DNA of 58,392 nucleotides from Patescibacteria group bacterium. Its GTDB lineage: Bacteria > Patescibacteriota > Microgenomatia > UBA1400 > PJMF01. The stretch covers positions 1 through 58,392 of the forward strand of contig JACFOI010000006.1 of assembly GCA_019454415.1 (NCBI GenBank). The letters are read 5' to 3'. The notes below the pieces were generated by a model. It had not been told where the DNA came from, searched no databases, and worked only from the letters and a program-made list of their open reading frames with translations. The translations under genes were made by a program, and so were the position numbers. Below, one piece after another: positions 1-58,392 of the stretch (positions are counted from its first letter, which is position 1; each line of letters begins with the position of its first letter).

Positions 1-76
1 ATATCGATTAGACGCACAGATTGACTCGGTGTACTTTGAGATCTACAGAAGTAGAAATTAGGTATATCGATTAGAC
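1..76 (-). CRISPR. Leader-proximal end of a type V-A CRISPR array: full repeat at 41-76, 27-nt spacer at 14-40, first 13 nt of the next repeat at 1-13. The array continues beyond the window edge.
   Basis: The minus-strand repeat reads GTCTAATCGATATACCTAATTTCTACTTCTGTAGAT (36 nt). Positions 1-13 match 64-76 at 13 of 13 bases. The 3' end AATTTCTACT-TCT-GTAGAT, with hairpin TCTAC/GTAGA, is the conserved Cas12a crRNA handle. The array lies directly downstream of cas2 on the same strand. Confidence 0.85.
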
Positions 77-249
77 AGTTTGAAGATTGATGTACCAAGC
101 TAAAAAGATACAAGTGATTTTTTGTTCTTCACGACTTTTTAGCCTGGTACTACCTAATTCAGTTTGCATAAAGACTGAGGTTTTCTTCTAATTGGTACAC
201 TTTAATTTCCACCTAGGTTCTTAAATGATCATAACGAACTGTTAATGTA
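77..249 (-). promoter_or_regulatory. Putative CRISPR leader: AT-rich non-coding stretch between cas2 and the first repeat
   Basis: 173 nt with no ORF and a low-GC appearance, located between the cas2 stop (250) and the first repeat (76). No promoter was mapped. Confidence 0.5.
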
Positions 250-531
250 CTAGGAAAAGACCACCACATCTTTTTCCTCGTTCTGGGCACAGCCATAACG
301 GATCGTTTTTTTCTTATCACCTTCGCAGATTGACCAGATCACCACACTATCTGCTGCTTCGAACTTCTTCTTATATTTCGATTCTATCTCGTTTAAGACA
401 TTCTGCAAGATCCGTGGGCTATTATGGATCTCATAGACTGAGTACTGCAGTTTACGACCAAATTTGTTTAAAAATTTGGAGAGTTTTGTCCTTGTCTTAT
501 CATTGCTGATGTCATAGGAAACTAAAATCAT
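250..531 (-). CDS. cas2: CRISPR-associated endoribonuclease Cas2
   Basis: 93 aa. The N-terminus MILVSYDISNDKTRTKLSKFLNKFGRKLQYSVYE is the typical Cas2 ferredoxin-fold start. A Shine-Dalgarno (SD) AAGGAGG precedes the ATG at 531. It is adjacent to cas1. Confidence 0.9.
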   Translation of the reverse strand: MILVSYDISNDKTRTKLSKFLNKFGRKLQYSVYEIHNSPRILQNVLNEIESKYKKKFEAADSVVIWSICEGDKKKTIRYGCAQNEEKDVVVFS

Positions 532-544
532 TCTCCTCCTTTAG

Positions 545-1513
545 TTACCCAAACTGATAGTAAGGAAATGCGTGCTTAGATGGATCCATAACATGTCTAT
601 AAAAACCCTGAATGTATGTGAAAATTTCCTCTTTCCGGTCCATCAGGCACTGCATGAAGATAGTGGCATACTCAGCTCTTTTGGCTGGAGCAAATTCGAA
701 TGAACCATTTTTAAAAATGAAGTCGGTTTCTTTAATTTGTCCAAGGTTGTGTGATTTAACAATTTGTTTATCAATGATGCAGCGAAATGGTTCTACCAGG
801 TCACAGGCCAATGACTTTCTTTGAAAAAAGAGTTGATGATAGAATCCTTTGTAGGTGTCGAAGCCATGGAGGCGAAGAATAGCATCAACGAGGTGGAATA
901 GAAAAGTGTAGCCCATGTCCATCAGCAGATTAGTGATATCCTCCCTTGTTCTGGGAGCACGGCGACGCCACTTCATATCCCGGAACTGCTCTGAAAAATA
1001 ATAACGTGAGATAGTTCCCTCAAGACCTAATAGACTTTCTAAACTATCAGCAGTTGTAGCTTCTCTCTTCCAGCCCTCTATTTTCTGACATAAATCCCTA
1101 TTTTTCTTAATATTTTTTTTGAGTTTCAGAAGTGCCATCTGATTTTCTACTTTGTTAACTATTAACGGTCTAGCCATCGACAACTGATGCTCAGGGGAAA
1201 GGCTATACTGCTTTTCTCGTAGCAGATAGTGGCCTTCAGCAGCTGCCGACAAGTCGGCATACATTTCAAAATTATGCTTGAGTAAAAAGACTGATACACC
1301 ATGCTCCTTCGTCTTACGTAGAAAGCTGGTGGTGAGTGATAGGTCCCCACAGATAAAAACCGCAAAGACCCTTTGTAAGGAAACGCGATTTATTACTTTT
1401 TTTTCTTTTTCAAATACGATGTTATCGTTGTAAATACGAAGAGAGCTTGGCTTTCCCCATTCCGCTTGAACAAAGAGAAGTTGTTTTTCTTGAAAATCTG
1501 GAAGCGACAGCAT
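545..1513 (-). CDS. cas1: CRISPR-associated integrase Cas1
   Basis: 322 aa, a Cas1-like length and sequence, flanked by cas4 and cas2. ATG at 1513. Confidence 0.88.
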   Translation of the reverse strand: MLSLPDFQEKQLLFVQAEWGKPSSLRIYNDNIVFEKEKKVINRVSLQRVFAVFICGDLSLTTSFLRKTKEHGVSVFLLKHNFEMYADLSAAAEGHYLLREKQYSLSPEHQLSMARPLIVNKVENQMALLKLKKNIKKNRDLCQKIEGWKREATTADSLESLLGLEGTISRYYFSEQFRDMKWRRRAPRTREDITNLLMDMGYTFLFHLVDAILRLHGFDTYKGFYHQLFFQRKSLACDLVEPFRCIIDKQIVKSHNLGQIKETDFIFKNGSFEFAPAKRAEYATIFMQCLMDRKEEIFTYIQGFYRHVMDPSKHAFPYYQFG

Positions 1514-1520
1514 ACATGCC

Positions 1521-2075
1521 TTAAAAACTTAAATGACGATAAATGCTGAGTTCACACCGCAAATCAGTTGGTTGAGGCTGTCGGGGATCATAGTGCCTCA
1601 TGGCGTAGAGCGTTTGCTCAAAGTCTTTGATTTCGGACGGTGTTGGTAAACTAATCTGGTATCTCTTGTTATCTTGAAGAGAATGAATCGCTAGTTTTTT
1701 GACCTGATAGCCCATCTCCTGCAAACAGAACATTTGCGCATATAGTTGGTACTTATGGCCTGTCTGTAAGGTCTTCAGCTTTGTTTTTCTCTCGATCAAA
1801 GTGGAAGTGTTCTGGTCATAAATATCAATCTTACCGCCGATGTTGTACTTAGTGCTGTAGACGGCCATACCCTGTAGATACCGTTTGGCAGTAGAGTACG
1901 TATGCTCTTCAATATTCTGATGGGTAAGTTTACCCACGACCTGGGGTGTTTCGTGGTACGTCTTCTGGTCGAACGTTTCGTAGACACTATGGAGATACAG
2001 CGACTTGGGGCTGTAGAGAAAATCATTGATCTTCGAGATCTGGATGAAAGGCTCCATAGGACGCGGATTATACAC
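1521..2075 (-). CDS. cas4: Cas4 (RecB-like PD-(D/E)xK nuclease); three of the four expected Fe-S cysteines are Ser
   Basis: 184 aa. Nuclease motifs are IDIYD (D84/D87), IERK (E95, K97) and QLYAQ. The N-terminal YSPK replaces the usual YCPR. The C-terminal C174-x2-S177-x5-S183 replaces CX2CX5C. The start is GTG at 2075 with AGGA upstream; an alternative ATG lies at 2057. Confidence 0.8.
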   Translation of the reverse strand: MYNPRPMEPFIQISKINDFLYSPKSLYLHSVYETFDQKTYHETPQVVGKLTHQNIEEHTYSTAKRYLQGMAVYSTKYNIGGKIDIYDQNTSTLIERKTKLKTLQTGHKYQLYAQMFCLQEMGYQVKKLAIHSLQDNKRYQISLPTPSEIKDFEQTLYAMRHYDPRQPQPTDLRCELSIYRHLSF

Positions 2076-2145
2076 TATTTCGTCCTATATTTCAATATTA
2101 GGGGATTTTATTTATTTCGACTTCCCCGAAAAGGTAACCATTTTG

Positions 2146-5100
2146 TCAACGGCTAGCTGTTTTTTGTGTAAATTTATCCCAGTCAAATTTTGAAATGAAT
2201 AAGTCTGGTTTTTCTGACTTTGCGACACGTTCAAGTAAAAGAATACCCTTGCGCGCGATATTGTACGCACCATTTGCATCGCCGTTGAACTCAGCAATAA
2301 ATCTTTCCTTGTCTTCAATCTTGCCAATAAATTTGGCTTCCAACCCTGCCAAGTTTACAAACCCCTCAGTATATTTGCCTCCATCAGTGCAGAAGAATGG
2401 TTTAACCGGGGAGGCCAAGAAGTCTACCCCGTCAATTGTTTCTATAACATTCCCATTTGTATCCTTCTTATACTGGGTAGTAGTAGAATTTCGCACTTGA
2501 AGTGTGAGATTGAAAAGGTAAATAAAACTCTGCCAGAAATTTCTGTTCTTACCGTCAAATTCCTTTGTTCCATTTAACCGTCCCTCAACCAGCATCTGGA
2601 AGATTTGATCCTTAATATCTCCAGCATGGATATTATCAAATCCCCACCGACTGAAGAGTTCCAGGAATTTATCATTTGGGTTTACCGCTATAGTTTCCCA
2701 ATAACCGTTTCGATTTTCCCTTTTAATACGTGGAACCTTTGCATAGACTGTCCATGGTGTAGAGAAGGTATTGTCCTTGAATTTTCCATCGACAAAATTG
2801 AGAGGATTATATTTAAAATAATAGCTCTGTATTGCATCATCCCAACCAATCTCATCCATCTTCTTAATAAACTTTTTAATTTTTTCAACTGTTTCAGAAT
2901 TACCGATATAGATATTTTTTCTAAAACCGCTCACTGGATCAGTTTGTGAGGTATATTCTGCCTGTGTGTAAAAAAGCACTCCAGTTTGCTTACCTATATC
3001 TCTAAACGTCTCAAACGGAGCAGTCAACTGATATGCCCGCAAAACGTGTCCTGCTTTAGTTGGATCAATCTCTTTTTTATTAACAAGAAAGTTTAATTTA
3101 TCAATAAGAGCTTTCTCGAGTTGTTGATAGATACTTTTCTCAATTCCGCCTCGCACTTGCTTGAAACGCATATTCAGATCTTCAAGGACAACAATGGCAT
3201 TGTACTTAATGACGAGGTCAGCAATATCGTGTACGACATGTGAGATATACCCCTTCTTTAAGTCTTTTATCTGCTCGACACTTTTCCAATCACGTCGTGC
3301 TTTTTCGCGATTCTTCGCTCGGTCCTCAAGCAAGCTAGCATAATTGATTTTATTTATCTTATTCAGTGATCGAATTTCAAGAATCTCTCCTTGCTGATTA
3401 ATGACAGAAAGATATGCTAAATGTTTTTCACCGCGATCGATGCCAATGATATTTATTTCAGGATTATTAGCCAGGAACCTATTGATCGACTGATTAAATT
3501 TTTGTGCATCAGAAGCAGTGCGATTTAGAGTGATCGGCACATGGAAAAACATTTTGTTCTTCGCATACCGCTTATTCTTGGTGACTAATTTCCCTTTACT
3601 GTCATGTCGCGTCCCTAGCTTTTCTTCGCTGGTTGCTGGTCGGAAAAACAGTTCGGCTTCCCCATTTAATTTAACTACAAAATTACTCTTCGCATTTTCT
3701 TCAGAAAAAACTTGCTCAAAGCAAAGCGTATGCGTATTTTTTAATCCAGTTTTCTTTGCACCATCTTTGAGATTCCAGTCTTTATTATGAATTTCAAAGA
3801 GATACAATTTACCCTCTTTGTTTGCCTCTTCTATGTACTCTTCAGAAACATATTCAAAGTCAATCAGATACCCACTTTCGGCCACATCACGATAGAACTC
3901 ACCAATGTTGTCGGTATATGCTTTTGTCTCCTTTACCTTGTTAAAATTGTATACTCTCCAGCCTTTATATGTTTTTAATGCGACTTTGTAGAAATCAATC
4001 AAGCGGTGCATAGACGACAGAGAGAATGTATCGCCTTTCTTGAACTCGCCATTTCTATATATTCTAAGTATTTCCTCCTCAGGTTCAAAAAATTTAAGTC
4101 CTTTTTGGGAAAAACATACCTTAGGCATCATCTTAGCTGGGTCAGGAAATAACTTATAAACCATTTTTTGATAACCCGATGTCGATACCGGAAATTTTTT
4201 AAAGAGAGTATTATTCTTTTTATCCATCACACCAAGATAATACTTATCATCCTTGCGTAATATTACCGAGGTGTTATCTACTTCTTTATTCTTATCCCAG
4301 CCATCAGCTAGAGTGGGGTTTTCAAAATTCAACTTCCACTTGTCTTGATTAAATGGTTTTTTGCTCAGATAGTTACGAACCTTGTCATATACTTTAAAAA
4401 TTTTCTCATGGCTGTCTGTATAGAATTGTTCGTACTCAATGTAGAAATCATCAGTTTCCAAGCCATCAGGATTCCATTGTCTAGATTTATCCAGGGAAAA
4501 GTACTTGGCAAGTCGATAGATATTCAAAACTCTATCCGCAAAGTTTTTTATAATTTCTGTAGAGTTCTGACTGTGTTCAAAAGTATCATGAGCAAGGAGC
4601 TGCTGGATGTCATTCACTAAATCATCTAGGGGTTTACCTTCTTTTTTATGCCCATTGAGTTTGAGGTCGACATATTCATGATGAAAAACAAAAAGGAATT
4701 GTTGCCAGGGAGTAAGATTTTCTAATTCTGGATTGTTTTCGTAGTAGTGATCTTTCCAGATTTTTTCTCGCTCTTCAGAATCACCTTCGACCAATGTTTC
4801 TACCGCACTTTTAATAATGTCCCAACCGACAAAGGCAGGAAATCTGTATTCTTCGCTTTTGAAGTCAAACTTAACATTTCGGTCGCCTTTCTCTTGAAAG
4901 GCCGAGATAAGAGCGTTTGATATTTTTTCGTAATTGGCAAACCACCGCCTGGTGATAGTATTGATTGCTTCCTTACGGAAATAAAGGCCAGCAAGATTGC
5001 CTTGTCTCTCAACAAGAGAGGCCACACTTTTATCGAAAACATTGATCTTTTCTTTGGCAGTTGATACAAACTTGATGAGTTGCTGTCTCAATTGCTCATC

Positions 5101-6036
5101 AGTCTCTATAAAATCCAAAAAATCTTCTTTATCACTGCCGATCTGCTTATCCAATTTCTTGAGACGAGATAACTTGTCTCCGGTCCTTTGTTTGTACTCA
5201 TTGATATATTGATTAAGACCTTTAACCTTCTGATCTTTAGTGCCGCCTATAAGTAGGTTAAAAGCGTCGATTCCTTTTTGGGTAAGGCAGGTGGTGTAAT
5301 GCTCTAATCGCAATATTTGATCAAAGTCTACTTGCAATTCTTTCTCTAATTGGGATAGATCAATCTTTTCTTTTACAGATTTGAAAGCCGCGATGTTATC
5401 GCAGAATCTGCGCAAATTGTCGTTGACGATCCTTGTCGCCACAGCGGTAGCGGTACCGTCACTTTTATAAAAATTTTTACGGGTTTCAAAAAACTTACCG
5501 AAGTATGCAGACCATTTATCCCAACTCTCAAAAATAGACTTGCCATCAACTCTTGCCTCTGGGTCACTGCCGTACTTTTGTTGCAATATAGAAAAGACCG
5601 CAGGTTCAAAAAGAAATTCGTGATTGCTTTTCTTTAGCTTTGTATTGTTGGAAAAGTCTTGAATCCACTGAGTGGCTTTTCTATCAAAAAAACTCGAAAC
5701 TTCTTTACGTATTTCTTGCTCTTTTGCCTTTAATTGATCTAGTTTTTCTTTATTATTTCGATCTGTTTTCCAAGAGGTATAGATATCGTCATAACCATTT
5801 AGGGATTGCAGGGTGACACCACTTAAGGATTCACTAATAAATTCTTGATGTAGCTTATCAATAAATGGTTTAGTCTTTTCGTATCTTTCTTTTCTATTCC
5901 AATCTATATCAATAATCTTATTTGCTATGAGCATTTCTTCCGTCTTACCCACAGGCTTCAGCTCAAACCGCAGTGTCTTGGACAGCACGTACTGTCTGGT
6001 AAATTGGTCAAAGATGGATGAGGTTGTATTAGTCAT
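2146..6036 (-). CDS. cas12a: Cas12a (Cpf1), type V-A single-subunit effector nuclease
   Basis: 1296 aa. The N-terminus is FTRQYVLSKTLRFELKPVGKT. RuvC-I is IGIDRGE (D867, codon 3436-3438), RuvC-II is VVLEDLN (E952) and RuvC-III is NGDANGAYNIA (D1253). The Nuc motif is TLQVRNS (R1182). LYLFEIHNKD and FFHVPITLN are WED/processing-region motifs. There is no HNH domain. SD GGAGAG precedes the ATG at 6036. Confidence 0.95.
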   Translation of the reverse strand: MTNTTSSIFDQFTRQYVLSKTLRFELKPVGKTEEMLIANKIIDIDWNRKERYEKTKPFIDKLHQEFISESLSGVTLQSLNGYDDIYTSWKTDRNNKEKLDQLKAKEQEIRKEVSSFFDRKATQWIQDFSNNTKLKKSNHEFLFEPAVFSILQQKYGSDPEARVDGKSIFESWDKWSAYFGKFFETRKNFYKSDGTATAVATRIVNDNLRRFCDNIAAFKSVKEKIDLSQLEKELQVDFDQILRLEHYTTCLTQKGIDAFNLLIGGTKDQKVKGLNQYINEYKQRTGDKLSRLKKLDKQIGSDKEDFLDFIETDEQLRQQLIKFVSTAKEKINVFDKSVASLVERQGNLAGLYFRKEAINTITRRWFANYEKISNALISAFQEKGDRNVKFDFKSEEYRFPAFVGWDIIKSAVETLVEGDSEEREKIWKDHYYENNPELENLTPWQQFLFVFHHEYVDLKLNGHKKEGKPLDDLVNDIQQLLAHDTFEHSQNSTEIIKNFADRVLNIYRLAKYFSLDKSRQWNPDGLETDDFYIEYEQFYTDSHEKIFKVYDKVRNYLSKKPFNQDKWKLNFENPTLADGWDKNKEVDNTSVILRKDDKYYLGVMDKKNNTLFKKFPVSTSGYQKMVYKLFPDPAKMMPKVCFSQKGLKFFEPEEEILRIYRNGEFKKGDTFSLSSMHRLIDFYKVALKTYKGWRVYNFNKVKETKAYTDNIGEFYRDVAESGYLIDFEYVSEEYIEEANKEGKLYLFEIHNKDWNLKDGAKKTGLKNTHTLCFEQVFSEENAKSNFVVKLNGEAELFFRPATSEEKLGTRHDSKGKLVTKNKRYAKNKMFFHVPITLNRTASDAQKFNQSINRFLANNPEINIIGIDRGEKHLAYLSVINQQGEILEIRSLNKINKINYASLLEDRAKNREKARRDWKSVEQIKDLKKGYISHVVHDIADLVIKYNAIVVLEDLNMRFKQVRGGIEKSIYQQLEKALIDKLNFLVNKKEIDPTKAGHVLRAYQLTAPFETFRDIGKQTGVLFYTQAEYTSQTDPVSGFRKNIYIGNSETVEKIKKFIKKMDEIGWDDAIQSYYFKYNPLNFVDGKFKDNTFSTPWTVYAKVPRIKRENRNGYWETIAVNPNDKFLELFSRWGFDNIHAGDIKDQIFQMLVEGRLNGTKEFDGKNRNFWQSFIYLFNLTLQVRNSTTTQYKKDTNGNVIETIDGVDFLASPVKPFFCTDGGKYTEGFVNLAGLEAKFIGKIEDKERFIAEFNGDANGAYNIARKGILLLERVAKSEKPDLFISKFDWDKFTQKTASR

Positions 6037-6060
6037 GCTCTCCTCTCAAGCCCTTAAATA

Positions 6061-6088
6061 CCAAAAAGGGGCGACGGCTTGTCGCCCA
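6061..6088 (-). terminator. Rho-independent terminator downstream of alaS and immediately upstream of cas12a
   Basis: The minus-strand RNA GGGCGAC-AAGCC-GUCGCCC forms a 7-bp GC-rich stem (6069-6075 with 6081-6087), followed by UUUUU (plus-strand A-run at 6063-6067). Confidence 0.75.
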
Positions 6089-6249
6089 ATAGAGGATTGC
6101 TTACCAAACGGTTAAGCGCTATCGGAACCGTCACCCCTTCTTGATTTTCAATCAGGGTCTGAACTCTCTCTATAGGCGACAACCCAAGTGTATCAGGAAG
6201 CTATTTACTGACAAGTAACTAAATAACTACAAGCCAAGAGGTCAGTTTT

Positions 6250-8118
6250 CTATACCAGCTGCATATACACGCGCCGCACTCCCGCCGAGGCTGACTGTTC
6301 CTTGGTCAACTTGATCGGTCCGATCTCGCCGGTTGACTTGACGTGTGGCCCGCCGCAGAACTCTTTGGAGATCCAGTCATGTTCCGGATCCTTGCCGATC
6401 GTATAGACCGACACCTGGTCGGGATACTTCTCGATAAAGAAGGCAATCGCGCCAGATCTGAGTGCGTCTTGCTTTTGCATCAGCTGCATCGTCACCGGCA
6501 GGTCTGCCTTAATCCAGTCGTTGACCAACTTCTCTACCTCCTGCTGTTGCTCGGTGGTCATGGGCGCATTATGGGAAAAATCAAAACGCAAACGCTCGCC
6601 GGTAATGTTTGAGCCTTTCTGCTGGACGTGGGTGCCGAGTACTTTACGAAGGGCCGCCTGGAGCAGGTGAGTTGCGGTGTGATATTTGGTTGTCACCTCA
6701 GAATGATCTGCTAAACCACCTTTGAACATCCCGGCCGAAGCTGAACGAGAGAGGTCTTTGTGTTTCTCAAACTCGGCTTTGAACTGGTCAACGTCTACCT
6801 GTTCGTGCTTTTGCTGTGCCATCTCGATCGTGATCTCTAACGGAAAGCCATAAGTCTGGTAAAGATCAAAGGCTACTTTGCCGTCAACCTTGTCCTGCTT
6901 TTCAAAGAAGCGCAGCCCCTTATCCAGTGACTTGCTGAACTTGGCTGCCTCTTCGGAAAGAACTCTGTCTATCAGATCTCGATCTACTCGACGATCAAAG
7001 TACACTCCATCATAGGTCTGCAGAACGCCTCGGTCGGCGATCGTAAACAGACTACTGGGATTCAGGCTGCCCCCCAGCTGATGCAGTTTGACGGTGGCGC
7101 GACGAATTAAGCGACGCAGGAAGTAGCCCTGAGTTTTGTTGGAAGGGACGACACCGTCTTTAATCAAGAAGACAGCAGCCTTCAAGTGATCGGCGATCAC
7201 CCGCATCTGAGTCTTGTGTTCTGCTTCGTACTTTTTGCCAGTGGTTTGTTCGATCTGCGCGATAATTTCGCTAAACAGCTCTGTCTCGAACACATCCCGT
7301 TTGTTGTTCTGGACGGCCAAGATCCGCTCTAGACCACCACCGAAGTCGACATTCTTCTGGGGCAGCTCTTTGAACGAGCCATCGTCTTGTTTCTGGTACT
7401 GCATGAAGACCGAGTTCCCGATCTCCAGGAAACGACCACAGTCACAGTTGACGTGACAGGGCTCGTTTTGGAATGGCGAGTTTTCGTGCAGCTTGAGCTC
7501 AGCACCAAAGTCAAAGAAAACTTCGCTGTCCGGGCCGCCAGGTTCGCCGGAAGGCATGTTGGCAGGTACGCCGGAACGGGACCACCAGTTTTTCTTTTCA
7601 CCATAGTAGAAGATCCGGCCGCCCTGGATGCCGTCACGCTCGGCATTGTCGACGTCTGTGGCTTCAATCCCGACTTCTTTAAACAGCTCTTTCCAGATCG
7701 CCACTGACTCTGTGTCACGCGGGATCCCCAACTCCTGACTGCCGCTAAAGACCGTCACAAACAGACGCTGCGGATCCAGACCAACTTCTTTGGTCAGAAA
7801 CTCGAAAAACCAACGTAGCTGCTCTTTCTTAAAGTAGTCCCCCAGCGACCAGTTTCCCAACATCTCGAAGAAGGTGGTGTGGCGGTTATCGCCAACTTCT
7901 TCAATATCCTGAGAGCGGAAACACTTTTGAGAGTCTGTGATCCGCGTACCTTTGGGATGCTTTTCTCCAAGGAGGTAGGGCACCATTGGCTGCATACCAG
8001 AGCCGGTAAATAAGGTCGTCGGGTCATTTTCAGGCACCAGCGGCGCCGACGGCACAATGGCATGGCCTTGCCGAGCAAAAAAATCGAGGTACTTTTGACG
8101 GAGCTGGTCCGGAGTCAT
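6250..8118 (-). CDS. alaS: Alanine--tRNA ligase, short form that ends after the editing domain
   Basis: The class II AlaRS N-terminus is MTPDQLRQKYLDFFARQGHAIVPSAPLVPENDPTTLFTGSGMQ. The editing-domain motifs HTATHLL and CGGPHV are present. I chose the ATG at 8118 (SD AAAAGGAAAAG) rather than the track start at 8220. Confidence 0.9.
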   Translation of the reverse strand: MTPDQLRQKYLDFFARQGHAIVPSAPLVPENDPTTLFTGSGMQPMVPYLLGEKHPKGTRITDSQKCFRSQDIEEVGDNRHTTFFEMLGNWSLGDYFKKEQLRWFFEFLTKEVGLDPQRLFVTVFSGSQELGIPRDTESVAIWKELFKEVGIEATDVDNAERDGIQGGRIFYYGEKKNWWSRSGVPANMPSGEPGGPDSEVFFDFGAELKLHENSPFQNEPCHVNCDCGRFLEIGNSVFMQYQKQDDGSFKELPQKNVDFGGGLERILAVQNNKRDVFETELFSEIIAQIEQTTGKKYEAEHKTQMRVIADHLKAAVFLIKDGVVPSNKTQGYFLRRLIRRATVKLHQLGGSLNPSSLFTIADRGVLQTYDGVYFDRRVDRDLIDRVLSEEAAKFSKSLDKGLRFFEKQDKVDGKVAFDLYQTYGFPLEITIEMAQQKHEQVDVDQFKAEFEKHKDLSRSASAGMFKGGLADHSEVTTKYHTATHLLQAALRKVLGTHVQQKGSNITGERLRFDFSHNAPMTTEQQQEVEKLVNDWIKADLPVTMQLMQKQDALRSGAIAFFIEKYPDQVSVYTIGKDPEHDWISKEFCGGPHVKSTGEIGPIKLTKEQSASAGVRRVYMQLV

Positions 8119-8231
8119 ACTTTTCCTTTTTTGGATAGATGGGAGTGTTTTTTGTGAGTCTTCGGGAACCACCGTTTCCTGGGGAACACTTTGGGCGGAC
8201 GACAACTCACAAAAAACCACGCCCTCGTATT

Positions 8232-8585
8232 TTACACGCCGCTGAACCGATTTCCCCTTTTTGCCCGCCGCGCCGACGTTTTCGCTGCCTTGCGCTGCTT
8301 GCTGGAGGTCATCAGCTCATCGGGAAGAGAAGCTTGAAACACTTCTTCAAACATATTTTGGAGGAATTGACGGATCGAAACTTGCTTATTAGGGAGGACA
8401 CCCTCTTTGACCATCTGATCTTTGGCGCCTTCCCACTCAGTGATCAACTGCTTGCGGACTTTGGCACCGCGCTCAGTAGCAAATAAAAAGTAGCCAGCTG
8501 CACCGGCGATCAACCCTAAACTAAAGCCAGCCACAAAACTACTTTGCTCAGGTGGGTATAGGGTGGAGTTACTATTCTCTGCCAT
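8232..8585 (-). CDS. YtxH-like membrane-associated protein
   Basis: 117 aa. An N-terminal Gly/Ala-rich helix FVAGFSLGLIAGAAGYFLFATERGAKVRKQL resembles YtxH. It overlaps the upstream gene by 14 nt. Confidence 0.6.
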   Translation of the reverse strand: MAENSNSTLYPPEQSSFVAGFSLGLIAGAAGYFLFATERGAKVRKQLITEWEGAKDQMVKEGVLPNKQVSIRQFLQNMFEEVFQASLPDELMTSSKQRKAAKTSARRAKRGNRFSGV

Positions 8586-8853
8586 CGTACTTATTGCGAT
8601 TTAGCCATCGAGTAAATGACTCAAAAACCTTTAGACCGGTTCCCAAACTGGAGGTGAGCCCACCCAGACTCTGAAGCGGCATGATAATCGAGTTAACTTT
8701 GAGCTCTGCCATATCAATCGCGTTGTTGACCTTGTCGAGGGTTCGTTTGACGCTCATCAACACCTGGATGACATAGACGCCGACGACCACCATCATCACA
8801 GTCAGAACTGAAACCGCGATGGTTAAAATTAAGGGAAGAATATCTGGATTCAT
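8572..8853 (-). CDS. Small membrane protein, DUF948-like
   Basis: 93 aa with a single N-terminal transmembrane (TM) helix followed by a coiled segment. Pairing with a YtxH-like gene is typical of this family. Confidence 0.5.
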   Translation of the reverse strand: MNPDILPLILTIAVSVLTVMMVVVGVYVIQVLMSVKRTLDKVNNAIDMAELKVNSIIMPLQSLGGLTSSLGTGLKVFESFTRWLNRNKYDGRE

Positions 8854-8868
8854 AGTGGGGTAACTATA

Positions 8869-9513
8869 TCATAGTTTGACTCTGATAATCCTCTGGATCA
8901 CGCTCTTTTTGCCGCGCCGATCCACTGATTCAATCGTAATAATATGGGTACCCTCTTTGGGCAGCAACACCTCGGTCTCAAAACGGCCATCAGGATAGAG
9001 AGAAACGGGCTGGGCGTTGACTGAAACGATGGCGTCAGGCAGCGTCTTGCCGGTTACTTTTACCCGCTCGCCCACTACCTGGTTTTCTTCCGGGGTGGTC
9101 AGATCAAGCAATGGTGGCTTCTGGAAGCTGTACCACTGGACTGCCACATAAGAGATGAGCGTCAGAAAAATTACGCCCAGAAAAAGAAAGGTCATGGTCA
9201 GCGGCGTCCAGATTTGTTGTTTCTTTAACACCGGACGAATAAACTCCCGCGGCACAAGCTTGCCACCAGCGCTCTCTTTGAAGTCGCGACGAAGCGTAGC
9301 GAGGAGCGGTAAGGGATCCTGACCGTAAAAGTCCGCTAAACTCTTGATGAACCCTTTGACAAAAGTGGCGGCAGGTAGTTTTTCAAACTGATTCTGTTCG
9401 AGTGCAGTCAGGTAGTTGGGCTGGATCTTGGTGGCGTCTACGACTTGGGCGATGGTTAAACCTCGTTTTTGTCGTTCCGTTGCCAGCAGCTCTCCAATCG
9501 TTTTTGTTTTCAC
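8869..9513 (-). CDS. RodZ-like helix-turn-helix (HTH) membrane protein
   Basis: 214 aa. An N-terminal XRE-type HTH (IGELLATERQKRGLTIAQVVDATKIQPNYLTALEQNQFEKLPAATFVKGFIKSLADFYG) is followed by a TM helix and an extracellular C-terminus. GTG start. Confidence 0.65.
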   Translation of the reverse strand: MKTKTIGELLATERQKRGLTIAQVVDATKIQPNYLTALEQNQFEKLPAATFVKGFIKSLADFYGQDPLPLLATLRRDFKESAGGKLVPREFIRPVLKKQQIWTPLTMTFLFLGVIFLTLISYVAVQWYSFQKPPLLDLTTPEENQVVGERVKVTGKTLPDAIVSVNAQPVSLYPDGRFETEVLLPKEGTHIITIESVDRRGKKSVIQRIIRVKL

Positions 9514-9567
9514 AGTGAACGTAGTGTAGGGGAGATCGTCTGCCTTGCCAAGTTCGCTCAGTCAGCT

Positions 9568-10005
9568 TTAGCTATTCATCAGCTTTTTGACCATGGCGGA
9601 AACAGAAGAGCCTTCTGCTTTCCCTTGAACTTTGGCCATAACAGCTCTCATGGTCTTGCCGAAGTCAGACTCACCCAGCTCAGACATCACTTCTTTAACC
9701 GTTTTTTCCAACTCTTCAGGGCTTAACTGGCTGGGAAGGTAGCGTTCAATGATCGAGACTTTCTTCTCTTCCTCTTCCACCAAGTCCTGACGACCACCAC
9801 GAGCAAACTCACTGATGGCGTCCCGCATCTGCTTGACCTCTTTGCTGATGATCTTGACGACATCCTCGTCAGTCGGAAGACCATGATCGATCTCCCAGTT
9901 TTTAATAGAAGACAGCAGGTAGCGAACAGTGTTTAAGGTCAACATGTCTTTCGCCCGCATGGCGTTTTTCATGTCTTCGGTAAGTTTGGCGCGCAGTTCT
10001 GACAT
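9568..10005 (-). CDS. GatB/YqeY domain protein
   Basis: MSELRAKLTEDMKNAMRAKDMLTLNTVRYLLSSIKNWEID matches the YqeY family. I chose the ATG at 10005; the track ORF extends upstream to 10179. Confidence 0.8.
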   Translation of the reverse strand: MSELRAKLTEDMKNAMRAKDMLTLNTVRYLLSSIKNWEIDHGLPTDEDVVKIISKEVKQMRDAISEFARGGRQDLVEEEEKKVSIIERYLPSQLSPEELEKTVKEVMSELGESDFGKTMRAVMAKVQGKAEGSSVSAMVKKLMNS

Positions 10006-10063
10006 AGAGTCCTTCTTGATTGATTTTCCCTGATGTGATTGTATCACTACGACAGCTCTTTCC

Positions 10064-11098
10064 GTGATGACAGACACCGCATCGACCCCACCAGCACCTA
10101 CCCCAACCAACTCCGCTAAAGTCCCGGCTACTCTTTTTAGCGGCTTTCTGGGCTCAGGCAAAACCACCATTATCGGCAATCTGATCGATGACCTCCAGAG
10201 TCAGGGTGTACAGATTGCATATATCAAGAACGAGGTGGGCACGGACACTGTGGATGAGGACATTGTCCGTGGCAAAAATATCCTGACGAAGGAGCTGCTC
10301 AACGGTTGCATCTGCTGTACTTTGGTCGGCAACTTTCACGCAGCCTTGACCGAAATTGTAGAGACGATTCATCCAGACCGGATCATTATCGAAGCGTCGG
10401 GCGTCAGTGATCCTACTGCGATTGCACTGACCCTGAATGCGCATCCTCTTATTTACCGTGACGGAATTATTACCATCATTGACGTGGTCAACTACAACGG
10501 CGTGCCTGTTTTTGACAAGGTAGCCCAACGTCAGGCCGAGTTCACTGATTTGATTATCTTTAATAAAGTCGAACAGGTCAGTGAAGATCGAAAACGACAA
10601 GTGGTCGGCTATGTGAGGGAAGTGAACACCAAAGCGCCGATCGTTGAGGCTCCTCACGGACACATCCACCCCAGTTTAGTCTTTGGCCTCTTCCCCAGTG
10701 ACATTGAAGGCCAGACAAAGATGTTAGAGCTAAAGAAGCGGGAAGTAGAGGAGCACCAACGGCTGCACCAAGCAGGCATCACGCATGATGAACACGGACA
10801 CTTGGAGGAAGATCACATCCAAACGTTCACGATCGAGACCGATGCTGCTTTTGACTCAGAAAGGTTGGTCAACGAACTCGCCCGTCTGCCCCAGCAGCTC
10901 TTCCGCGTCAAAGGTTTCCTGAATGTCAAGACAGCCGAGGGGTCAAAAATGATGATCGTCAACGGTGTGAACCAGCAGATTGCCCTGACTGATGTGCCGC
11001 CAAACTTCAAGGCAGAAAGTGGGAAGCTCGTCTGCATCGGTTTTCTGATTGATGAGCTGAAACCACTGGTTGAGGAGGCCTTGGTCAAAGCCAAATAA
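10064..11098 (+). CDS. COG0523-family (CobW/ZigA-like) GTPase metallochaperone
   Basis: P-loop GFLGSGKTT, CxCC motif GCICCTL, and a His-rich segment HQRLHQAGITHDEHGHLEEDH. GTG at 10064, ATG at 10067. Confidence 0.85.
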   Translation: MMTDTASTPPAPTPTNSAKVPATLFSGFLGSGKTTIIGNLIDDLQSQGVQIAYIKNEVGTDTVDEDIVRGKNILTKELLNGCICCTLVGNFHAALTEIVETIHPDRIIIEASGVSDPTAIALTLNAHPLIYRDGIITIIDVVNYNGVPVFDKVAQRQAEFTDLIIFNKVEQVSEDRKRQVVGYVREVNTKAPIVEAPHGHIHPSLVFGLFPSDIEGQTKMLELKKREVEEHQRLHQAGITHDEHGHLEEDHIQTFTIETDAAFDSERLVNELARLPQQLFRVKGFLNVKTAEGSKMMIVNGVNQQIALTDVPPNFKAESGKLVCIGFLIDELKPLVEEALVKAK

Positions 11099-11125
11099 GA
11101 ATAGTAACGTCAACGGAAAGTGTCC

Positions 11126-11425
11126 ATGACAAAGTACAAACAATACTTTCAAGAAATGTCTGATCAAAATGAGGAGCTATTCAAGTCCTTTGATCGGGTT
11201 CATGCTGGCTATTTGACAGACCGCAAAGCCTGGAGCGCCAAGTTTCACTTCGTTGGTCAACAAGTGGTCGACATCATCCGCGAGTGGGAGCAGCGGCTGT
11301 GTTCTGGGATGGAGCGCGGCGCCAACGGTGTCTACTCAATGAAGTTGGCTGATAAGTTCTGGAGTGAAGTCAAGAAACGCTACTCCCACATCGAGTTGGT
11401 GGGGGTACGATCCAACTTAGACTAA
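11126..11425 (+). CDS. Hypothetical protein, about 99 aa
   Basis: ORF with SD GGAAAG 5 nt before the ATG at 11126. It sits between the COG0523 and Fur-family genes. I recognised no family. Confidence 0.5.
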   Translation: MTKYKQYFQEMSDQNEELFKSFDRVHAGYLTDRKAWSAKFHFVGQQVVDIIREWEQRLCSGMERGANGVYSMKLADKFWSEVKKRYSHIELVGVRSNLD

Positions 11426-11448
11426 AAGATACGGGTATAATATCCCTA

Positions 11449-11883
11449 ATGCACGACGAACCCCTCGACGCAGCCTACTATCAAGATCTTCTTCGTGAGC
11501 ATGAGCTCAGTGTGACGCCGTTTCGCGTTAAACTGCTGAAGCTGCTCGCCAAACTATCCGTGCCACTCTCAGTCCAGAATATCGCGGCCAAGTTCGATGA
11601 AGCGGTAGATAAAGTCACCCTCTACCGAAATCTGGAGGCATTTGAGCATGCCGGGCTGGTCTGCCGTATGTACTTTAACGGCCAAGAAGCACTCTATGAA
11701 CAGCGATTTACTGATCATCACCACCATCACTTAATCTGCACCAACTGTGGTCGGATCGAGGACGTCGCGGGCTGCTCAATTGAAACACCACGGACGGGGA
11801 GTGGCTTCAAAATTAACCACCACCATCTCGAGTTTTACGGCTTATGTCACGAATGCCAGCTCAAAAAGCAAGGCATTATCTAG
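11449..11883 (+). CDS. Fur-family metalloregulator, likely Zur given the neighbouring genes
   Basis: 144 aa with a winged-helix N-terminus. It contains HHHHHLICTNCGRIEDV and HHHLEFYGLCHECQ (two CxxC pairs). TATAAT at 11436-11441 lies 7 nt before the ATG. Confidence 0.85.
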   Translation: MHDEPLDAAYYQDLLREHELSVTPFRVKLLKLLAKLSVPLSVQNIAAKFDEAVDKVTLYRNLEAFEHAGLVCRMYFNGQEALYEQRFTDHHHHHLICTNCGRIEDVAGCSIETPRTGSGFKINHHHLEFYGLCHECQLKKQGII

Positions 11884-11894
11884 CCGTTTTCTGT

Positions 11895-12536
11895 TTACTC
11901 CTGATTTCGGGGAATCAGCACGGAATCAATTACGTACACTACCCCATTACTCTGAGCAACATCTGGTGTCTCGATGCTGGCGTTATTTCCCTGAGAATCT
12001 GTCAACGTAACAATGCCATTGATCACGTTTATGGTGATCTGCTCACCTTGCAAAGTAGTCAGCTTCTGACCATTTCCCCCATCTTCCAGTGCTGAGAAGT
12101 GGTAAATACCAGGCACGACGTGATACTTCAGCACAGCCTGCAAGGCAGCACTGTTTGTCGGCTCGAGCCACTCAGACAAAGTGCCTGGTGGCAGCTTCTC
12201 AAATGCAGCATTTGTCGGGGCAAAAACGGTAAATGGTCCAGGAGTGTTAAGTGTTTCAGTTAAACCAGCTTGCTGGACTGCAGACATCAAACTGGTCAAG
12301 TTGGGGGCGTCAGCTGCGTTAACTGCAATCGGCCGAGAGGGCAGCATCATCGCTCCCCCGACGACGACTCCCTCTTCTGTCTGAGTGGAAGGGTTATCTA
12401 AAGAAGGATCCTCCACCGTTACCATTGAGGTTTCGGTTGGTGTCTGCGGAGGGTTCTGTGGCTGACAGCCGGAAAAGAGGAGTGCTACAGCAATAGCGCC
12501 TCCTATGATCATCTGGTTTTTTTTAATTGTAGGCAT
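11895..12536 (-). CDS. Fasciclin (FAS1) domain lipoprotein
   Basis: Lipobox LLFSGC. The FAS1 motifs are LMSAVQQAGLTETLNTPGPFTVFAPTNAAFEKLP and NGVVYVIDSVLIP. Confidence 0.85.
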   Translation of the reverse strand: MPTIKKNQMIIGGAIAVALLFSGCQPQNPPQTPTETSMVTVEDPSLDNPSTQTEEGVVVGGAMMLPSRPIAVNAADAPNLTSLMSAVQQAGLTETLNTPGPFTVFAPTNAAFEKLPPGTLSEWLEPTNSAALQAVLKYHVVPGIYHFSALEDGGNGQKLTTLQGEQITINVINGIVTLTDSQGNNASIETPDVAQSNGVVYVIDSVLIPRNQE

Positions 12537-12647
12537 GACGTCCTTTCTTGCCCTCCTTCGGCAATGCTTTTATAGTTAATCGTTTTTTAAAGAAAGATTC
12601 TTGACGCTTTTGTAAGAGTGCTGCAAGAAAACCGCTACTCTGCCGCA

Positions 12648-13679
12648 CTATCTCTCTTTTTCATGTTCCAGGATGCTTTGGGCAATCGGCTCCCCAAACT
12701 CTCTGAAACTAATAATAAACCCTGTATCGCCCGGGAACCGACCGATCACTCCTGCAAAGTATAAACCTGGTTGTTTCTTGGACTGATGATCCTGATCAAT
12801 GTCAACGTGATGCTCTCTGTCCTCCACAACCTCATCTACCAGACTCGCCACTGGCTCAATATTCAGTAAGAAACCGGTACAGATGATGGGTTTTTCCGGT
12901 GAGCTAAGTTGCTTTCCGTCTTCACTTTCTAGGTAGTACCTCTCGCCTTCTTTATAAATCCGTTTAACCCGGAAGTGTTCGACAATGTCAACCAATCCTT
13001 CTCTCTCCATATCCTGCACAAACTTCATATTCTCTTTCCACAGGCAATCAATCGGCATGGGAATCTGGTACTCACGAGAAACTACCAATGTCACTTTCCG
13101 GCCGGGTCGGGCCAGTTGCATGACTACGCCGCTGGCGCCATTGGCACTACCGACGACAGTAATCTCTTTAGCGTCTATATCATCAAGATAGGGCAGCTTT
13201 GCATAGTGGATGTAGCAGCCTTCCATATCCAGGTCTTCATTTGGGGTGTAGTACATGCCTGCTGCCCAAACAACATACTTACTCGTCAGGTATCCGTCGC
13301 CGCGGAGGTTCAGCACAAACTCTTCGCGTTCCGGATTAAAAAACACATTTTCAACCGTGGTGTTTTTCTTGACCGGGATCTTCTTTACCTGTGCGACATA
13401 ATCAAGATATTTTTGGTACATGAGATGACTTGGATGAGGAATGTTGGGGAAAACCTCTGAGGTGCGAACATTAGCAATCTCGTTATCATCCTTAGTCGGA
13501 GAACTTTCCGAAAGCAGATGTGTATCAGCCGGATAGTCCAGCCAAGCTTGTCCGACCTCACCACGGTCAACCACTAGGATATCTTCAGGATGAAAGCCAG
13601 CTTCAAGAAGGGCAGCTGCAACAGATAGACCACCTGGCCCGGCACCCACGATCACGACTGTGTAAAGATGATGTGACAT
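12648..13679 (-). CDS. FAD/NAD(P)-binding oxidoreductase (pyridine nucleotide-disulfide oxidoreductase-like)
   Basis: Rossmann motif VVIVGAGPGGLSVAAALLEAG and a second dinucleotide motif ITVVGSANGASG. ATG at 13679, with GTG at 13685 as an alternative. Confidence 0.75.
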   Translation of the reverse strand: MSHHLYTVVIVGAGPGGLSVAAALLEAGFHPEDILVVDRGEVGQAWLDYPADTHLLSESSPTKDDNEIANVRTSEVFPNIPHPSHLMYQKYLDYVAQVKKIPVKKNTTVENVFFNPEREEFVLNLRGDGYLTSKYVVWAAGMYYTPNEDLDMEGCYIHYAKLPYLDDIDAKEITVVGSANGASGVVMQLARPGRKVTLVVSREYQIPMPIDCLWKENMKFVQDMEREGLVDIVEHFRVKRIYKEGERYYLESEDGKQLSSPEKPIICTGFLLNIEPVASLVDEVVEDREHHVDIDQDHQSKKQPGLYFAGVIGRFPGDTGFIISFREFGEPIAQSILEHEKER

Positions 13680-13690
13680 ACTCACCCATC

Positions 13691-14278
13691 CTAAAGTTGC
13701 AGGAACTCAAGATCAATTGGTAACTTCTCTGTGAGCTGTCTCCAGAGTTTTTCGGAGGTTGTCTGTTGAGGCTTTTTATAGAGGAGGTACGTCCCCAGTT
13801 TGGTCTGAATCTCTTCCTCGTCGCTCGGGTGAATGATTAAACGGACCTTTTGAAGCTGAGGAAACACTACCCGCAGGTAGAGCACTCTGCTTTCTCCTCT
13901 GTCTTCAAACCAAAACTGACTGACGTCGGACCAAAAGTAGTACTTCTCCCCCACCTTCACTCCTAAGGTAGTGATGGAACAGTTTAAGAATAAGGGTTTG
14001 GAGGTCATCAATAAAAAGTAAAGGCCGGACATGACTGTAAAGACCAGCGCCACCACAAACTCTCCAAGCAGGACTGCCACCAAGATACAGAAGAAGATAA
14101 TCAGCGTCAGGTAGAGACGCTCAGTTCCCTGATGTTTCCGTTCGATCTTACTTGGTGCCCGCCATTCAAAAAGAATCTTTTCTTGTACCACGTAGCGATC
14201 CAAGCCCATCGGGTCCTGATAGTACTGCTCAGGAAACTGAGGTCGTTTCGCTCTCGTTGGCTGTTTTTCTTCGGGCAT
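13691..14278 (-). CDS. Hypothetical membrane protein
   Basis: 195 aa with two central TM helices. I recognised no family. Confidence 0.5.
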   Translation of the reverse strand: MPEEKQPTRAKRPQFPEQYYQDPMGLDRYVVQEKILFEWRAPSKIERKHQGTERLYLTLIIFFCILVAVLLGEFVVALVFTVMSGLYFLLMTSKPLFLNCSITTLGVKVGEKYYFWSDVSQFWFEDRGESRVLYLRVVFPQLQKVRLIIHPSDEEEIQTKLGTYLLYKKPQQTTSEKLWRQLTEKLPIDLEFLQL

Positions 14279-14314
14279 ATCTAGATCGTAAACAAAAAAG
14301 ACTTGGGAAGCAAG

Positions 14315-14728
14315 CTAAAGCGAAACCGAAGATTGTCTGTTCGGCCGAACTAGCTGCCCATCGGTCTTGGCGATCATCTCCGCAATAGCTCCCAGAAAAG
14401 AGTCCGGCGTATGGTCACTTTTAATAATATAGCCCAAGATACCTTTACTTCTCAGCTCTTCCTTCAGCCTGGCATGATCAAGGTTCGTCAGCATGACAGT
14501 CTGAGATGCTCTGCCCGGGATGCGCTCGATAAACTCAACCCCGCTCATTTCAGGGAGCATCACGTCCAGCAGAATAAGGTCAGTATCTTCGCCGGCGAGT
14601 GCTTTGAGGGCAGTTCTTGCTGAGGTCACCCAACGTACTTGGTACCCTGATTCCTGCAGAAGGTGGCTGTACAGCCTTCCCAGTAAATGATCGTCTTCAA
14701 TAAGCAGAATGGAGTGAGGCCTGTGCAT
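14315..14728 (-). CDS. Stand-alone response-regulator receiver domain (CheY-like)
   Basis: ILLIEDDHLLGRLYSHLLQESGYQVRWVTSARTALKAL...DLILLDVMLPEMSG. There is no output domain. I chose the ATG at 14728; it overlaps the histidine-kinase (HK) 3' end. Confidence 0.8.
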   Translation of the reverse strand: MHRPHSILLIEDDHLLGRLYSHLLQESGYQVRWVTSARTALKALAGEDTDLILLDVMLPEMSGVEFIERIPGRASQTVMLTNLDHARLKEELRSKGILGYIIKSDHTPDSFLGAIAEMIAKTDGQLVRPNRQSSVSL

Positions 14729-16844
14729 ATGTGGAAGGAAAACTTGATGAGAGAGCCTTTGTCCCTCGAAGTAGCTGGGGTGCAGGTTGACGGGGAAGCT
14801 GCAGAATGAAGGTTGCACCCTTTCCCGGCTGTGAGCTGATCGAAATCTGGCCACCATGTAACTTTGCCAGTTGTTGTGCAATATAGAGGCCTAATCCTGT
14901 CCCGCTTTCCGGTGAACGGCGATAGGAGTTTTGAATAACGCCAAACTTTTGAAATAACTGTGCTTGATCTTGGGTGGATATGCCCGGGCCGTTGTCTTGG
15001 ACCGCCACACTTAGCTGCTCATGGTTTCCGCCAACAGTCACTGTGATGGTACTGTCTTTGGGAGAAAACTTGACAGCATTACTCATCAAGTTATGAAGAA
15101 CTTCAGTGATTTTATTGGAGTCAAAAATACAGAAGGTGTCAGCAAGGGCAACGTGCAGACGAAGTCGGACTTGCTTGCCACTGGCAAGTGGCTCGATCTC
15201 GTTGATGACCCGCTGAGTGATCTCTGCCAAAGATAATCGGTTCAGACGAAGTGGCAGACGGTGTGCCTCAAGTTGAGACAGTGTCAGCAAATCCCTGACT
15301 AACTCTAGTAGTCGCTCAGTAGCGGTATACGCAACTTGCAGATGCTCCCGGACAGTATCGGGCAATATCAGAGACGGTTTAAATAAGCACAACCACAAGT
15401 AACTGCGAATCGCAGTCATCGGTGTTCGCAGTTCGTGGGAGGCAATCGAGACAAACTCGTCTTTCATCTGATCAAGTTGATCGACATGTTGTAGGGCAAG
15501 GGCAATTTGCGGTGCTGCTACCATGCAGAAGTGAAGCTCCTCGGCTGAGAACGCGTCGCCGGAGTGTTTAGCACCCAAACAAATCCAGCCATTCACCACA
15601 TGATGAACCTGGAGTGGAATAGCCACCATAATGTCTTGGCTGCGGAGAAAAGACTTGACCTCACCTTCAGGCAGCTCGTCATAAACAATCAACTGCACTG
15701 GTGCTGAGTCAGAACTTCCTTCTTGAGTCGAAAAAGATATTTTGGTTAAAGCGTGCAGCGTAGTGACCAGTTCCGAATGAGAGTCTTTTCCGATCAGAAT
15801 ACCTGTCCATCTCACCCCCAGCTGGGTACAAAAAAAGTTGTCGAGTTCCTGGAGTAAACCTTTCAGTGAAACTCCTCGAACAGTAATACCGGCCAGAATT
15901 TGGTGGGCTCTGTCCGGCTGAAAAGCCGTTTTGTAAAACGCGCGTTGAGTCAACCTCTGAATAAAAGTATTGAGAAAAGGAAAACTCAGGACAGCCCCAA
16001 TCATCCCGACTGCCATGGCTGTGCGTTCCGACAACGCTGGAAGATATCCTTGCAACTGATGAAACATATCACTCAGAGCGAAAGAATACAGGACAGTGAT
16101 GACACCAAGCGTAACAACGTAGGCAGTGCAGCGCAGAACAGCCAACCTTAGATCAAGGAGTCGATGTTTCAGCATCGCATAGCTAATGCACCCAAGTAGA
16201 AAGAGCGATGAAAGTGGACCAATAGCCACAAACTCAAAGCGTTGAAAAAGAGTGACTAAGAGAAAGTTCGTTGAGAAACCAATCAAAACTGCCACTGCTA
16301 TTCCGAATAACACATACGCACTTTGTAGTCGGGCCAGTCCTTGCTGGAGCTTATAGGTACGGAAGATTAACCAAGTACTGAGCGTAGAAAGGACCAGGAA
16401 AGTCAGTCCATAGGCCTTCGCTGCAATACCGACCTCTAGATGAGGCTGTCCTCCTTCAAACCAATAGCGACGAAACATCAACGGTGTAAAGGAAAGAAGC
16501 ATCAGCAGCACTGTCCATGTCCCAAAGACCAGCATGAGCTTCTTAATTTTTTGGTGCCAAGTTTGAGAAAGCTTGGAGGCTTTACTGATCGGAAAGTGCA
16601 AGGCGAAACGTAAAAAGAACCAAGGAATCGGAATAGTGACCATCATCACCACCCGGATCCAAAAGAATCGTTGTTCGAGCGAGAAATCTTGAAGCGATAG
16701 CCAGTTACTGACTGCCCATGCTGCCAGTAAAAAGCTGAACATCGAGATAGATTGGTGAGCCGGGTGATGAGGGTTTCGGCTATACACTAAGATCGCCATA
16801 GTCAAACAAGCTGCGGCGGTGAGAAAGGTAAGAAGGAGTGTCAT
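14697..16844 (-). CDS. Sensor histidine kinase with a multi-pass (about 7 TM) N-terminal sensor
   Basis: 715 aa. The H-box is SIASHELRTPMTAI. The N, G1 and G2 boxes are HNLMSNAVKFSP, VQDNGPGI and GTGLGLYIA. Confidence 0.88.
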   Translation of the reverse strand: MTLLLTFLTAAACLTMAILVYSRNPHHPAHQSISMFSFLLAAWAVSNWLSLQDFSLEQRFFWIRVVMMVTIPIPWFFLRFALHFPISKASKLSQTWHQKIKKLMLVFGTWTVLLMLLSFTPLMFRRYWFEGGQPHLEVGIAAKAYGLTFLVLSTLSTWLIFRTYKLQQGLARLQSAYVLFGIAVAVLIGFSTNFLLVTLFQRFEFVAIGPLSSLFLLGCISYAMLKHRLLDLRLAVLRCTAYVVTLGVITVLYSFALSDMFHQLQGYLPALSERTAMAVGMIGAVLSFPFLNTFIQRLTQRAFYKTAFQPDRAHQILAGITVRGVSLKGLLQELDNFFCTQLGVRWTGILIGKDSHSELVTTLHALTKISFSTQEGSSDSAPVQLIVYDELPEGEVKSFLRSQDIMVAIPLQVHHVVNGWICLGAKHSGDAFSAEELHFCMVAAPQIALALQHVDQLDQMKDEFVSIASHELRTPMTAIRSYLWLCLFKPSLILPDTVREHLQVAYTATERLLELVRDLLTLSQLEAHRLPLRLNRLSLAEITQRVINEIEPLASGKQVRLRLHVALADTFCIFDSNKITEVLHNLMSNAVKFSPKDSTITVTVGGNHEQLSVAVQDNGPGISTQDQAQLFQKFGVIQNSYRRSPESGTGLGLYIAQQLAKLHGGQISISSQPGKGATFILQLPRQPAPQLLRGTKALSSSFPSTYAQASLHSAY

Positions 16845-18112
16845 AACGGTAAGGGTAAGGAAGATGCGTCACTTTCGTTTGAAGCGTCATTTGACGGCTG
16901 AGTCGATAGAGATAAAAAAGCTGTAGCCTGGGCAAACTCAAAGTAGGAGTTGGTGATGGCCAGCGCTTCTTCGACTCGTGTCGCTTGAGGAGTGGGTGGT
17001 GTTCGCTGAAAGTAGTGGCCATGGATACTCTCAGCCACGAGCTGGGTCGGCCGGATCGTCTCTGGCTGACTAATTACTCTGGCGGGCAGGCCCAGCTGCT
17101 TGATAACACGGTGGAGGGTCAGTTGCGTATTAAAAAGTTCCCACTCTACTTCGGGTAGGTGGTGTTGAACTGCGTGGTGAATAATGAACATCAGAGTCTG
17201 GCTGAGCTGGCCACGCTCTGGGATTCCCAAATGTTGGCAAATATGCTTGGGTGCGACGTTCAGACGAGTGATCTCAACGATCTTATTCTCAGGAACATCG
17301 GCCAGTTCCTGGCCAGCATCGTTGAGTTGGTAGTTGAGAGCGTTATTCGTAGGCAGAGAGCTGAGTAACTTCTCTCGGGCAGGAGTTGCCACTGAACCAT
17401 CCCAGCCGATCGTATCGGCAAATGAGTAATCTGTGCTGCCCCGGGCGGCTCCGATGGAACCGACTAAATGTTTTGGGCCGGTAGGCCCTTCAGGAGTGGC
17501 AAAAGCAATTGCCAAAACATACTCAGGACGAAACGAGTGCGCCATCGCCAATAAGAGTTTCGCTTCTAACTGCGCTTTCGCTTCGGCCACGTGGTTGAGA
17601 TAGTTTTTGGAGCTGGGCGTCTCCCCTGCCTCTTCCACAATGTTCTCTGCAATAAGCTGCGTCTGCAAAAGATCCGTAGCATAGACCTGCATTGCCATAT
17701 CGACTACCAACGCTCGTAGTCCCGGATCAAAACTGGAAAGAAGTCCTGACCAGACTTCCAGTTGCGGAGTGACTTGAGTAGTAAGAATGCGGTGGCCCAT
17801 GTACTGGTACGGAACTTGCCAGTATGGAACATCAAAACGGTGAAACTCGGGGACTTGGATAGGAGAAAGTGGGTGAGAAGCTATTTGATGGAGGCGTTGG
17901 TGAAGTTCTAAAATTTTTTTTGAATTTCGGGTGTTAAAAGATCTAGAAATGTTTCTCCATCTGTCCAGCTCATTTATGAGTTTGGTCAGTTGCCCTTTTA
18001 TTATTGATCTTTCTTTTTTTTGAACTTTCTCCCCTAGCTCAAAATACCCAGCACCTCCCCCCTCCACATGTGGAGCTTCCCTCACCACTGGTCGGTGTTC
18101 ATAGCGCGGCAT
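16841..18112 (-). CDS. Hypothetical 423-aa protein, first gene of the HK/receiver operon; possible GNAT/LuxI-FeeM-like acyltransferase fold in the C-terminal half (weak)
   Basis: The ATG at 18112 and a stop overlapping the HK start (ATGA at 16841-16844) indicate translational coupling. The only homology hint, from memory, is the segment IVEITRLNVAP...VEWELFNTQLTLHRVIKQLGLP. Confidence 0.6.
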   Translation of the reverse strand: MPRYEHRPVVREAPHVEGGGAGYFELGEKVQKKERSIIKGQLTKLINELDRWRNISRSFNTRNSKKILELHQRLHQIASHPLSPIQVPEFHRFDVPYWQVPYQYMGHRILTTQVTPQLEVWSGLLSSFDPGLRALVVDMAMQVYATDLLQTQLIAENIVEEAGETPSSKNYLNHVAEAKAQLEAKLLLAMAHSFRPEYVLAIAFATPEGPTGPKHLVGSIGAARGSTDYSFADTIGWDGSVATPAREKLLSSLPTNNALNYQLNDAGQELADVPENKIVEITRLNVAPKHICQHLGIPERGQLSQTLMFIIHHAVQHHLPEVEWELFNTQLTLHRVIKQLGLPARVISQPETIRPTQLVAESIHGHYFQRTPPTPQATRVEEALAITNSYFEFAQATAFLSLSTQPSNDASNESDASSLPLPL

Positions 18113-18129
18113 GATGCTTCAGCAAAGTC

Positions 18130-18156
18130 ACTACAATTACTGTAATTACTACAATT
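18130..18156. repeat. Three tandem 9-mers ACTACAATT / ACTGTAATT / ACTACAATT containing the inverted repeat AATTAC-T-GTAATT
   Basis: Read directly from the sequence. They lie 18-44 nt upstream of the ATG at 18112. Confidence 0.7.
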
Positions 18157-18285
18157 CTCTATTTGGTTTAGATTTCTACTTGCCTGAGAACATTATAGAA
18201 ACCATATCAATGTGCATCAAATATGCACAGAAAACTGTTGCATCCAGCCAAACAGAGCATAAAGGGAAAACGATACTCCCCTTTT

Positions 18286-18678
18286 TTAGTAGTACATCAC
18301 TACTCGGAGGAACATCCACATTCGAGGGAAGAAAATAATTAAGCCAACGATTGCAGCGACGATTGCCAAAATAAGAACAGCTCCTGCTGCCACATCTCTG
18401 GCACGTTGACTTGACTTGTACGGCAGACCAAGCTCGTCACGCATACAGTTGCAGACTTCTTCAATAGCAGTATTGATCAGCTCAGCAGACAGTACTAAGC
18501 CAATCATCACAATGACGAGGATCCACTCGAGCAAACTAATCCGAAAGAAAAGCCCCAAAAACAGGACCAGGACCGTCAGGAAACCATGGACTCGCATGTT
18601 GCGTTCCTGAAAACCACTGGCAATCCCTTTGCCGGCGTAGGTAAAACTCTTCAGAACTTTATACAGAAAGTGCGCCAT
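18286..18678 (-). CDS. dgkA: Diacylglycerol/undecaprenol kinase (DgkA family)
   Basis: ASGFQERNMRVHGFLTVLVLFLGLFF...SAELINTAIEEVCN matches the prokaryotic DAGK family. I chose the ATG at 18678; the track uses a TTG start at 18702. Confidence 0.8.
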   Translation of the reverse strand: MAHFLYKVLKSFTYAGKGIASGFQERNMRVHGFLTVLVLFLGLFFRISLLEWILVIVMIGLVLSAELINTAIEEVCNCMRDELGLPYKSSQRARDVAAGAVLILAIVAAIVGLIIFFPRMWMFLRVVMYY

Positions 18679-18730
18679 TACTTTCAGTGTACGGGAAAAC
18701 AAGCGGCAAATTCAATGCCAAATTAGATAG

Positions 18731-18946
18731 CTAATTGAGTTCTTCTGATCCTGAGATCGGAACTCCGGATGGTACCGGAGAGATTTCGATCATGTCTGGA
18801 GACTGCTCGACGGGAGCAGGACTCTGATCCAGATTTTGCATCAACTGTGGCTGACAGGCAGTAACCAAAAAACCCAGAACGACTGAACCACCAATGATGA
18901 CCAGGTGAGGATTAATACCGGAGGTTTGTTTACGTTTGCTCGCCAT
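18731..18946 (-). CDS. Small putative lipoprotein (71 aa)
   Basis: A signal peptide with a lipobox-like LVTAC. SD GGAAAG lies 7 nt upstream of the ATG at 18946. Confidence 0.5.
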   Translation of the reverse strand: MASKRKQTSGINPHLVIIGGSVVLGFLVTACQPQLMQNLDQSPAPVEQSPDMIEISPVPSGVPISGSEELN

Positions 18947-19017
18947 GTGTTCACTTTCCGCGCATTCTTCAGTACTGAAGTGCAGCTCTCCAAGATCTCT
19001 TCAGTTCATCTTACCCC

Positions 19018-19062
19018 AAAATCGCCGGCGATAGGAAGGGGCTGAACACTTCAGCCCCTTCC
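19018..19062 (-). terminator. Tandem hairpin terminator downstream of the HK/RR operon
   Basis: A perfect 13-bp stem GGAAGGGGCTGAA-CAC-TTCAGCCCCTTCC spans 19034-19062. On the minus strand it is followed by the palindrome ATCGCCGGCGAT (19021-19032) and then TTT. Confidence 0.7.
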
Positions 19063-19222
19063 TCGAAGTATCGTGAGGGGGTACAGATTCTGGATATTCT
19101 CCAAGAGACCTCACAATGTTACTGGGTTCGGAGAGCAAACATTATCAAAACATAATACTGCCCCAACTTAAGAAAATCCTAAGAACCACGTAACATCCGC
19201 GCGGGCATGGAATACTGGAGAG

Positions 19223-20254
19223 TTATGAAACTTTTGGAAAACGGAGGTTAACACGGGTTCCTACCCCCATCGTACTGGCGACCTGAATATGACCGTCTGC
19301 ATTCTCCACAAGCTTATGAGCAATCGTTAAACCCAGACCAGCTCCTCTTGTCGACGAACTATCAAAACGTTGTACCCGGTAAAACCGATCAAAGACATGC
19401 GGCAGATCTGCCGCGGGAATACCCACGCCAGTGTCCTCAATACTTGCCAGGACAGTACGGCCTTTCTGGTTGGTGGTAATGGTGACACTACCACCTTTGG
19501 GGGTGTACTTGATCGCATTATCCAACAAAATCAAAAAGAGCTGCTTCATTTGATCTGGCGTAACATGTACCAGCAACGGATCTTTGGAGAGTTGGGTCTT
19601 GAGGGCGATATGTTTGTCCTTGGCTAAAGGCTGCATCTGTTTGACTGACTCAGCCCACATTTGGTTAAGATCTATCAGCTGGCGTCCTACCAGCTTATCT
19701 TGATCGTCACGCACTAAAGTCAGCAGGCCATCGACAATCTCCTGCATTCGTCTGACTTCTTGCTGGACACTTTGCAAGGTCTCTTTGACGGGTGCTGGTA
19801 ATCGTTTATGGGTCTTCTGCAGAGCAACAATCTCCATCGAGATGGTTGTTAGGGGTGTCCTCAACTCATGTGAAGCATCTGCAGCAAACTCTTCTTGGCT
19901 TTCGACATTCTCCCGGATCGAACGCAAGCTGGCACCGCTCAAAAAGTAACTGGCGACACCAGCGCCGATCAACAACGCAATGTTGACCATTAACAGCCGT
20001 TGCTTGAAGGCCAGATCAAACTGCTCAAGTCTTTGTCCGAGTAAGCTCGACACTAACTGGCGCTCGGTAATTCCGGCCCGTGATTCAAGTACACTGAGCA
20101 CTCGATCCACGGCGTAGCGCTGAGCATTCAAGGCGGCAATTGAAAAAAGAATCACAATACAGCCACTGATTCCCAAGTACAGCAGCGTCAACTTCAAGCG
20201 CGCTCGATCAAACTGGGTAGACAAAAATGACTTGGGAGTAGGCATCTGCCTCAT
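19223..20254 (-). CDS. Sensor histidine kinase (two TM helices, HisKA + HATPase_c)
   Basis: The H-box is FAADASHELRTPLT. DNAIKYTP, IEDTGVGI and GAGLGLTIA are also present. Its start overlaps the RR stop by 4 nt. Confidence 0.88.
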   Translation of the reverse strand: MRQMPTPKSFLSTQFDRARLKLTLLYLGISGCIVILFSIAALNAQRYAVDRVLSVLESRAGITERQLVSSLLGQRLEQFDLAFKQRLLMVNIALLIGAGVASYFLSGASLRSIRENVESQEEFAADASHELRTPLTTISMEIVALQKTHKRLPAPVKETLQSVQQEVRRMQEIVDGLLTLVRDDQDKLVGRQLIDLNQMWAESVKQMQPLAKDKHIALKTQLSKDPLLVHVTPDQMKQLFLILLDNAIKYTPKGGSVTITTNQKGRTVLASIEDTGVGIPAADLPHVFDRFYRVQRFDSSSTRGAGLGLTIAHKLVENADGHIQVASTMGVGTRVNLRFPKVS

Positions 20255-20946
20255 GGTTTTTTCTCCAGCTCATCAGTTAAGGTGTATCCTCTCCCTTTGA
20301 GCGTCTTTAGCAGCTGTTTTTGACCGGGAAATGCTTTGTCAATTTTAGCGCGGACATACCCGATATAAACATCAGCAACGCCGGACAGCGGATCGATCTG
20401 GCTATCCCAGACGTGCTCAATTAGCTGGGTTTTGGTCAGCACCTGGTGCGGATGACGAAGAAAAAGCTCGACCAGGGCATACTCTTTCGGTGTCAGATTT
20501 AAAATCTTGCCAGTGCGAGTCACTCGTTGGGTGGCAGGATCCAACACTAAAGTGTCGAGCTGGAGGACTGGTTGCGCTTGGCTTGGACTCCCCCGCCGAA
20601 GCAAGGCACGAAGGCGAGCAAGCAGCTCTTCAAAGTCAAACGGTTTGACGAGATAGTCATCTCCACCGATATCCAATCCCTTCACTTTGTCCCGGGAAAG
20701 ATCGCGAGCAGTTAAAAAAATAATCGGTGTTTTGACTTCCTCTTGACGAAGTTTTTCTGTTAACTCGAAACCATTTATCTTTGGCAAGCCGACATCCAAG
20801 ATCAACACGTCATAGCTTTCGACCGTTGCCTTCTCGTACCCTTCTTCACCGTCAAATGCTACATCCACAGCGTAGCGCTCCGCTTCCAGTGCTTTTTTGA
20901 TGGACAGAGCCAACTTTTGTTCATCCTCGACAATCAATAGCCGCAT
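20251..20946 (-). CDS. OmpR/PhoB-family response regulator
   Basis: A receiver domain (MRLLIVEDE...VLILDVGLPKINGFE) plus a winged-helix output domain (LTPKEYALVELFLRHPHQVLTK...LKTLKGRGYTL). Confidence 0.9.
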   Translation of the reverse strand: MRLLIVEDEQKLALSIKKALEAERYAVDVAFDGEEGYEKATVESYDVLILDVGLPKINGFELTEKLRQEEVKTPIIFLTARDLSRDKVKGLDIGGDDYLVKPFDFEELLARLRALLRRGSPSQAQPVLQLDTLVLDPATQRVTRTGKILNLTPKEYALVELFLRHPHQVLTKTQLIEHVWDSQIDPLSGVADVYIGYVRAKIDKAFPGQKQLLKTLKGRGYTLTDELEKKP

Positions 20947-21054
20947 ATCACCTCGTCAGGTAATCCTACACTACTGCAAATAAGCCTGGCAGAACAAGGA
21001 AGGTGTAACTCCTTCTTTTGGCCGGAGAAAAAAACATGTAATCTTAATGGTAGT

Positions 21055-24000
21055 ATGAATTTTCTTTCGGGTACTTTTTTACGGCTACAGCGAGTACTTC
21101 CGCACTTACGTGGACGTGCAGACCATTCAAAGGGTGCCTCGCTTCTGGAGATCATCATCGCCACCGGAATTGTTGGCTTAGTCATGACGAGTACTGTGGC
21201 TATCATGACGGTCTCGTTAAAGACGACCAGTCTCTCCCGCAACAAATCTGTAGCCACCAAGTACACCCAAGAAGGTATCGAGTACTTTCGCACCCAGCGC
21301 AACATCATGGGCTGGGAGACTTTCTTTGAGACCCTTAACTCAGGTGGAGTGACTTCAGAATACTGTATGGCTACGTTGCCCTACACGGAGACTGGTGGCT
21401 TAGAGGAACTCCCGAATAGGCCATGTACTTCATCGGAGTTTGTGGACGAGAATGATGTCTTTCAACGCTATGCAGAAGTTACTACAGATATCAGCGGGGA
21501 GAACGGAAGTGTCCATGTCACCGTCTCCACTGTCTGGGAAGATAACGGCCGGGAGCTCACGTCTACAGCCACGCTCGAATTAGGAGATATTTATGTAGCT
21601 TCCAACTTTGAGCTGACCTTCCCCTCCCCTCAGATCCCCACGCCTGTTCCGACACCTTCTCCGGTACCGTCACCGGATCCTTGTGAGGTAAACATTGTCC
21701 AAGGAAAGACCACTTCTCAGTCTTCTTCTCCAATAACTCCCGGTGCTTCTTCACTTGCTGCCGACGGGAATACGGATGGTGACTGGAACAACGGCTCAGT
21801 CAGCCATACCGCTGAAGAGGCGAATGCATGGTGGCAAGTCGACTTAGGCCAGTCTTACAATCTTTCTGATGTTGATATTTATAATCGTACAGATGGCACT
21901 ACCGCTACTCGCCTCTCGAATTACCATGTTTTGATTTCCGAGTTTCCATTCATTTCCACTAACTTAGCTACCACCATCAGTTCTTTCGGGGTAGATGATT
22001 TTCACCAGACTACTACTGCTGGTAGTCCCACCACAATTGCCGCTAACACTACCGGTCGTTACTTGCGTGTCCAACAAAGCGGCACGAACTATCTGCATAT
22101 GGCTGAAGTCGAGGCTTTCGGCTGTGCCACCGATTCGTATTCAAATGTTGCACTTAATAAATCGGCTGCTCAATCTTCTACAAACTCAGGTGCAGATGCT
22201 TCCCGAGCCGTGGACGGCAACACCAACGGAAACTGGGCCGGAAACTCAGTCAGTCACACCAATAGTGACGCCAATGCCTGGTGGCAAGTAGACCTAGGCG
22301 CGGTCTACGACTTGAGCCATATCAATATCTACAACCGCACTGATTGCTGTGGAACTCGTCTCTCCAACTTCTATATCTTTGTTTCCGATGTTCCTTTCAC
22401 TTCTACCAACTTGAGTACTACTCTCGCTCAGTCTGGCGTATCCAGTTACTACATAAGCGGCGCAGCTGGGTCTCCGACGCAACGGGCCTTTGGTAGAACC
22501 GGACGATATGTACGTATCCAGCTGAGTGGGACTGACTACCTTCATATGGCTGAGGTGGAAATTTATGGAAAGAACCCTGGCGGATCACCAGGTCCTTCAC
22601 CGTCACCGACACCTAGCCTAGCTGGTTACTGGAAGTTTGATGAAGGAACGGGTAGCACTGTGGCTGATTCCAGCAGTAACGGAAATACCGGTACCTGGTT
22701 AGGTTCTGGCGTTCACTGGGCAGTGACTGGCCTCTTGCGGTCTGCTGGTAGATTTAATGGCAGCGGTGACACGCTTAATATTGGGACCAGAGACAGTTTG
22801 AACTTTGGCAACAATGGTCCCTTTACGTTTGAAGGCTGGGTAAAACCGTCCACCTTGGTCGACTATGCTGGCTTTATCAGTAAGGATGCGTCGAGGAATA
22901 CTCCGTATTCTTACATGACTGCCTTTATGGCAAACGGACGGATGGTTGCGTATAACGGGAGTGCTTGGGCAGATCTCTGTCCGGCAGGTTCTGTTCAGGT
23001 AGGAGTCTGGCAACACGTTGCCTTTTCCTATAACGGCACAACGCTCACCGGGTATATCAATGGTAGCTCTTGTGGCTCCATATCCTTCACCTATGTCGAT
23101 AATCCCGCCCATACGGTCGTAATTGGGAGTTGGTACAGTCCCTCCTCAGTTTATGACTATATTGGAACGATGGATGAAGTGAAGATATATCGGGGAGCAT
23201 TGACTGCTGATGAGATCTTGGATGAGTACGACTCTTCTGCTGACACTATGTTGGCACCGACGGCGGATTGGCCATTTAGTGAAGGAAGCGGAACCACGGT
23301 GGCTGATATCACCGGCAATGGCCACAACGGTACTTGGAGTGGCAGTGGCACACGCTGGACCACAGCCGGAGTCTCCGGAAATGCTGGTATCTTTAACGGC
23401 ACCAACGATACTATCTCAGTACCACTAGCCGGTATCTACGATAACTTCACTCTTGAGATGTGGGTCAATCCTACCGGCACAATTACGCTGAACAGTGAAG
23501 CGACCAGTGGAACCACCGGAATATCTGGGCAACGCTATGCTTGGTGGAATGGAAATCCTGGTACAACGGGTGCATCAGCATTACTTTCTGTAGGGACAAA
23601 TGGGCTATCAGTCTACGAACACGCTGCCAACTACATGCCGCCACTGGCAGTGTCATCCAATGGTGTAAGTGGCTGGAAACACGTAGCAGTTGTCTACAAG
23701 AGTAAAGTTCCCTCGATTTACGTCAACGGTGTTCTGGTCCGGACTGGACTTACTTCTCCACGCACAACGGTTGAGCCATTTGCTGGCGGTGTAGCTGCAA
23801 TTGGCGGAGGCGCCTATGGATACTTTTCGGGTAAAATTGACGAGGTAAAGCTCTACGATTACGCCCGTTCTGCCAGCCAAATTGCTGACTCATACAGTGC
23901 CAACGCCGGCTCCGGCTCTCAGGCTTTCGATCCCGTTGCGAAGTGGTCATTCAATGAGGGGACAGGTACTTCGGTCGCTGACTCCAGCGGTAATGGAAAT

Positions 24001-25500
24001 ACAGGGACGTGGTTTGGCTCTGAGCCTCACTGGGGATCTCTTGGGGTTTCCGGTGGAGCCGGGCGTTTCACCTACAGTAATGGTGTCAACATTGCGGTTT
24101 CCAGCACTCTCAATATGGGAAATAACGGTCCATTTTCGATCGAGGGTTGGGTGAGGCCTAACTTATCTGACTATGCTGGCTTTGTTAGCAAGAATACCAA
24201 TCGATTCACACCGTATGCCTTCATGTCCGCATTTATGAAAAACGGACGCCTGATGATCTACAACACTACCATAGGCTGGATACAGGTCTGTCCACCCGGA
24301 TCTGTCAGTGCCGGGACTTGGCAGCACGTAGCTCTTACGTATGACGGCGCGACTGTCCGTGGGTATGTTAATGGCAGCTTGTGTGGCTCGAATACTTTTT
24401 CTTACACCGACGTAAGCACGGCGAATGTCAACATTGGGAGCTGGTACAGCGGTGTTAATAACTACGATTACTTGGGCCTGATGGACGAGATCAGTTTCTA
24501 CAACTACGCCCGTTCAGCCAGTCAGATAGCGACGGATGCTAGCGCCTTTACTCCACCTGCTGATACCTGGGCCTATCGAAGACCGATTACGATCGCCAAT
24601 AGTACCGGCACTACTCTGACGAACTATCCAATCCTAATAACGATGGATACCACCTCCCTAATCAACGCAGGCAAGATGAATGGTGACTGTTCAGACTTAC
24701 GTTTTAGTGATGGTTCGAGTAAGTTGTCTTACTGGCTTCAGGAGGGTCAACTCTCCTGCATCGCAACCACTAAAAGTGTCTGGATTAAGGTGCCGACCAT
24801 CCCTCCCTCAGGAACTACCATCTATGCCTACTACGGAAGTCCGGGAGCGGATGGGGAAAGTAATGGGAGTAATGTTTTTGAGTTTTTTGATGACTTTAAT
24901 GGTGCAGCCCTAGATACCACAAAGTGGACAGCAACTGGCGCCAACAGTATCACCAATGGCTCTCTAATCATTACCACAGGCGCAGTGTATTCCAATAGCC
25001 CGGTAGCTTCCACCACTCAAAACCGCATGTTCGAGATGCATGCAGCCTGGGCAGCAACCCAAACTGCCTACGCAGGAATCCAGATTTCCAACGCCCAATC
25101 TATTGCAGGAAGCAATGGGAATTCTAATAAACTGGCCATGTTTATGTCTGCTGGAACAATTGCTCAAACAGCTTGGGGAGCAACGGGGGTAAGTGCTAGT
25201 TACAATATTGTCGCTGGTACAGCCTTATATACCCCCACTGCAAATACCTACACTCTTACGGGCTTTGGGTACTCACCTTCAGCCTTAAGCTTCTTTGGCA
25301 ATCGCGCCCAAGTAGGTACTTACGCAAATACCGTTCAGTATGCTCCCTACCTTATCCTCGGCTACTTCACAGGATCTGCTGCAGGAACCACTGATGGGAC
25401 AGACCTTTCGGTTAACTTCGTGATCGTTCGTCAATACGTGACTCCGGAACCAACCCCGGCCTGGGGAACTGAGACATCCGGCAGTTGGAGCGGACTGTAA
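21055..25500 (+). CDS. Giant (1481 aa) prepilin-type N-terminal domain protein with two F5/8 type C (discoidin) modules, several LamG/ConA-like modules and a DUF2341-like module
   Basis: The class III signal is HSKG|ASLLEIIIATGIVGLV, with Glu at +5. A Pro-rich linker is PTPVPTPSPVPSPDP. NAWWQVDLG occurs twice. The LamG-type endings are MDEVKIYRGALTADEI, IDEVKLYDYARSASQI and MDEISFYNYARSASQI. The DUF2341-like segment is WAYRRPITIANSTGTTLTNYP...VWIKVPTIPPSGTTIYAYYG. Confidence 0.85.
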   Translation: MNFLSGTFLRLQRVLPHLRGRADHSKGASLLEIIIATGIVGLVMTSTVAIMTVSLKTTSLSRNKSVATKYTQEGIEYFRTQRNIMGWETFFETLNSGGVTSEYCMATLPYTETGGLEELPNRPCTSSEFVDENDVFQRYAEVTTDISGENGSVHVTVSTVWEDNGRELTSTATLELGDIYVASNFELTFPSPQIPTPVPTPSPVPSPDPCEVNIVQGKTTSQSSSPITPGASSLAADGNTDGDWNNGSVSHTAEEANAWWQVDLGQSYNLSDVDIYNRTDGTTATRLSNYHVLISEFPFISTNLATTISSFGVDDFHQTTTAGSPTTIAANTTGRYLRVQQSGTNYLHMAEVEAFGCATDSYSNVALNKSAAQSSTNSGADASRAVDGNTNGNWAGNSVSHTNSDANAWWQVDLGAVYDLSHINIYNRTDCCGTRLSNFYIFVSDVPFTSTNLSTTLAQSGVSSYYISGAAGSPTQRAFGRTGRYVRIQLSGTDYLHMAEVEIYGKNPGGSPGPSPSPTPSLAGYWKFDEGTGSTVADSSSNGNTGTWLGSGVHWAVTGLLRSAGRFNGSGDTLNIGTRDSLNFGNNGPFTFEGWVKPSTLVDYAGFISKDASRNTPYSYMTAFMANGRMVAYNGSAWADLCPAGSVQVGVWQHVAFSYNGTTLTGYINGSSCGSISFTYVDNPAHTVVIGSWYSPSSVYDYIGTMDEVKIYRGALTADEILDEYDSSADTMLAPTADWPFSEGSGTTVADITGNGHNGTWSGSGTRWTTAGVSGNAGIFNGTNDTISVPLAGIYDNFTLEMWVNPTGTITLNSEATSGTTGISGQRYAWWNGNPGTTGASALLSVGTNGLSVYEHAANYMPPLAVSSNGVSGWKHVAVVYKSKVPSIYVNGVLVRTGLTSPRTTVEPFAGGVAAIGGGAYGYFSGKIDEVKLYDYARSASQIADSYSANAGSGSQAFDPVAKWSFNEGTGTSVADSSGNGNTGTWFGSEPHWGSLGVSGGAGRFTYSNGVNIAVSSTLNMGNNGPFSIEGWVRPNLSDYAGFVSKNTNRFTPYAFMSAFMKNGRLMIYNTTIGWIQVCPPGSVSAGTWQHVALTYDGATVRGYVNGSLCGSNTFSYTDVSTANVNIGSWYSGVNNYDYLGLMDEISFYNYARSASQIATDASAFTPPADTWAYRRPITIANSTGTTLTNYPILITMDTTSLINAGKMNGDCSDLRFSDGSSKLSYWLQEGQLSCIATTKSVWIKVPTIPPSGTTIYAYYGSPGADGESNGSNVFEFFDDFNGAALDTTKWTATGANSITNGSLIITTGAVYSNSPVASTTQNRMFEMHAAWAATQTAYAGIQISNAQSIAGSNGNSNKLAMFMSAGTIAQTAWGATGVSASYNIVAGTALYTPTANTYTLTGFGYSPSALSFFGNRAQVGTYANTVQYAPYLILGYFTGSAAGTTDGTDLSVNFVIVRQYVTPEPTPAWGTETSGSWSGL
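21682..22569 (+). repeat. Internal tandem duplication (two discoidin modules of about 150 aa) within the giant gene
   Basis: 21823-21849 (AATGCATGGTGGCAAGTCGACTTAGGC) and 22273-22299 (AATGCCTGGTGGCAAGTAGACCTAGGC) are 450 nt apart. The protein segments 210-357 and 362-505 are colinear. Confidence 0.8.
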
Positions 25501-25508
25501 GGGACTGT

Positions 25509-26678
25509 TTAGTTAGCCACCTGGGCCGAATTGCTGGCTACGGCTGACTCTGTTGCATTCTGGGGGTTTCGCAATCTGGTCAACTCATCTTGGACCCACT
25601 GATGGACAACACCCCAATTATTGAGTCCTTCTATGGAAGTAACTATACTCTGGCCGTCGGGACTGCGGCCAATAGTCAAGACGTTATCATCGCTTAGTGC
25701 CCCAGAAGTAATCTTGTATTCACTTAACTCGTCCTTGTAGCGCAAGAAGTTCTGCATGTCTGCCAACGTGTAGTCGGTCTTGAGGTCCTCGGTCAGGCTA
25801 GTGACAAAGGGAATAATCTTGGGGAAGAAGTCCAACCGGAACACCTTGTCACGAACAGCCAAGATCAAGTTTCGCTGCCGGGCAGCACGCCCGAAGTCAC
25901 TGCCGTCTTGAGCAGAATGCCGTGAACGAACATACTTCAAGGCTGTCTGGCCGTCCATATGCGTAATCCCCTGATCAAAGTGAAGATGTTCGTAGCGGCA
26001 AGGGAAGGCTTGTTCCTGCACCGCAGCAGACATCGTGGCGTACATCTTCAACTCTTCTTCAGAATGGCCGCAAGGATCGTCCTCCTTGCCCTCCAAGGGA
26101 TAGACGTAGTCATCAAATGTTTTCTCGACATTGACATCTACCCCACCGAGTACGTCAATGGACTTGCGGAAGCCAGCAAAGTTGATCGTCACAAAGTTAT
26201 TAACGTCTAAACCGGTGGCTTGTTTGACCGCGTACTTGGCAAGCTCACCACCTCCCGCAGGACCGGTGAACTGCTCCGGTTTATAACGATAGCCACGATC
26301 ATCAGAGCCAATTGCATATGCAGCATTAATCTTGTAGCCGGTCAACTTGTCACCGCTGACCGGTAACTCTACCCAAAGGTCGCGTGGCAAGGAAAGCAAA
26401 GTAATTGTCTTGCTAGGTGGATCGATGATTACGATCATCATTGTGTCAGTGAGTAAGCCACCTTGATGGCCACCACCACCATAACCCATCAACAGCGCAA
26501 CGTGTGGCCTTCCCCCATTGAAAGTGTCCGGAATTGGGGAACTGGTCGGGGTAGGACTAGGACCCTTGAACCGGGAAACGACCGAAACCTTGTTATACAT
26601 TCCATAGATAAAAACCGCTCCGGCCACCACCAGAGCTAAACCAAACAAACCAACGGCAATAAGTACTTTTTTCCACAT
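25509..26678 (-). CDS. LytR-CpsA-Psr (LCP) family cell-envelope phosphotransferase
   Basis: A TM anchor followed by LLMGYGGGGHQGGLLTDTMMIVIIDPPSKTITLLSLPRDLWV. I chose the ATG at 26678 (SD AAAGGAAG). The track start at 26780 would overlap surE by 70 nt. Confidence 0.85.
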   Translation of the reverse strand: MWKKVLIAVGLFGLALVVAGAVFIYGMYNKVSVVSRFKGPSPTPTSSPIPDTFNGGRPHVALLMGYGGGGHQGGLLTDTMMIVIIDPPSKTITLLSLPRDLWVELPVSGDKLTGYKINAAYAIGSDDRGYRYKPEQFTGPAGGGELAKYAVKQATGLDVNNFVTINFAGFRKSIDVLGGVDVNVEKTFDDYVYPLEGKEDDPCGHSEEELKMYATMSAAVQEQAFPCRYEHLHFDQGITHMDGQTALKYVRSRHSAQDGSDFGRAARQRNLILAVRDKVFRLDFFPKIIPFVTSLTEDLKTDYTLADMQNFLRYKDELSEYKITSGALSDDNVLTIGRSPDGQSIVTSIEGLNNWGVVHQWVQDELTRLRNPQNATESAVASNSAQVAN

Positions 26679-26710
26679 AGGTATGGCTTCCTTTAGTACG
26701 GTCGGAGGTG

Positions 26711-27535
26711 TTACTGGAGTTGGAATCGAGCCTTTTGCAGTTTTTGAAAGGCTTCTTCGTGAACGAGATTTACTAGGCATGGCGAGATTGAAATATATCC
26801 ATCAGTAAGCGCCCGAACATCATACACCTGATCGAGTGTTTTAGAGAATACCCGACCGGAATCTGCGTAGCTGAAGTGGCCCGATTCTCCCGAATGCTTG
26901 AACGGCTGATCGTAGACTTGGCGGACGTCTTCGATTAACCGAGTCACTTTGACTTGCGTCGTTGGTTTCTGGGGGAGATTGATATTTAAAAACTGTGCTC
27001 CCCACAGTTTTTCCTTGATACATTGACGAAGTAAACGGTCAATGACCTTGCCGGGGTACTCCAAGTACTCGACGATAGAATGCTCTTTATCATGGTGCAT
27101 GGTATAAAACTCAGGTGGTAAATCCCAGCTGACCGCAATGGCCTGCTTGGTTAACTGTCGGACCAATGAGCCAATGGCCGCATTGACCGTCCCCGAGTTG
27201 GCCAGCGTCGCTCCTAAGTTGGCTCCCCAGTTGATTCCAGAGATAACCACGTCAAATGGCTCAATTTCAAAGTTGGCTAATAACTCGATCGTATCCACCG
27301 GCGTTCCCTCTACCCAAAAAGCAGGAATCCCATCCACTTCTGCTCTTCCCCAATTAAAACCTGTGGCAATCGAGACCTTGCCCCCGACTCCACTCTGCTG
27401 GGCGACTGTTCCGGCGATCGTCAGGTCAAAACCCTCTCGCAGGAAGTGAGCTAAGAGGCGAGTCCCATGAGACTGGTAACCGTCATCTCCTGTCAATAAA
27501 ATTCGTGGTCGATGCGTGGTAGACATATCGCTCAA
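26711..27535 (-). CDS. surE: 5'/3'-nucleotidase SurE
   Basis: RILLTGDDGYQSHGTRLLA and SGINWGANLG are SurE motifs. Confidence 0.85.
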   Translation of the reverse strand: MSDMSTTHRPRILLTGDDGYQSHGTRLLAHFLREGFDLTIAGTVAQQSGVGGKVSIATGFNWGRAEVDGIPAFWVEGTPVDTIELLANFEIEPFDVVISGINWGANLGATLANSGTVNAAIGSLVRQLTKQAIAVSWDLPPEFYTMHHDKEHSIVEYLEYPGKVIDRLLRQCIKEKLWGAQFLNINLPQKPTTQVKVTRLIEDVRQVYDQPFKHSGESGHFSYADSGRVFSKTLDQVYDVRALTDGYISISPCLVNLVHEEAFQKLQKARFQLQ

Positions 27536-27676
27536 TTGTATCGAGCTAATCTTTTTTTAACAGCCGCTCTTAAGATCCGAGCTTGTACCTGAGAACTAGC
27601 CTGCTCACATCTGGGAGGTATGGCTTTTGATCTTATTCGGTATAATAGGGGTAAAGCTCGCAGAAAGAGAGAAGGG

Positions 27677-28087
27677 ATGATTGTGAAAGGATTCATCGAT
27701 TTTATCCGAGAGCGGGGCGTTGTCGGCCTGGCTGTCGGTTTCATTATTGGAGGTGCGATCACCAAGTTGGTCGGCTCAATCGTCAATGACTTAGTGAATC
27801 CGCTGTTGGGAATTCTGTTAGGGGCCGTGGGTAATCTTGATAGCTACTCCATCCAGGTCGGGGGCGCACAGTTAATGTATGGCCGCTTTATTGCTAGTTT
27901 GATTGACTTTCTGATTATCGCTTTTGTCGTCTACGTAGGCGTCAAGCTACTGAGACTGGAGAAGATTGATCGTAAAAAAGACGCCGTGACGACAGCATCG
28001 GCAAGCGAGTCTAAAGGATCTAAAGAAAAAGCCTCCAAGTCCTCAAAATCCCCCACTAAGCGGGGAAAGCAAGCTTCGAAAAAGTAA
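27677..28087 (+). CDS. mscL: Large-conductance mechanosensitive channel MscL
   Basis: KGFIDFIRERGVVGLAVGFIIGGAITKLVGSIVNDLVNPLLG. I chose the ATG at 27677 with SD GAGAAGGG. TATAAT is at about 27651. Confidence 0.9.
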   Translation: MIVKGFIDFIRERGVVGLAVGFIIGGAITKLVGSIVNDLVNPLLGILLGAVGNLDSYSIQVGGAQLMYGRFIASLIDFLIIAFVVYVGVKLLRLEKIDRKKDAVTTASASESKGSKEKASKSSKSPTKRGKQASKK

Positions 28088-28112
28088 CCCAATAATGCTA
28101 TCCTGAATAGCT

Positions 28113-28988
28113 ATGTGGTTGTTATTCAGTGCTGCCTCAGCCGTTTTTGACGCGGGCAAACATATCCTGTCCAAGCAAACTCTTTCCAGGGACAAAGTCC
28201 ATCCTGTGACGGCGGCTTGGGCGTTGGCGTTCTTCTCCCTACCGCTGACTTTTCCCCTTGCACTTTGGAACTGGCCGTTTGCCCTGGATCAAGCCTTCTG
28301 GCTGGCAGCCAGCATCGCACTCGCCATGGATTTCGTTTCCATGTTGATGTATGCCAAAGCTATTCAGTCCTCTGATATCTCGCTCAGCATTCCGATGTTA
28401 GCCTTTGTTCCGTTGTTGCTACTGGTTTCGGGCTATCTGATCAATGCAGAATCACCCACACTCTTGGGAATTACAGGCGTATGTATGATCGTAGCCGGAG
28501 CGTACTTCCTCCATTTCGACTATCGACGTATTCACCCCCTCCAGCCCTTCTTTGCAATCTTCAAAGATCAAGGGACCGCATTGATGTTTGGGGTCGCGAT
28601 TATCTGGGGAATCAGCTCAGCCCTTCATAAACGGGCCATCGTTCACTCTAACCCGTTCTTCTATACCGGCTTTAGTGCCGTAGTGTTAACCGTGGCCCTG
28701 ACTCCATTAGCTGTAATGTTCGGACGCAAAAGTTTAATCAAGGCTTGGCGAAAAAAGCAACTCAAACACTTGGCAGCAATTGGTCTGTTTGACGGCGCAG
28801 CCATCCTGATGGAGTCTTTAGGACAAAGCATTGCCTACTCTGCCTTTGTACTGGCGATCAAGCGAACCGGGATTATGTTAACTGCTATCGGTGGCGCTGT
28901 CTTTTTCCATGAGAAGATCAAGGATCGTTTGCTACCGATCGGCGTTATGCTAGTCGGAGTGTTGGCAATCGCGGTCTCAAAGTTTTAA
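28113..28988 (+). CDS. EamA/DMT-family transporter
   Basis: 291 aa with about 10 TM helices and the two-repeat hydrophobic architecture of this family. Confidence 0.7.
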   Translation: MWLLFSAASAVFDAGKHILSKQTLSRDKVHPVTAAWALAFFSLPLTFPLALWNWPFALDQAFWLAASIALAMDFVSMLMYAKAIQSSDISLSIPMLAFVPLLLLVSGYLINAESPTLLGITGVCMIVAGAYFLHFDYRRIHPLQPFFAIFKDQGTALMFGVAIIWGISSALHKRAIVHSNPFFYTGFSAVVLTVALTPLAVMFGRKSLIKAWRKKQLKHLAAIGLFDGAAILMESLGQSIAYSAFVLAIKRTGIMLTAIGGAVFFHEKIKDRLLPIGVMLVGVLAIAVSKF

Positions 28989-29020
28989 TACCCCAGTTAT
29001 TGAAACATGCCTGAGATGTG

Positions 29021-29052
29021 AAAAACCGGTCACCTTGTGAGTGCCGGTTTTC
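29021..29052. terminator. Bidirectional intrinsic terminator
   Basis: AAAAA-ACCGGtCAC-cttgtga-GTGCCGGT-TTTT forms 8 bp with a 1-nt bulge and is flanked by an A-run and a T-run. It serves the EamA gene on the plus strand and the small ORF on the minus strand. Confidence 0.75.
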
Positions 29053-29071
29053 TTGGGTCGGGTTGATTCAA

Positions 29072-29167
29072 CTAACGGAAACGAAGCCAGTAGCTCCATG
29101 ACCGCCGCCCGTAGCGGAGCGCAGCACGTGCATCCCGTTGAATCAGCCACTTAATGTACGCGTCCAT
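29072..29167 (-). CDS. Unannotated small ORF (31 aa): MDAYIKWLIQRDARAALRYGRRSWSYWLRFR
   Basis: SD GAGGTG lies 6 nt before the ATG at 29167. The promoter is TTGTTT (29231-29236), a 16-nt spacer and TATAAT (29209-29214). The terminator at 29021-29052 follows it. It is too short to appear in the ORF track. Confidence 0.5.
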   Translation of the reverse strand: MDAYIKWLIQRDARAALRYGRRSWSYWLRFR

Positions 29168-29307
29168 TTTTTCACCTCACAAGAAGACTATTGGACGGAC
29201 AAGCAAGAATTATACATATCCGATATGTAGAAACAAGAAGCATTTTCAGTTGACAACATACCAATTTTCTTTTGGGTTAAAACTGTCTAGGACGAAAAAA
29301 CGTCGGA

Positions 29308-29880
29308 CTAAAAAAACTTTTTGGCTTTGAAGTAGGCAGCGATACAGATGCTGCAAGTAAAGACATTTTGATAAATCAGTTCCTCTAACTCTTCAGGTGT
29401 AAAAAGAACTACTTCCAAGAACTCTGCTTCATCCTCGTTGGGTTTTGCCACTTTAACGCAGTTTCTAGCTAGTAGGACATGCGCGGTGGTAATCAAACGG
29501 TGAGGAGCGGGCTGAGTGTCGCCGATGTACTGCCAGTCTTTGCAGCCAAAGCCAGTTTCTTCCAAAAGCTCTCTTTGGGCAGCCACGATTGGATCTTCAT
29601 CCGTACCGGCTTCTGTCTGATCAATCGCCCCACCGGGAAAGTCCCAACTAATGGTGTTTAATGAGGGCCGAAACTGCCGCACCAGAATTAGTTTCTTACC
29701 TGGAGTCAGCGCTACCACAGTGACACCATTGGATTCCTGGGCTAAGTAGTAGTTGTGGTAGAGCCTACCATCCGGGAGCTGATAATCGCGCGCCTCCACC
29801 GACATCCACGGCGACTCAAAGAGCCTTCTCCTTTGGAGCTCCTGCCAGCGGAGGTGGGAGTCGGGGACGTTTTTTTTCAT
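29308..29880 (-). CDS. Nudix hydrolase (ADP-ribose pyrophosphatase-like)
   Basis: Nudix box GGAIDQTEAGTDEDPIVAAQRELLEETG. Confidence 0.85.
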   Translation of the reverse strand: MKKNVPDSHLRWQELQRRRLFESPWMSVEARDYQLPDGRLYHNYYLAQESNGVTVVALTPGKKLILVRQFRPSLNTISWDFPGGAIDQTEAGTDEDPIVAAQRELLEETGFGCKDWQYIGDTQPAPHRLITTAHVLLARNCVKVAKPNEDEAEFLEVVLFTPEELEELIYQNVFTCSICIAAYFKAKKFF

Positions 29881-29891
29881 AGTTTGCGTTC

Positions 29892-31418
29892 TTACTTCTT
29901 AAACAAACTTTGTCCAGTCATTTGCTCAGGCTGAGACAGCTTCATTGCTTCCAAAATAGTCGGTGCGATATCTGACAGTCCACCACCTTTCCGTAAGGTA
30001 GGGTGCAGCGTTGTGTGAATGAAGATACACGGCACCGGGTTGGTGGTGTGGGCAGTATGGGGTTCACCTGTCTCTGGATCACGCATTCTCTCAGCGTTGC
30101 CGTGATCTGCTATCACCAGTAGTGCTCCGTCTCGTTTCAGAACAGCCTCTACTAGTCGGCCTAGCTCACGATCAACCGTCTCAATGGCGGTGACGATGGC
30201 TGGCTCATTGGCAGTATGGCCGACCATGTCAGGGTTGGCAAAGTTAATAAACATAAACTTCGCTTTATCTAACCGTTCAATTGCGGCGTCGCAGATCTCC
30301 CGTGCTCGCATCTCCGGGGCTTCATCGTGAGTCTTCACTTTCCGGCTAGGGATCAAGACGTCTTCCTCACCTTCATAGGGCTCTTGACGTCCACCGTTCA
30401 AAAAGTAGGTGGCATGAGGGTACTTCTCGGTCTCAGCAACCCGGACTTGAACTAAGCCTGCTGCGGCTACCACGCTGCCCAGAGTTTGGGAGATCTCTTC
30501 CGGCGTATAAGCCACAATTGCCTTGATCTCTTTGCCGTAGTTAGCCATGGTCACAAAGCAGAGGTCGCGGTCCTCAGCCAGCTCGCCGATCTTGATTGAG
30601 AGTTGTTTGGCACGATCCGAGCGGAAGTTCGTGAAGATGATCGAATCATGGTCTTTCACTTCAAGCACACCATGCTGCTCAGTCTGGAAGACCATCGGTT
30701 CCATGTGTTCGTCAAAGACTTCCTGGCGATACCACTCCCGGATGATCTGAGAAGGCTTAACGCTGGTGTCATAGACGTGATCTGCTTCCCCGCTAAAGAT
30801 GGCCTTAAATGCCTTATCTGTTCTGTCCCAGTTAGTATCTCGATCCATCGCATAGTAGCGTCCCATCACAGAACCGATTGCACAGCCATCGACAGCCTCG
30901 ACTACTTTTTCCAACTTCTCAAGTGAGTCAGTGCCAGCCGTCTTCGGGGAGTCGCGACCGTCGAGGAAAGGGTGAACGACGATCTGTTTGACACCAGCAT
31001 TCTTAGCAGCTAGAAGAGTTTCGATAAAGTGATCCTCATGCGAGTGCACCCCTCCGGCAGACAGCAAACCGATAATATGGAGAGTGCTGTCATTCTCTAC
31101 TGCATGACGAAAAGCCTGTGCCATGGCGTCGTTATGGCTAAACGCGCCTGTCCGAGCATCTTTAGAGATCCGGACCAGATCTTGATAAATAACTTTTCCA
31201 GCCCCGATCGTGGTATGGCCAACTTCACTGTTTCCCATTTGACCGCTGGGAAGTCCTACATCTTCTCCGGAAGCCTGGAGTGTCGTAAATGGATACTTCT
31301 TGACCAAGGCGTCGTAGTTGGGGGTTTTTGCCAGGGCAACGCCGTTGTGTTCCAAAGTCTCCTCGAGTCCCCAGCCATCCAGTACCACCAACACCATCGG
31401 ACCCGTTACTTTTGTCAT
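29892..31418 (-). CDS. gpmI: 2,3-bisphosphoglycerate-independent phosphoglycerate mutase
   Basis: VLVVLDGWG, GNSEVGHTTIGAG, the ADHGNAE motif and FANPDMVGHT. I chose the ATG at 31418 with SD AAGGAG. Confidence 0.92.
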   Translation of the reverse strand: MTKVTGPMVLVVLDGWGLEETLEHNGVALAKTPNYDALVKKYPFTTLQASGEDVGLPSGQMGNSEVGHTTIGAGKVIYQDLVRISKDARTGAFSHNDAMAQAFRHAVENDSTLHIIGLLSAGGVHSHEDHFIETLLAAKNAGVKQIVVHPFLDGRDSPKTAGTDSLEKLEKVVEAVDGCAIGSVMGRYYAMDRDTNWDRTDKAFKAIFSGEADHVYDTSVKPSQIIREWYRQEVFDEHMEPMVFQTEQHGVLEVKDHDSIIFTNFRSDRAKQLSIKIGELAEDRDLCFVTMANYGKEIKAIVAYTPEEISQTLGSVVAAAGLVQVRVAETEKYPHATYFLNGGRQEPYEGEEDVLIPSRKVKTHDEAPEMRAREICDAAIERLDKAKFMFINFANPDMVGHTANEPAIVTAIETVDRELGRLVEAVLKRDGALLVIADHGNAERMRDPETGEPHTAHTTNPVPCIFIHTTLHPTLRKGGGLSDIAPTILEAMKLSQPEQMTGQSLFKK

Positions 31419-31603
31419 ACTACTCCTTTTGATGCTCTTTATGAAAAGCTCAACCACGTCTTTGCCCAACTCAAAAATCGCTTCAATTATTCTACAGATT
31501 TCTCCTAAAACAAGTCAGTCATCACTCCACGAAGGAGCACAAATTGAAGCAAGAATGGGTTTCCCAGTGGGATGTTTCCGATTTCTTCTCTGCAGCAACT
31601 TTT

Positions 31604-32263
31604 CTAGTACTGCTTTAGCCAGTCGTTCAGCTGCACGAGTTCTTGGGCTTGATCGACGATAATGGTATTGGCCAGTGATTTGATCTCCTCCCTAGGAGTG
31701 ATCTGGAGAACAGCCCTGGCCAAACGTAAAGCTTCCTGGTGATGATCCATCATGCTCTGGATATAGAGCCTGTCCATTTCTCTGCCTGAGAGCTGACTTA
31801 AGTCCGGCATCATCTGCATATAGTCTTTGTCGCCCGGATATGTCTTTCCAAACCAGAGCTGGTAAAAACCGATTAAGGCCCACACCTCTTTGCTCTGTTC
31901 ATCAATGACCTTTTGGGCAAACTGTTTTAATTCTGGATTGTCGCTATGCTCCACAATGTACCGCGAGGAGTCGATCGCCTCCTGGTGATGTGGAATCATC
32001 TCCAGCACGAACTCTTCTTCACCCTTACTTGGTGGCAGATCTTCCTGTTGTTCTTCGCCAGCTGGAGTTTGTGCTGATTGTTTGGAACCCATACCCCATT
32101 TTTTGAGCCCGAGACCCGTCAGAAGTACCACCACAATCAATAGCGCCAGCCAAAAAGCCCTTGGCTGTTTCAGCGCGATCTTTGGCGTCTTTTTGTGTTG
32201 TGAAGATTTTTGGGCAGCTTTCTCTTGCATACTTTCCTTTGACGACTCCGTCCTTTGCGCCAT
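31604..32263 (-). CDS. DUF305-domain protein (membrane-anchored)
   Basis: Two HHxxA-type repeats, MIPHHQEAIDSS and MMDHHQEALRLA, are typical of DUF305. Confidence 0.75.
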   Translation of the reverse strand: MAQRTESSKESMQEKAAQKSSQHKKTPKIALKQPRAFWLALLIVVVLLTGLGLKKWGMGSKQSAQTPAGEEQQEDLPPSKGEEEFVLEMIPHHQEAIDSSRYIVEHSDNPELKQFAQKVIDEQSKEVWALIGFYQLWFGKTYPGDKDYMQMMPDLSQLSGREMDRLYIQSMMDHHQEALRLARAVLQITPREEIKSLANTIIVDQAQELVQLNDWLKQY

Positions 32264-32313
32264 CTCTATTTTATGTCTATACTATCAGAAGATCACTCGT
32301 TGGAGGAATGGCT

Positions 32314-32889
32314 ATGAAAACCAAAACACTTCTTGCAACAACCCTTGTGGGCATAAGTTGCTTTCTTCTGGCAGGATGTCAGCCAGCTACTCAAGAAGCA
32401 GCTCCTTCTCCTAGCCCGGTCAGTACTATTCCTTCGACCATTCCTGAGACCAGTATTGTTCAGGGTGAGATCTGTGGCAAGCTGCCGGCCGATGTGGTTG
32501 CCTCAGTCACTGGCATAAAGGTGGATGCGCCATCGGTCACCACTATTGAGTCAACCACTGGTGCAAAACGTCATATCTGTGCCTATCCTAAAACAGGAAC
32601 TCCTGATGAAAACGTCGTCTTTGTCAACGTCACGTTCCGCAGTGATACTACTCCTGATGCCTTCCAACAACTCTGGGCTAATCAGCAACAAGCACAGCAA
32701 GCATTTTTCCAGCCAGTCACCGGCGTAGGTACAGAAGCCTTCATGGGCCAAGTAGACAACCAGCCTGTGATCTATATGCTCGTGCCAGAAGCACAGTACT
32801 GGATCAAGATGGGTGACGCTTCTCTGAGTGCTGCCCGCCAGACTGAGTTGGTCCAGCGGCTGGCCCGCAGTATTGCCGGACAAGAATAA
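32314..32889 (+). CDS. Putative lipoprotein, function unknown
   Basis: MKTKTLLATTLVGISCFLLAGCQP contains a lipobox. GGAGG lies 7 nt upstream. An alternative ATG is at 32308. Confidence 0.6.
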   Translation: MKTKTLLATTLVGISCFLLAGCQPATQEAAPSPSPVSTIPSTIPETSIVQGEICGKLPADVVASVTGIKVDAPSVTTIESTTGAKRHICAYPKTGTPDENVVFVNVTFRSDTTPDAFQQLWANQQQAQQAFFQPVTGVGTEAFMGQVDNQPVIYMLVPEAQYWIKMGDASLSAARQTELVQRLARSIAGQE

Positions 32890-32962
32890 CTATCCCCAAC
32901 TCTCTAGCCTGGTATCCCCAATCGGAACGTGCGCAACTAGCGCGGGCTGACCACCTCCTCAA

Positions 32963-33010
32963 AAATTTGACCGTCACGCGCCCCGCGCGGGGCGGTCATT
33001 TTGTTTATAT
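32963..33010 (+). terminator. GC-rich hairpin terminator after the lipoprotein gene
   Basis: TGAC-cgtca-CGCCCC-GCGC-GGGGCG-GTCA followed by TTTTGTTT. Confidence 0.65.
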
Positions 33011-33039
33011 GGGACTTTAAGTCGTCCCAGCTAGAGAAA

Positions 33040-34005
33040 CTAAAACCCAAATTCTAACCAGGTCGTCATCGCCAGGAACGCAACATATACTGAGACCAAG
33101 ATCATGCCTTCTTTGACGCTCAATCGATGCTTAGTACGACAGAACCACCAGAAGATCACGAAGCCTACAGCAAGTAAAACAATAATCGGGATCAGTGGCT
33201 GCGTCACAAAGATCGTGCCCTGTGTAGCCAACACTAATACTGACCACAGCAAGGTATTCATCGTTGCTGATCCGACATAGTCGCCTAAGACAATCTCACG
33301 CTTGCCGCTCAACGCGGCCCGAACAGCCAGACTGAACTCAGGCAGGTTGGTACCCAGTGCCATAATTACCATACTGACTAAAAAAGGATGTAGGTGTAAG
33401 TGCTCAGACAGAGAGCTGACGCTGCGGATAGAAACTTGGGTCGCTAAGAACAGAACAATCACAGACACAAGCACTTTACTGATCTCCACCAAAGGATTCA
33501 TCTTGGTGTGATTTTTGATAACCCGTGTGATCCGCTCCATCAGGGTCATTTTCTTGGAGAAGATGACGACAAATGTCAGGTATAAAAATAAGGTCAGAAT
33601 ACCTTCTCCCAGTTGGACTCGTCCGTCCAGTAAAGTCAGAAGCGGAGCTGCTAATGTGGCTAAAATCAGGATCAGGAAACCGCCTTGCATTTGGGACTGC
33701 AAGCGAATACCTTTGCTGATGATGGCAAGAAAGGGAACGACTAAAAAGACTAAGAAGATCTGCCCGCCAATCAAGTTGCCCATCGATACTTCCGGCTGCT
33801 GCAGTACCAAAGAGTTCATCAAGACGGCGATCTCAGGGAAAGAAGTTGCGGTTCCCAATAAAAAGAGTGAGAGCGTGAACTGAGAGATACGGAGGGACTT
33901 GGAGAGCTTCTCAATGGCTCCGAGGAGCACTCCGGCACCCAGCCAGACAACCACGAAAGAAGCACCTAAAAAAAGAATGTCCTGGATAACAATCGAGGGC
34001 AGCAT
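33040..34005 (-). CDS. Ca2+/cation antiporter (CaCA, YrbG-like sodium/calcium exchanger)
   Basis: Two alpha-repeat motifs, GTATSFPEIAV and LGTNLPEFSLAV, within about 10 TM helices. Confidence 0.85.
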   Translation of the reverse strand: MLPSIVIQDILFLGASFVVVWLGAGVLLGAIEKLSKSLRISQFTLSLFLLGTATSFPEIAVLMNSLVLQQPEVSMGNLIGGQIFLVFLVVPFLAIISKGIRLQSQMQGGFLILILATLAAPLLTLLDGRVQLGEGILTLFLYLTFVVIFSKKMTLMERITRVIKNHTKMNPLVEISKVLVSVIVLFLATQVSIRSVSSLSEHLHLHPFLVSMVIMALGTNLPEFSLAVRAALSGKREIVLGDYVGSATMNTLLWSVLVLATQGTIFVTQPLIPIIVLLAVGFVIFWWFCRTKHRLSVKEGMILVSVYVAFLAMTTWLEFGF

Positions 34006-34017
34006 TAGGAAAATATA

Positions 34018-35514
34018 TCAGTTTCCGCAGCTCATTTGAATACTCTCTGAGAAGCCTGAATAATCTTGGTCACTTCGACAGTCGGCACACTGTGCCTGAG
34101 CATATCTGACAAAGTAGTTCTTGGTATTTTCAAAGTCCACAATAATCTTTTCTTCGTTGGTCTTGGAGCGGTTCCGGCGTTCGTTATAGATGTCGTTTTT
34201 GCCAGCAGCTGAGCCGACTTGGAACCAATAGGAGTTGGCGTTCTGAGCGTGGTCAAAGACAATCTCCGCCGGCCACTTGCCGTCTGCTTTTTTCGTGCCA
34301 CAGGTTAAGAGACGCGGTTGACCTGGAGCATCGAGAGAAACATTCGTGTTGATCCGAAAGATCACGTTTGAGGCTGGGGCAGTCAAGGTGACCGCATTGG
34401 CACTGGAGGTATTTTCTTGGTTAACTTGCAGAGCGGCGGTCATTTCATATTGAGCTCCTGCAGCAGCTTTATCAAAGCTCCATGTTTGACCGTCACCAGC
34501 CGGAATGCGAGCCACCACCGCATACTGGCTTTCACCCGGCTGACGCTGCAAAATCAGGATTGAACTGTTATTGGCGACTGGTCCATTCAAGTCGATCTTG
34601 CCGGTAATGGCAGCGCGTTCGTATTGAGGCTGGGCTGGCGGCTGGGCGCTCGACACGAGCTGAAGGTATTGGTTGGAGGCTGGTGCCGCCACTACAACAG
34701 GATCAGAGCGACCCAGAATCACGTCACCGTCAAGCAACTCAAGAAGCAGTTGGTATCTACGACCAGGCTCAGCGTCACCCCAGATCCAGACAGCACTATC
34801 CTTGGGTTCGATATCCGTTGTAACTACCTGGAAGTTATTCTCTCCCTCAACCGAGGCTTTCAGAGACAGACGGGCAGTCGCTGGAATATAGCCGCTCAAG
34901 TTGACCCGACCGGAGACCGACACAGGCTGCCGATCCTGAAGGTTAGCGACTGTGGCACTCTCACTGGCTGGTGGCTGAAGGACGATCAATCGAGGCGTCG
35001 GCAGAGCTTCATTCGTTAAGTTTCCGTCCAGCAACTCACGCTCTAGAGCAATGACGTCGTCCGGGATTTGGTCTTCTGAGACGTTAAACGTCAACTGTTC
35101 ACCACTAGCTGGTGCAGTCACGATGATGGTGTTGGAACGAGTAATCTCCCGCCCCAAAAACTCTACGCCCGCTTGTAACTCATACGTCTCTCCACTCTCT
35201 GCTCCATCCCACGACCAGGTGGCCATTGAACTGAGTGGCACACTGACCGGCAGTTGAACAAAATCAGGCTCGCTGAGTGCTCGTTTGTAGAGGACGACTC
35301 TGCCACTGTTTTCACTGCCAGAGACAGGACGGATACCGTTATATTGAATTGAACCGGAGATAATCGCAGCATTTGTCTGCTGCATCTGGACTGGCGGTTG
35401 TTCCTGATGAACAAAAAAACGATATGCCATCATGCCGGCAAACACACCGACTGTGATCACTAGCAGCAAGCTACCACCCAGAAGAAAAAACTGAATCACT
35501 TGATGTCTATTCAT
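34018..35514 (-). CDS. Membrane-anchored surface protein: three beta-sandwich-like modules plus a Cys-containing C-terminal domain (paralog A)
   Basis: 498 aa with an N-terminal TM helix. The modules start at ISGSIQYNG, VSGRVNLSGYIP and ITGKIDLNGP, and each ends in a (V/L)TAPAS-type motif. The C-terminal domain has 4 Cys. Confidence 0.7.
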   Translation of the reverse strand: MNRHQVIQFFLLGGSLLLVITVGVFAGMMAYRFFVHQEQPPVQMQQTNAAIISGSIQYNGIRPVSGSENSGRVVLYKRALSEPDFVQLPVSVPLSSMATWSWDGAESGETYELQAGVEFLGREITRSNTIIVTAPASGEQLTFNVSEDQIPDDVIALERELLDGNLTNEALPTPRLIVLQPPASESATVANLQDRQPVSVSGRVNLSGYIPATARLSLKASVEGENNFQVVTTDIEPKDSAVWIWGDAEPGRRYQLLLELLDGDVILGRSDPVVVAAPASNQYLQLVSSAQPPAQPQYERAAITGKIDLNGPVANNSSILILQRQPGESQYAVVARIPAGDGQTWSFDKAAAGAQYEMTAALQVNQENTSSANAVTLTAPASNVIFRINTNVSLDAPGQPRLLTCGTKKADGKWPAEIVFDHAQNANSYWFQVGSAAGKNDIYNERRNRSKTNEEKIIVDFENTKNYFVRYAQAQCADCRSDQDYSGFSESIQMSCGN

Positions 35515-35521
35515 GCGCAGG

Positions 35522-36013
35522 TCACGTACCTTGTTTATTCTTTTGCTGAAACTTTTCTAAGGCGTCTGCTAAGGGTGGAACGTTATACTTTATGCGTTCT
35601 TCATCCGGGATCGACCGATCAATCGGCTCGGCAAACTGCCACTCACCTTTCTCATTCAGTACAAACTGCGTCCCGTAGACCTGGGATTTTCCAGAGGCCA
35701 ACTGCCAGCGGTCAAAAGTTGAAGCAAACATCCATTTGGCAGGTTCGTACGCACGATTCATGGCTTCGCGAGCTAGGTGATGAGCCTGTTGGAAGTCGTC
35801 AACGGTATCTCCGTGCTGGAAAATCAATGCTGCGTGGTAGTAGTCTTCAGCTTCGGTGAGCTGTCCATCGCGAATGAATTGACCTGTCTGCAAGCGCCGG
35901 GTTTTGTCACGGGCTTTCAACTGAGTCAGTTGCAGTTCGTTTCTCCAGTCTGTTACTTTCTCACGATCAGCAATGTCCTCCAGATAGAGTTGACGCAACA
36001 ACTCATGTGGCAT
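35522..36013 (-). CDS. Hypothetical protein (163 aa), possibly DUF6624-like
   Basis: A clean ORF between the two paralogs. The family assignment is from memory only. Confidence 0.45.
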   Translation of the reverse strand: MPHELLRQLYLEDIADREKVTDWRNELQLTQLKARDKTRRLQTGQFIRDGQLTEAEDYYHAALIFQHGDTVDDFQQAHHLAREAMNRAYEPAKWMFASTFDRWQLASGKSQVYGTQFVLNEKGEWQFAEPIDRSIPDEERIKYNVPPLADALEKFQQKNKQGT

Positions 36014-36114
36014 ATTTGCATTGTAGACTACTTGACCCTCTAACTGCTAATTGAGCAAAACGCCGCTGGGCAGGTTTCCAAGCGGCGTTCCATAAGACGC
36101 TGTGACGGATCAAA

Positions 36115-37692
36115 CTACTCGCAAGTAAATCCAACGGTGGTGGACCACGGCGAGAAGTTATTGGGATCAGTACAGTTGCTGCACTCTGCGTAGGAGTACC
36201 GGACAAAGCTCTGTTGACCTCTGTTCACACCCACTGTGATCTTCTGCTCTCCGGAATTAGGACTGACTGCAATCTGTGTATTGGCATAGCTGCTGTCACC
36301 CTGGTTATTATTTCCGACTTGTACCCAATAACGAGCAGCATTTGAGACGGCAGGTAAGACAATCACTGCTTGGTTATTGTTGATACAGGTTTGGAAGACG
36401 GGCTGAGTCCCAGGTGCAGGCACCAGGAAGTTAGTGTTCAGGGTAAAGTTGACATTGGCAGCCGGGGCAGTCACTGTCACCGGCTGGGGCGCAGTAGACG
36501 TGTTGTTGCCATTGACTTGGAGAGCAGCCTGAATCTGGTACTGTTGTCCAGGAACAGCGTTATCAAACTCCCAGCTGGTTCCTGAGTTAACAGGATTGTT
36601 GTAGCGGTTGATGACGTTGAAGTTCTGTTGACCTGGTTGGCGCCAGAGCATCAGGAGACTGGTACCTTGGTTCATCGGACCATTCAGCACGACCGTTCCT
36701 GAAATCTTGGCCGTTGGTGGTGGAGCTGGAGACGGGCTAGGCTGCGCAGACGGCTGGGACAAGGCGACTGGACTAGGAGCTGCAGCCTGAGGTGACGGTG
36801 ACTGAGCCAGCTGTGAGAAGACCCCTGGGGTTGGGGAGGCTTGTACCGTAGGCACCGCCGGAGGCTGAGCCTGTGAGTTAATAATCATGGTTACTTGTTG
36901 GTCCGCTGCCTCAACGTTCACGATCTGCTCGGACTCGCCAATTTGGTTGCCTGAGCTGTCGTTCAGGACTGCACGGAACACATACTCTTGGAGTGGCTGA
37001 GCAGCGCTCCAGCTCCACACATTAGCATTGGTGGGATTCGAGATAGATTGGACGACCTTTTCGTTATCTTGCAGCTGGTCACCAATATTGAGGGCTTCTC
37101 CATCTTGTGGCGTGTTTTCCACTGCCATAATCTGAAGTTGACTTCGAGCCGGAATGTAGCCATTGATGTTTACTGTGCCACCGATTGAGAGATTACTGTT
37201 GGCAACGACGTCGCTGGGTAAGTCACGCCAGTTTACTTTAATAGCCAGGTCAACATCTGAGGCGGGCGCTGTAACAGTCTCGGTGTCGGAGCGTTTCACC
37301 ACATTTCCGTCAATCACAACAGCCCCTTGAAGTTGATAGATCTTCCCTTCTTCAGCACCAGCCCACTCCCAGGTTTGATTAGGCACTAAGGGAATGTCGA
37401 TACCTGCATCCTGAAAGTCGCCTCTGCCTCCTTGTTCCTTGTAGAACAGTCGGACGGTTCCTCTATCACCTGGATCCGGCTTCAAGGCAGTGTAGACAAC
37501 CGTTCCAGTAATTGAAGCACGTCGGGTATCAAACAAACCTACTTTTTTACCGAAAATCAAAATCGCTCCAGCAATAATCAGTCCGACGATGATCATCGCA
37601 ATAATCATCATCAGTGAAGGGACTGAACCACCACGGCGGGAGGACTTTCGGGAAGTTGTATTCAAGGAAAGGGGGCGTGTTTTTCTTGGCAC
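36115..37692 (-). CDS. Membrane-anchored surface protein, paralog B of 34018-35514
   Basis: 525 aa with the same architecture: ITGTVVYT, IGGTVNINGYIP and ISGTVVLNGP modules, VTAPAS/VTAPAA endings, a Pro/Ala/Ser linker and a colinear 4-Cys C-terminal domain. Confidence 0.7.
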   Translation of the reverse strand: MPRKTRPLSLNTTSRKSSRRGGSVPSLMMIIAMIIVGLIIAGAILIFGKKVGLFDTRRASITGTVVYTALKPDPGDRGTVRLFYKEQGGRGDFQDAGIDIPLVPNQTWEWAGAEEGKIYQLQGAVVIDGNVVKRSDTETVTAPASDVDLAIKVNWRDLPSDVVANSNLSIGGTVNINGYIPARSQLQIMAVENTPQDGEALNIGDQLQDNEKVVQSISNPTNANVWSWSAAQPLQEYVFRAVLNDSSGNQIGESEQIVNVEAADQQVTMIINSQAQPPAVPTVQASPTPGVFSQLAQSPSPQAAAPSPVALSQPSAQPSPSPAPPPTAKISGTVVLNGPMNQGTSLLMLWRQPGQQNFNVINRYNNPVNSGTSWEFDNAVPGQQYQIQAALQVNGNNTSTAPQPVTVTAPAANVNFTLNTNFLVPAPGTQPVFQTCINNNQAVIVLPAVSNAARYWVQVGNNNQGDSSYANTQIAVSPNSGEQKITVGVNRGQQSFVRYSYAECSNCTDPNNFSPWSTTVGFTCE

Positions 37693-37837
37693 ACAATTAC
37701 GCTATCTGTTTCTGAGAACGCGAACAAGAGCGCAAACCGGTACAAAGTACAACAAATAAAAAGCTTGATCTTTCGGCTACAACTTCTTTAAGGTATCAAT
37801 GTCTTAATATTGGTTCGCATCTTGCTCTCTTTCTGTT

Positions 37838-38284
37838 TTATAAGCCTAGACGGGCTCCGTACTGCTCCAGAAACTTGGGAAACTGCGAGTGCATCGGCTC
37901 CGGGAAGTCTTTGAGTTTGAACCACTGGAGTTCATCAAACTTTCTCGGCTCGCCGTTTCTGACTTTGCTCCGATCAACCAACACTTTGAAGTCCATTGAC
38001 AGCCAATGAGTCAGCTGACCGTTTTGTTCGCGGAACACATCCCGATACCCCAGGAACTCAAAATCCAAGACATCAGTGCAGTACTCTTCTTTGATCTCTT
38101 TGCGGAGCGTTTCTTCGATCGTCGCTCCGAACTCGACACTGCCACCACCGATGTCCCATCGTCCGTGTTCATCACGGCAGTTCTTGCTGCGTTTGTTTAG
38201 CAAGATGTTGCCATGCCCATCGTGACACATAAAGCTAGTCGTAATGCCGATGCAATCGACACCTTTGCGCAGAGTCTTTTCCAT
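37838..38284 (-). CDS. Nudix hydrolase
   Basis: Nudix box GGGSVEFGATIEETLRKEIKEE. I chose the ATG at 38284. TATACT lies 7 nt upstream. Confidence 0.8.
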   Translation of the reverse strand: MEKTLRKGVDCIGITTSFMCHDGHGNILLNKRSKNCRDEHGRWDIGGGSVEFGATIEETLRKEIKEEYCTDVLDFEFLGYRDVFREQNGQLTHWLSMDFKVLVDRSKVRNGEPRKFDELQWFKLKDFPEPMHSQFPKFLEQYGARLGL

Positions 38285-38339
38285 GCCGCCCAGTATACAA
38301 AGATTTGACAGAAAAAACAGCGCCTTCCCAGGCAGAAGT

Positions 38340-39440
38340 TTAGACCGCTTCCCACGGAAACTCAGCGCGGCCAAAGTGCCCATACGCGGCAGTCGGCAGG
38401 TAGAGGGGTCGTCGCAGATCCAAGGCAGTAATGATTCCCCGCACCGAAGTATCTAAAGCCTGATCGACAAACTCACGTAACACTCTTTGTGAACCTCTGG
38501 CTGTACCGAATGTCTCGACAGTCTTCATCACAGGCTGAGCCTGGCCAATGCAGTAAGCCAAAGCAACTTCAGCTTTCTCTGCCAGCCCCTCAGCTACCAA
38601 CTTCTTGGCAATATACCTGGCAGCATAGGCACCGGAGCGATCAACTTTGGTCGGATCCTTGCCACTAAAACAACCGCCCCCTACTCTGGCGTACCCACCA
38701 TAGCCGTCGACAATAATTTTGCGGCCAGTCAAGCCGGTATCGGCGACTGGGCCGCCGATGTGCCAGATACCTGTTCCGTTGACGATCAGCTGTGCAGGAT
38801 TAATAGTCATTTCATACGCTCCAAGAGTCGGACCGACTACCTGATCCAAGATGTCGTGTGCGACTTGCTTAAGCGGGATGTTTTCCTGATGAGGAACTGC
38901 TACCACCACTTTCTCGACCGCTACCGGTCTGCCCTCTTCATACTTGATCGTGACCTGAGTCTTCCCATCCGGGCGTAGGTACTTCAGTTGCCCTGACTCC
39001 CGGACCTGGTCGATCTTGCGGGCCAACTGATGAGCCAGCACAATCGGCAACGGCATCAGCTCCTCGGTTTCCGTACAGGCAAAACCAAACATCATTCCCT
39101 GATCACCTGCACCATCCTGATCCACACCAGCTGAGATCTCACTAGACTGCTGGTGAACGTGAATATCAACTGGAGAAAACTCACCAAACCCAAATCGTTG
39201 ATCTGTGTAACCAAGTCGCCGGAGCTGCTTCTGAACAATGTCGCCAAGATCAAGGTGGGCATTTGTGGTCAGTTCTCCTGCCAGCACAACTCGGTCAGCC
39301 GTAACCAGTGTTTCGACTGCTACTCGGCTGTGGGGATCCTGGGCCAGAGCAGCATCGACCACGGCATCCGAAACCTGGTCGCAGATCTTGTCAGGGTGTC
39401 CGGCGCAGACAGACTCTGAGGTAAAAAGGTGAGAAGACAT
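38340..39440 (-). CDS. metK: S-adenosylmethionine synthetase
   Basis: LFTSESVCAGHPDKICDQVSDAVVDA, GAGDQGMMFGFA and GGGCFSGKDPTKVDRSGAY. I chose the ATG at 39440. Confidence 0.93.
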   Translation of the reverse strand: MSSHLFTSESVCAGHPDKICDQVSDAVVDAALAQDPHSRVAVETLVTADRVVLAGELTTNAHLDLGDIVQKQLRRLGYTDQRFGFGEFSPVDIHVHQQSSEISAGVDQDGAGDQGMMFGFACTETEELMPLPIVLAHQLARKIDQVRESGQLKYLRPDGKTQVTIKYEEGRPVAVEKVVVAVPHQENIPLKQVAHDILDQVVGPTLGAYEMTINPAQLIVNGTGIWHIGGPVADTGLTGRKIIVDGYGGYARVGGGCFSGKDPTKVDRSGAYAARYIAKKLVAEGLAEKAEVALAYCIGQAQPVMKTVETFGTARGSQRVLREFVDQALDTSVRGIITALDLRRPLYLPTAAYGHFGRAEFPWEAV

Positions 39441-39581
39441 AAAAGCCTCCCAAGTGGTATTGAGAGGCGATACCCTAAGTTTATACATCTTTCCTCTCGG
39501 TCGGAGGGAGCACCTTGATGCATCAACATCAGGTTGCTGAGTAGATCACTGAGCCGAATCTCTCCCTACTCTCTGGATGTA
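39441..39581 (-). promoter_or_regulatory. SAM-I (S-box) riboswitch: aptamer at 39484-39581, SD-sequestering/terminator hairpin at 39445-39468
   Basis: Read on the minus strand, P1 pairs UACAUC with GAUGUA. It is followed by CAGAG, AGUAGGGAGAGA...CUAC, GCAACC, P3 UGAUG-UUGAUG-CAUCA, AGGUGC, P4 CCUC-CGACCGA-GAGG and AAAGAUGU. Then GCCUCUC-(10 nt)-GGGAGGC is followed by UUUU and the AUG. It sits upstream of metK. Confidence 0.8.
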
Positions 39582-39643
39582 CTTTTGATTATATCAATTT
39601 TCCTCAGGATATTCTCATAAACATTCAGTACAATGGCCTCTCC

Positions 39644-40687
39644 ATGACTCCGTGGAAGAAGTATTTCTGGCTGCAGTTGTTGGTGGGATCAGGGCTCCTT
39701 TTCCTAGAGACCTTCTTTTATGACGGCTTCCTTAGTAAAAAGCTCTTTCTCTCTTTCCCGGTCGTGGCAGGACTCTCTCTATTGATTACTGCTGTCTTGG
39801 TGGTGTGGAAGAGAAAAGCGTTTAGCACCACCGATACCTTCATGACTGCGGTCGTCGCCGGGGGCGGGTTGATTTTGGCTACAGCCTTGGGCTATGCCGA
39901 TCAAACACTCTACCCAAATGCCGTCTTTAGTTCTTTTCATATCCATCCGGAGATCTTCCGTTTTTGGGCGATGTATTTATGGGGAGTAGCAGTGATTTTG
40001 GTGGTGCCACTGTTGCTTCGGCAAGAGAAAAGAGCCTACTTCGCTCTGCCTGCCTATGTGTTGGTGCTTCTCTTCTTTGTACGGTTCACTTTTGAACCCT
40101 TTTTCCCTGAGGTAGGAATGGAAGATGGTCTTGTTGAATGGGCAACCTGCATCTTCTTTCTACTTACCACTCCGCTCGCAGCCTGGATATCACTCAAAAA
40201 CGGATATAAAAAGCAGTTTCTGTCAGCTCTCTTTTTTGGAATACTAACCCTGGCGGCCCTATTCTTGTCCGGTGAAGAAATTTCCTGGGGTGAAAGAATC
40301 CTGAAGTTTTCTTCTCCTGATGTCCTGAAGGCTAATAATGTTCAACAAGAGACCACCCTTCACAATATCGACCCCATTCAGAAAAAGATGTCGCTGGCCT
40401 ATATCAGTGTCGGTTCGTGGGGAACTTTTGGCTGGATGGTCTGGGAACATCTTCCGACTAAGTTTATTGCGCGTTACCGAAAAGGTGGCGAGTCGTTTAC
40501 GCCAACGTGGTTTCTTGGTCCCTTTTTCTTTTATATCCTCTGGTATGGCCTCAACCGGGCGCTGCTGGGGCCGCTGCACTACAAAACCTGGGAAGAGACT
40601 GCTGAGTTGGTCTTCTCAGTGGGACTATTTCTTTTTGTGGCGATGAATCGCTACTCTCCTTTGCGGAAGTACTTACCAAAAAAATAA
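39644..40687 (+). CDS. Hypothetical polytopic membrane protein
   Basis: 347 aa with about 9-10 hydrophobic helices. I recognised no family. TACAAT lies 9 nt upstream of the ATG. Confidence 0.55.
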   Translation: MTPWKKYFWLQLLVGSGLLFLETFFYDGFLSKKLFLSFPVVAGLSLLITAVLVVWKRKAFSTTDTFMTAVVAGGGLILATALGYADQTLYPNAVFSSFHIHPEIFRFWAMYLWGVAVILVVPLLLRQEKRAYFALPAYVLVLLFFVRFTFEPFFPEVGMEDGLVEWATCIFFLLTTPLAAWISLKNGYKKQFLSALFFGILTLAALFLSGEEISWGERILKFSSPDVLKANNVQQETTLHNIDPIQKKMSLAYISVGSWGTFGWMVWEHLPTKFIARYRKGGESFTPTWFLGPFFFYILWYGLNRALLGPLHYKTWEETAELVFSVGLFLFVAMNRYSPLRKYLPKK

Positions 40688-40707
40688 GTTTCTGGGAAAA
40701 AGTTGGG

Positions 40708-40729
40708 GGGGCGACCCTCAGATCGCCCC
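40708..40729 (+). terminator. Hairpin after the membrane-protein gene (weak T-tract)
   Basis: GGGGCGA-cccucaga-UCGCCCC followed by TTGT. Confidence 0.45.
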
Positions 40730-40755
40730 TTGTCCAAGTTAAAGATGTAAAGCAG

Positions 40756-40786
40756 AGAAAAAAGAGCAGGCTGGGCGGCCTGCTCT
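40756..40786 (-). terminator. Rho-independent terminator of eno
   Basis: The 9-bp stem AGAGCAGGC/GCCTGCTCT (40763-40771 with 40778-40786) is followed on the minus strand by TTTTTT. Confidence 0.8.
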
Positions 40787-40824
40787 CTTGTTTCGCGTAG
40801 ATTTTGTACAGAACGAAGCGCCAT

Positions 40825-42114
40825 TTATTTCACTGCAAACGGAAACTTGGCATACGTACTCTGGCCGTTCAGCTCTTCTTCGATCATCATCAAACGGTTG
40901 TACTTGGCCGTCCGCTCTGAGCGACAAGGAGCGCCTGTCTTGATCTGGCCGGTCCCCATTGCCACCACAAAGTCAGCAATAAAGGTGTCCTCGGTCTCAC
41001 CACTACGGTGGGAGACGATTGAACTCATCCCGTTCTTGCGGGCCAGTAGAATCGAGTCGATGGTTTCAGTCAACGAACCGATTTGATTGAGTTTAATCAA
41101 AATCGAGTTGCTGGCTTTTTCGGCAATTCCCTTTTCCAGGCGTTTGACGTTGGTCACATACAGGTCGTCCCCGACGATCTGAAGATGCTCACCATGCTGA
41201 GCTGTGAAGTTCTTGAAGCCTTCCCAGTCGTCTTCTGCAAAGATATCTTCCATCGACACAATCGGGAAAGCACTAGCCAGACCAGCTAGGAACTCTGCAA
41301 ACTCGCCGCTACTTAAGGTTTTGTTCTCTTTTTTCAAAACATATGCGCCATTATCAAAGAATTCAGAAGCAGCAGCATCAATACCCAAATAGATATCTTT
41401 ACCCACTTCGTATCCTGCGGCCTGAATTGCCTCACTCATTAACTCAAACGGCTCTTTATTGGAAGAGACTGCCGGAGCAAAACCACCCTCGTCACCAACT
41501 GCGATTCCATAGCCTTTCTTCTTCAACAAACTCTTGAGTGCAGCATAGACCTCAGCGCCCATCCGGACGCCGTCCCGAACACTGGCAGCCCCCAGAGGAA
41601 AGAGCATGTACTCTTGGATATCTGTTGCCCAGTTGGCGTGTTTGCCGCCGTTCATCACGTTCATTTCGGGGATCGGCATCACAAACGTACCGTTGTGGTC
41701 GGGATTGAATTTAGAAAGGTATTGATAGAGCGGTTTTTTCTGACTGGCAGCTTCAGCGCGGGCGGTAGCCAGAGAAACAGCCAGGATTGCGTTTGCACCC
41801 AAGTTACCCTTATTCTCTGTGCCGTCGGCATCGATCATGGTCTGATCGATGGCTCGTTGATCCTCGGCATCTTTCCCTTTCAGCACCGACTGAATAGTGG
41901 TGTTGGCATTTTCCACGGCCTTACGTACACCGAGCCCGCTGTACCGTGCTTTGTCGCCATCGCGTAGCTCAACTGCTTCGTACTTACCGGTAGAGGCACC
42001 GGACGGAACAGCCGCCCAACCGGTCGAGCCGTCTTCCAGAGTTACCACACACTGGGTAGTGGGGTTTCCGCGACTGTCCAAAATTTCGCTGGCATGGAGA
42101 GAAGAGATCTTCAT
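40825..42114 (-). CDS. eno: Enolase
   Basis: ILDSRGNPTTQCVVTLEDGS, SHRSGETEDTFIADFVVA and IKTGAPCRSERTAKYN. Confidence 0.95.
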   Translation of the reverse strand: MKISSLHASEILDSRGNPTTQCVVTLEDGSTGWAAVPSGASTGKYEAVELRDGDKARYSGLGVRKAVENANTTIQSVLKGKDAEDQRAIDQTMIDADGTENKGNLGANAILAVSLATARAEAASQKKPLYQYLSKFNPDHNGTFVMPIPEMNVMNGGKHANWATDIQEYMLFPLGAASVRDGVRMGAEVYAALKSLLKKKGYGIAVGDEGGFAPAVSSNKEPFELMSEAIQAAGYEVGKDIYLGIDAAASEFFDNGAYVLKKENKTLSSGEFAEFLAGLASAFPIVSMEDIFAEDDWEGFKNFTAQHGEHLQIVGDDLYVTNVKRLEKGIAEKASNSILIKLNQIGSLTETIDSILLARKNGMSSIVSHRSGETEDTFIADFVVAMGTGQIKTGAPCRSERTAKYNRLMMIEEELNGQSTYAKFPFAVK

Positions 42115-42158
42115 AGACTCCCTTTGATTCCTAATAATTTGTATTGCACTGGCATATT

Positions 42159-42611
42159 TTACTCTACAAGATCATCCAGAATAGATTGAAGATATTCTGA
42201 GAGCGGCAGGTCACCCAGATTGATCGCATATAGCTGCGCGGTCTCCAGCTCTGAGCGAGCATCCTCTGCTCTTCCACTCCGGTACACGACTGCAGCTTCA
42301 GCGATTAAGACGCCCAGCTGGTCTCCGGGATCACTGGCATCAACCGGTGATTGAGTGGCTTCTCTGGCTAGGTTTTGATACTCCACGATCAGTTGAAGGC
42401 TGTCTGCTTCAGGCAGTAACGGACTGACTGTCTCTCGCAGCTGACGCAGCTGCTCCGTCTCAATAAAGCCCAGTTCTGTTGCCAGCTCCATCAACTCTTC
42501 TTCCAGCGTCAAGGGAACTTTTTCTTGTTCAGTGTGACCCTGATCGGTGGTCTGTTCCACATCAGGTTGGTCATCTTCAGGCAAGTAGTGTGCATCTTTC
42601 TCTGTTGTCAT
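42159..42611 (-). CDS. Acidic hypothetical protein (150 aa)
   Basis: A clean ORF, Asp/Glu-rich. I recognised no family. Confidence 0.45.
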   Translation of the reverse strand: MTTEKDAHYLPEDDQPDVEQTTDQGHTEQEKVPLTLEEELMELATELGFIETEQLRQLRETVSPLLPEADSLQLIVEYQNLAREATQSPVDASDPGDQLGVLIAEAAVVYRSGRAEDARSELETAQLYAINLGDLPLSEYLQSILDDLVE

Positions 42612-42655
42612 AGTCGTTTCATTGTATTATCCACCTACACTACACTTCTATAGAC

Positions 42656-43123
42656 ATGAATACTCTTCAACCGACAATTCCATTAACTGCTGAGTTCTAT
42701 CAGCAACTTAAAACCAAGCTTGCTCAACTGACCAAAGAGCGGGCCGAAGTGATGAAGCGCCTGCAAGCTGCTCGGGAAATGGGAGATCTCTCTGAAAACG
42801 GTGCCTATAAATATGCTAAGTTCGAGCTTGGCTCGATTGGTCGGCAGCTTCAACAGCTTAGGTTTTTACTGGAGCACGGAAGAGTCGTAGAGAAACCTGT
42901 CAACCCATCTGCAGTCAGTTTTGGCTGTGTGGTAACTGTTGCCACTCCTCAGAAAACACTTACCTATCAGCTTGTCTCCCAGTACGAATCCAATCCCAAA
43001 GAGGGCAAGCTATCTATGGAAAGTCCGATCGGCGCAGCCTTGATGGGCAAAAAGGTGGGCGACTCCGTGACTGTTGAGATTCCGACAGGATCGGTCCAGT
43101 ATACCGTCACCAGAATCAGTTAG
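42656..43123 (+). CDS. greA: Transcription elongation factor GreA
   Basis: An N-terminal coiled coil with AREMGDLSENGAYKYAK, and a C-terminal globular domain with SMESPIGAALMGKKVGD. Confidence 0.9.
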   Translation: MNTLQPTIPLTAEFYQQLKTKLAQLTKERAEVMKRLQAAREMGDLSENGAYKYAKFELGSIGRQLQQLRFLLEHGRVVEKPVNPSAVSFGCVVTVATPQKTLTYQLVSQYESNPKEGKLSMESPIGAALMGKKVGDSVTVEIPTGSVQYTVTRIS

Positions 43124-43147
43124 GCTGTGCTCCGGCACCGGGACGCT

Positions 43148-43828
43148 TCAGTTCTTGATGTACTTAATCCCCAACTCCGGGATGACGACTTCCTTGGGTA
43201 ACTGGAGAACGGCTTCAATTATCTCTGCCACATACACTGGATCAAGTGCGTCGCTGAGATCCTTCTTGATTCCTACTCGGTCAAAAAGGTTGGTTACCAT
43301 CTTGCCTGGGTGGATATCAGTAACACGAATGCCGTACTTGGCCAATTCCGGCTGAAGCGACTTGGTAAAACCAGTGACAGCCCACTTGGTCAGCGTGTAG
43401 ACCGTCCGTTTCTCTTTGGCATAGAAACCAGCTTGGGAGTTCACGTTCAGGATGGTGCCATATCCTTGCTTCTTCATCACTGGGATTGCTGCTTTAGTGA
43501 GAAAGACCGGCCCCAGCGCATTGACCCGGACTACCTGCTCGATCCAGGCCGGGTCGTTTTCTTCCAGTTCGCCTTCAATCCAGATTCCGGCGTTATTGAT
43601 CAGATGATCGACAGTGCCGTATTTTCGGACCACATGGCCGACCACATCACCACACTGTTGGTACTGACTTACATCACAAACCTGGTAGTCGACCCCCAGC
43701 TGCTGCGCCACCTTTTCTACCTTGTCCGCAGTGGGTGAAAGAATGATCACCTGATACTTTGCTTTGAGCTGCTGCGCGAGTGCTCGTCCCAATCCGTCGC
43801 TTCCCCCAGAAATGATCACTGTCTGCAT
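43148..43828 (-). CDS. Short-chain dehydrogenase/reductase (SDR)
   Basis: VIISGGSDGLGRALA (TGxxxGxG-like), NNAG, and YTLTKWA (YxxxK). I chose the ATG at 43828 with SD GAAAGGGAAAG. Confidence 0.85.
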   Translation of the reverse strand: MQTVIISGGSDGLGRALAQQLKAKYQVIILSPTADKVEKVAQQLGVDYQVCDVSQYQQCGDVVGHVVRKYGTVDHLINNAGIWIEGELEENDPAWIEQVVRVNALGPVFLTKAAIPVMKKQGYGTILNVNSQAGFYAKEKRTVYTLTKWAVTGFTKSLQPELAKYGIRVTDIHPGKMVTNLFDRVGIKKDLSDALDPVYVAEIIEAVLQLPKEVVIPELGIKYIKN

Positions 43829-43904
43829 ACTTTCCCTTTCATTAAATTGATACAGCCTAACATATCGGCGCAGGGCAACCCACAATCTATGTTACTATTA
43901 GCCT

Positions 43905-44285
43905 ATGAAACTTAATCCGCTCACCCCGGAAGAAAAGCGGGTGATTGAGGATAAAGGCACGGAAGCCCCCTTCACCGGTGAGTACGATGACTTTTGGGTA
44001 GAAGGGACTTATATCTGTCGACGGTGTGAGACGCCACTCTACGTTTCCAATGCCAAGTTTCACTCAGGCTGTGGCTGGCCGAGCTTTGATCAAGAAATTC
44101 CCGGTGCAGTAAAACGTTTGCCCGATCCTGACGGTCGCCGGACTGAGATTGAGTGTGCAACCTGTGGTGCTCACTTAGGTCATGTCTTTGAGGGTGAGGG
44201 CTTTACCGAGAAAAATACCCGGCACTGTGTTAATTCGATTTCCCTGAAGTTCGTTCCCAAAGAAAAAGAAGGATCAATGAAATGA
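43905..44285 (+). CDS. msrB: Peptide-methionine (R)-S-oxide reductase MsrB
   Basis: [27 protein letters not shown] and RHCVNS. Confidence 0.92.
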
Positions 44286-44833
44286 CCGATAAAAAAACAG
44301 AAGTCGCTGTATTTGGGGGAGGATGCTTCTGGTGTACTGAGGCGGTGTTTTCTCGGGTGCGAGGCATACTGAGTGTAACTTCTGGCTATGCTGGTGGGAA
44401 GGTTCCCAATCCGACCTACTTTCAAGTCAGTGAAGAGTTGACTGGCCACGCTGAGGTGGTACGGCTCGAGTTCGATCCGAGCATCATTACCTACAACCAG
44501 CTTTTAGATATCTTTTGGCATGTCCATGACCCTACTACGCTCAATCAACAAGGAGCAGACGTAGGAACGCAGTACCGCTCTATCATTCTTTACACTACTG
44601 AAGAGCAAAAAGAACAAGCAGAGGCTATGCGCGCTGCGCTGGTGCAGTCCAACGAGTTTCGGGCACCCGTCGTGACTCAGATTCAAGCACTTGACCAGTT
44701 CTTCACTGCTGAGGAGTATCACCAAAAATACTATGAACGTAACCAGGATCAACCATACTGTCAGGTCGTCATCACTCCCAAAATTGAGAAGCTATTACAG
44801 AAATATGGCAAACTGATCAAAAAAGAAGAGTAA
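44282..44833 (+). CDS. msrA: Peptide-methionine (S)-S-oxide reductase MsrA
   Basis: The active-site motif is [13 protein letters not shown]. It overlaps msrB by 4 nt. Confidence 0.92.
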
Positions 44834-44854
44834 GCAAAACAGCCCGGCTTACTT

Positions 44855-45862
44855 CTACTTAATCAGCATCCAAGTCGCGTACTCCTCCGGGGAGAGTTTA
44901 ATATCATCAGGGAGTTTGTCACTAATTAAGCGCTCAAAGTGTGAGACCAGCTTTTTTTTGGAGTACTCTTCAATAACGAGGGGATGAATATAGTACTTTC
45001 GGCAGACATTGACTGTATTCCCCAGGTGGTGGGAGACATCCTTGACCGCGGTTCTGACGTTCTTCTTGAGCTGAGTATCACTCTCCGGATCACCGAGTTG
45101 ATAGAGTGTCTGACCAGCTAAGGTCGTCCCACCCCAAGTTCGGAAATCCTTGGCTGAGAATGCCTCTCCCGAAATCTGCTGGAGGTATTCGTTCACGTCA
45201 CGAGAGTCCACTACTTGGCGCTCACCGTCGTCATCCAGATACTTAAACACTTCGTAGCCGGGAAGTTCGATACACTGGCGAATGGTCTTGGCCACCCGAG
45301 GATGGGTAACATTCAGCTCGTGATAAACGCCGCTTTTACCTTTAAAGCTGAAGCTGATCGTGTTGCCTTCGATGTCAACATGTTTTTGACGGAGTGTAGT
45401 CAGCCCATAGGACTTGTTTTCTTTGGCGTACTGTTGGTTACCGATCCGGATAAAAGTATGGTCAAGCAACCAGACCACGGTGGCCAGCACTCGATCGTGC
45501 GTCAGCGTATGTTGGCGCATGTGACCGGTAACGGTTTCCCGAATCGTCGGCAAGACTTCACCAAGCTTACTCATCCGGTCAAACTTTTGCTCCTGATTCG
45601 CCAGCATCCATTCTTGGTGATAGATGTACTGCTTGCGGCCTTTGGCATCAAAACCGACTGCTTGGATGTGGCCATTGGGATCCGAGCAAATCCTGACGTC
45701 GGTCCAGGCCGGCGGGATAACTAGCTTCTTGACGCGCAACACTTCCGAAGATGGCAGAACTTTGCCAGTGTTAGACAGGAATCGGAAACCCCGACCGCTC
45801 CGTTGACGGACATAGGTCAAGCGTGAGTCATCAACATAGTGAAGCTGTGAGGACTCAATCAT
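44855..45862 (-). CDS. Type IB DNA topoisomerase (bacterial/poxvirus-like TopIB)
   Basis: 335 aa. The N-terminus is IPPAWTDVRI. FRTWGGT and the C-terminal HLGNTVNVCRKYYIHP (catalytic Tyr region) are present. Confidence 0.8.
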   Translation of the reverse strand: MIESSQLHYVDDSRLTYVRQRSGRGFRFLSNTGKVLPSSEVLRVKKLVIPPAWTDVRICSDPNGHIQAVGFDAKGRKQYIYHQEWMLANQEQKFDRMSKLGEVLPTIRETVTGHMRQHTLTHDRVLATVVWLLDHTFIRIGNQQYAKENKSYGLTTLRQKHVDIEGNTISFSFKGKSGVYHELNVTHPRVAKTIRQCIELPGYEVFKYLDDDGERQVVDSRDVNEYLQQISGEAFSAKDFRTWGGTTLAGQTLYQLGDPESDTQLKKNVRTAVKDVSHHLGNTVNVCRKYYIHPLVIEEYSKKKLVSHFERLISDKLPDDIKLSPEEYATWMLIK

Positions 45863-46163
45863 GGGGATGCCACTGTGAATGATGAAGGTCTACTTTGTCG
45901 CCGCTGAAGATCACTCCTTCGGCAAGAAGCATTTGTTTCTTTGTCTTGATACCCTCTCCAGCGGAGTAGCCCACTAGACTCCCATCCGACGCGACAACTC
46001 TGTGGCAAGGCACAACAGGGGCATAGGGATTGGTTCGCATGCACATGCCAATCGCGCGCGCAGCGCGCGGACTTCCCACCAATGCCGCCAGCTGTCCATA
46101 CGTCACTACTTTCCCTTTCGGGATCTTACTGGTGAACTCGTAGACTTTTTCTTTAAATGTCAT
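45855..46163 (-). CDS. ogt: Methylated-DNA--protein-cysteine methyltransferase (Ogt/MGMT DNA-binding domain)
   Basis: IPKGKVVTYGQLAALVGSPRAARAIGMCMRTNPYAPVVPCHRVV contains the PCHR active site. Its 3' end overlaps the TopIB start by 8 nt. Confidence 0.88.
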   Translation of the reverse strand: MTFKEKVYEFTSKIPKGKVVTYGQLAALVGSPRAARAIGMCMRTNPYAPVVPCHRVVASDGSLVGYSAGEGIKTKKQMLLAEGVIFSGDKVDLHHSQWHPHD

Positions 46164-46248
46164 AGTTTGTTGTTCTAGTGTACCGCACTCCAAAAGAAAA
46201 GGAATGCAAAAAGGGACACCACGGTGGATGTCCCTTTCAACGATGGCG

Positions 46249-46551
46249 CTACTCCGCAGGTTCAGTGCTTTCTGCTTTCTTGCGGCGGTAGCTCACTCTA
46301 AATGTGCCGGGGATCGATGAGGGCGGTTGCGGTCCACGCGTCCGCTCCCACGCTTCTCCCAGCGCCTGTTCGATTTCTGCCTGCGTCATCCCCACCCAAT
46401 TGGGTGGCAGGTAGTTCTCGCCAGCGGGGCAGCCCCGGGCGCGACCCGTGTTGTTGTCCAGTAAGACTGAGACAACGTCATCTGATGGCAGGTAAAAACC
46501 GACCTCGTTTTGGGGGTTAATCGGCGGCTGTGGATTTAGTTCATCAGCCAA
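46249..46551 (-). CDS. Hypothetical protein (100 aa)
   Basis: TTG start with AAGGAG 8 nt upstream, and TATACT further upstream. I recognised no family. Confidence 0.5.
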   Translation of the reverse strand: MADELNPQPPINPQNEVGFYLPSDDVVSVLLDNNTGRARGCPAGENYLPPNWVGMTQAEIEQALGEAWERTRGPQPPSSIPGTFRVSYRRKKAESTEPAE

Positions 46552-46663
46552 GAGGTTTTCTCCTTGTGTAGCCCTAAAACGAAGGATCTAGTATAGCCGA
46601 AAAGGGGGAAATAATCAAATATTATGGGACTTTTCCAGATAAAAATGCCCGCTCACTGCTACC

Positions 46664-47200
46664 TCACTTTGAGGCTTTCCGCCGTGCCAGTTGTGCTTTT
46701 TTAATATTCGTTGACTGTGCTCGATGTTGGGCCAAAGTAGGTTTTTCAGCCTCAGGAACATTCTTTCGTGGATGTCCTTTGAAGATATCTCCTTTGACAT
46801 GGGTGACTGGCCCAACCACTTCCAGGATCTCGCCAGCGTCACGATCATCGGTCACTAAGCTATCACCTTCGAGATGGGCGATGTCTTTATCGATTAACCA
46901 CGCGTGGTCATCCCACGAACCGCTGGAACGCTTCCCAGCCAAGCGCAGAATCTTGCCTGGCTCTCCAACATCATGGTAACGAAAGGTCGTAAACTGTGAC
47001 TTGGGTCGTACTTCGATCCGATAGTACTCGCCTTCGCCTTTGCTTCCTGGTTTAGCACGGCCTCGTCCCTCAGGTTGCGCTAGAGCGCGTTGACGCGGCG
47101 TCATTGACTGCCACGTTTTCTGCGCCTTTCGGATATTTTTGCGAGCGGCTTTTTTTTGAGCTGTGGTTGCGGGCATCTCGACCTTTACTCCTTCGCTCAA
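46664..47200 (-). CDS. Hypothetical basic protein (178 aa)
   Basis: A clean ORF with Lys/Arg-rich termini. I recognised no family. Confidence 0.5.
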   Translation of the reverse strand: MSEGVKVEMPATTAQKKAARKNIRKAQKTWQSMTPRQRALAQPEGRGRAKPGSKGEGEYYRIEVRPKSQFTTFRYHDVGEPGKILRLAGKRSSGSWDDHAWLIDKDIAHLEGDSLVTDDRDAGEILEVVGPVTHVKGDIFKGHPRKNVPEAEKPTLAQHRAQSTNIKKAQLARRKASK

Positions 47201-47253
47201 CTATAGAAGAACTGTATGAGGAGCTCATCACTGTACTGTTATAAGAGAGTAAG

Positions 47254-49038
47254 TTAGTCCCATGTCATTTCGGGGTGAGCATTGGCAATGTCTTTTTGAG
47301 CCGCCCAACCTTTGCGCGCAGTCCAAACACCATATCGCATCAACGTCAAACCATTCACACTGTGCGCGTCGGTATCGATCACGAACCGGACACCAAAGGT
47401 CAGTGCCTGCTGAACTAATGGTGAAGGCAGATCTAAACGGTCCGGAGATGCATTGATCTCTAGATACTTGTGATGTGCAGCAGCAAACCGGAAAACTTCG
47501 TCCCAGTCACACTCGATCTCTTCCCGATGCGGCAGCTTCCGGGCAGTCGGATGACCGAAAATCTTCGCTTTGGGATGGGCCAATGCAGCGAGGATGCGCT
47601 GAGTATTGTGCTCGCGGACCGATTCACCATCTTCAGCTCGAGGATGAAACTGGGAGTGAATCGAGACAATTGCATAGTCGAGGAGCTCAAGCGCTTCATC
47701 TTCCAGCGCCAGCTTGCCACTGGGCAAGATGTCTACTTCGAGTCCCTTGTAGACGAGTGGGAGATGTCCAGGATTTTTTTGGTGAAACTTTTCTACTTCC
47801 CGATCGATCAACTCATTGCGCTCTCGGACTACTCGCAGCCGTTCGCTTGCTGACAGCTCTTGCTTGGGATTGTGATCAGAGAAACCGATGAACTCATACT
47901 TGAGTTCCTGCGCTTGGCGCAGGAGCTCTTCGATGCTGCTGACACCAAGGTCATGACTGGTGGGGAAAGGCAGATTAGTATGGACGTGTAGATCGCCTTT
48001 AATATCCTTGAGTTCGACCAAATCCGGGATCCGATCTTTCCGGGCAGCCTCGATCTCGCCATGATCTTCACGCAGTTCCGGTGGAATATAAGACAAACCA
48101 AGCGCCCGATAGAATGAGGCTTCATCCGTGTACTTAGCCGTCTTCTTGCCTTTCTTGATCCCATTCTCAGAAAGTGACAGGCCCATGCTGTTGGCGTAGG
48201 TTCGCAGGTGAATATTATGCAGTTTTGAACCGGTGTAGTGTTGGAGCATGCTACCCCATCGGTCAGGAGTCTGGGTTTTGATATCCACCTGCCAACCAGT
48301 GCTGTGAACAAAGATTACCATTTTGGAGCCGGAAGAAATCAGCTTCTGAAGGCGGGGGAACTTAAGGATATGCTGCTGAACGGCTTCAGGATCTTTAGTC
48401 TTGACCGCGATGTCGATGTCACCGATGGTGGGCGCCCGGCGCCGGAGGCTACCGAGCGCCTCAGCGTCCAACGTTGCGGGTGACTGCCGCAGGTAGCTGA
48501 GCACATCTTCCGAGATCTGCTCAGCCTCTGACAGCAAAAGCCTGTGCTCCTTGGGCTGCAGAAACTGTTCAATGGCCCGCAGAATTTTCTGTTGGGAGAT
48601 TTTGGAGAAGCCGCTGACTTTCTCGATTTCACCTTTTTGGGCCGCGCGGGCTATCTTCTGCACTGCGGTTTTGGGATCATTCAAATGAAAGAGCGTTGCT
48701 AACTTAACCGCTGTCTTGGGCCCGATTCCCGGAACTTCCAATAACGGGTACATTCCCGCCGGTTCGGTCGCCAGAACTTTATCAAAGTGTTTGATCCGAC
48801 CAGTCCGAAATAACTCGTCCAAGTACTTACAGAACTTCTCGCCAATTCCGGGAACTTCTTCTAGCTGTCCGGCTTGCCACATCTCTTTCAGGGGGGTAGG
48901 AAACTGCTCGATACTGACGGCCGCACTCAAGTACGCTTGCGTCCGAAATGCCTCGACACCTCGGATCGTATACACTGCTGCCACTTCACGAAAGAGGTCA
49001 GCAATCTCTGCGTTCGTCATCTCTTTTGAGCGCCGCAT
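47254..49038 (-). CDS. polX: Family X DNA polymerase with a C-terminal PHP domain (PolX)
   Basis: The helix-hairpin-helix (HhH) motifs are VPGIGEKF and VPGIGPKTA. GSLRRRAPTIGDIDIAV carries the catalytic Asp pair. The PHP motif is DLHVHTN...FSDHN. Confidence 0.88.
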   Translation of the reverse strand: MRRSKEMTNAEIADLFREVAAVYTIRGVEAFRTQAYLSAAVSIEQFPTPLKEMWQAGQLEEVPGIGEKFCKYLDELFRTGRIKHFDKVLATEPAGMYPLLEVPGIGPKTAVKLATLFHLNDPKTAVQKIARAAQKGEIEKVSGFSKISQQKILRAIEQFLQPKEHRLLLSEAEQISEDVLSYLRQSPATLDAEALGSLRRRAPTIGDIDIAVKTKDPEAVQQHILKFPRLQKLISSGSKMVIFVHSTGWQVDIKTQTPDRWGSMLQHYTGSKLHNIHLRTYANSMGLSLSENGIKKGKKTAKYTDEASFYRALGLSYIPPELREDHGEIEAARKDRIPDLVELKDIKGDLHVHTNLPFPTSHDLGVSSIEELLRQAQELKYEFIGFSDHNPKQELSASERLRVVRERNELIDREVEKFHQKNPGHLPLVYKGLEVDILPSGKLALEDEALELLDYAIVSIHSQFHPRAEDGESVREHNTQRILAALAHPKAKIFGHPTARKLPHREEIECDWDEVFRFAAAHHKYLEINASPDRLDLPSPLVQQALTFGVRFVIDTDAHSVNGLTLMRYGVWTARKGWAAQKDIANAHPEMTWD

Positions 49039-49053
49039 AGCTTCATTATACGT

Positions 49054-49986
49054 CTATCCCTGCGCAGTCATATCCTGCAACTTAGCAACGGCAATCTGTA
49101 CAGTTACCGGTAGCTGAGCAATCTTTTCGCGATCGGTAAGATCGATGAATCCTGTCCACTCCATATCCGGATCATGCGGCTGCTCCGGTTGACCTACCAG
49201 CTCTGCTCTGTAAAAAAGCTGTAGGGTCTGGTAGAAAATCTTCTTGCGGCGGTGAAAGAACCAATCAACTTTACTATGAATCAACTCTTTGACTGCAATA
49301 TGGGCTCCGCCCTCTTCCAGCGCTTCTCTATAGAGAGTATCTTCAACTGTCTCACCAAACTCCACTCCGCCACCCAGCACATCCAGTAACTTCTCTGCTT
49401 TATTTTTAGCAACGAGCAGTTGATCGTTCTTCACCACCAATGCATACACAGACACCCGCCACTCAATCTCCCCAGCTGTAAACTGAACAATATCCTCGTC
49501 GGCATCCCGGAACGTCCGCTGTTGAAGCGCTTGCTCGGCACTCAACCAACCCAAACGCAAGAAGAGCGAGATCGACGGTGGCGTGAGCGGATACTCCGCA
49601 ATTCTGTCCTGGGAAACCCACAACAGCTCAGAGAAGTCATCGCCAGCTTGAGCGTGGATCTGGTCTGCTTTTTCAGAGAGCTGGACCAAGTAAACAAAAA
49701 ACTGCATCTGTAATGGGACTACTTCGCCAGTCGGCAGCTTTTTGAGAGTTTCAGATGATCCCAAAGAATCTAGTTCCTGAATTGCTGCTCCTTCAATCAC
49801 TATCCCTGCCTCTTCAAGCACTTCGCGTTTGAGCGCGGTGATTCGGTCTTCCCCTTGTTCTATTCCTCCTCCGGGAATGTGCCACTTATCAAGATACACA
49901 CCTCCGCGTTGAGGGTTCTTTTTTCCAAACAGAAGTTTGTTATCTGCCGAAAGAATAACGGCTGAGACGATGTCGCGATGTAACAT
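49054..49986 (-). CDS. Tandem double-Nudix hydrolase
   Basis: It has two Nudix boxes, GGGIEQGEDRITALKREVLEEAG and GGGVEFGETVEDTLYREALEEGG. I chose the ATG at 49986 (SD GGAGAAG); the track start is TTG at 50007. Confidence 0.8.
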   Translation of the reverse strand: MLHRDIVSAVILSADNKLLFGKKNPQRGGVYLDKWHIPGGGIEQGEDRITALKREVLEEAGIVIEGAAIQELDSLGSSETLKKLPTGEVVPLQMQFFVYLVQLSEKADQIHAQAGDDFSELLWVSQDRIAEYPLTPPSISLFLRLGWLSAEQALQQRTFRDADEDIVQFTAGEIEWRVSVYALVVKNDQLLVAKNKAEKLLDVLGGGVEFGETVEDTLYREALEEGGAHIAVKELIHSKVDWFFHRRKKIFYQTLQLFYRAELVGQPEQPHDPDMEWTGFIDLTDREKIAQLPVTVQIAVAKLQDMTAQG

Positions 49987-50010
49987 AAGCTTCTCCATTC
50001 TACACAATAC

Positions 50011-50038
50011 AAAAAGTGGGTAGTTCCCTACCCACTTT
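50011..50038 (-). terminator. Rho-independent terminator after the KGG stress-protein gene
   Basis: An 11-bp stem AAAGTGGGTAG-ttcc-CTACCCACTTT whose minus-strand 3' arm runs into a T-tract (CTACCCACTTTTTG). Confidence 0.8.
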
Positions 50039-50071
50039 ACGAAGCTATCGTTCTTCAGCTACCCTTCGTTA

Positions 50072-50224
50072 CTAGCTTTGACCACCCTTGCGCCCTGCTT
50101 CCGAAACTTCTGACTTTGATCTGTTAGCAAAGTTTCCAGGGTTACTACTCTTTCCTTGATTCTTCCCTCTGTTATCACTAGAACTGTTGTCGGTGGAAGA
50201 ACCCTGATTTGATGAGTCTGGCAT
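50072..50224 (-). CDS. Small stress-induced KGG-repeat protein (YciG/con-10-like)
   Basis: 50 aa, hydrophilic, with a C-terminal SEAGRKGGQS. AAGGAGG lies upstream of the ATG at 50224. Confidence 0.65.
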   Translation of the reverse strand: MPDSSNQGSSTDNSSSDNRGKNQGKSSNPGNFANRSKSEVSEAGRKGGQS

Positions 50225-50370
50225 GAGTGCCTCCTTTCTGTATCTTTTATTTAAGTGTAGGATATTCAAGATCACCGCTCAGGCACGTAAAGAAAACGTA
50301 AGAGATCGAGGCTGTTCTGACCATCCTCGGGGTAGACAATCTGATTGGGAATATGTCAGTATGAGGGAAT

Positions 50371-51420
50371 ATGAAACAGATAACTCCTAGAGACTTCTAT
50401 CTGAACGAAGAAGCACTCAAACAACTTAAACTCGTAGCCGTTGCTTACTCCCACGTTGATCGTGCCGACTTTGCCACTGAAGGTGCTTACCACGCGGAGG
50501 TCGAAGTCGAAGAACGCGCTGAAGAAGTGATTAAACTGATCGAAAAGATGGGTATTCCGGTCAAGGGCTATCCTGCCAATCAGTACTTCTTCACCAACAT
50601 CTTGGTCGATAAACCAGACTTGGTGCTCAACTTGGTCGACACTGTTCGCGGCCGGGATAGCCTCCAACCAGCCATTCCAGGAGCACTCGAACTTTCTGGT
50701 ATTCAGTACACCGGCGCTGGCATGAGAGGTTTAGTGATCGGTAATGATCGGCATTTATTCAAGCAGTTGCTGTTGGCGCATGATATTCCGACACCTCCCT
50801 ATAAGTTCATTCGTGATCTTCGCTCGAAAGTGCCTGAGGACATGGGGACACCGCTGATCGTCAAACTCAACGAAAGTGGTGGCAGTGTTGGCATCGACAA
50901 CCGCGCAGTCAAAGAAACCCAAGCAGCAGCAGCAGCCAAAGTGCAGAAGATGATCGAGACATACAAGATTCCTGTGATTGTTGAGAAGTTTATCGGCGGA
51001 CCAGAAATCACTGCTGCTATCTATGACGACGGCTTGAAGAAACATATCTTCTTAGGCCAAAAAGTCTTTGGCATCAAGCCTGATGGCAAGCACGAGTTCA
51101 CCAGTTTAGAGAGCTATGAAGACCTGAAATCCTATCGCTATAAAGTACCCGACCAAGCCGTGATTGATAAAGTTTCTCCACTGATCGCCCGTGCGTTTGA
51201 CGTGCTGGGACACCGTGATTATGCCAAGTTTGATATTCGCTGGGATGAAGAGACGAACACTCCGTACTTTATTGACTGTAATCCGAACACTGCCTTTGGA
51301 CCTGACAAGGGACTACCCATGACAGAAGTCCTGTCACTTCATGGTGTTGAGTTCTCTCAGATTCTCAAGAGCATGCTCTGTAAGCACGCCAAGTACTTAG
51401 TCAAGAGCAACGCGCTGTGA
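50371..51420 (+). CDS. ATP-grasp ligase (D-Ala-D-Ala ligase-like family)
   Basis: 349 aa with ATP-grasp-type segments LIVKLNESGGSVGI, VIVEKFIGGPEIT and YAKFDIRWDEETNTPYFIDCNPN. The substrate is unknown. Confidence 0.75.
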   Translation: MKQITPRDFYLNEEALKQLKLVAVAYSHVDRADFATEGAYHAEVEVEERAEEVIKLIEKMGIPVKGYPANQYFFTNILVDKPDLVLNLVDTVRGRDSLQPAIPGALELSGIQYTGAGMRGLVIGNDRHLFKQLLLAHDIPTPPYKFIRDLRSKVPEDMGTPLIVKLNESGGSVGIDNRAVKETQAAAAAKVQKMIETYKIPVIVEKFIGGPEITAAIYDDGLKKHIFLGQKVFGIKPDGKHEFTSLESYEDLKSYRYKVPDQAVIDKVSPLIARAFDVLGHRDYAKFDIRWDEETNTPYFIDCNPNTAFGPDKGLPMTEVLSLHGVEFSQILKSMLCKHAKYLVKSNAL

Positions 51421-51442
51421 CCTAACTCGCTATAATGAGTGA

Positions 51443-52072
51443 ATGCAGCTTCAACGATTTCAACAGATCTCTGAGTCACACTGTGGGCCGGCGGTTATTC
51501 AGATGCTGCTGAATGCTGTTGACGTTTCTACTACTCAAGAAGCAATCACTAGAGCCGCCGGAGCTGAAGAAACCATCGAGGAAAAAGGAACGCGCATTGA
51601 TCAGCTAGCCCGCGCGGTCACCATCATCGCTCCTCGGCATATTTTCTGGTACAAGTACTACTCTTCAATTGAAGATATCGAGTATGTCCTGCAACGGGGA
51701 TACGGAGTCGGTGTGGAGTGGCAAGGTCTCTTCTACGATACGATTGAAGAGCAAGAAGAAGAAGAGGACTATGGTGAGTCAGGCCACTACAGTATCATCT
51801 CGTTTCTTGATCAGGAGCTCGAGCAGTTAATTTTAGTAGACCCGTATAAAGACTTTGCCCGCCAAAATCGGATCCTACCGATCGAGATGTTTGTCCGCCG
51901 TTGGTGGGATAAAAACGATATCTATGATCCTGTACTGGGAAAAACGCGGACCGTCATCGACGAACAGTTGTTGTTTTTTGTCACACCAGCTACCGAACTT
52001 TTTCCTGAAGAGAGAGGCTTTAAGCAGTTCAACTCAGTTCGGGCAAGTGGGGTCGGGAGCCTCGGGTGGTAG
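51443..52072 (+). CDS. Papain-fold C39-like cysteine peptidase/amidase domain protein
   Basis: ISESHCGPAVIQML (Cys14), GESGHYSIIS (His115) and LVDPY (Asp133) are in the Cys-His-Asp order of C39-like peptidases. There is no signal peptide. Confidence 0.6.
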   Translation: MQLQRFQQISESHCGPAVIQMLLNAVDVSTTQEAITRAAGAEETIEEKGTRIDQLARAVTIIAPRHIFWYKYYSSIEDIEYVLQRGYGVGVEWQGLFYDTIEEQEEEEDYGESGHYSIISFLDQELEQLILVDPYKDFARQNRILPIEMFVRRWWDKNDIYDPVLGKTRTVIDEQLLFFVTPATELFPEERGFKQFNSVRASGVGSLGW

Positions 52073-52120
52073 GATGTACGGCTTTTTTGTCCTGCGTAAC
52101 ATGTGTTACCATGAGCACAA

Positions 52121-52510
52121 ATGAATAGAAAAACTCCTCAAATACTCTCTTCTGGATTGATTTTTGCAGGCATTGTGGCTGCCGGCATCCTCCTGGCTGG
52201 CTGCCAGCCCACGCCACTTGATCTCAACAAACAGTCTGCAACAGATGTTCCCCAGGAAGAGGGAGCTATTAGCGCTTTAAACATGACTTACTCCCCTGAC
52301 ACTCTTACTGTCAGACCCGGAGCAACTATTCTGTTCACTAATAGAGATGTGGCTGATCATTCCATCACTAGCGACGATGGCAACTCTTTTGATACGGGCT
52401 TGATCGCTCAGGATGGTATCGGCGAGTTTACGGCTCCTACTATCCCAGGAACGTACCCTTACCACTGTACCTCTCACCCTACGATGAGAGGTACCCTGAT
52501 TGTGGAGTAA
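52121..52510 (+). CDS. Cupredoxin (plastocyanin/amicyanin-like) lipoprotein
   Basis: Lipobox LLAGC. The type-1 copper ligand pattern is ...DHS... and YPYHCTSHPTMRGTLIV (C-x2-H-x3-M). Confidence 0.85.
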   Translation: MNRKTPQILSSGLIFAGIVAAGILLAGCQPTPLDLNKQSATDVPQEEGAISALNMTYSPDTLTVRPGATILFTNRDVADHSITSDDGNSFDTGLIAQDGIGEFTAPTIPGTYPYHCTSHPTMRGTLIVE

Positions 52511-52528
52511 GTGGTAAAACCTGCGTTT

Positions 52529-53146
52529 TTAGAAGCCGAGCTTCTCTTTGACCAAGATCAGTCGGACTTTTCTCCCCATAATAGGATTCTCATGTTTGAA
52601 CAGTACGATCTTGGATAACAACGTCCCAACTCCGTACTCTTCCTTCATTCGCTCGTCCTCAAGCGGAATAACGTGTTTTTCCAACCGTTCGATTGCCTCA
52701 CTCAAAGTAGGGACAATCTTTTGAGTGCTGACGACGAAGATCAAGTTTGGCGAGCTAAATACTATATGAGGAAGTTGACTGCCTGTGTTGGAGGCAACCA
52801 CGAACTCACCGGTCTCGGCCAGTCCATGTACACTGCCTAAGTAGTAGTCGGATAGGAGAGCCTGCTTGCGGAGCTCTGCCTGCTTTTGGGGATCTTGCTC
52901 TTTGACAATGGCTTCATGGAGGTTATTCCAGCCGTGCTTCCCTGACTTTAGATAATCGACAAAACCGATTTCCTTAAGCGTCATCGAAGCACCATTCATG
53001 ACCGAGGCTCCTTTGGGGATGAGCTCTTTAATCTTGTCCAATGCAGCATTCCCATCTTCAACCACGATTGGCTCAACTCCGCGTTCTTTCAGTCCGGCAA
53101 CTGTCTTGTCGACGGATTCCTGAGAAGCAAGTGTATCAAAAGGCAT
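52529..53146 (-). CDS. LUD-domain (LutB/LutC-like, DUF162) protein
   Basis: 205 aa. GSVHGLAETGEFVVASNTGSQLP is typical of the lactate-utilisation LUD domain. Confidence 0.65.
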   Translation of the reverse strand: MPFDTLASQESVDKTVAGLKERGVEPIVVEDGNAALDKIKELIPKGASVMNGASMTLKEIGFVDYLKSGKHGWNNLHEAIVKEQDPQKQAELRKQALLSDYYLGSVHGLAETGEFVVASNTGSQLPHIVFSSPNLIFVVSTQKIVPTLSEAIERLEKHVIPLEDERMKEEYGVGTLLSKIVLFKHENPIMGRKVRLILVKEKLGF

Positions 53147-53158
53147 ATTTAGCCCTCC

Positions 53159-53458
53159 TTATTCACTAGGTTTATGTTTATCTTTTTGAACCGATTCCGA
53201 AAGACTTTTGAGCAGCATCAACATATATTCACTGTTGACCTGGTACTCTACCTCTTGACCCTTGCGCTCGTCTGAGACAAGTTCACATTCCTTGAGAGTC
53301 CGAAGATGTTGAGAAACGAGTGGCTGAGAAAACCCCGTCAACTTGACTAACTCGCTGACAGTTTTGGGCCCATTCAGTAAAGCCTGAACAAGACGGTAAC
53401 GGGATGCGTTTCCGATACCTTTTCCTAGCTTCTCAATCTCTGTACACAAGTCTGTCAT
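53159..53458 (-). CDS. ArsR/SmtB-family transcriptional regulator
   Basis: The winged HTH is NASRYRLVQALLNGPKTVSELVKLTGFSQPLVSQHLRTLKECELV. Confidence 0.85.
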   Translation of the reverse strand: MTDLCTEIEKLGKGIGNASRYRLVQALLNGPKTVSELVKLTGFSQPLVSQHLRTLKECELVSDERKGQEVEYQVNSEYMLMLLKSLSESVQKDKHKPSE

Positions 53459-53530
53459 ATAAATATATTAGCATATACTTATATATTTACAATCTTGATT
53501 TAGGGAGTGGACTATAGAGATGAGAACCGC

Positions 53531-54709
53531 TTAGGAAATAAAAGTCAGTGCTTTCCCCAGCTTTCCGGCACGACCGGTTCGGCCAATTCGATGAATATAG
53601 TCTTCATATGACTGGGGCTCATCGTAGTTAATCACGTGGGTAACGTCGTCAACATCAATGCCACGAGCTGCGATATCAGTAGCGAGTAACGCTTGAACTT
53701 TCCCTCGCTTAAAATCTTGCAATGATCGCTGCCGAGCGTTTTGATTTTTGTTTCCATGAATAGCGCTGACGCGAATACCCCGCTTTTGTAGCTGCATCTC
53801 CAACTTATTGATACCGTGCTTGGTACGTCCAAAGACAATTACTCTCTTAAACTCGTCGTGGAGCAAGAGATCATGCAGAACATCAACTTTGTTCTGACCA
53901 TTTTTGACAGTCACAATATCTTGTTCAATATGCTGGCTGGTTTCTTGTTTCTTCACTTTGACGGTCACGGGATCTGTTAAGAGTGAACGCATGATTCCGT
54001 CTGTCTCTGCTGTCATGGTGGCGCTGAAAAAAGCTGCGTGACGTTTCTTTGGCAGTTGAGAGATTAAAAACTGGATATCTTTACGGAAACCGATGTCTAA
54101 CATGCGGTCAACTTCATCCAGTACTACATTGGTAAATTTTTCCGGATGAAAGGCTCCCCTCTGGATAAGATCTTTGATTCGCCCAGGAGTACCAATCACA
54201 AAGTGCGGATAATTCTTCAGCACTTCAACTTGTCGGAACAGGCTGGTGCCTCCGATACACAAGACGACACTCAACGGTAGGTTCTTGGCAAAAGTTTTGA
54301 ACTCTTCATGAATCTGGAGTGCAAGCTCTCGGGTGGGGGCCAGGATTAATGCCCCTTGTGTCTGGTCGTTGACTAGCTTATGAATCAGCGGCAGTAGAAA
54401 AGCTGCCGTTTTACCGGTTCCAGTATTCGCAATACCGACAATGTCTTTTCCTTCCATCAGAATCGGAATTGCCTGGTCTTGAATAGGGGTAGGTTGGGTA
54501 TACCCATGTTGCAGGACATTCTCAACTAAGACCGGATTGAGACCGAACTCCTGGAAAGTATGAGTGATAGGGATAGGCTCCTGGTTAGCCGGTGGAGTGG
54601 CCGCATGAACATAACGTGAATGTAAAACAGCACGTTGTTTAGGCGGGTGATATTGGGAGTGCTGACGTGCACGAAACACGCCAGAACGTCCCCGAGATGC
54701 GTAGGACAT
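53531..54709 (-). CDS. DEAD-box ATP-dependent RNA helicase
   Basis: Q motif (FQEFGL...PTPIQ), motif I TGTGKTAAF, motif II DEVD, motif III SAT and motif VI HRIGRTGRAG. Confidence 0.9.
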   Translation of the reverse strand: MSYASRGRSGVFRARQHSQYHPPKQRAVLHSRYVHAATPPANQEPIPITHTFQEFGLNPVLVENVLQHGYTQPTPIQDQAIPILMEGKDIVGIANTGTGKTAAFLLPLIHKLVNDQTQGALILAPTRELALQIHEEFKTFAKNLPLSVVLCIGGTSLFRQVEVLKNYPHFVIGTPGRIKDLIQRGAFHPEKFTNVVLDEVDRMLDIGFRKDIQFLISQLPKKRHAAFFSATMTAETDGIMRSLLTDPVTVKVKKQETSQHIEQDIVTVKNGQNKVDVLHDLLLHDEFKRVIVFGRTKHGINKLEMQLQKRGIRVSAIHGNKNQNARQRSLQDFKRGKVQALLATDIAARGIDVDDVTHVINYDEPQSYEDYIHRIGRTGRAGKLGKALTFIS

Positions 54710-54880
54710 AATTCCTTAACTAATTTCTAGACAGCGGAGAGAATCTCATTGTTAGCCGCGAACGCGGAAAACTTCAAACCGAGGAATGTTAGTATACCAA
54801 AAATATCCTATAAGTCAAAGATTCGGGCGAAAACTCAGGGAAATCCAGAAGGAAGCTTGAGGTAATCCGAAAAATAAAGA

Positions 54881-54909
54881 TTGCTAAAACAGGACATTTG
54901 GACTATAAT
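54881..54909 (+). promoter_or_regulatory. Near-consensus sigma-70 promoter TTGCTA-17 nt-TATAAT, with the ATG 6 nt downstream of the -10 box (leaderless configuration)
   Basis: TTGCTA is at 54881-54886, TATAAT at 54904-54909 and the ATG at 54916. There is no SD. Confidence 0.6.
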
Positions 54910-54915
54910 CTTGAT

Positions 54916-55161
54916 ATGGCATTAGAACAACATCCACGTACCGGTATGTCCCTTGTTGAGTTCCGTCGTCATCTCCAACGTCAGGAGACTGCAGCCGCTG
55001 CTCCTGAAGCTGTTCATGCTTCTACGGAGACAGGAGTTGACAAGAATGCTCTTCGTGAGCGAATGAAAAAAGTCTCTTCGGCAGAGGTTTTCCAGGATTT
55101 TGATGAGATGGCCGGAGCTGCGGGTAAGATTGTCGAAACTACCGACGATCTCTTGAAGTAA
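54916..55161 (+). CDS. Hypothetical protein (81 aa)
   Basis: I chose the ATG at 54916 inside the track ORF, which starts at a TTG at 54898 that overlaps the promoter. Confidence 0.45.
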   Translation: MALEQHPRTGMSLVEFRRHLQRQETAAAAPEAVHASTETGVDKNALRERMKKVSSAEVFQDFDEMAGAAGKIVETTDDLLK

Positions 55162-55205
55162 ATTTTCTCTAGAGTTTTTTAAGTTTCCTCGTTGGGCGAG
55201 TTCTG

Positions 55206-55733
55206 CTACTCTTTATCGAGGTAGGCGTTAATGGCTGCTTCAGCTGCCAGGTAAGCTGCTTTAAACTCTTCACCTTTTGCGTCCATCACCCCCCGAACAC
55301 GTTGGTAGTCGCGATTAATCAGCTGAATATATTCTAGAGACTGTTGGTTGATTAGAGTCTGTTGACCGGCCTGCTCCGTTTTAGCACTCGCCTCTTGAAT
55401 CAAGGTTGAACACTCCTGGATAGCCTGCGTCACTTGGTTTCCTTTTTTCAGAGTCGTCGCCGTCTGCTCAAGATACTCGACTGCTGCTGTGATTGTTTCT
55501 TCAGTAAGGTCCTGCGTGAGCTTCTCTAAATCTTCAATCAGGTAATGAAAGAAGTCTGTCTGGAAGGCAATGTTTCCCAGTTCCTGGTTCAGGAGATGTA
55601 GGACTTCTTCAATTTGACCTGTGACTTCGGCCCGCTTTGCCAGTTCATCTGGCGGAAACTTATCCTCTCCTGGGTGAACCATGTCCCGAAGTTGTTTTAA
55701 CTTATCAAGGTGTCCTGGATTAAACTCAACCAT
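55206..55733 (-). CDS. Hypothetical coiled-coil protein (175 aa)
   Basis: A clean ORF with helical, heptad-like composition. I recognised no family. Confidence 0.45.
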   Translation of the reverse strand: MVEFNPGHLDKLKQLRDMVHPGEDKFPPDELAKRAEVTGQIEEVLHLLNQELGNIAFQTDFFHYLIEDLEKLTQDLTEETITAAVEYLEQTATTLKKGNQVTQAIQECSTLIQEASAKTEQAGQQTLINQQSLEYIQLINRDYQRVRGVMDAKGEEFKAAYLAAEAAINAYLDKE

Positions 55734-56040
55734 AAGATATCCTTACTGCCTGGAGTTGACCAATGCATTTTGACTTGATGTGTCACTGGTATGTAATAGT
55801 AACACATGTTCTGTTCAGACTCTCTCAGCCTTGTTCTTATTTTACCTAACAAATGACATTCTATGGGAACCTTTTTGCCAGGTGATAACCTCGATGTGGA
55901 AACACTGACCAAGCGATTGATGACTGCCGTGTTTGGTTCAAGCTAGACTGTATTCCCTTAATCTCTTACCTAGTTCTCAACCCTATCCCAAGTTCTCCTC
56001 ATCTTTCTTTTCTATAAAGAGTGGGTAGTAAAAAGAAAGG

Positions 56041-56553
56041 ATGTTTATGTCAAATATTTTGCTGGGCTTGTTCAAAGATAATAAAAGTGCCGGAATGGCC
56101 GTCAGTGAGTTAAAAGAAAAAGGCTACACAAAAGAAATTTCGCTGCTTGCCCATGATCCCAAGTATGAGGATCCGGACATCCACGAAGTAAAACAAGACA
56201 TCACTACGGGTACAGCCACAGGTGCCACAGTTGGCGCAGTCGCCGGTGCCCTGGCTGCACTCTTTAGCGGAATCACAGCCGTGGGAATCCCTGGAGTAGG
56301 ATTGATTGTGGGTGGTCCACTGGCTGTTGCACTGGGGCTAGTTGGTGGAGCAGCAGGCACGTTGGCGGGAGGGCTTGTAGGAGCTCTGGTAGATCTGGGT
56401 ATTAATGAGGCTACGGCTCAGTTATATGAAGAGCGCATCCGCCAGGGTGAGGTATTGATCGGAGTAACTACTACAGAAGGAACAGAAGAAAACGTGAGAA
56501 GAGTCTTTACAGCTCATGGAGCTGAAGAGATTACCACGGTCAGAGAAGAATAG
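56041..56553 (+). CDS. General stress protein 17M-like / glycine-zipper protein
   Basis: The N-terminus GLFKDNKSAGMAVSELKEKGYTKEISLL resembles YflT-like proteins. A central Gly/Ala zipper is GATVGAVAGALAALFSG...GGAAGTLAGGLVGALV. SD AAAGAAAGG. Confidence 0.6.
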   Translation: MFMSNILLGLFKDNKSAGMAVSELKEKGYTKEISLLAHDPKYEDPDIHEVKQDITTGTATGATVGAVAGALAALFSGITAVGIPGVGLIVGGPLAVALGLVGGAAGTLAGGLVGALVDLGINEATAQLYEERIRQGEVLIGVTTTEGTEENVRRVFTAHGAEEITTVREE

Positions 56554-56557
56554 AAGA

Positions 56558-56908
56558 CTAAGACCGTCCGCGTTGCCAAGGCCAGCGGCCGTCCACTTCC
56601 ATCTCAAACGTAACACTCAAGAACGAGCGAACGAGAACGATCACCACTAAAACGCCGACCGTAGTAAAGTCAGGAGTACCAATAATGGAGCGAATGATGT
56701 CGCCTGCCACTAAAAACTCCAGACCTAGCAAAATACCCTTGCCAAGATTCTTGCGGAAGGATCGGTACATAGCGTCGCCACTTTTTTGATCAAGAAACTC
56801 TTTGAACGCGGTCAGGAAAGACGCTACTGCTCCCATGACAATTACGAAAACACCGACCAGATCCAGCAGGGTGCCAATAGTCTGAGCTAGGCTAAGTGCA
56901 TTCATCAT
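56558..56908 (-). CDS. DUF1622 membrane protein
   Basis: 116 aa. LGKGILLGLEFLVAGDIIRS is typical of DUF1622. Confidence 0.6.
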   Translation of the reverse strand: MMNALSLAQTIGTLLDLVGVFVIVMGAVASFLTAFKEFLDQKSGDAMYRSFRKNLGKGILLGLEFLVAGDIIRSIIGTPDFTTVGVLVVIVLVRSFLSVTFEMEVDGRWPWQRGRS

Positions 56909-57002
56909 TTACTCAGTATGACACGGTAGTCAGTGACCTTGTCAAGGGAGTCCCCTCAAACCGTGGAGAGGTCCCTTGCGTAACTCTTCCTTCTCTCTTA
57001 GG

Positions 57003-57410
57003 ATGAGTTATATGGAACTTAAAAAACTTCTTACACCGCCCAAAACTATTGCCGTCGTAGGCCTTTCCGACAAACCGGATCGACCCAGCTATCGAGTCGC
57101 ATCATACTTACGAGAGCACGGCTTCACCATCATTCCCGTCAATCCAATGATTAAGGAGTTTTTGGGAATACCGTCCTATCCTTCAGTCCGAGCTATTCCA
57201 GAAGAAGTGCATATTGATATCGTCGATATCTTTCGTCGATCCGAAGAGGTGCCAGCACTAGTCGAGGAAGTCATTCAAACTGGCCGAAGGCCAGTCATCT
57301 GGCTGCAGGAAGGTGTTATCTCCGAAGAGGCGAAGCAATCAGCGAAGATGCAGTCCATGGACGTAGTTATGGATACCTGTTTGATGAAGAGCCATCAGGC
57401 AGTGGAATGA
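57003..57410 (+). CDS. CoA-binding domain protein (YccU/YneT-like)
   Basis: KTIAVVGLSDKPDRPSYRVASYLREHGFTIIPVNP. The start is ATG at 57003 or 57012. Confidence 0.8.
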   Translation: MSYMELKKLLTPPKTIAVVGLSDKPDRPSYRVASYLREHGFTIIPVNPMIKEFLGIPSYPSVRAIPEEVHIDIVDIFRRSEEVPALVEEVIQTGRRPVIWLQEGVISEEAKQSAKMQSMDVVMDTCLMKSHQAVE

Positions 57411-57411
57411 G

Positions 57412-58386
57412 TTAGCCGAAGGTGAAGGCGTAGATCTCTACGTTATCGTCCTCAAACTCTATTCGTAACTCGTGCCTGCCCGGCTCCGACAGATTGATCA
57501 ACTTATATAAACGATCAGTGTCTACAGTAACGACTCCATCTTGGCTATCTTCTCCAAGTGCCTGAACCTGATTATCTAAAAAGATTTTGATAGTACCGGC
57601 CGTACCGTTCCCATTTTTGGGACGGGCAACTAAGAAGACCTCTTTTGCCTCAAAGTTGAGGTGGAGACGTGCGCCTGCACTTGGTGCGGAGTACTCGGTC
57701 ATTACCGTCCAGTTTCCTTGATAGGCAAATGTATTTGGCGACAACACTGTCGGGAGAGAGTAAACAGCTTCCCTATTCGGTTGGACCTGCTCAGGTGAAG
57801 CAAGATACTCCATTCGACCATAACCCAAGTAAAGTTCTGGTGTGCGAGCATAGATACGATACTCCGGGTTGGAAATCTGCTCTGCTGATACATCGGAACC
57901 ACTCTCTTTCAGCAGCTCTTGAATTGCTTCTTCTGTCTGATCGTACTGCCCCTCTCCAAAGTGGGAGTAACGAATATTGCCGTCTTTATCAATCAAGTAC
58001 TTCGCCGGCCAGTAGCGATTGTTGTAGGCTTGCCAGGTTGCAAAGTTATTGTCTTGCATGACTGGATAAGTTAAACCGAAGTCACGTAGCGCTTGTTCTA
58101 CATTCCGTACATTTTTTTCAAACTCAAACTCCGGACTATGCACCCCGATGATTACCAGACCTTTGTCTTTGTACTTTTCCCACCAGGACTTCAAATACGG
58201 GAATGTCCGTTGGCAGTTGATACAAGAGTAGGTCCAAAAATCAATTAAGACGACTTTGCCGCGCAGGTCGGCGAGCTTCAGCGGCTCGGAGTTAAGCCAC
58301 TCGCCCCCGGGAATGAGCTCAGGAGCAGGTACGCCTTTACCGGGCAGAACTTCTGACAGCGGTTTGCCGATCATCTCTTCATCCAT
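57412..58386 (-). CDS. Thioredoxin-fold redoxin with a DipZ-like C-terminal domain; possibly 5'-truncated by the window edge
   Basis: FWTYSCINCQRTFPYL carries the CxxC motif, followed by IGVHSPEFEFEK...YWPAKYLIDKDG. The ORF is open to within 6 nt of the window end. Confidence 0.75.
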   Translation of the reverse strand: MDEEMIGKPLSEVLPGKGVPAPELIPGGEWLNSEPLKLADLRGKVVLIDFWTYSCINCQRTFPYLKSWWEKYKDKGLVIIGVHSPEFEFEKNVRNVEQALRDFGLTYPVMQDNNFATWQAYNNRYWPAKYLIDKDGNIRYSHFGEGQYDQTEEAIQELLKESGSDVSAEQISNPEYRIYARTPELYLGYGRMEYLASPEQVQPNREAVYSLPTVLSPNTFAYQGNWTVMTEYSAPSAGARLHLNFEAKEVFLVARPKNGNGTAGTIKIFLDNQVQALGEDSQDGVVTVDTDRLYKLINLSEPGRHELRIEFEDDNVEIYAFTFG

Positions 58387-58392
58387 GGGTTG

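What the first reader, a model, noticed from the sequence alone, without database searches (positions are those of the whole stretch)
1..6036. Complete single-effector type V-A (Cas12a/Cpf1) CRISPR-Cas locus: cas12a-cas4-cas1-cas2-leader-array, with no tracrRNA candidate
- **Locus layout.** One 1296-aa protein carries all the hallmarks of a tracrRNA-independent class 2 effector. It is followed on the same strand by a full adaptation module and an array.
- **Effector motifs.** It has a split RuvC (D867, E952, D1253), the Nuc arginine in LQVRNS, no HNH domain, and the FTxxYxxSKTLRFELxPxGKT N-terminus.
- **Repeat.** The repeat ends in AAUUUCUACU-UCU-GUAGAU, which is the 5' handle of a self-processed Cas12a crRNA.
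- **No tracrRNA.** I found no anti-repeat in either flanking intergenic region (2076-2145, 6037-6249).
- **Novelty.** This is the most distinctive biological system in the window. The class is now well described, but this ortholog is uncharacterised as far as the sequence can tell: its PAM, temperature range, collateral activity and genome source are unknown.
Basis: partly seen in the sequence, partly recalled or inferred. Interest (0 to 1): 0.85.

Follow-up and report, generated by a model that had tools for sequence, protein, structure and literature searches.

The report
Ordinary Cas12a CRISPR locus, tiny array
This is a genuine, intact Cas12a (type V-A) CRISPR-Cas immune locus sitting on a recently acquired low-GC island in a small-genome Patescibacteria (CPR) bacterium; it is a new ortholog of a well-known system, and its array is cut off by the end of the contig.

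Summary
On the minus strand the window carries cas12a (6036..2146, 1296 aa), cas4, cas1, cas2, a 173-nt leader, one complete 36-nt repeat (76..41), one 27-nt spacer (40..14) and the first 13 nt of a second repeat at the edge.

- **Family:** curated HMMs place all four proteins in the type V-A families. The RuvC D867/E952/D1253 and Nuc R1182 residues are invariant across 49 relatives. There is no HNH domain and no anti-repeat anywhere in the 58 kb.
- **Array:** "complete" overstates it. The window appears to be the whole contig, so only 1⅓ repeats are visible. Conspecific contigs from other samples carry zero or one spacer, and the spacers differ.
- **Origin:** the 6.2-kb cassette is 38.6% GC against 49.3% for the rest. 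It is missing from the same alaS site in a conspecific strain and in a sister species, so it is a horizontally acquired, strain-variable island.
- **Open points:** the canonical pre-crRNA RNase residues (Fn H843/K869) are not conserved in this clade, this subclade's Cas4 has lost its Fe-S cysteines, and no protospacer was found.

Verdict: new member of a known kind, of modest interest.

The parts
6037..6256 (-). Left end of the island: 213-nt region upstream of cas12a. It starts inside the last codons of alaS and contains a terminator-like hairpin (6087..6069) and a GGAG ribosome-binding site before the ATG.
   Evidence: Homology to the empty-site allele L043 ends at window 6257. The hairpin and promoter-like sites come, the sequence. 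No repeat-like or anti-repeat-like sequence is present.
2146..6036 (-). cas12a, 1296 aa. Key residues: RuvC D867/E952/D1253, Nuc R1182, PAM-reading lysines K584/K639, and a shortened WED RNase loop at 799-824.
   Evidence: TIGR04330 877 bits; Pfam REC1, PI-like, RuvC_1, NUC; PDB Cas12a matches; invariant residues.
2067..2095 (-). Promoter-like site TTGAAA-17-TATAAT (11/12) between cas12a and cas4.
   Evidence: This is a consensus match only; function is inferred.
1521..2075 (-). cas4 (type V-A, PREFRAN type). The true start is probably the ATG at 2057. RecB motifs are kept, but 3 of the 4 Fe-S cysteines are lost.
   Evidence: TIGR04328 179.7 bits; alignment with eight V-A Cas4 relatives.
545..1513 (-). 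cas1 (type V), 322 aa.
   Evidence: TIGR04329 314.6 bits, cutoff 300; Pfam Cas_Cas1.
250..531 (-). cas2, 93 aa.
   Evidence: TIGR01573 and PF09827. An identical protein sits on 23+ contigs from many samples.
77..249 (-). Leader, 173 nt, 32% GC. It shares conserved blocks with the leader of the 69%-identical relative.
41..76 (-). Repeat 1, 36 nt: GTCTAATCGATATACCTAATTTCTACTTCTGTAGAT, with a 3' stem-loop UCUAC-UUCU-GUAGA.
   Evidence: compared with the relative's repeat.
14..40 (-). Spacer 1 (leader-proximal), 27 nt: CTCAAAGTACACCGAGTCAATCTGTGC.
   Evidence: No self-match in the window and no viral match.
1..13 (-). First 13 nt of repeat 2 (GTCTAATCGATAT), cut by the contig end.

Best explanation
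**What it is.** A bona fide class 2 type V-A CRISPR-Cas adaptive immune locus, carried on a ~6.2-kb horizontally acquired island. The island sits between alaS and a conserved 721-aa gene in a Patescibacteria (CPR) bacterium.

**Shown here**
- The gene order is cas12a-cas4-cas1-cas2-leader-array.
- The RuvC and Nuc catalytic residues are intact.
- There is no HNH domain and no tracrRNA anti-repeat.
- The repeat carries the canonical Cas12a handle.
- All four ORFs are intact in six conspecific strains.
- Leader-proximal spacers differ between samples.
- The island is present in some strains and absent in others.

**Inferred from the family**
- The array is transcribed from the leader.
- Cas12a binds the repeat's 3' pseudoknot/stem-loop and trims the pre-crRNA upstream of AAUUUCUACUUCUGUAGAU.
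- The resulting crRNA of about 42-46 nt guides recognition of a 5' T-rich PAM; the PAM lysines K584 and K639 are conserved.
- R-loop formation is followed by staggered cleavage of both DNA strands in the single RuvC site, helped by Nuc R1182. Collateral ssDNase activity is likely.
- Cas4-Cas1-Cas2 select PAM-flanked prespacers and insert them next to the leader.

**Array state.** In this species the array is minimal, with zero to a few spacers. That fits a recently acquired, still nearly naive system.
For: - **Family assignment:** HMM membership above curated cutoffs for all four proteins. PDB matches are only to Cas12a.
- **Catalytic residues:** D867, E952, D1253 and R1182 are invariant in 49/49 relatives; K584 and K639 are present in 44/49.
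- **Repeat:** it folds as the Cas12a handle and matches the 11-repeat array of the 69% relative at 31/36 positions.
- **No tracrRNA:** the best non-self complementarity in the 58 kb is 14 nt with G-U allowed, which is the level shuffles give. Rfam finds no tracrRNA.
- **Population data:** the cas ORFs are intact in five other conspecific contigs, with syn:nonsyn of about 1:1.
- **Arrays differ between samples:** the window has spacer A; L034 has a different 26-nt spacer plus a degenerate terminal repeat; L036 has a third spacer start; five contigs have a single repeat.
- **Island status:** GC is 38.6% against 49.3% for the rest. The site is empty in conspecific L043 and in sister species L044-46, and holds a different cargo in L047.
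Against: - No expression, processing or cleavage data exist.
- Only 1⅓ repeats are visible.
- No protospacer was found for either known spacer or for two spacers of the closest relative, so the PAM and the targets are unverified.
- The columns of the FnCas12a RNase residues H843 and K869 are not conserved in this clade, and the loop is about 15-17 aa shorter. The window's only His in that loop, H811, is unique to this species.
- Most conspecific contigs show a spacer-less single repeat, so in many cells the system would confer no immunity at present.
Confidence: 0.9

Rival explanations
1. The locus is intact but immunologically naive or idle. It arrived recently by horizontal transfer with a lone repeat, has captured at most one or a few spacers, and currently contributes little defence. 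It may be on its way to loss, as is common in CPR genomes.
For: - Five conspecific contigs from different samples run leader, one repeat, then trailer with no spacer.
- The largest complete array seen has one spacer (L034).
- The island is absent in a conspecific strain.
- No spacer has a known target.
Against: - All four genes are intact in six strains, with an excess of synonymous changes over the roughly 1:3 expected for neutral change.
- At least three different leader-proximal spacers occur in different samples, which implies ongoing acquisition.
- Single-repeat contigs could partly reflect assembly simplification.
Confidence: 0.3
2. The effector works as Cas12a on DNA but matures its crRNA differently. 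Either it uses a rebuilt WED RNase centre with different catalytic residues, or a host RNase does the job, because the canonical His/Lys/Lys triad is not recognisable.
For: - The loop between R799 and R823 is 15-17 aa shorter than in Fn, Lb2 and ReChb.
- The Fn H843 column holds T/K/E/Y and the K869 column holds N/K/D across 49 relatives.
- Several relatives have no His at all in the loop, and H811 occurs in only 2/49.
- The roles of the Fn residues are taken from PMC11127173.
Against: - Loop alignments of different lengths are unreliable.
- phmmer aligned H811 to the catalytic His of ReChb.
- R799, R823 and Y824 (the As R790 / F864 equivalents) are invariant or nearly invariant.
- The window protein does have H811, K814/K816 and K820 in the loop.
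- The repeat keeps the canonical sequence around the expected cut site.
Confidence: 0.15
3. It is another type V subtype that needs a tracrRNA, or a nuclease-dead transposon-associated Cas12 (Cas12k-like).
For: None beyond the general similarity of type V RuvC effectors.
Against: - The Cas12a-specific model scores far above cutoff.
- The catalytic D/E/D residues are intact.
- There is no anti-repeat.
- The island carries no Tn7-like or other transposase genes.
- There are no terminal repeats at the island ends.
Confidence: 0.01

Closest known systems
FnCas12a (Francisella novicida Cpf1; PDB 5NG6, 5NFV, 5MGA) and its type V-A locus
   Same: - Same domain set: REC1, PI, RuvC and Nuc.
- RuvC D/E/D and the Nuc Arg align: Fn D917/E1006/D1255/R1218 correspond to D867/E952/D1253/R1182.
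- Same cas4-cas1-cas2 module (PREFRAN models).
- 36-nt repeat ending AAUUUCUACU-N-GUAGAU, and no tracrRNA.
   Different: - It is a distant ortholog (584 bits, gapped alignment).
- The WED RNase loop is 15-17 aa shorter and lacks recognisable H843/K869 equivalents.
- The loop of the handle is UUCU rather than UGUU.
- Cas4 lacks the Fe-S cysteines.
ReChb (reconstructed ancestral Cas12a; PDB 8QWD)
   Same: It is the best solved-structure match (E=6.6e-202, aligned over residues 8-1186). It shares the LQ[MV]RNS and DANGAY motifs.
   Different: ReChb is a synthetic consensus-like protein, not a natural relative. It has the longer RNase loop with the His.
Cas12a loci of CPR/Patescibacteria MAGs, e.g. 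Roizmanbacteria GW2011_GWA2_37_7 (L008), Saccharibacteria MAGs (L005, L007), Uhrbacteria and Moranbacteria
   Same: Same clade by sequence (41-58% identity), same gene order, and the same repeat handle AATTTCTACTNNNGTAGAT in their arrays. The CPR occurrence was published in 2015 and 2019 (PMC6509639).
   Different: - The best match among representative genomes is only 58% identical.
- Those arrays hold 7 to more than 30 repeats, whereas this species shows 1-2 repeats.
Unnamed metagenomic relative P0002 (contigs L002-L004)
   Same: 69% identical Cas12a, with cas4-cas1-cas2 in the same order. Its repeat GTTTAATCGATATATTCAATTTCTACTTTTGTAGAT is 31/36 identical. It shares conserved leader blocks and a Cas4 lacking the Fe-S cysteines.
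   Different: It sits in a different genomic site (after yceG), in a host with lower GC (40%), and has an 11-repeat array with 28-31-nt spacers.

Membership tests
Type V-A CRISPR-Cas (Cas12a/Cpf1) | Effector matches the curated Cas12a/Cpf1 model above its cutoff | tested here: met
   TIGR04330 at 877 bits against a cutoff of 300. Pfam RuvC_1, REC1, Cpf1_PI-like and NUC are all above cutoff.
Type V-A CRISPR-Cas (Cas12a/Cpf1) | Single split RuvC nuclease with catalytic D, E, D, and no HNH domain | tested here: met
   D867, E952 and D1253 align to the Fn IDRGE / EDLN / DANGAY motifs and are invariant in 49/49 relatives. Pfam finds no HNH.
Type V-A CRISPR-Cas (Cas12a/Cpf1) | Nuc domain with the conserved arginine (Fn R1218) | tested here: met
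   R1182 in LQVRNS aligns to LQMRNS of ReChb and is invariant in 49/49.
Type V-A CRISPR-Cas (Cas12a/Cpf1) | Adaptation module cas4-cas1-cas2 downstream of the effector on the same strand | tested here: met
   TIGR04328 (179.7 bits; cutoff 70), TIGR04329 (314.6; cutoff 300) and TIGR01573 (49.6; cutoff 24.5).
Type V-A CRISPR-Cas (Cas12a/Cpf1) | CRISPR array of ~36-nt repeats whose 3' end forms the UCUAC-loop-GUAGA handle | tested here: met
   One full repeat plus 13 nt of a second at 63-nt spacing. The stem-loop has an MFE of -4.8 kcal/mol. A conspecific contig shows repeat-spacer-repeat-trailer. The array length in this genome is unknown.
Type V-A CRISPR-Cas (Cas12a/Cpf1) | No tracrRNA (no anti-repeat near the locus) | tested here: met
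   No match within 3 mismatches on either strand. The best G-U-tolerant duplex is 14 nt and lies 29 kb away, at chance level. The upstream region scores below shuffles. Rfam finds nothing.
Type V-A CRISPR-Cas (Cas12a/Cpf1) | WED-domain RNase residues for pre-crRNA self-processing (Fn H843, K852, K869) | tested here: inconclusive
   The loop is 15-17 aa shorter. The H843 column corresponds to T809, and K869 corresponds to K820 but is not conserved in the clade. H811 is unique to this species. R799, R823 and Y824 are conserved. Residue roles are from PMC11127173.
Type V-A CRISPR-Cas (Cas12a/Cpf1) | PAM-reading lysines (As K548/K607; Fn K613/K671) that predict a 5' T-rich PAM | tested here: met
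   K584 in GWDKNKE and K639 in KMMPKVCFS align to the Fn motifs and are present in 44/49 relatives. The As/Fn residue numbering is from my own knowledge.
Type V-A CRISPR-Cas (Cas12a/Cpf1) | T-rich PAM, staggered PAM-distal dsDNA cut, and collateral ssDNase activity | not testable with these tools
   No protospacer was found from which to read a PAM. Biochemistry is required.
Canonical Cas4 (RecB-like nuclease with a 4Fe-4S cluster) | Four cluster-ligating cysteines (N-terminal C, and C-terminal C-x2-C-x5-C) | tested here: not met
   The window, L002 and L005 have YSP in place of FCP and keep only the first C-terminal Cys. L007, L008, L009 and L012 keep all four. The RecB D / ExK / QxxxY motifs are retained. 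The protein still passes the V-A Cas4 model.

The most novel reading that the evidence does not exclude
This Patescibacteria-dominated clade of Cas12a, including this ortholog, may have rebuilt or lost the canonical His/Lys/Lys pre-crRNA RNase centre, and it is paired with a Cas4 that has dispensed with its Fe-S cluster. crRNA maturation, and perhaps prespacer trimming, would then proceed by chemistry or partners different from the Fn/As/Lb paradigm. Separately, the cassette is a strain-variable island whose right boundary coincides, to within a few bases (the shared T-run makes the junction ambiguous), with the 3' end of the terminal repeat. It is caught in a near-naive, single-repeat state acquiring its first spacers.
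Probability: 0.15. Interest if true: 0.5.

Novelty: new member of a known kind. Interest (0 to 1): 0.3.

Why it matters
As a CRISPR system it adds one more uncharacterised Cas12a ortholog. It is 69% identical to its nearest non-conspecific relative and 58% to the nearest representative genome. That is useful only if its PAM, temperature range or size properties turn out to be favourable.

The biological interest is modest but real. It documents a whole type V-A cassette as a presence/absence polymorphism at a defined hot spot within one CPR species, with arrays of zero to one spacer that differ between samples. This is a natural snapshot of the acquisition and first use of CRISPR immunity in bacteria that rarely carry CRISPR.

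The non-conserved RNase residues and the cysteine-less Cas4 are cheap, testable leads into how far the Cas12a paradigm generalises.

Tried and rejected
- **Exact look-ups.** The window's Cas12a and AlaS are not on record as exact sequences. Near-identical cluster members were used instead.
- **Metagenome scan for the 3' 20-mer of the repeat.** It gave 17 loci, but 15 are unrelated single occurrences, mostly inside coding sequence. Only L020 and L032 are other Cas12a arrays, and none carries this repeat. The part of the array beyond the contig end could therefore not be recovered.
- **Protospacer searches in IMG/VR.** Six scans all returned zero: both spacers of this species at full length and as 21-mers, and two spacers of the closest relative. 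There is no self-target in the window.
- **Anti-repeat / tracrRNA.** Rejected.
- **Transposon-like mobility of the island.** There are no terminal direct or inverted repeats, no repeat remnant at the left end and no transposase or integrase ORF in the island. The insertion mechanism is left unexplained.
- **Second array elsewhere in the window.** None found.
- **Sample accessions.** A literature search for them gave no hits. A search for pre-crRNA processing by CPR Cas12a also gave none.
- **Structure prediction.** Not attempted. The protein exceeds the 1200-aa limit, and the tools return no residue-level superposition that could settle the RNase-site question.

Full report
**1. What is in the sequence.**

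All features lie on the minus strand:
- cas12a 6036..2146 (1296 aa)
- cas4 2075..1521 (184 aa from a GTG; relatives start at the Met encoded at 2057)
- cas1 1513..545 (322 aa)
- cas2 531..250 (93 aa)

Reading the minus strand from 249 down to 1 gives:
- a 173-nt leader
- one complete 36-nt repeat GTCTAATCGATATACCTAATTTCTACTTCTGTAGAT (76..41)
- a 27-nt spacer CTCAAAGTACACCGAGTCAATCTGTGC (40..14)
- the first 13 nt of a second repeat (13..1)

The full repeat occurs once in the window. That is why the repeat finders and TRF return nothing. A 13-nt exact restart of the repeat at 63-nt spacing is far beyond chance. An AlaS cluster member sits on an NCBI contig of exactly 58,392 nt, so the window appears to be the whole contig. 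The array is then cut by an assembly break rather than by the choice of window.

**2. Identity of the proteins.**

- **HMM matches.** NCBIfam gives TIGR04330 Cas12a/Cpf1 at 877 bits (cutoff 300), TIGR04328 type V Cas4 at 179.7 (cutoff 70), TIGR04329 type V Cas1 at 314.6 (cutoff 300) and TIGR01573 Cas2. Pfam gives REC1, Cpf1_PI-like, RuvC_1 and NUC, and no HNH.
- **Solved structures.** All matches are Cas12a: ReChb 8qwd at 6.6e-202, FnCas12a 5ng6 at 4.7e-174, and Lb, Lb2 and As.
Counting gives D867 (IGIDRGE), E952 (VLEDLN), D1253 (NGDANGAY) and R1182 (LQVRNS). These align to the matching Fn, Lb2 and ReChb motifs. They correspond to Fn D917, E1006, D1255 and R1218, whose roles are summarised in PMC11127173.
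- **Conservation.** In an alignment of 49 relatives all four residues are invariant. The two PAM-reading lysines, K584 in GWDKNKE and K639 in MMPKVCFS, are present in 44/49. The As/Fn numbering of those lysines is from my own knowledge.

**3. Repeat and tracrRNA.**

- The repeat folds as a 5-bp stem with a 4-nt loop at its 3' end (-4.8 kcal/mol). This is the Cas12a handle.
- The closest non-conspecific relative (P0002, 69% identical) has 11 copies of GTTTAATCGATATATTCAATTTCTACTTTTGTAGAT with 28-31-nt spacers downstream of its cas2. That repeat is 31/36 identical to this one.
- The two leaders share conserved blocks, which supports the orientation and the leader assignment.
- No anti-repeat exists. 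Nothing matches within 3 mismatches. The best G-U-tolerant contiguous duplex is 14 nt, lies 29 kb away, and occurs at the frequency seen in shuffles. The cas12a upstream region scores below the shuffled mean. Rfam reports only a SAM riboswitch in the window.

**4. What lies beyond the edge: population data.**

A 99.5%-identical Cas12a (1290/1296) sits on Logan contig L001. That contig is colinear with window 16036..41 at 99.4% identity and diverges exactly at the end of repeat 1. An exact-sequence look-up of Cas2 found 23+ contigs from about ten samples. Downstream of cas2 they show the following:
- Five contigs run leader, one repeat, trailer, then a 721-aa gene.
- L034 has a repeat, a different 26-nt spacer, a terminal repeat with a loop mutation (TTAT), then the trailer.
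- L036 has a repeat followed by a third, different first base.
- Three further contigs break off before reaching a spacer: one in the leader (L037), one inside the repeat (L038) and one exactly at its end (L040).

Arrays in this species are therefore tiny, with zero or one spacer seen. Leader-proximal spacers differ between samples, and the degenerate repeat sits at the trailer end. This is the signature of a working adaptation module acting on a nearly naive array. Some single-repeat contigs could be assembly simplifications. However, the repeat-to-trailer junction k-mers must exist in the reads.

All four cas ORFs are intact in five other strains. Synonymous and non-synonymous changes are roughly equal, which suggests mild purifying selection on small counts.

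**5. Genomic context and origin.**

- **Surroundings.** The rest of the window is ordinary chromosome: AlaRS, enolase, iPGM, metK behind a SAM riboswitch, PolX, topoisomerase IB and two-component systems.
- **Host.** AlaS relatives that carry a name are mostly 'Patescibacteria group bacterium', and the sister species sits on contigs of about 1.17-1.2 Mb. The host is therefore a CPR bacterium. The nearest Cas12a in representative genomes is from Saccharibacteria MAGs (58%). Because the locus is horizontally acquired, that is only a hint about the host.
- **GC contrast.** The island is 38.6% GC against 49.3% for the rest.
- **Empty sites.** In the sister species (AlaS 85% identical) alaS is followed directly by the 719-aa gene, sortase, ruvX, yceG and rpoBC. 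In conspecific contig L043 (96-98% nt identity) alaS is also followed directly by the 721-aa gene. There, 16 nt stand in place of 6,215 nt.
- **Boundaries.** The left boundary lies inside the last codons of alaS (window 6256). The right boundary coincides, to within a few bases, with the 3' end of the terminal repeat.
- **Alternative cargo.** A more distant relative (L047) carries a different 0.7-kb, 38%-GC insert at the same spot.

The cassette is therefore strain-variable cargo at an integration hot spot. I found no terminal repeats, repeat remnant or recombinase gene that would explain the insertion.

**6. Mechanism.**

*Shown:* the parts list, intact DNA-cleavage residues, absence of tracrRNA and spacer turnover.

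*Inferred from the family:* transcription from the leader; binding of the handle; 5' trimming of the pre-crRNA; recognition of a 5' T-rich PAM; R-loop formation; staggered cleavage in the single RuvC site; collateral ssDNase activity; and Cas4-assisted, PAM-aware spacer integration at the leader.

The WED loop that carries the FnCas12a RNase residues H843, K852 and K869 (PMC11127173) is 15-17 residues shorter here.
- In a MAFFT alignment with the Fn, Lb2 and ReChb fragments, H843 falls on T809 and K869 on K820. Both columns are variable across the 49 relatives, and some relatives have no His in the loop at all.
- phmmer alternatively pairs the window's H811 with the ReChb catalytic His, but H811 is unique to this species.
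- R799, R823 and Y824 are conserved.

Self-processing is therefore likely by homology but not verified by residues.

**7. Targets.**

Neither known spacer of this species, nor two spacers of the closest relative, has an exact match in IMG/VR. There is no self-target in the window. No PAM can be derived.

**8. Comparison and verdict.**

Cas12a loci in CPR bacteria have been known since the original 2015 description and were surveyed in 2019 (PMC6509639). Of the 266 relatives found at E<=1e-50, the 120 listed range from 37% to 69% identity apart from the conspecific protein. This locus meets every testable defining feature of type V-A except the RNase triad, which is inconclusive. It is a new member of a known kind.

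'Complete' and the 0.85 interest score are not justified. The mildly interesting extras are the presence/absence polymorphism with near-naive arrays, the unrecognisable RNase centre, and a Cas4 subclade (window, L002, L005) that has lost three of its four Fe-S cysteines while keeping the RecB motifs.

Noticed in passing
window 6256 and the off-contig trailer; loci L043:2400-2480, L044:11860-11960, L047:10258-10977: The junction between alaS and the 721-aa gene is a variable hot spot. It is empty in a conspecific strain and in the sister species. In L047 it holds a 0.7-kb, 38%-GC insert encoding a 91-aa membrane protein. Here it holds the 6.2-kb CRISPR island. The island's right boundary coincides with the 3' end of the terminal repeat, and no mobility genes or terminal repeats were found.
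   Followed up: partly
window 1521-2075 (-); L002, L005, L007-L013 Cas4 regions: The Cas4 of this subclade (window, L002, L005) has lost three of the four Fe-S cluster cysteines (FCP becomes YSP; C-x2-C-x5-C is reduced to one Cys), while the RecB nuclease motifs are retained. More distant V-A Cas4s keep all four.
   Followed up: partly
window 3565-3640 (-), Cas12a residues 799-824: The WED RNase loop is 15-17 aa shorter than in Fn, Lb2 and ReChb. The columns of Fn H843 and K869 are not conserved across 49 CPR-clade relatives, and several relatives have no His in the loop.
   Followed up: partly
window 2067-2095 (-): A near-consensus sigma-70-like promoter (TTGAAA-17-TATAAT, 11/12) lies between cas12a and cas4. 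Its -10 box ends 9 nt before the probable cas4 ATG (2057), which suggests a separate, almost leaderless adaptation-module transcript.
   Followed up: no
window 6069-6087 (-): A GC-rich hairpin followed by a T-run lies 33 nt upstream of the cas12a start, inside the island. It probably terminates alaS transcription, replacing the terminator that the insertion disrupted.
   Followed up: no
window 39482-39583 (-): A SAM-I riboswitch (RF00162, 51.4 bits) lies directly upstream of metK (ORF 38340-39488, S-AdoMet synthetase domains). This is an ordinary arrangement.
   Followed up: yes
window 21055-25500 (+): A 1481-aa protein carries three Laminin_G_3 domains, two F5/8 type C domains and a DUF2341 domain. 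It is likely a large surface or adhesion protein, of a kind typical of episymbiotic CPR bacteria.
   Followed up: no
window 34018-37692 (-) and 16841-18112 (-): Three large ORFs (498, 525 and 423 aa) have no Pfam match.
   Followed up: no
L016-L031 (metagenome hits): The 20-mer TAATTTCTACTTCTGTAGAT occurs as single copies inside unrelated sequence, mostly coding, in 15 metagenome loci. Only L020 and L032 are real Cas12a arrays. This is a caution against calling Cas12a repeats from the handle alone.
   Followed up: yes
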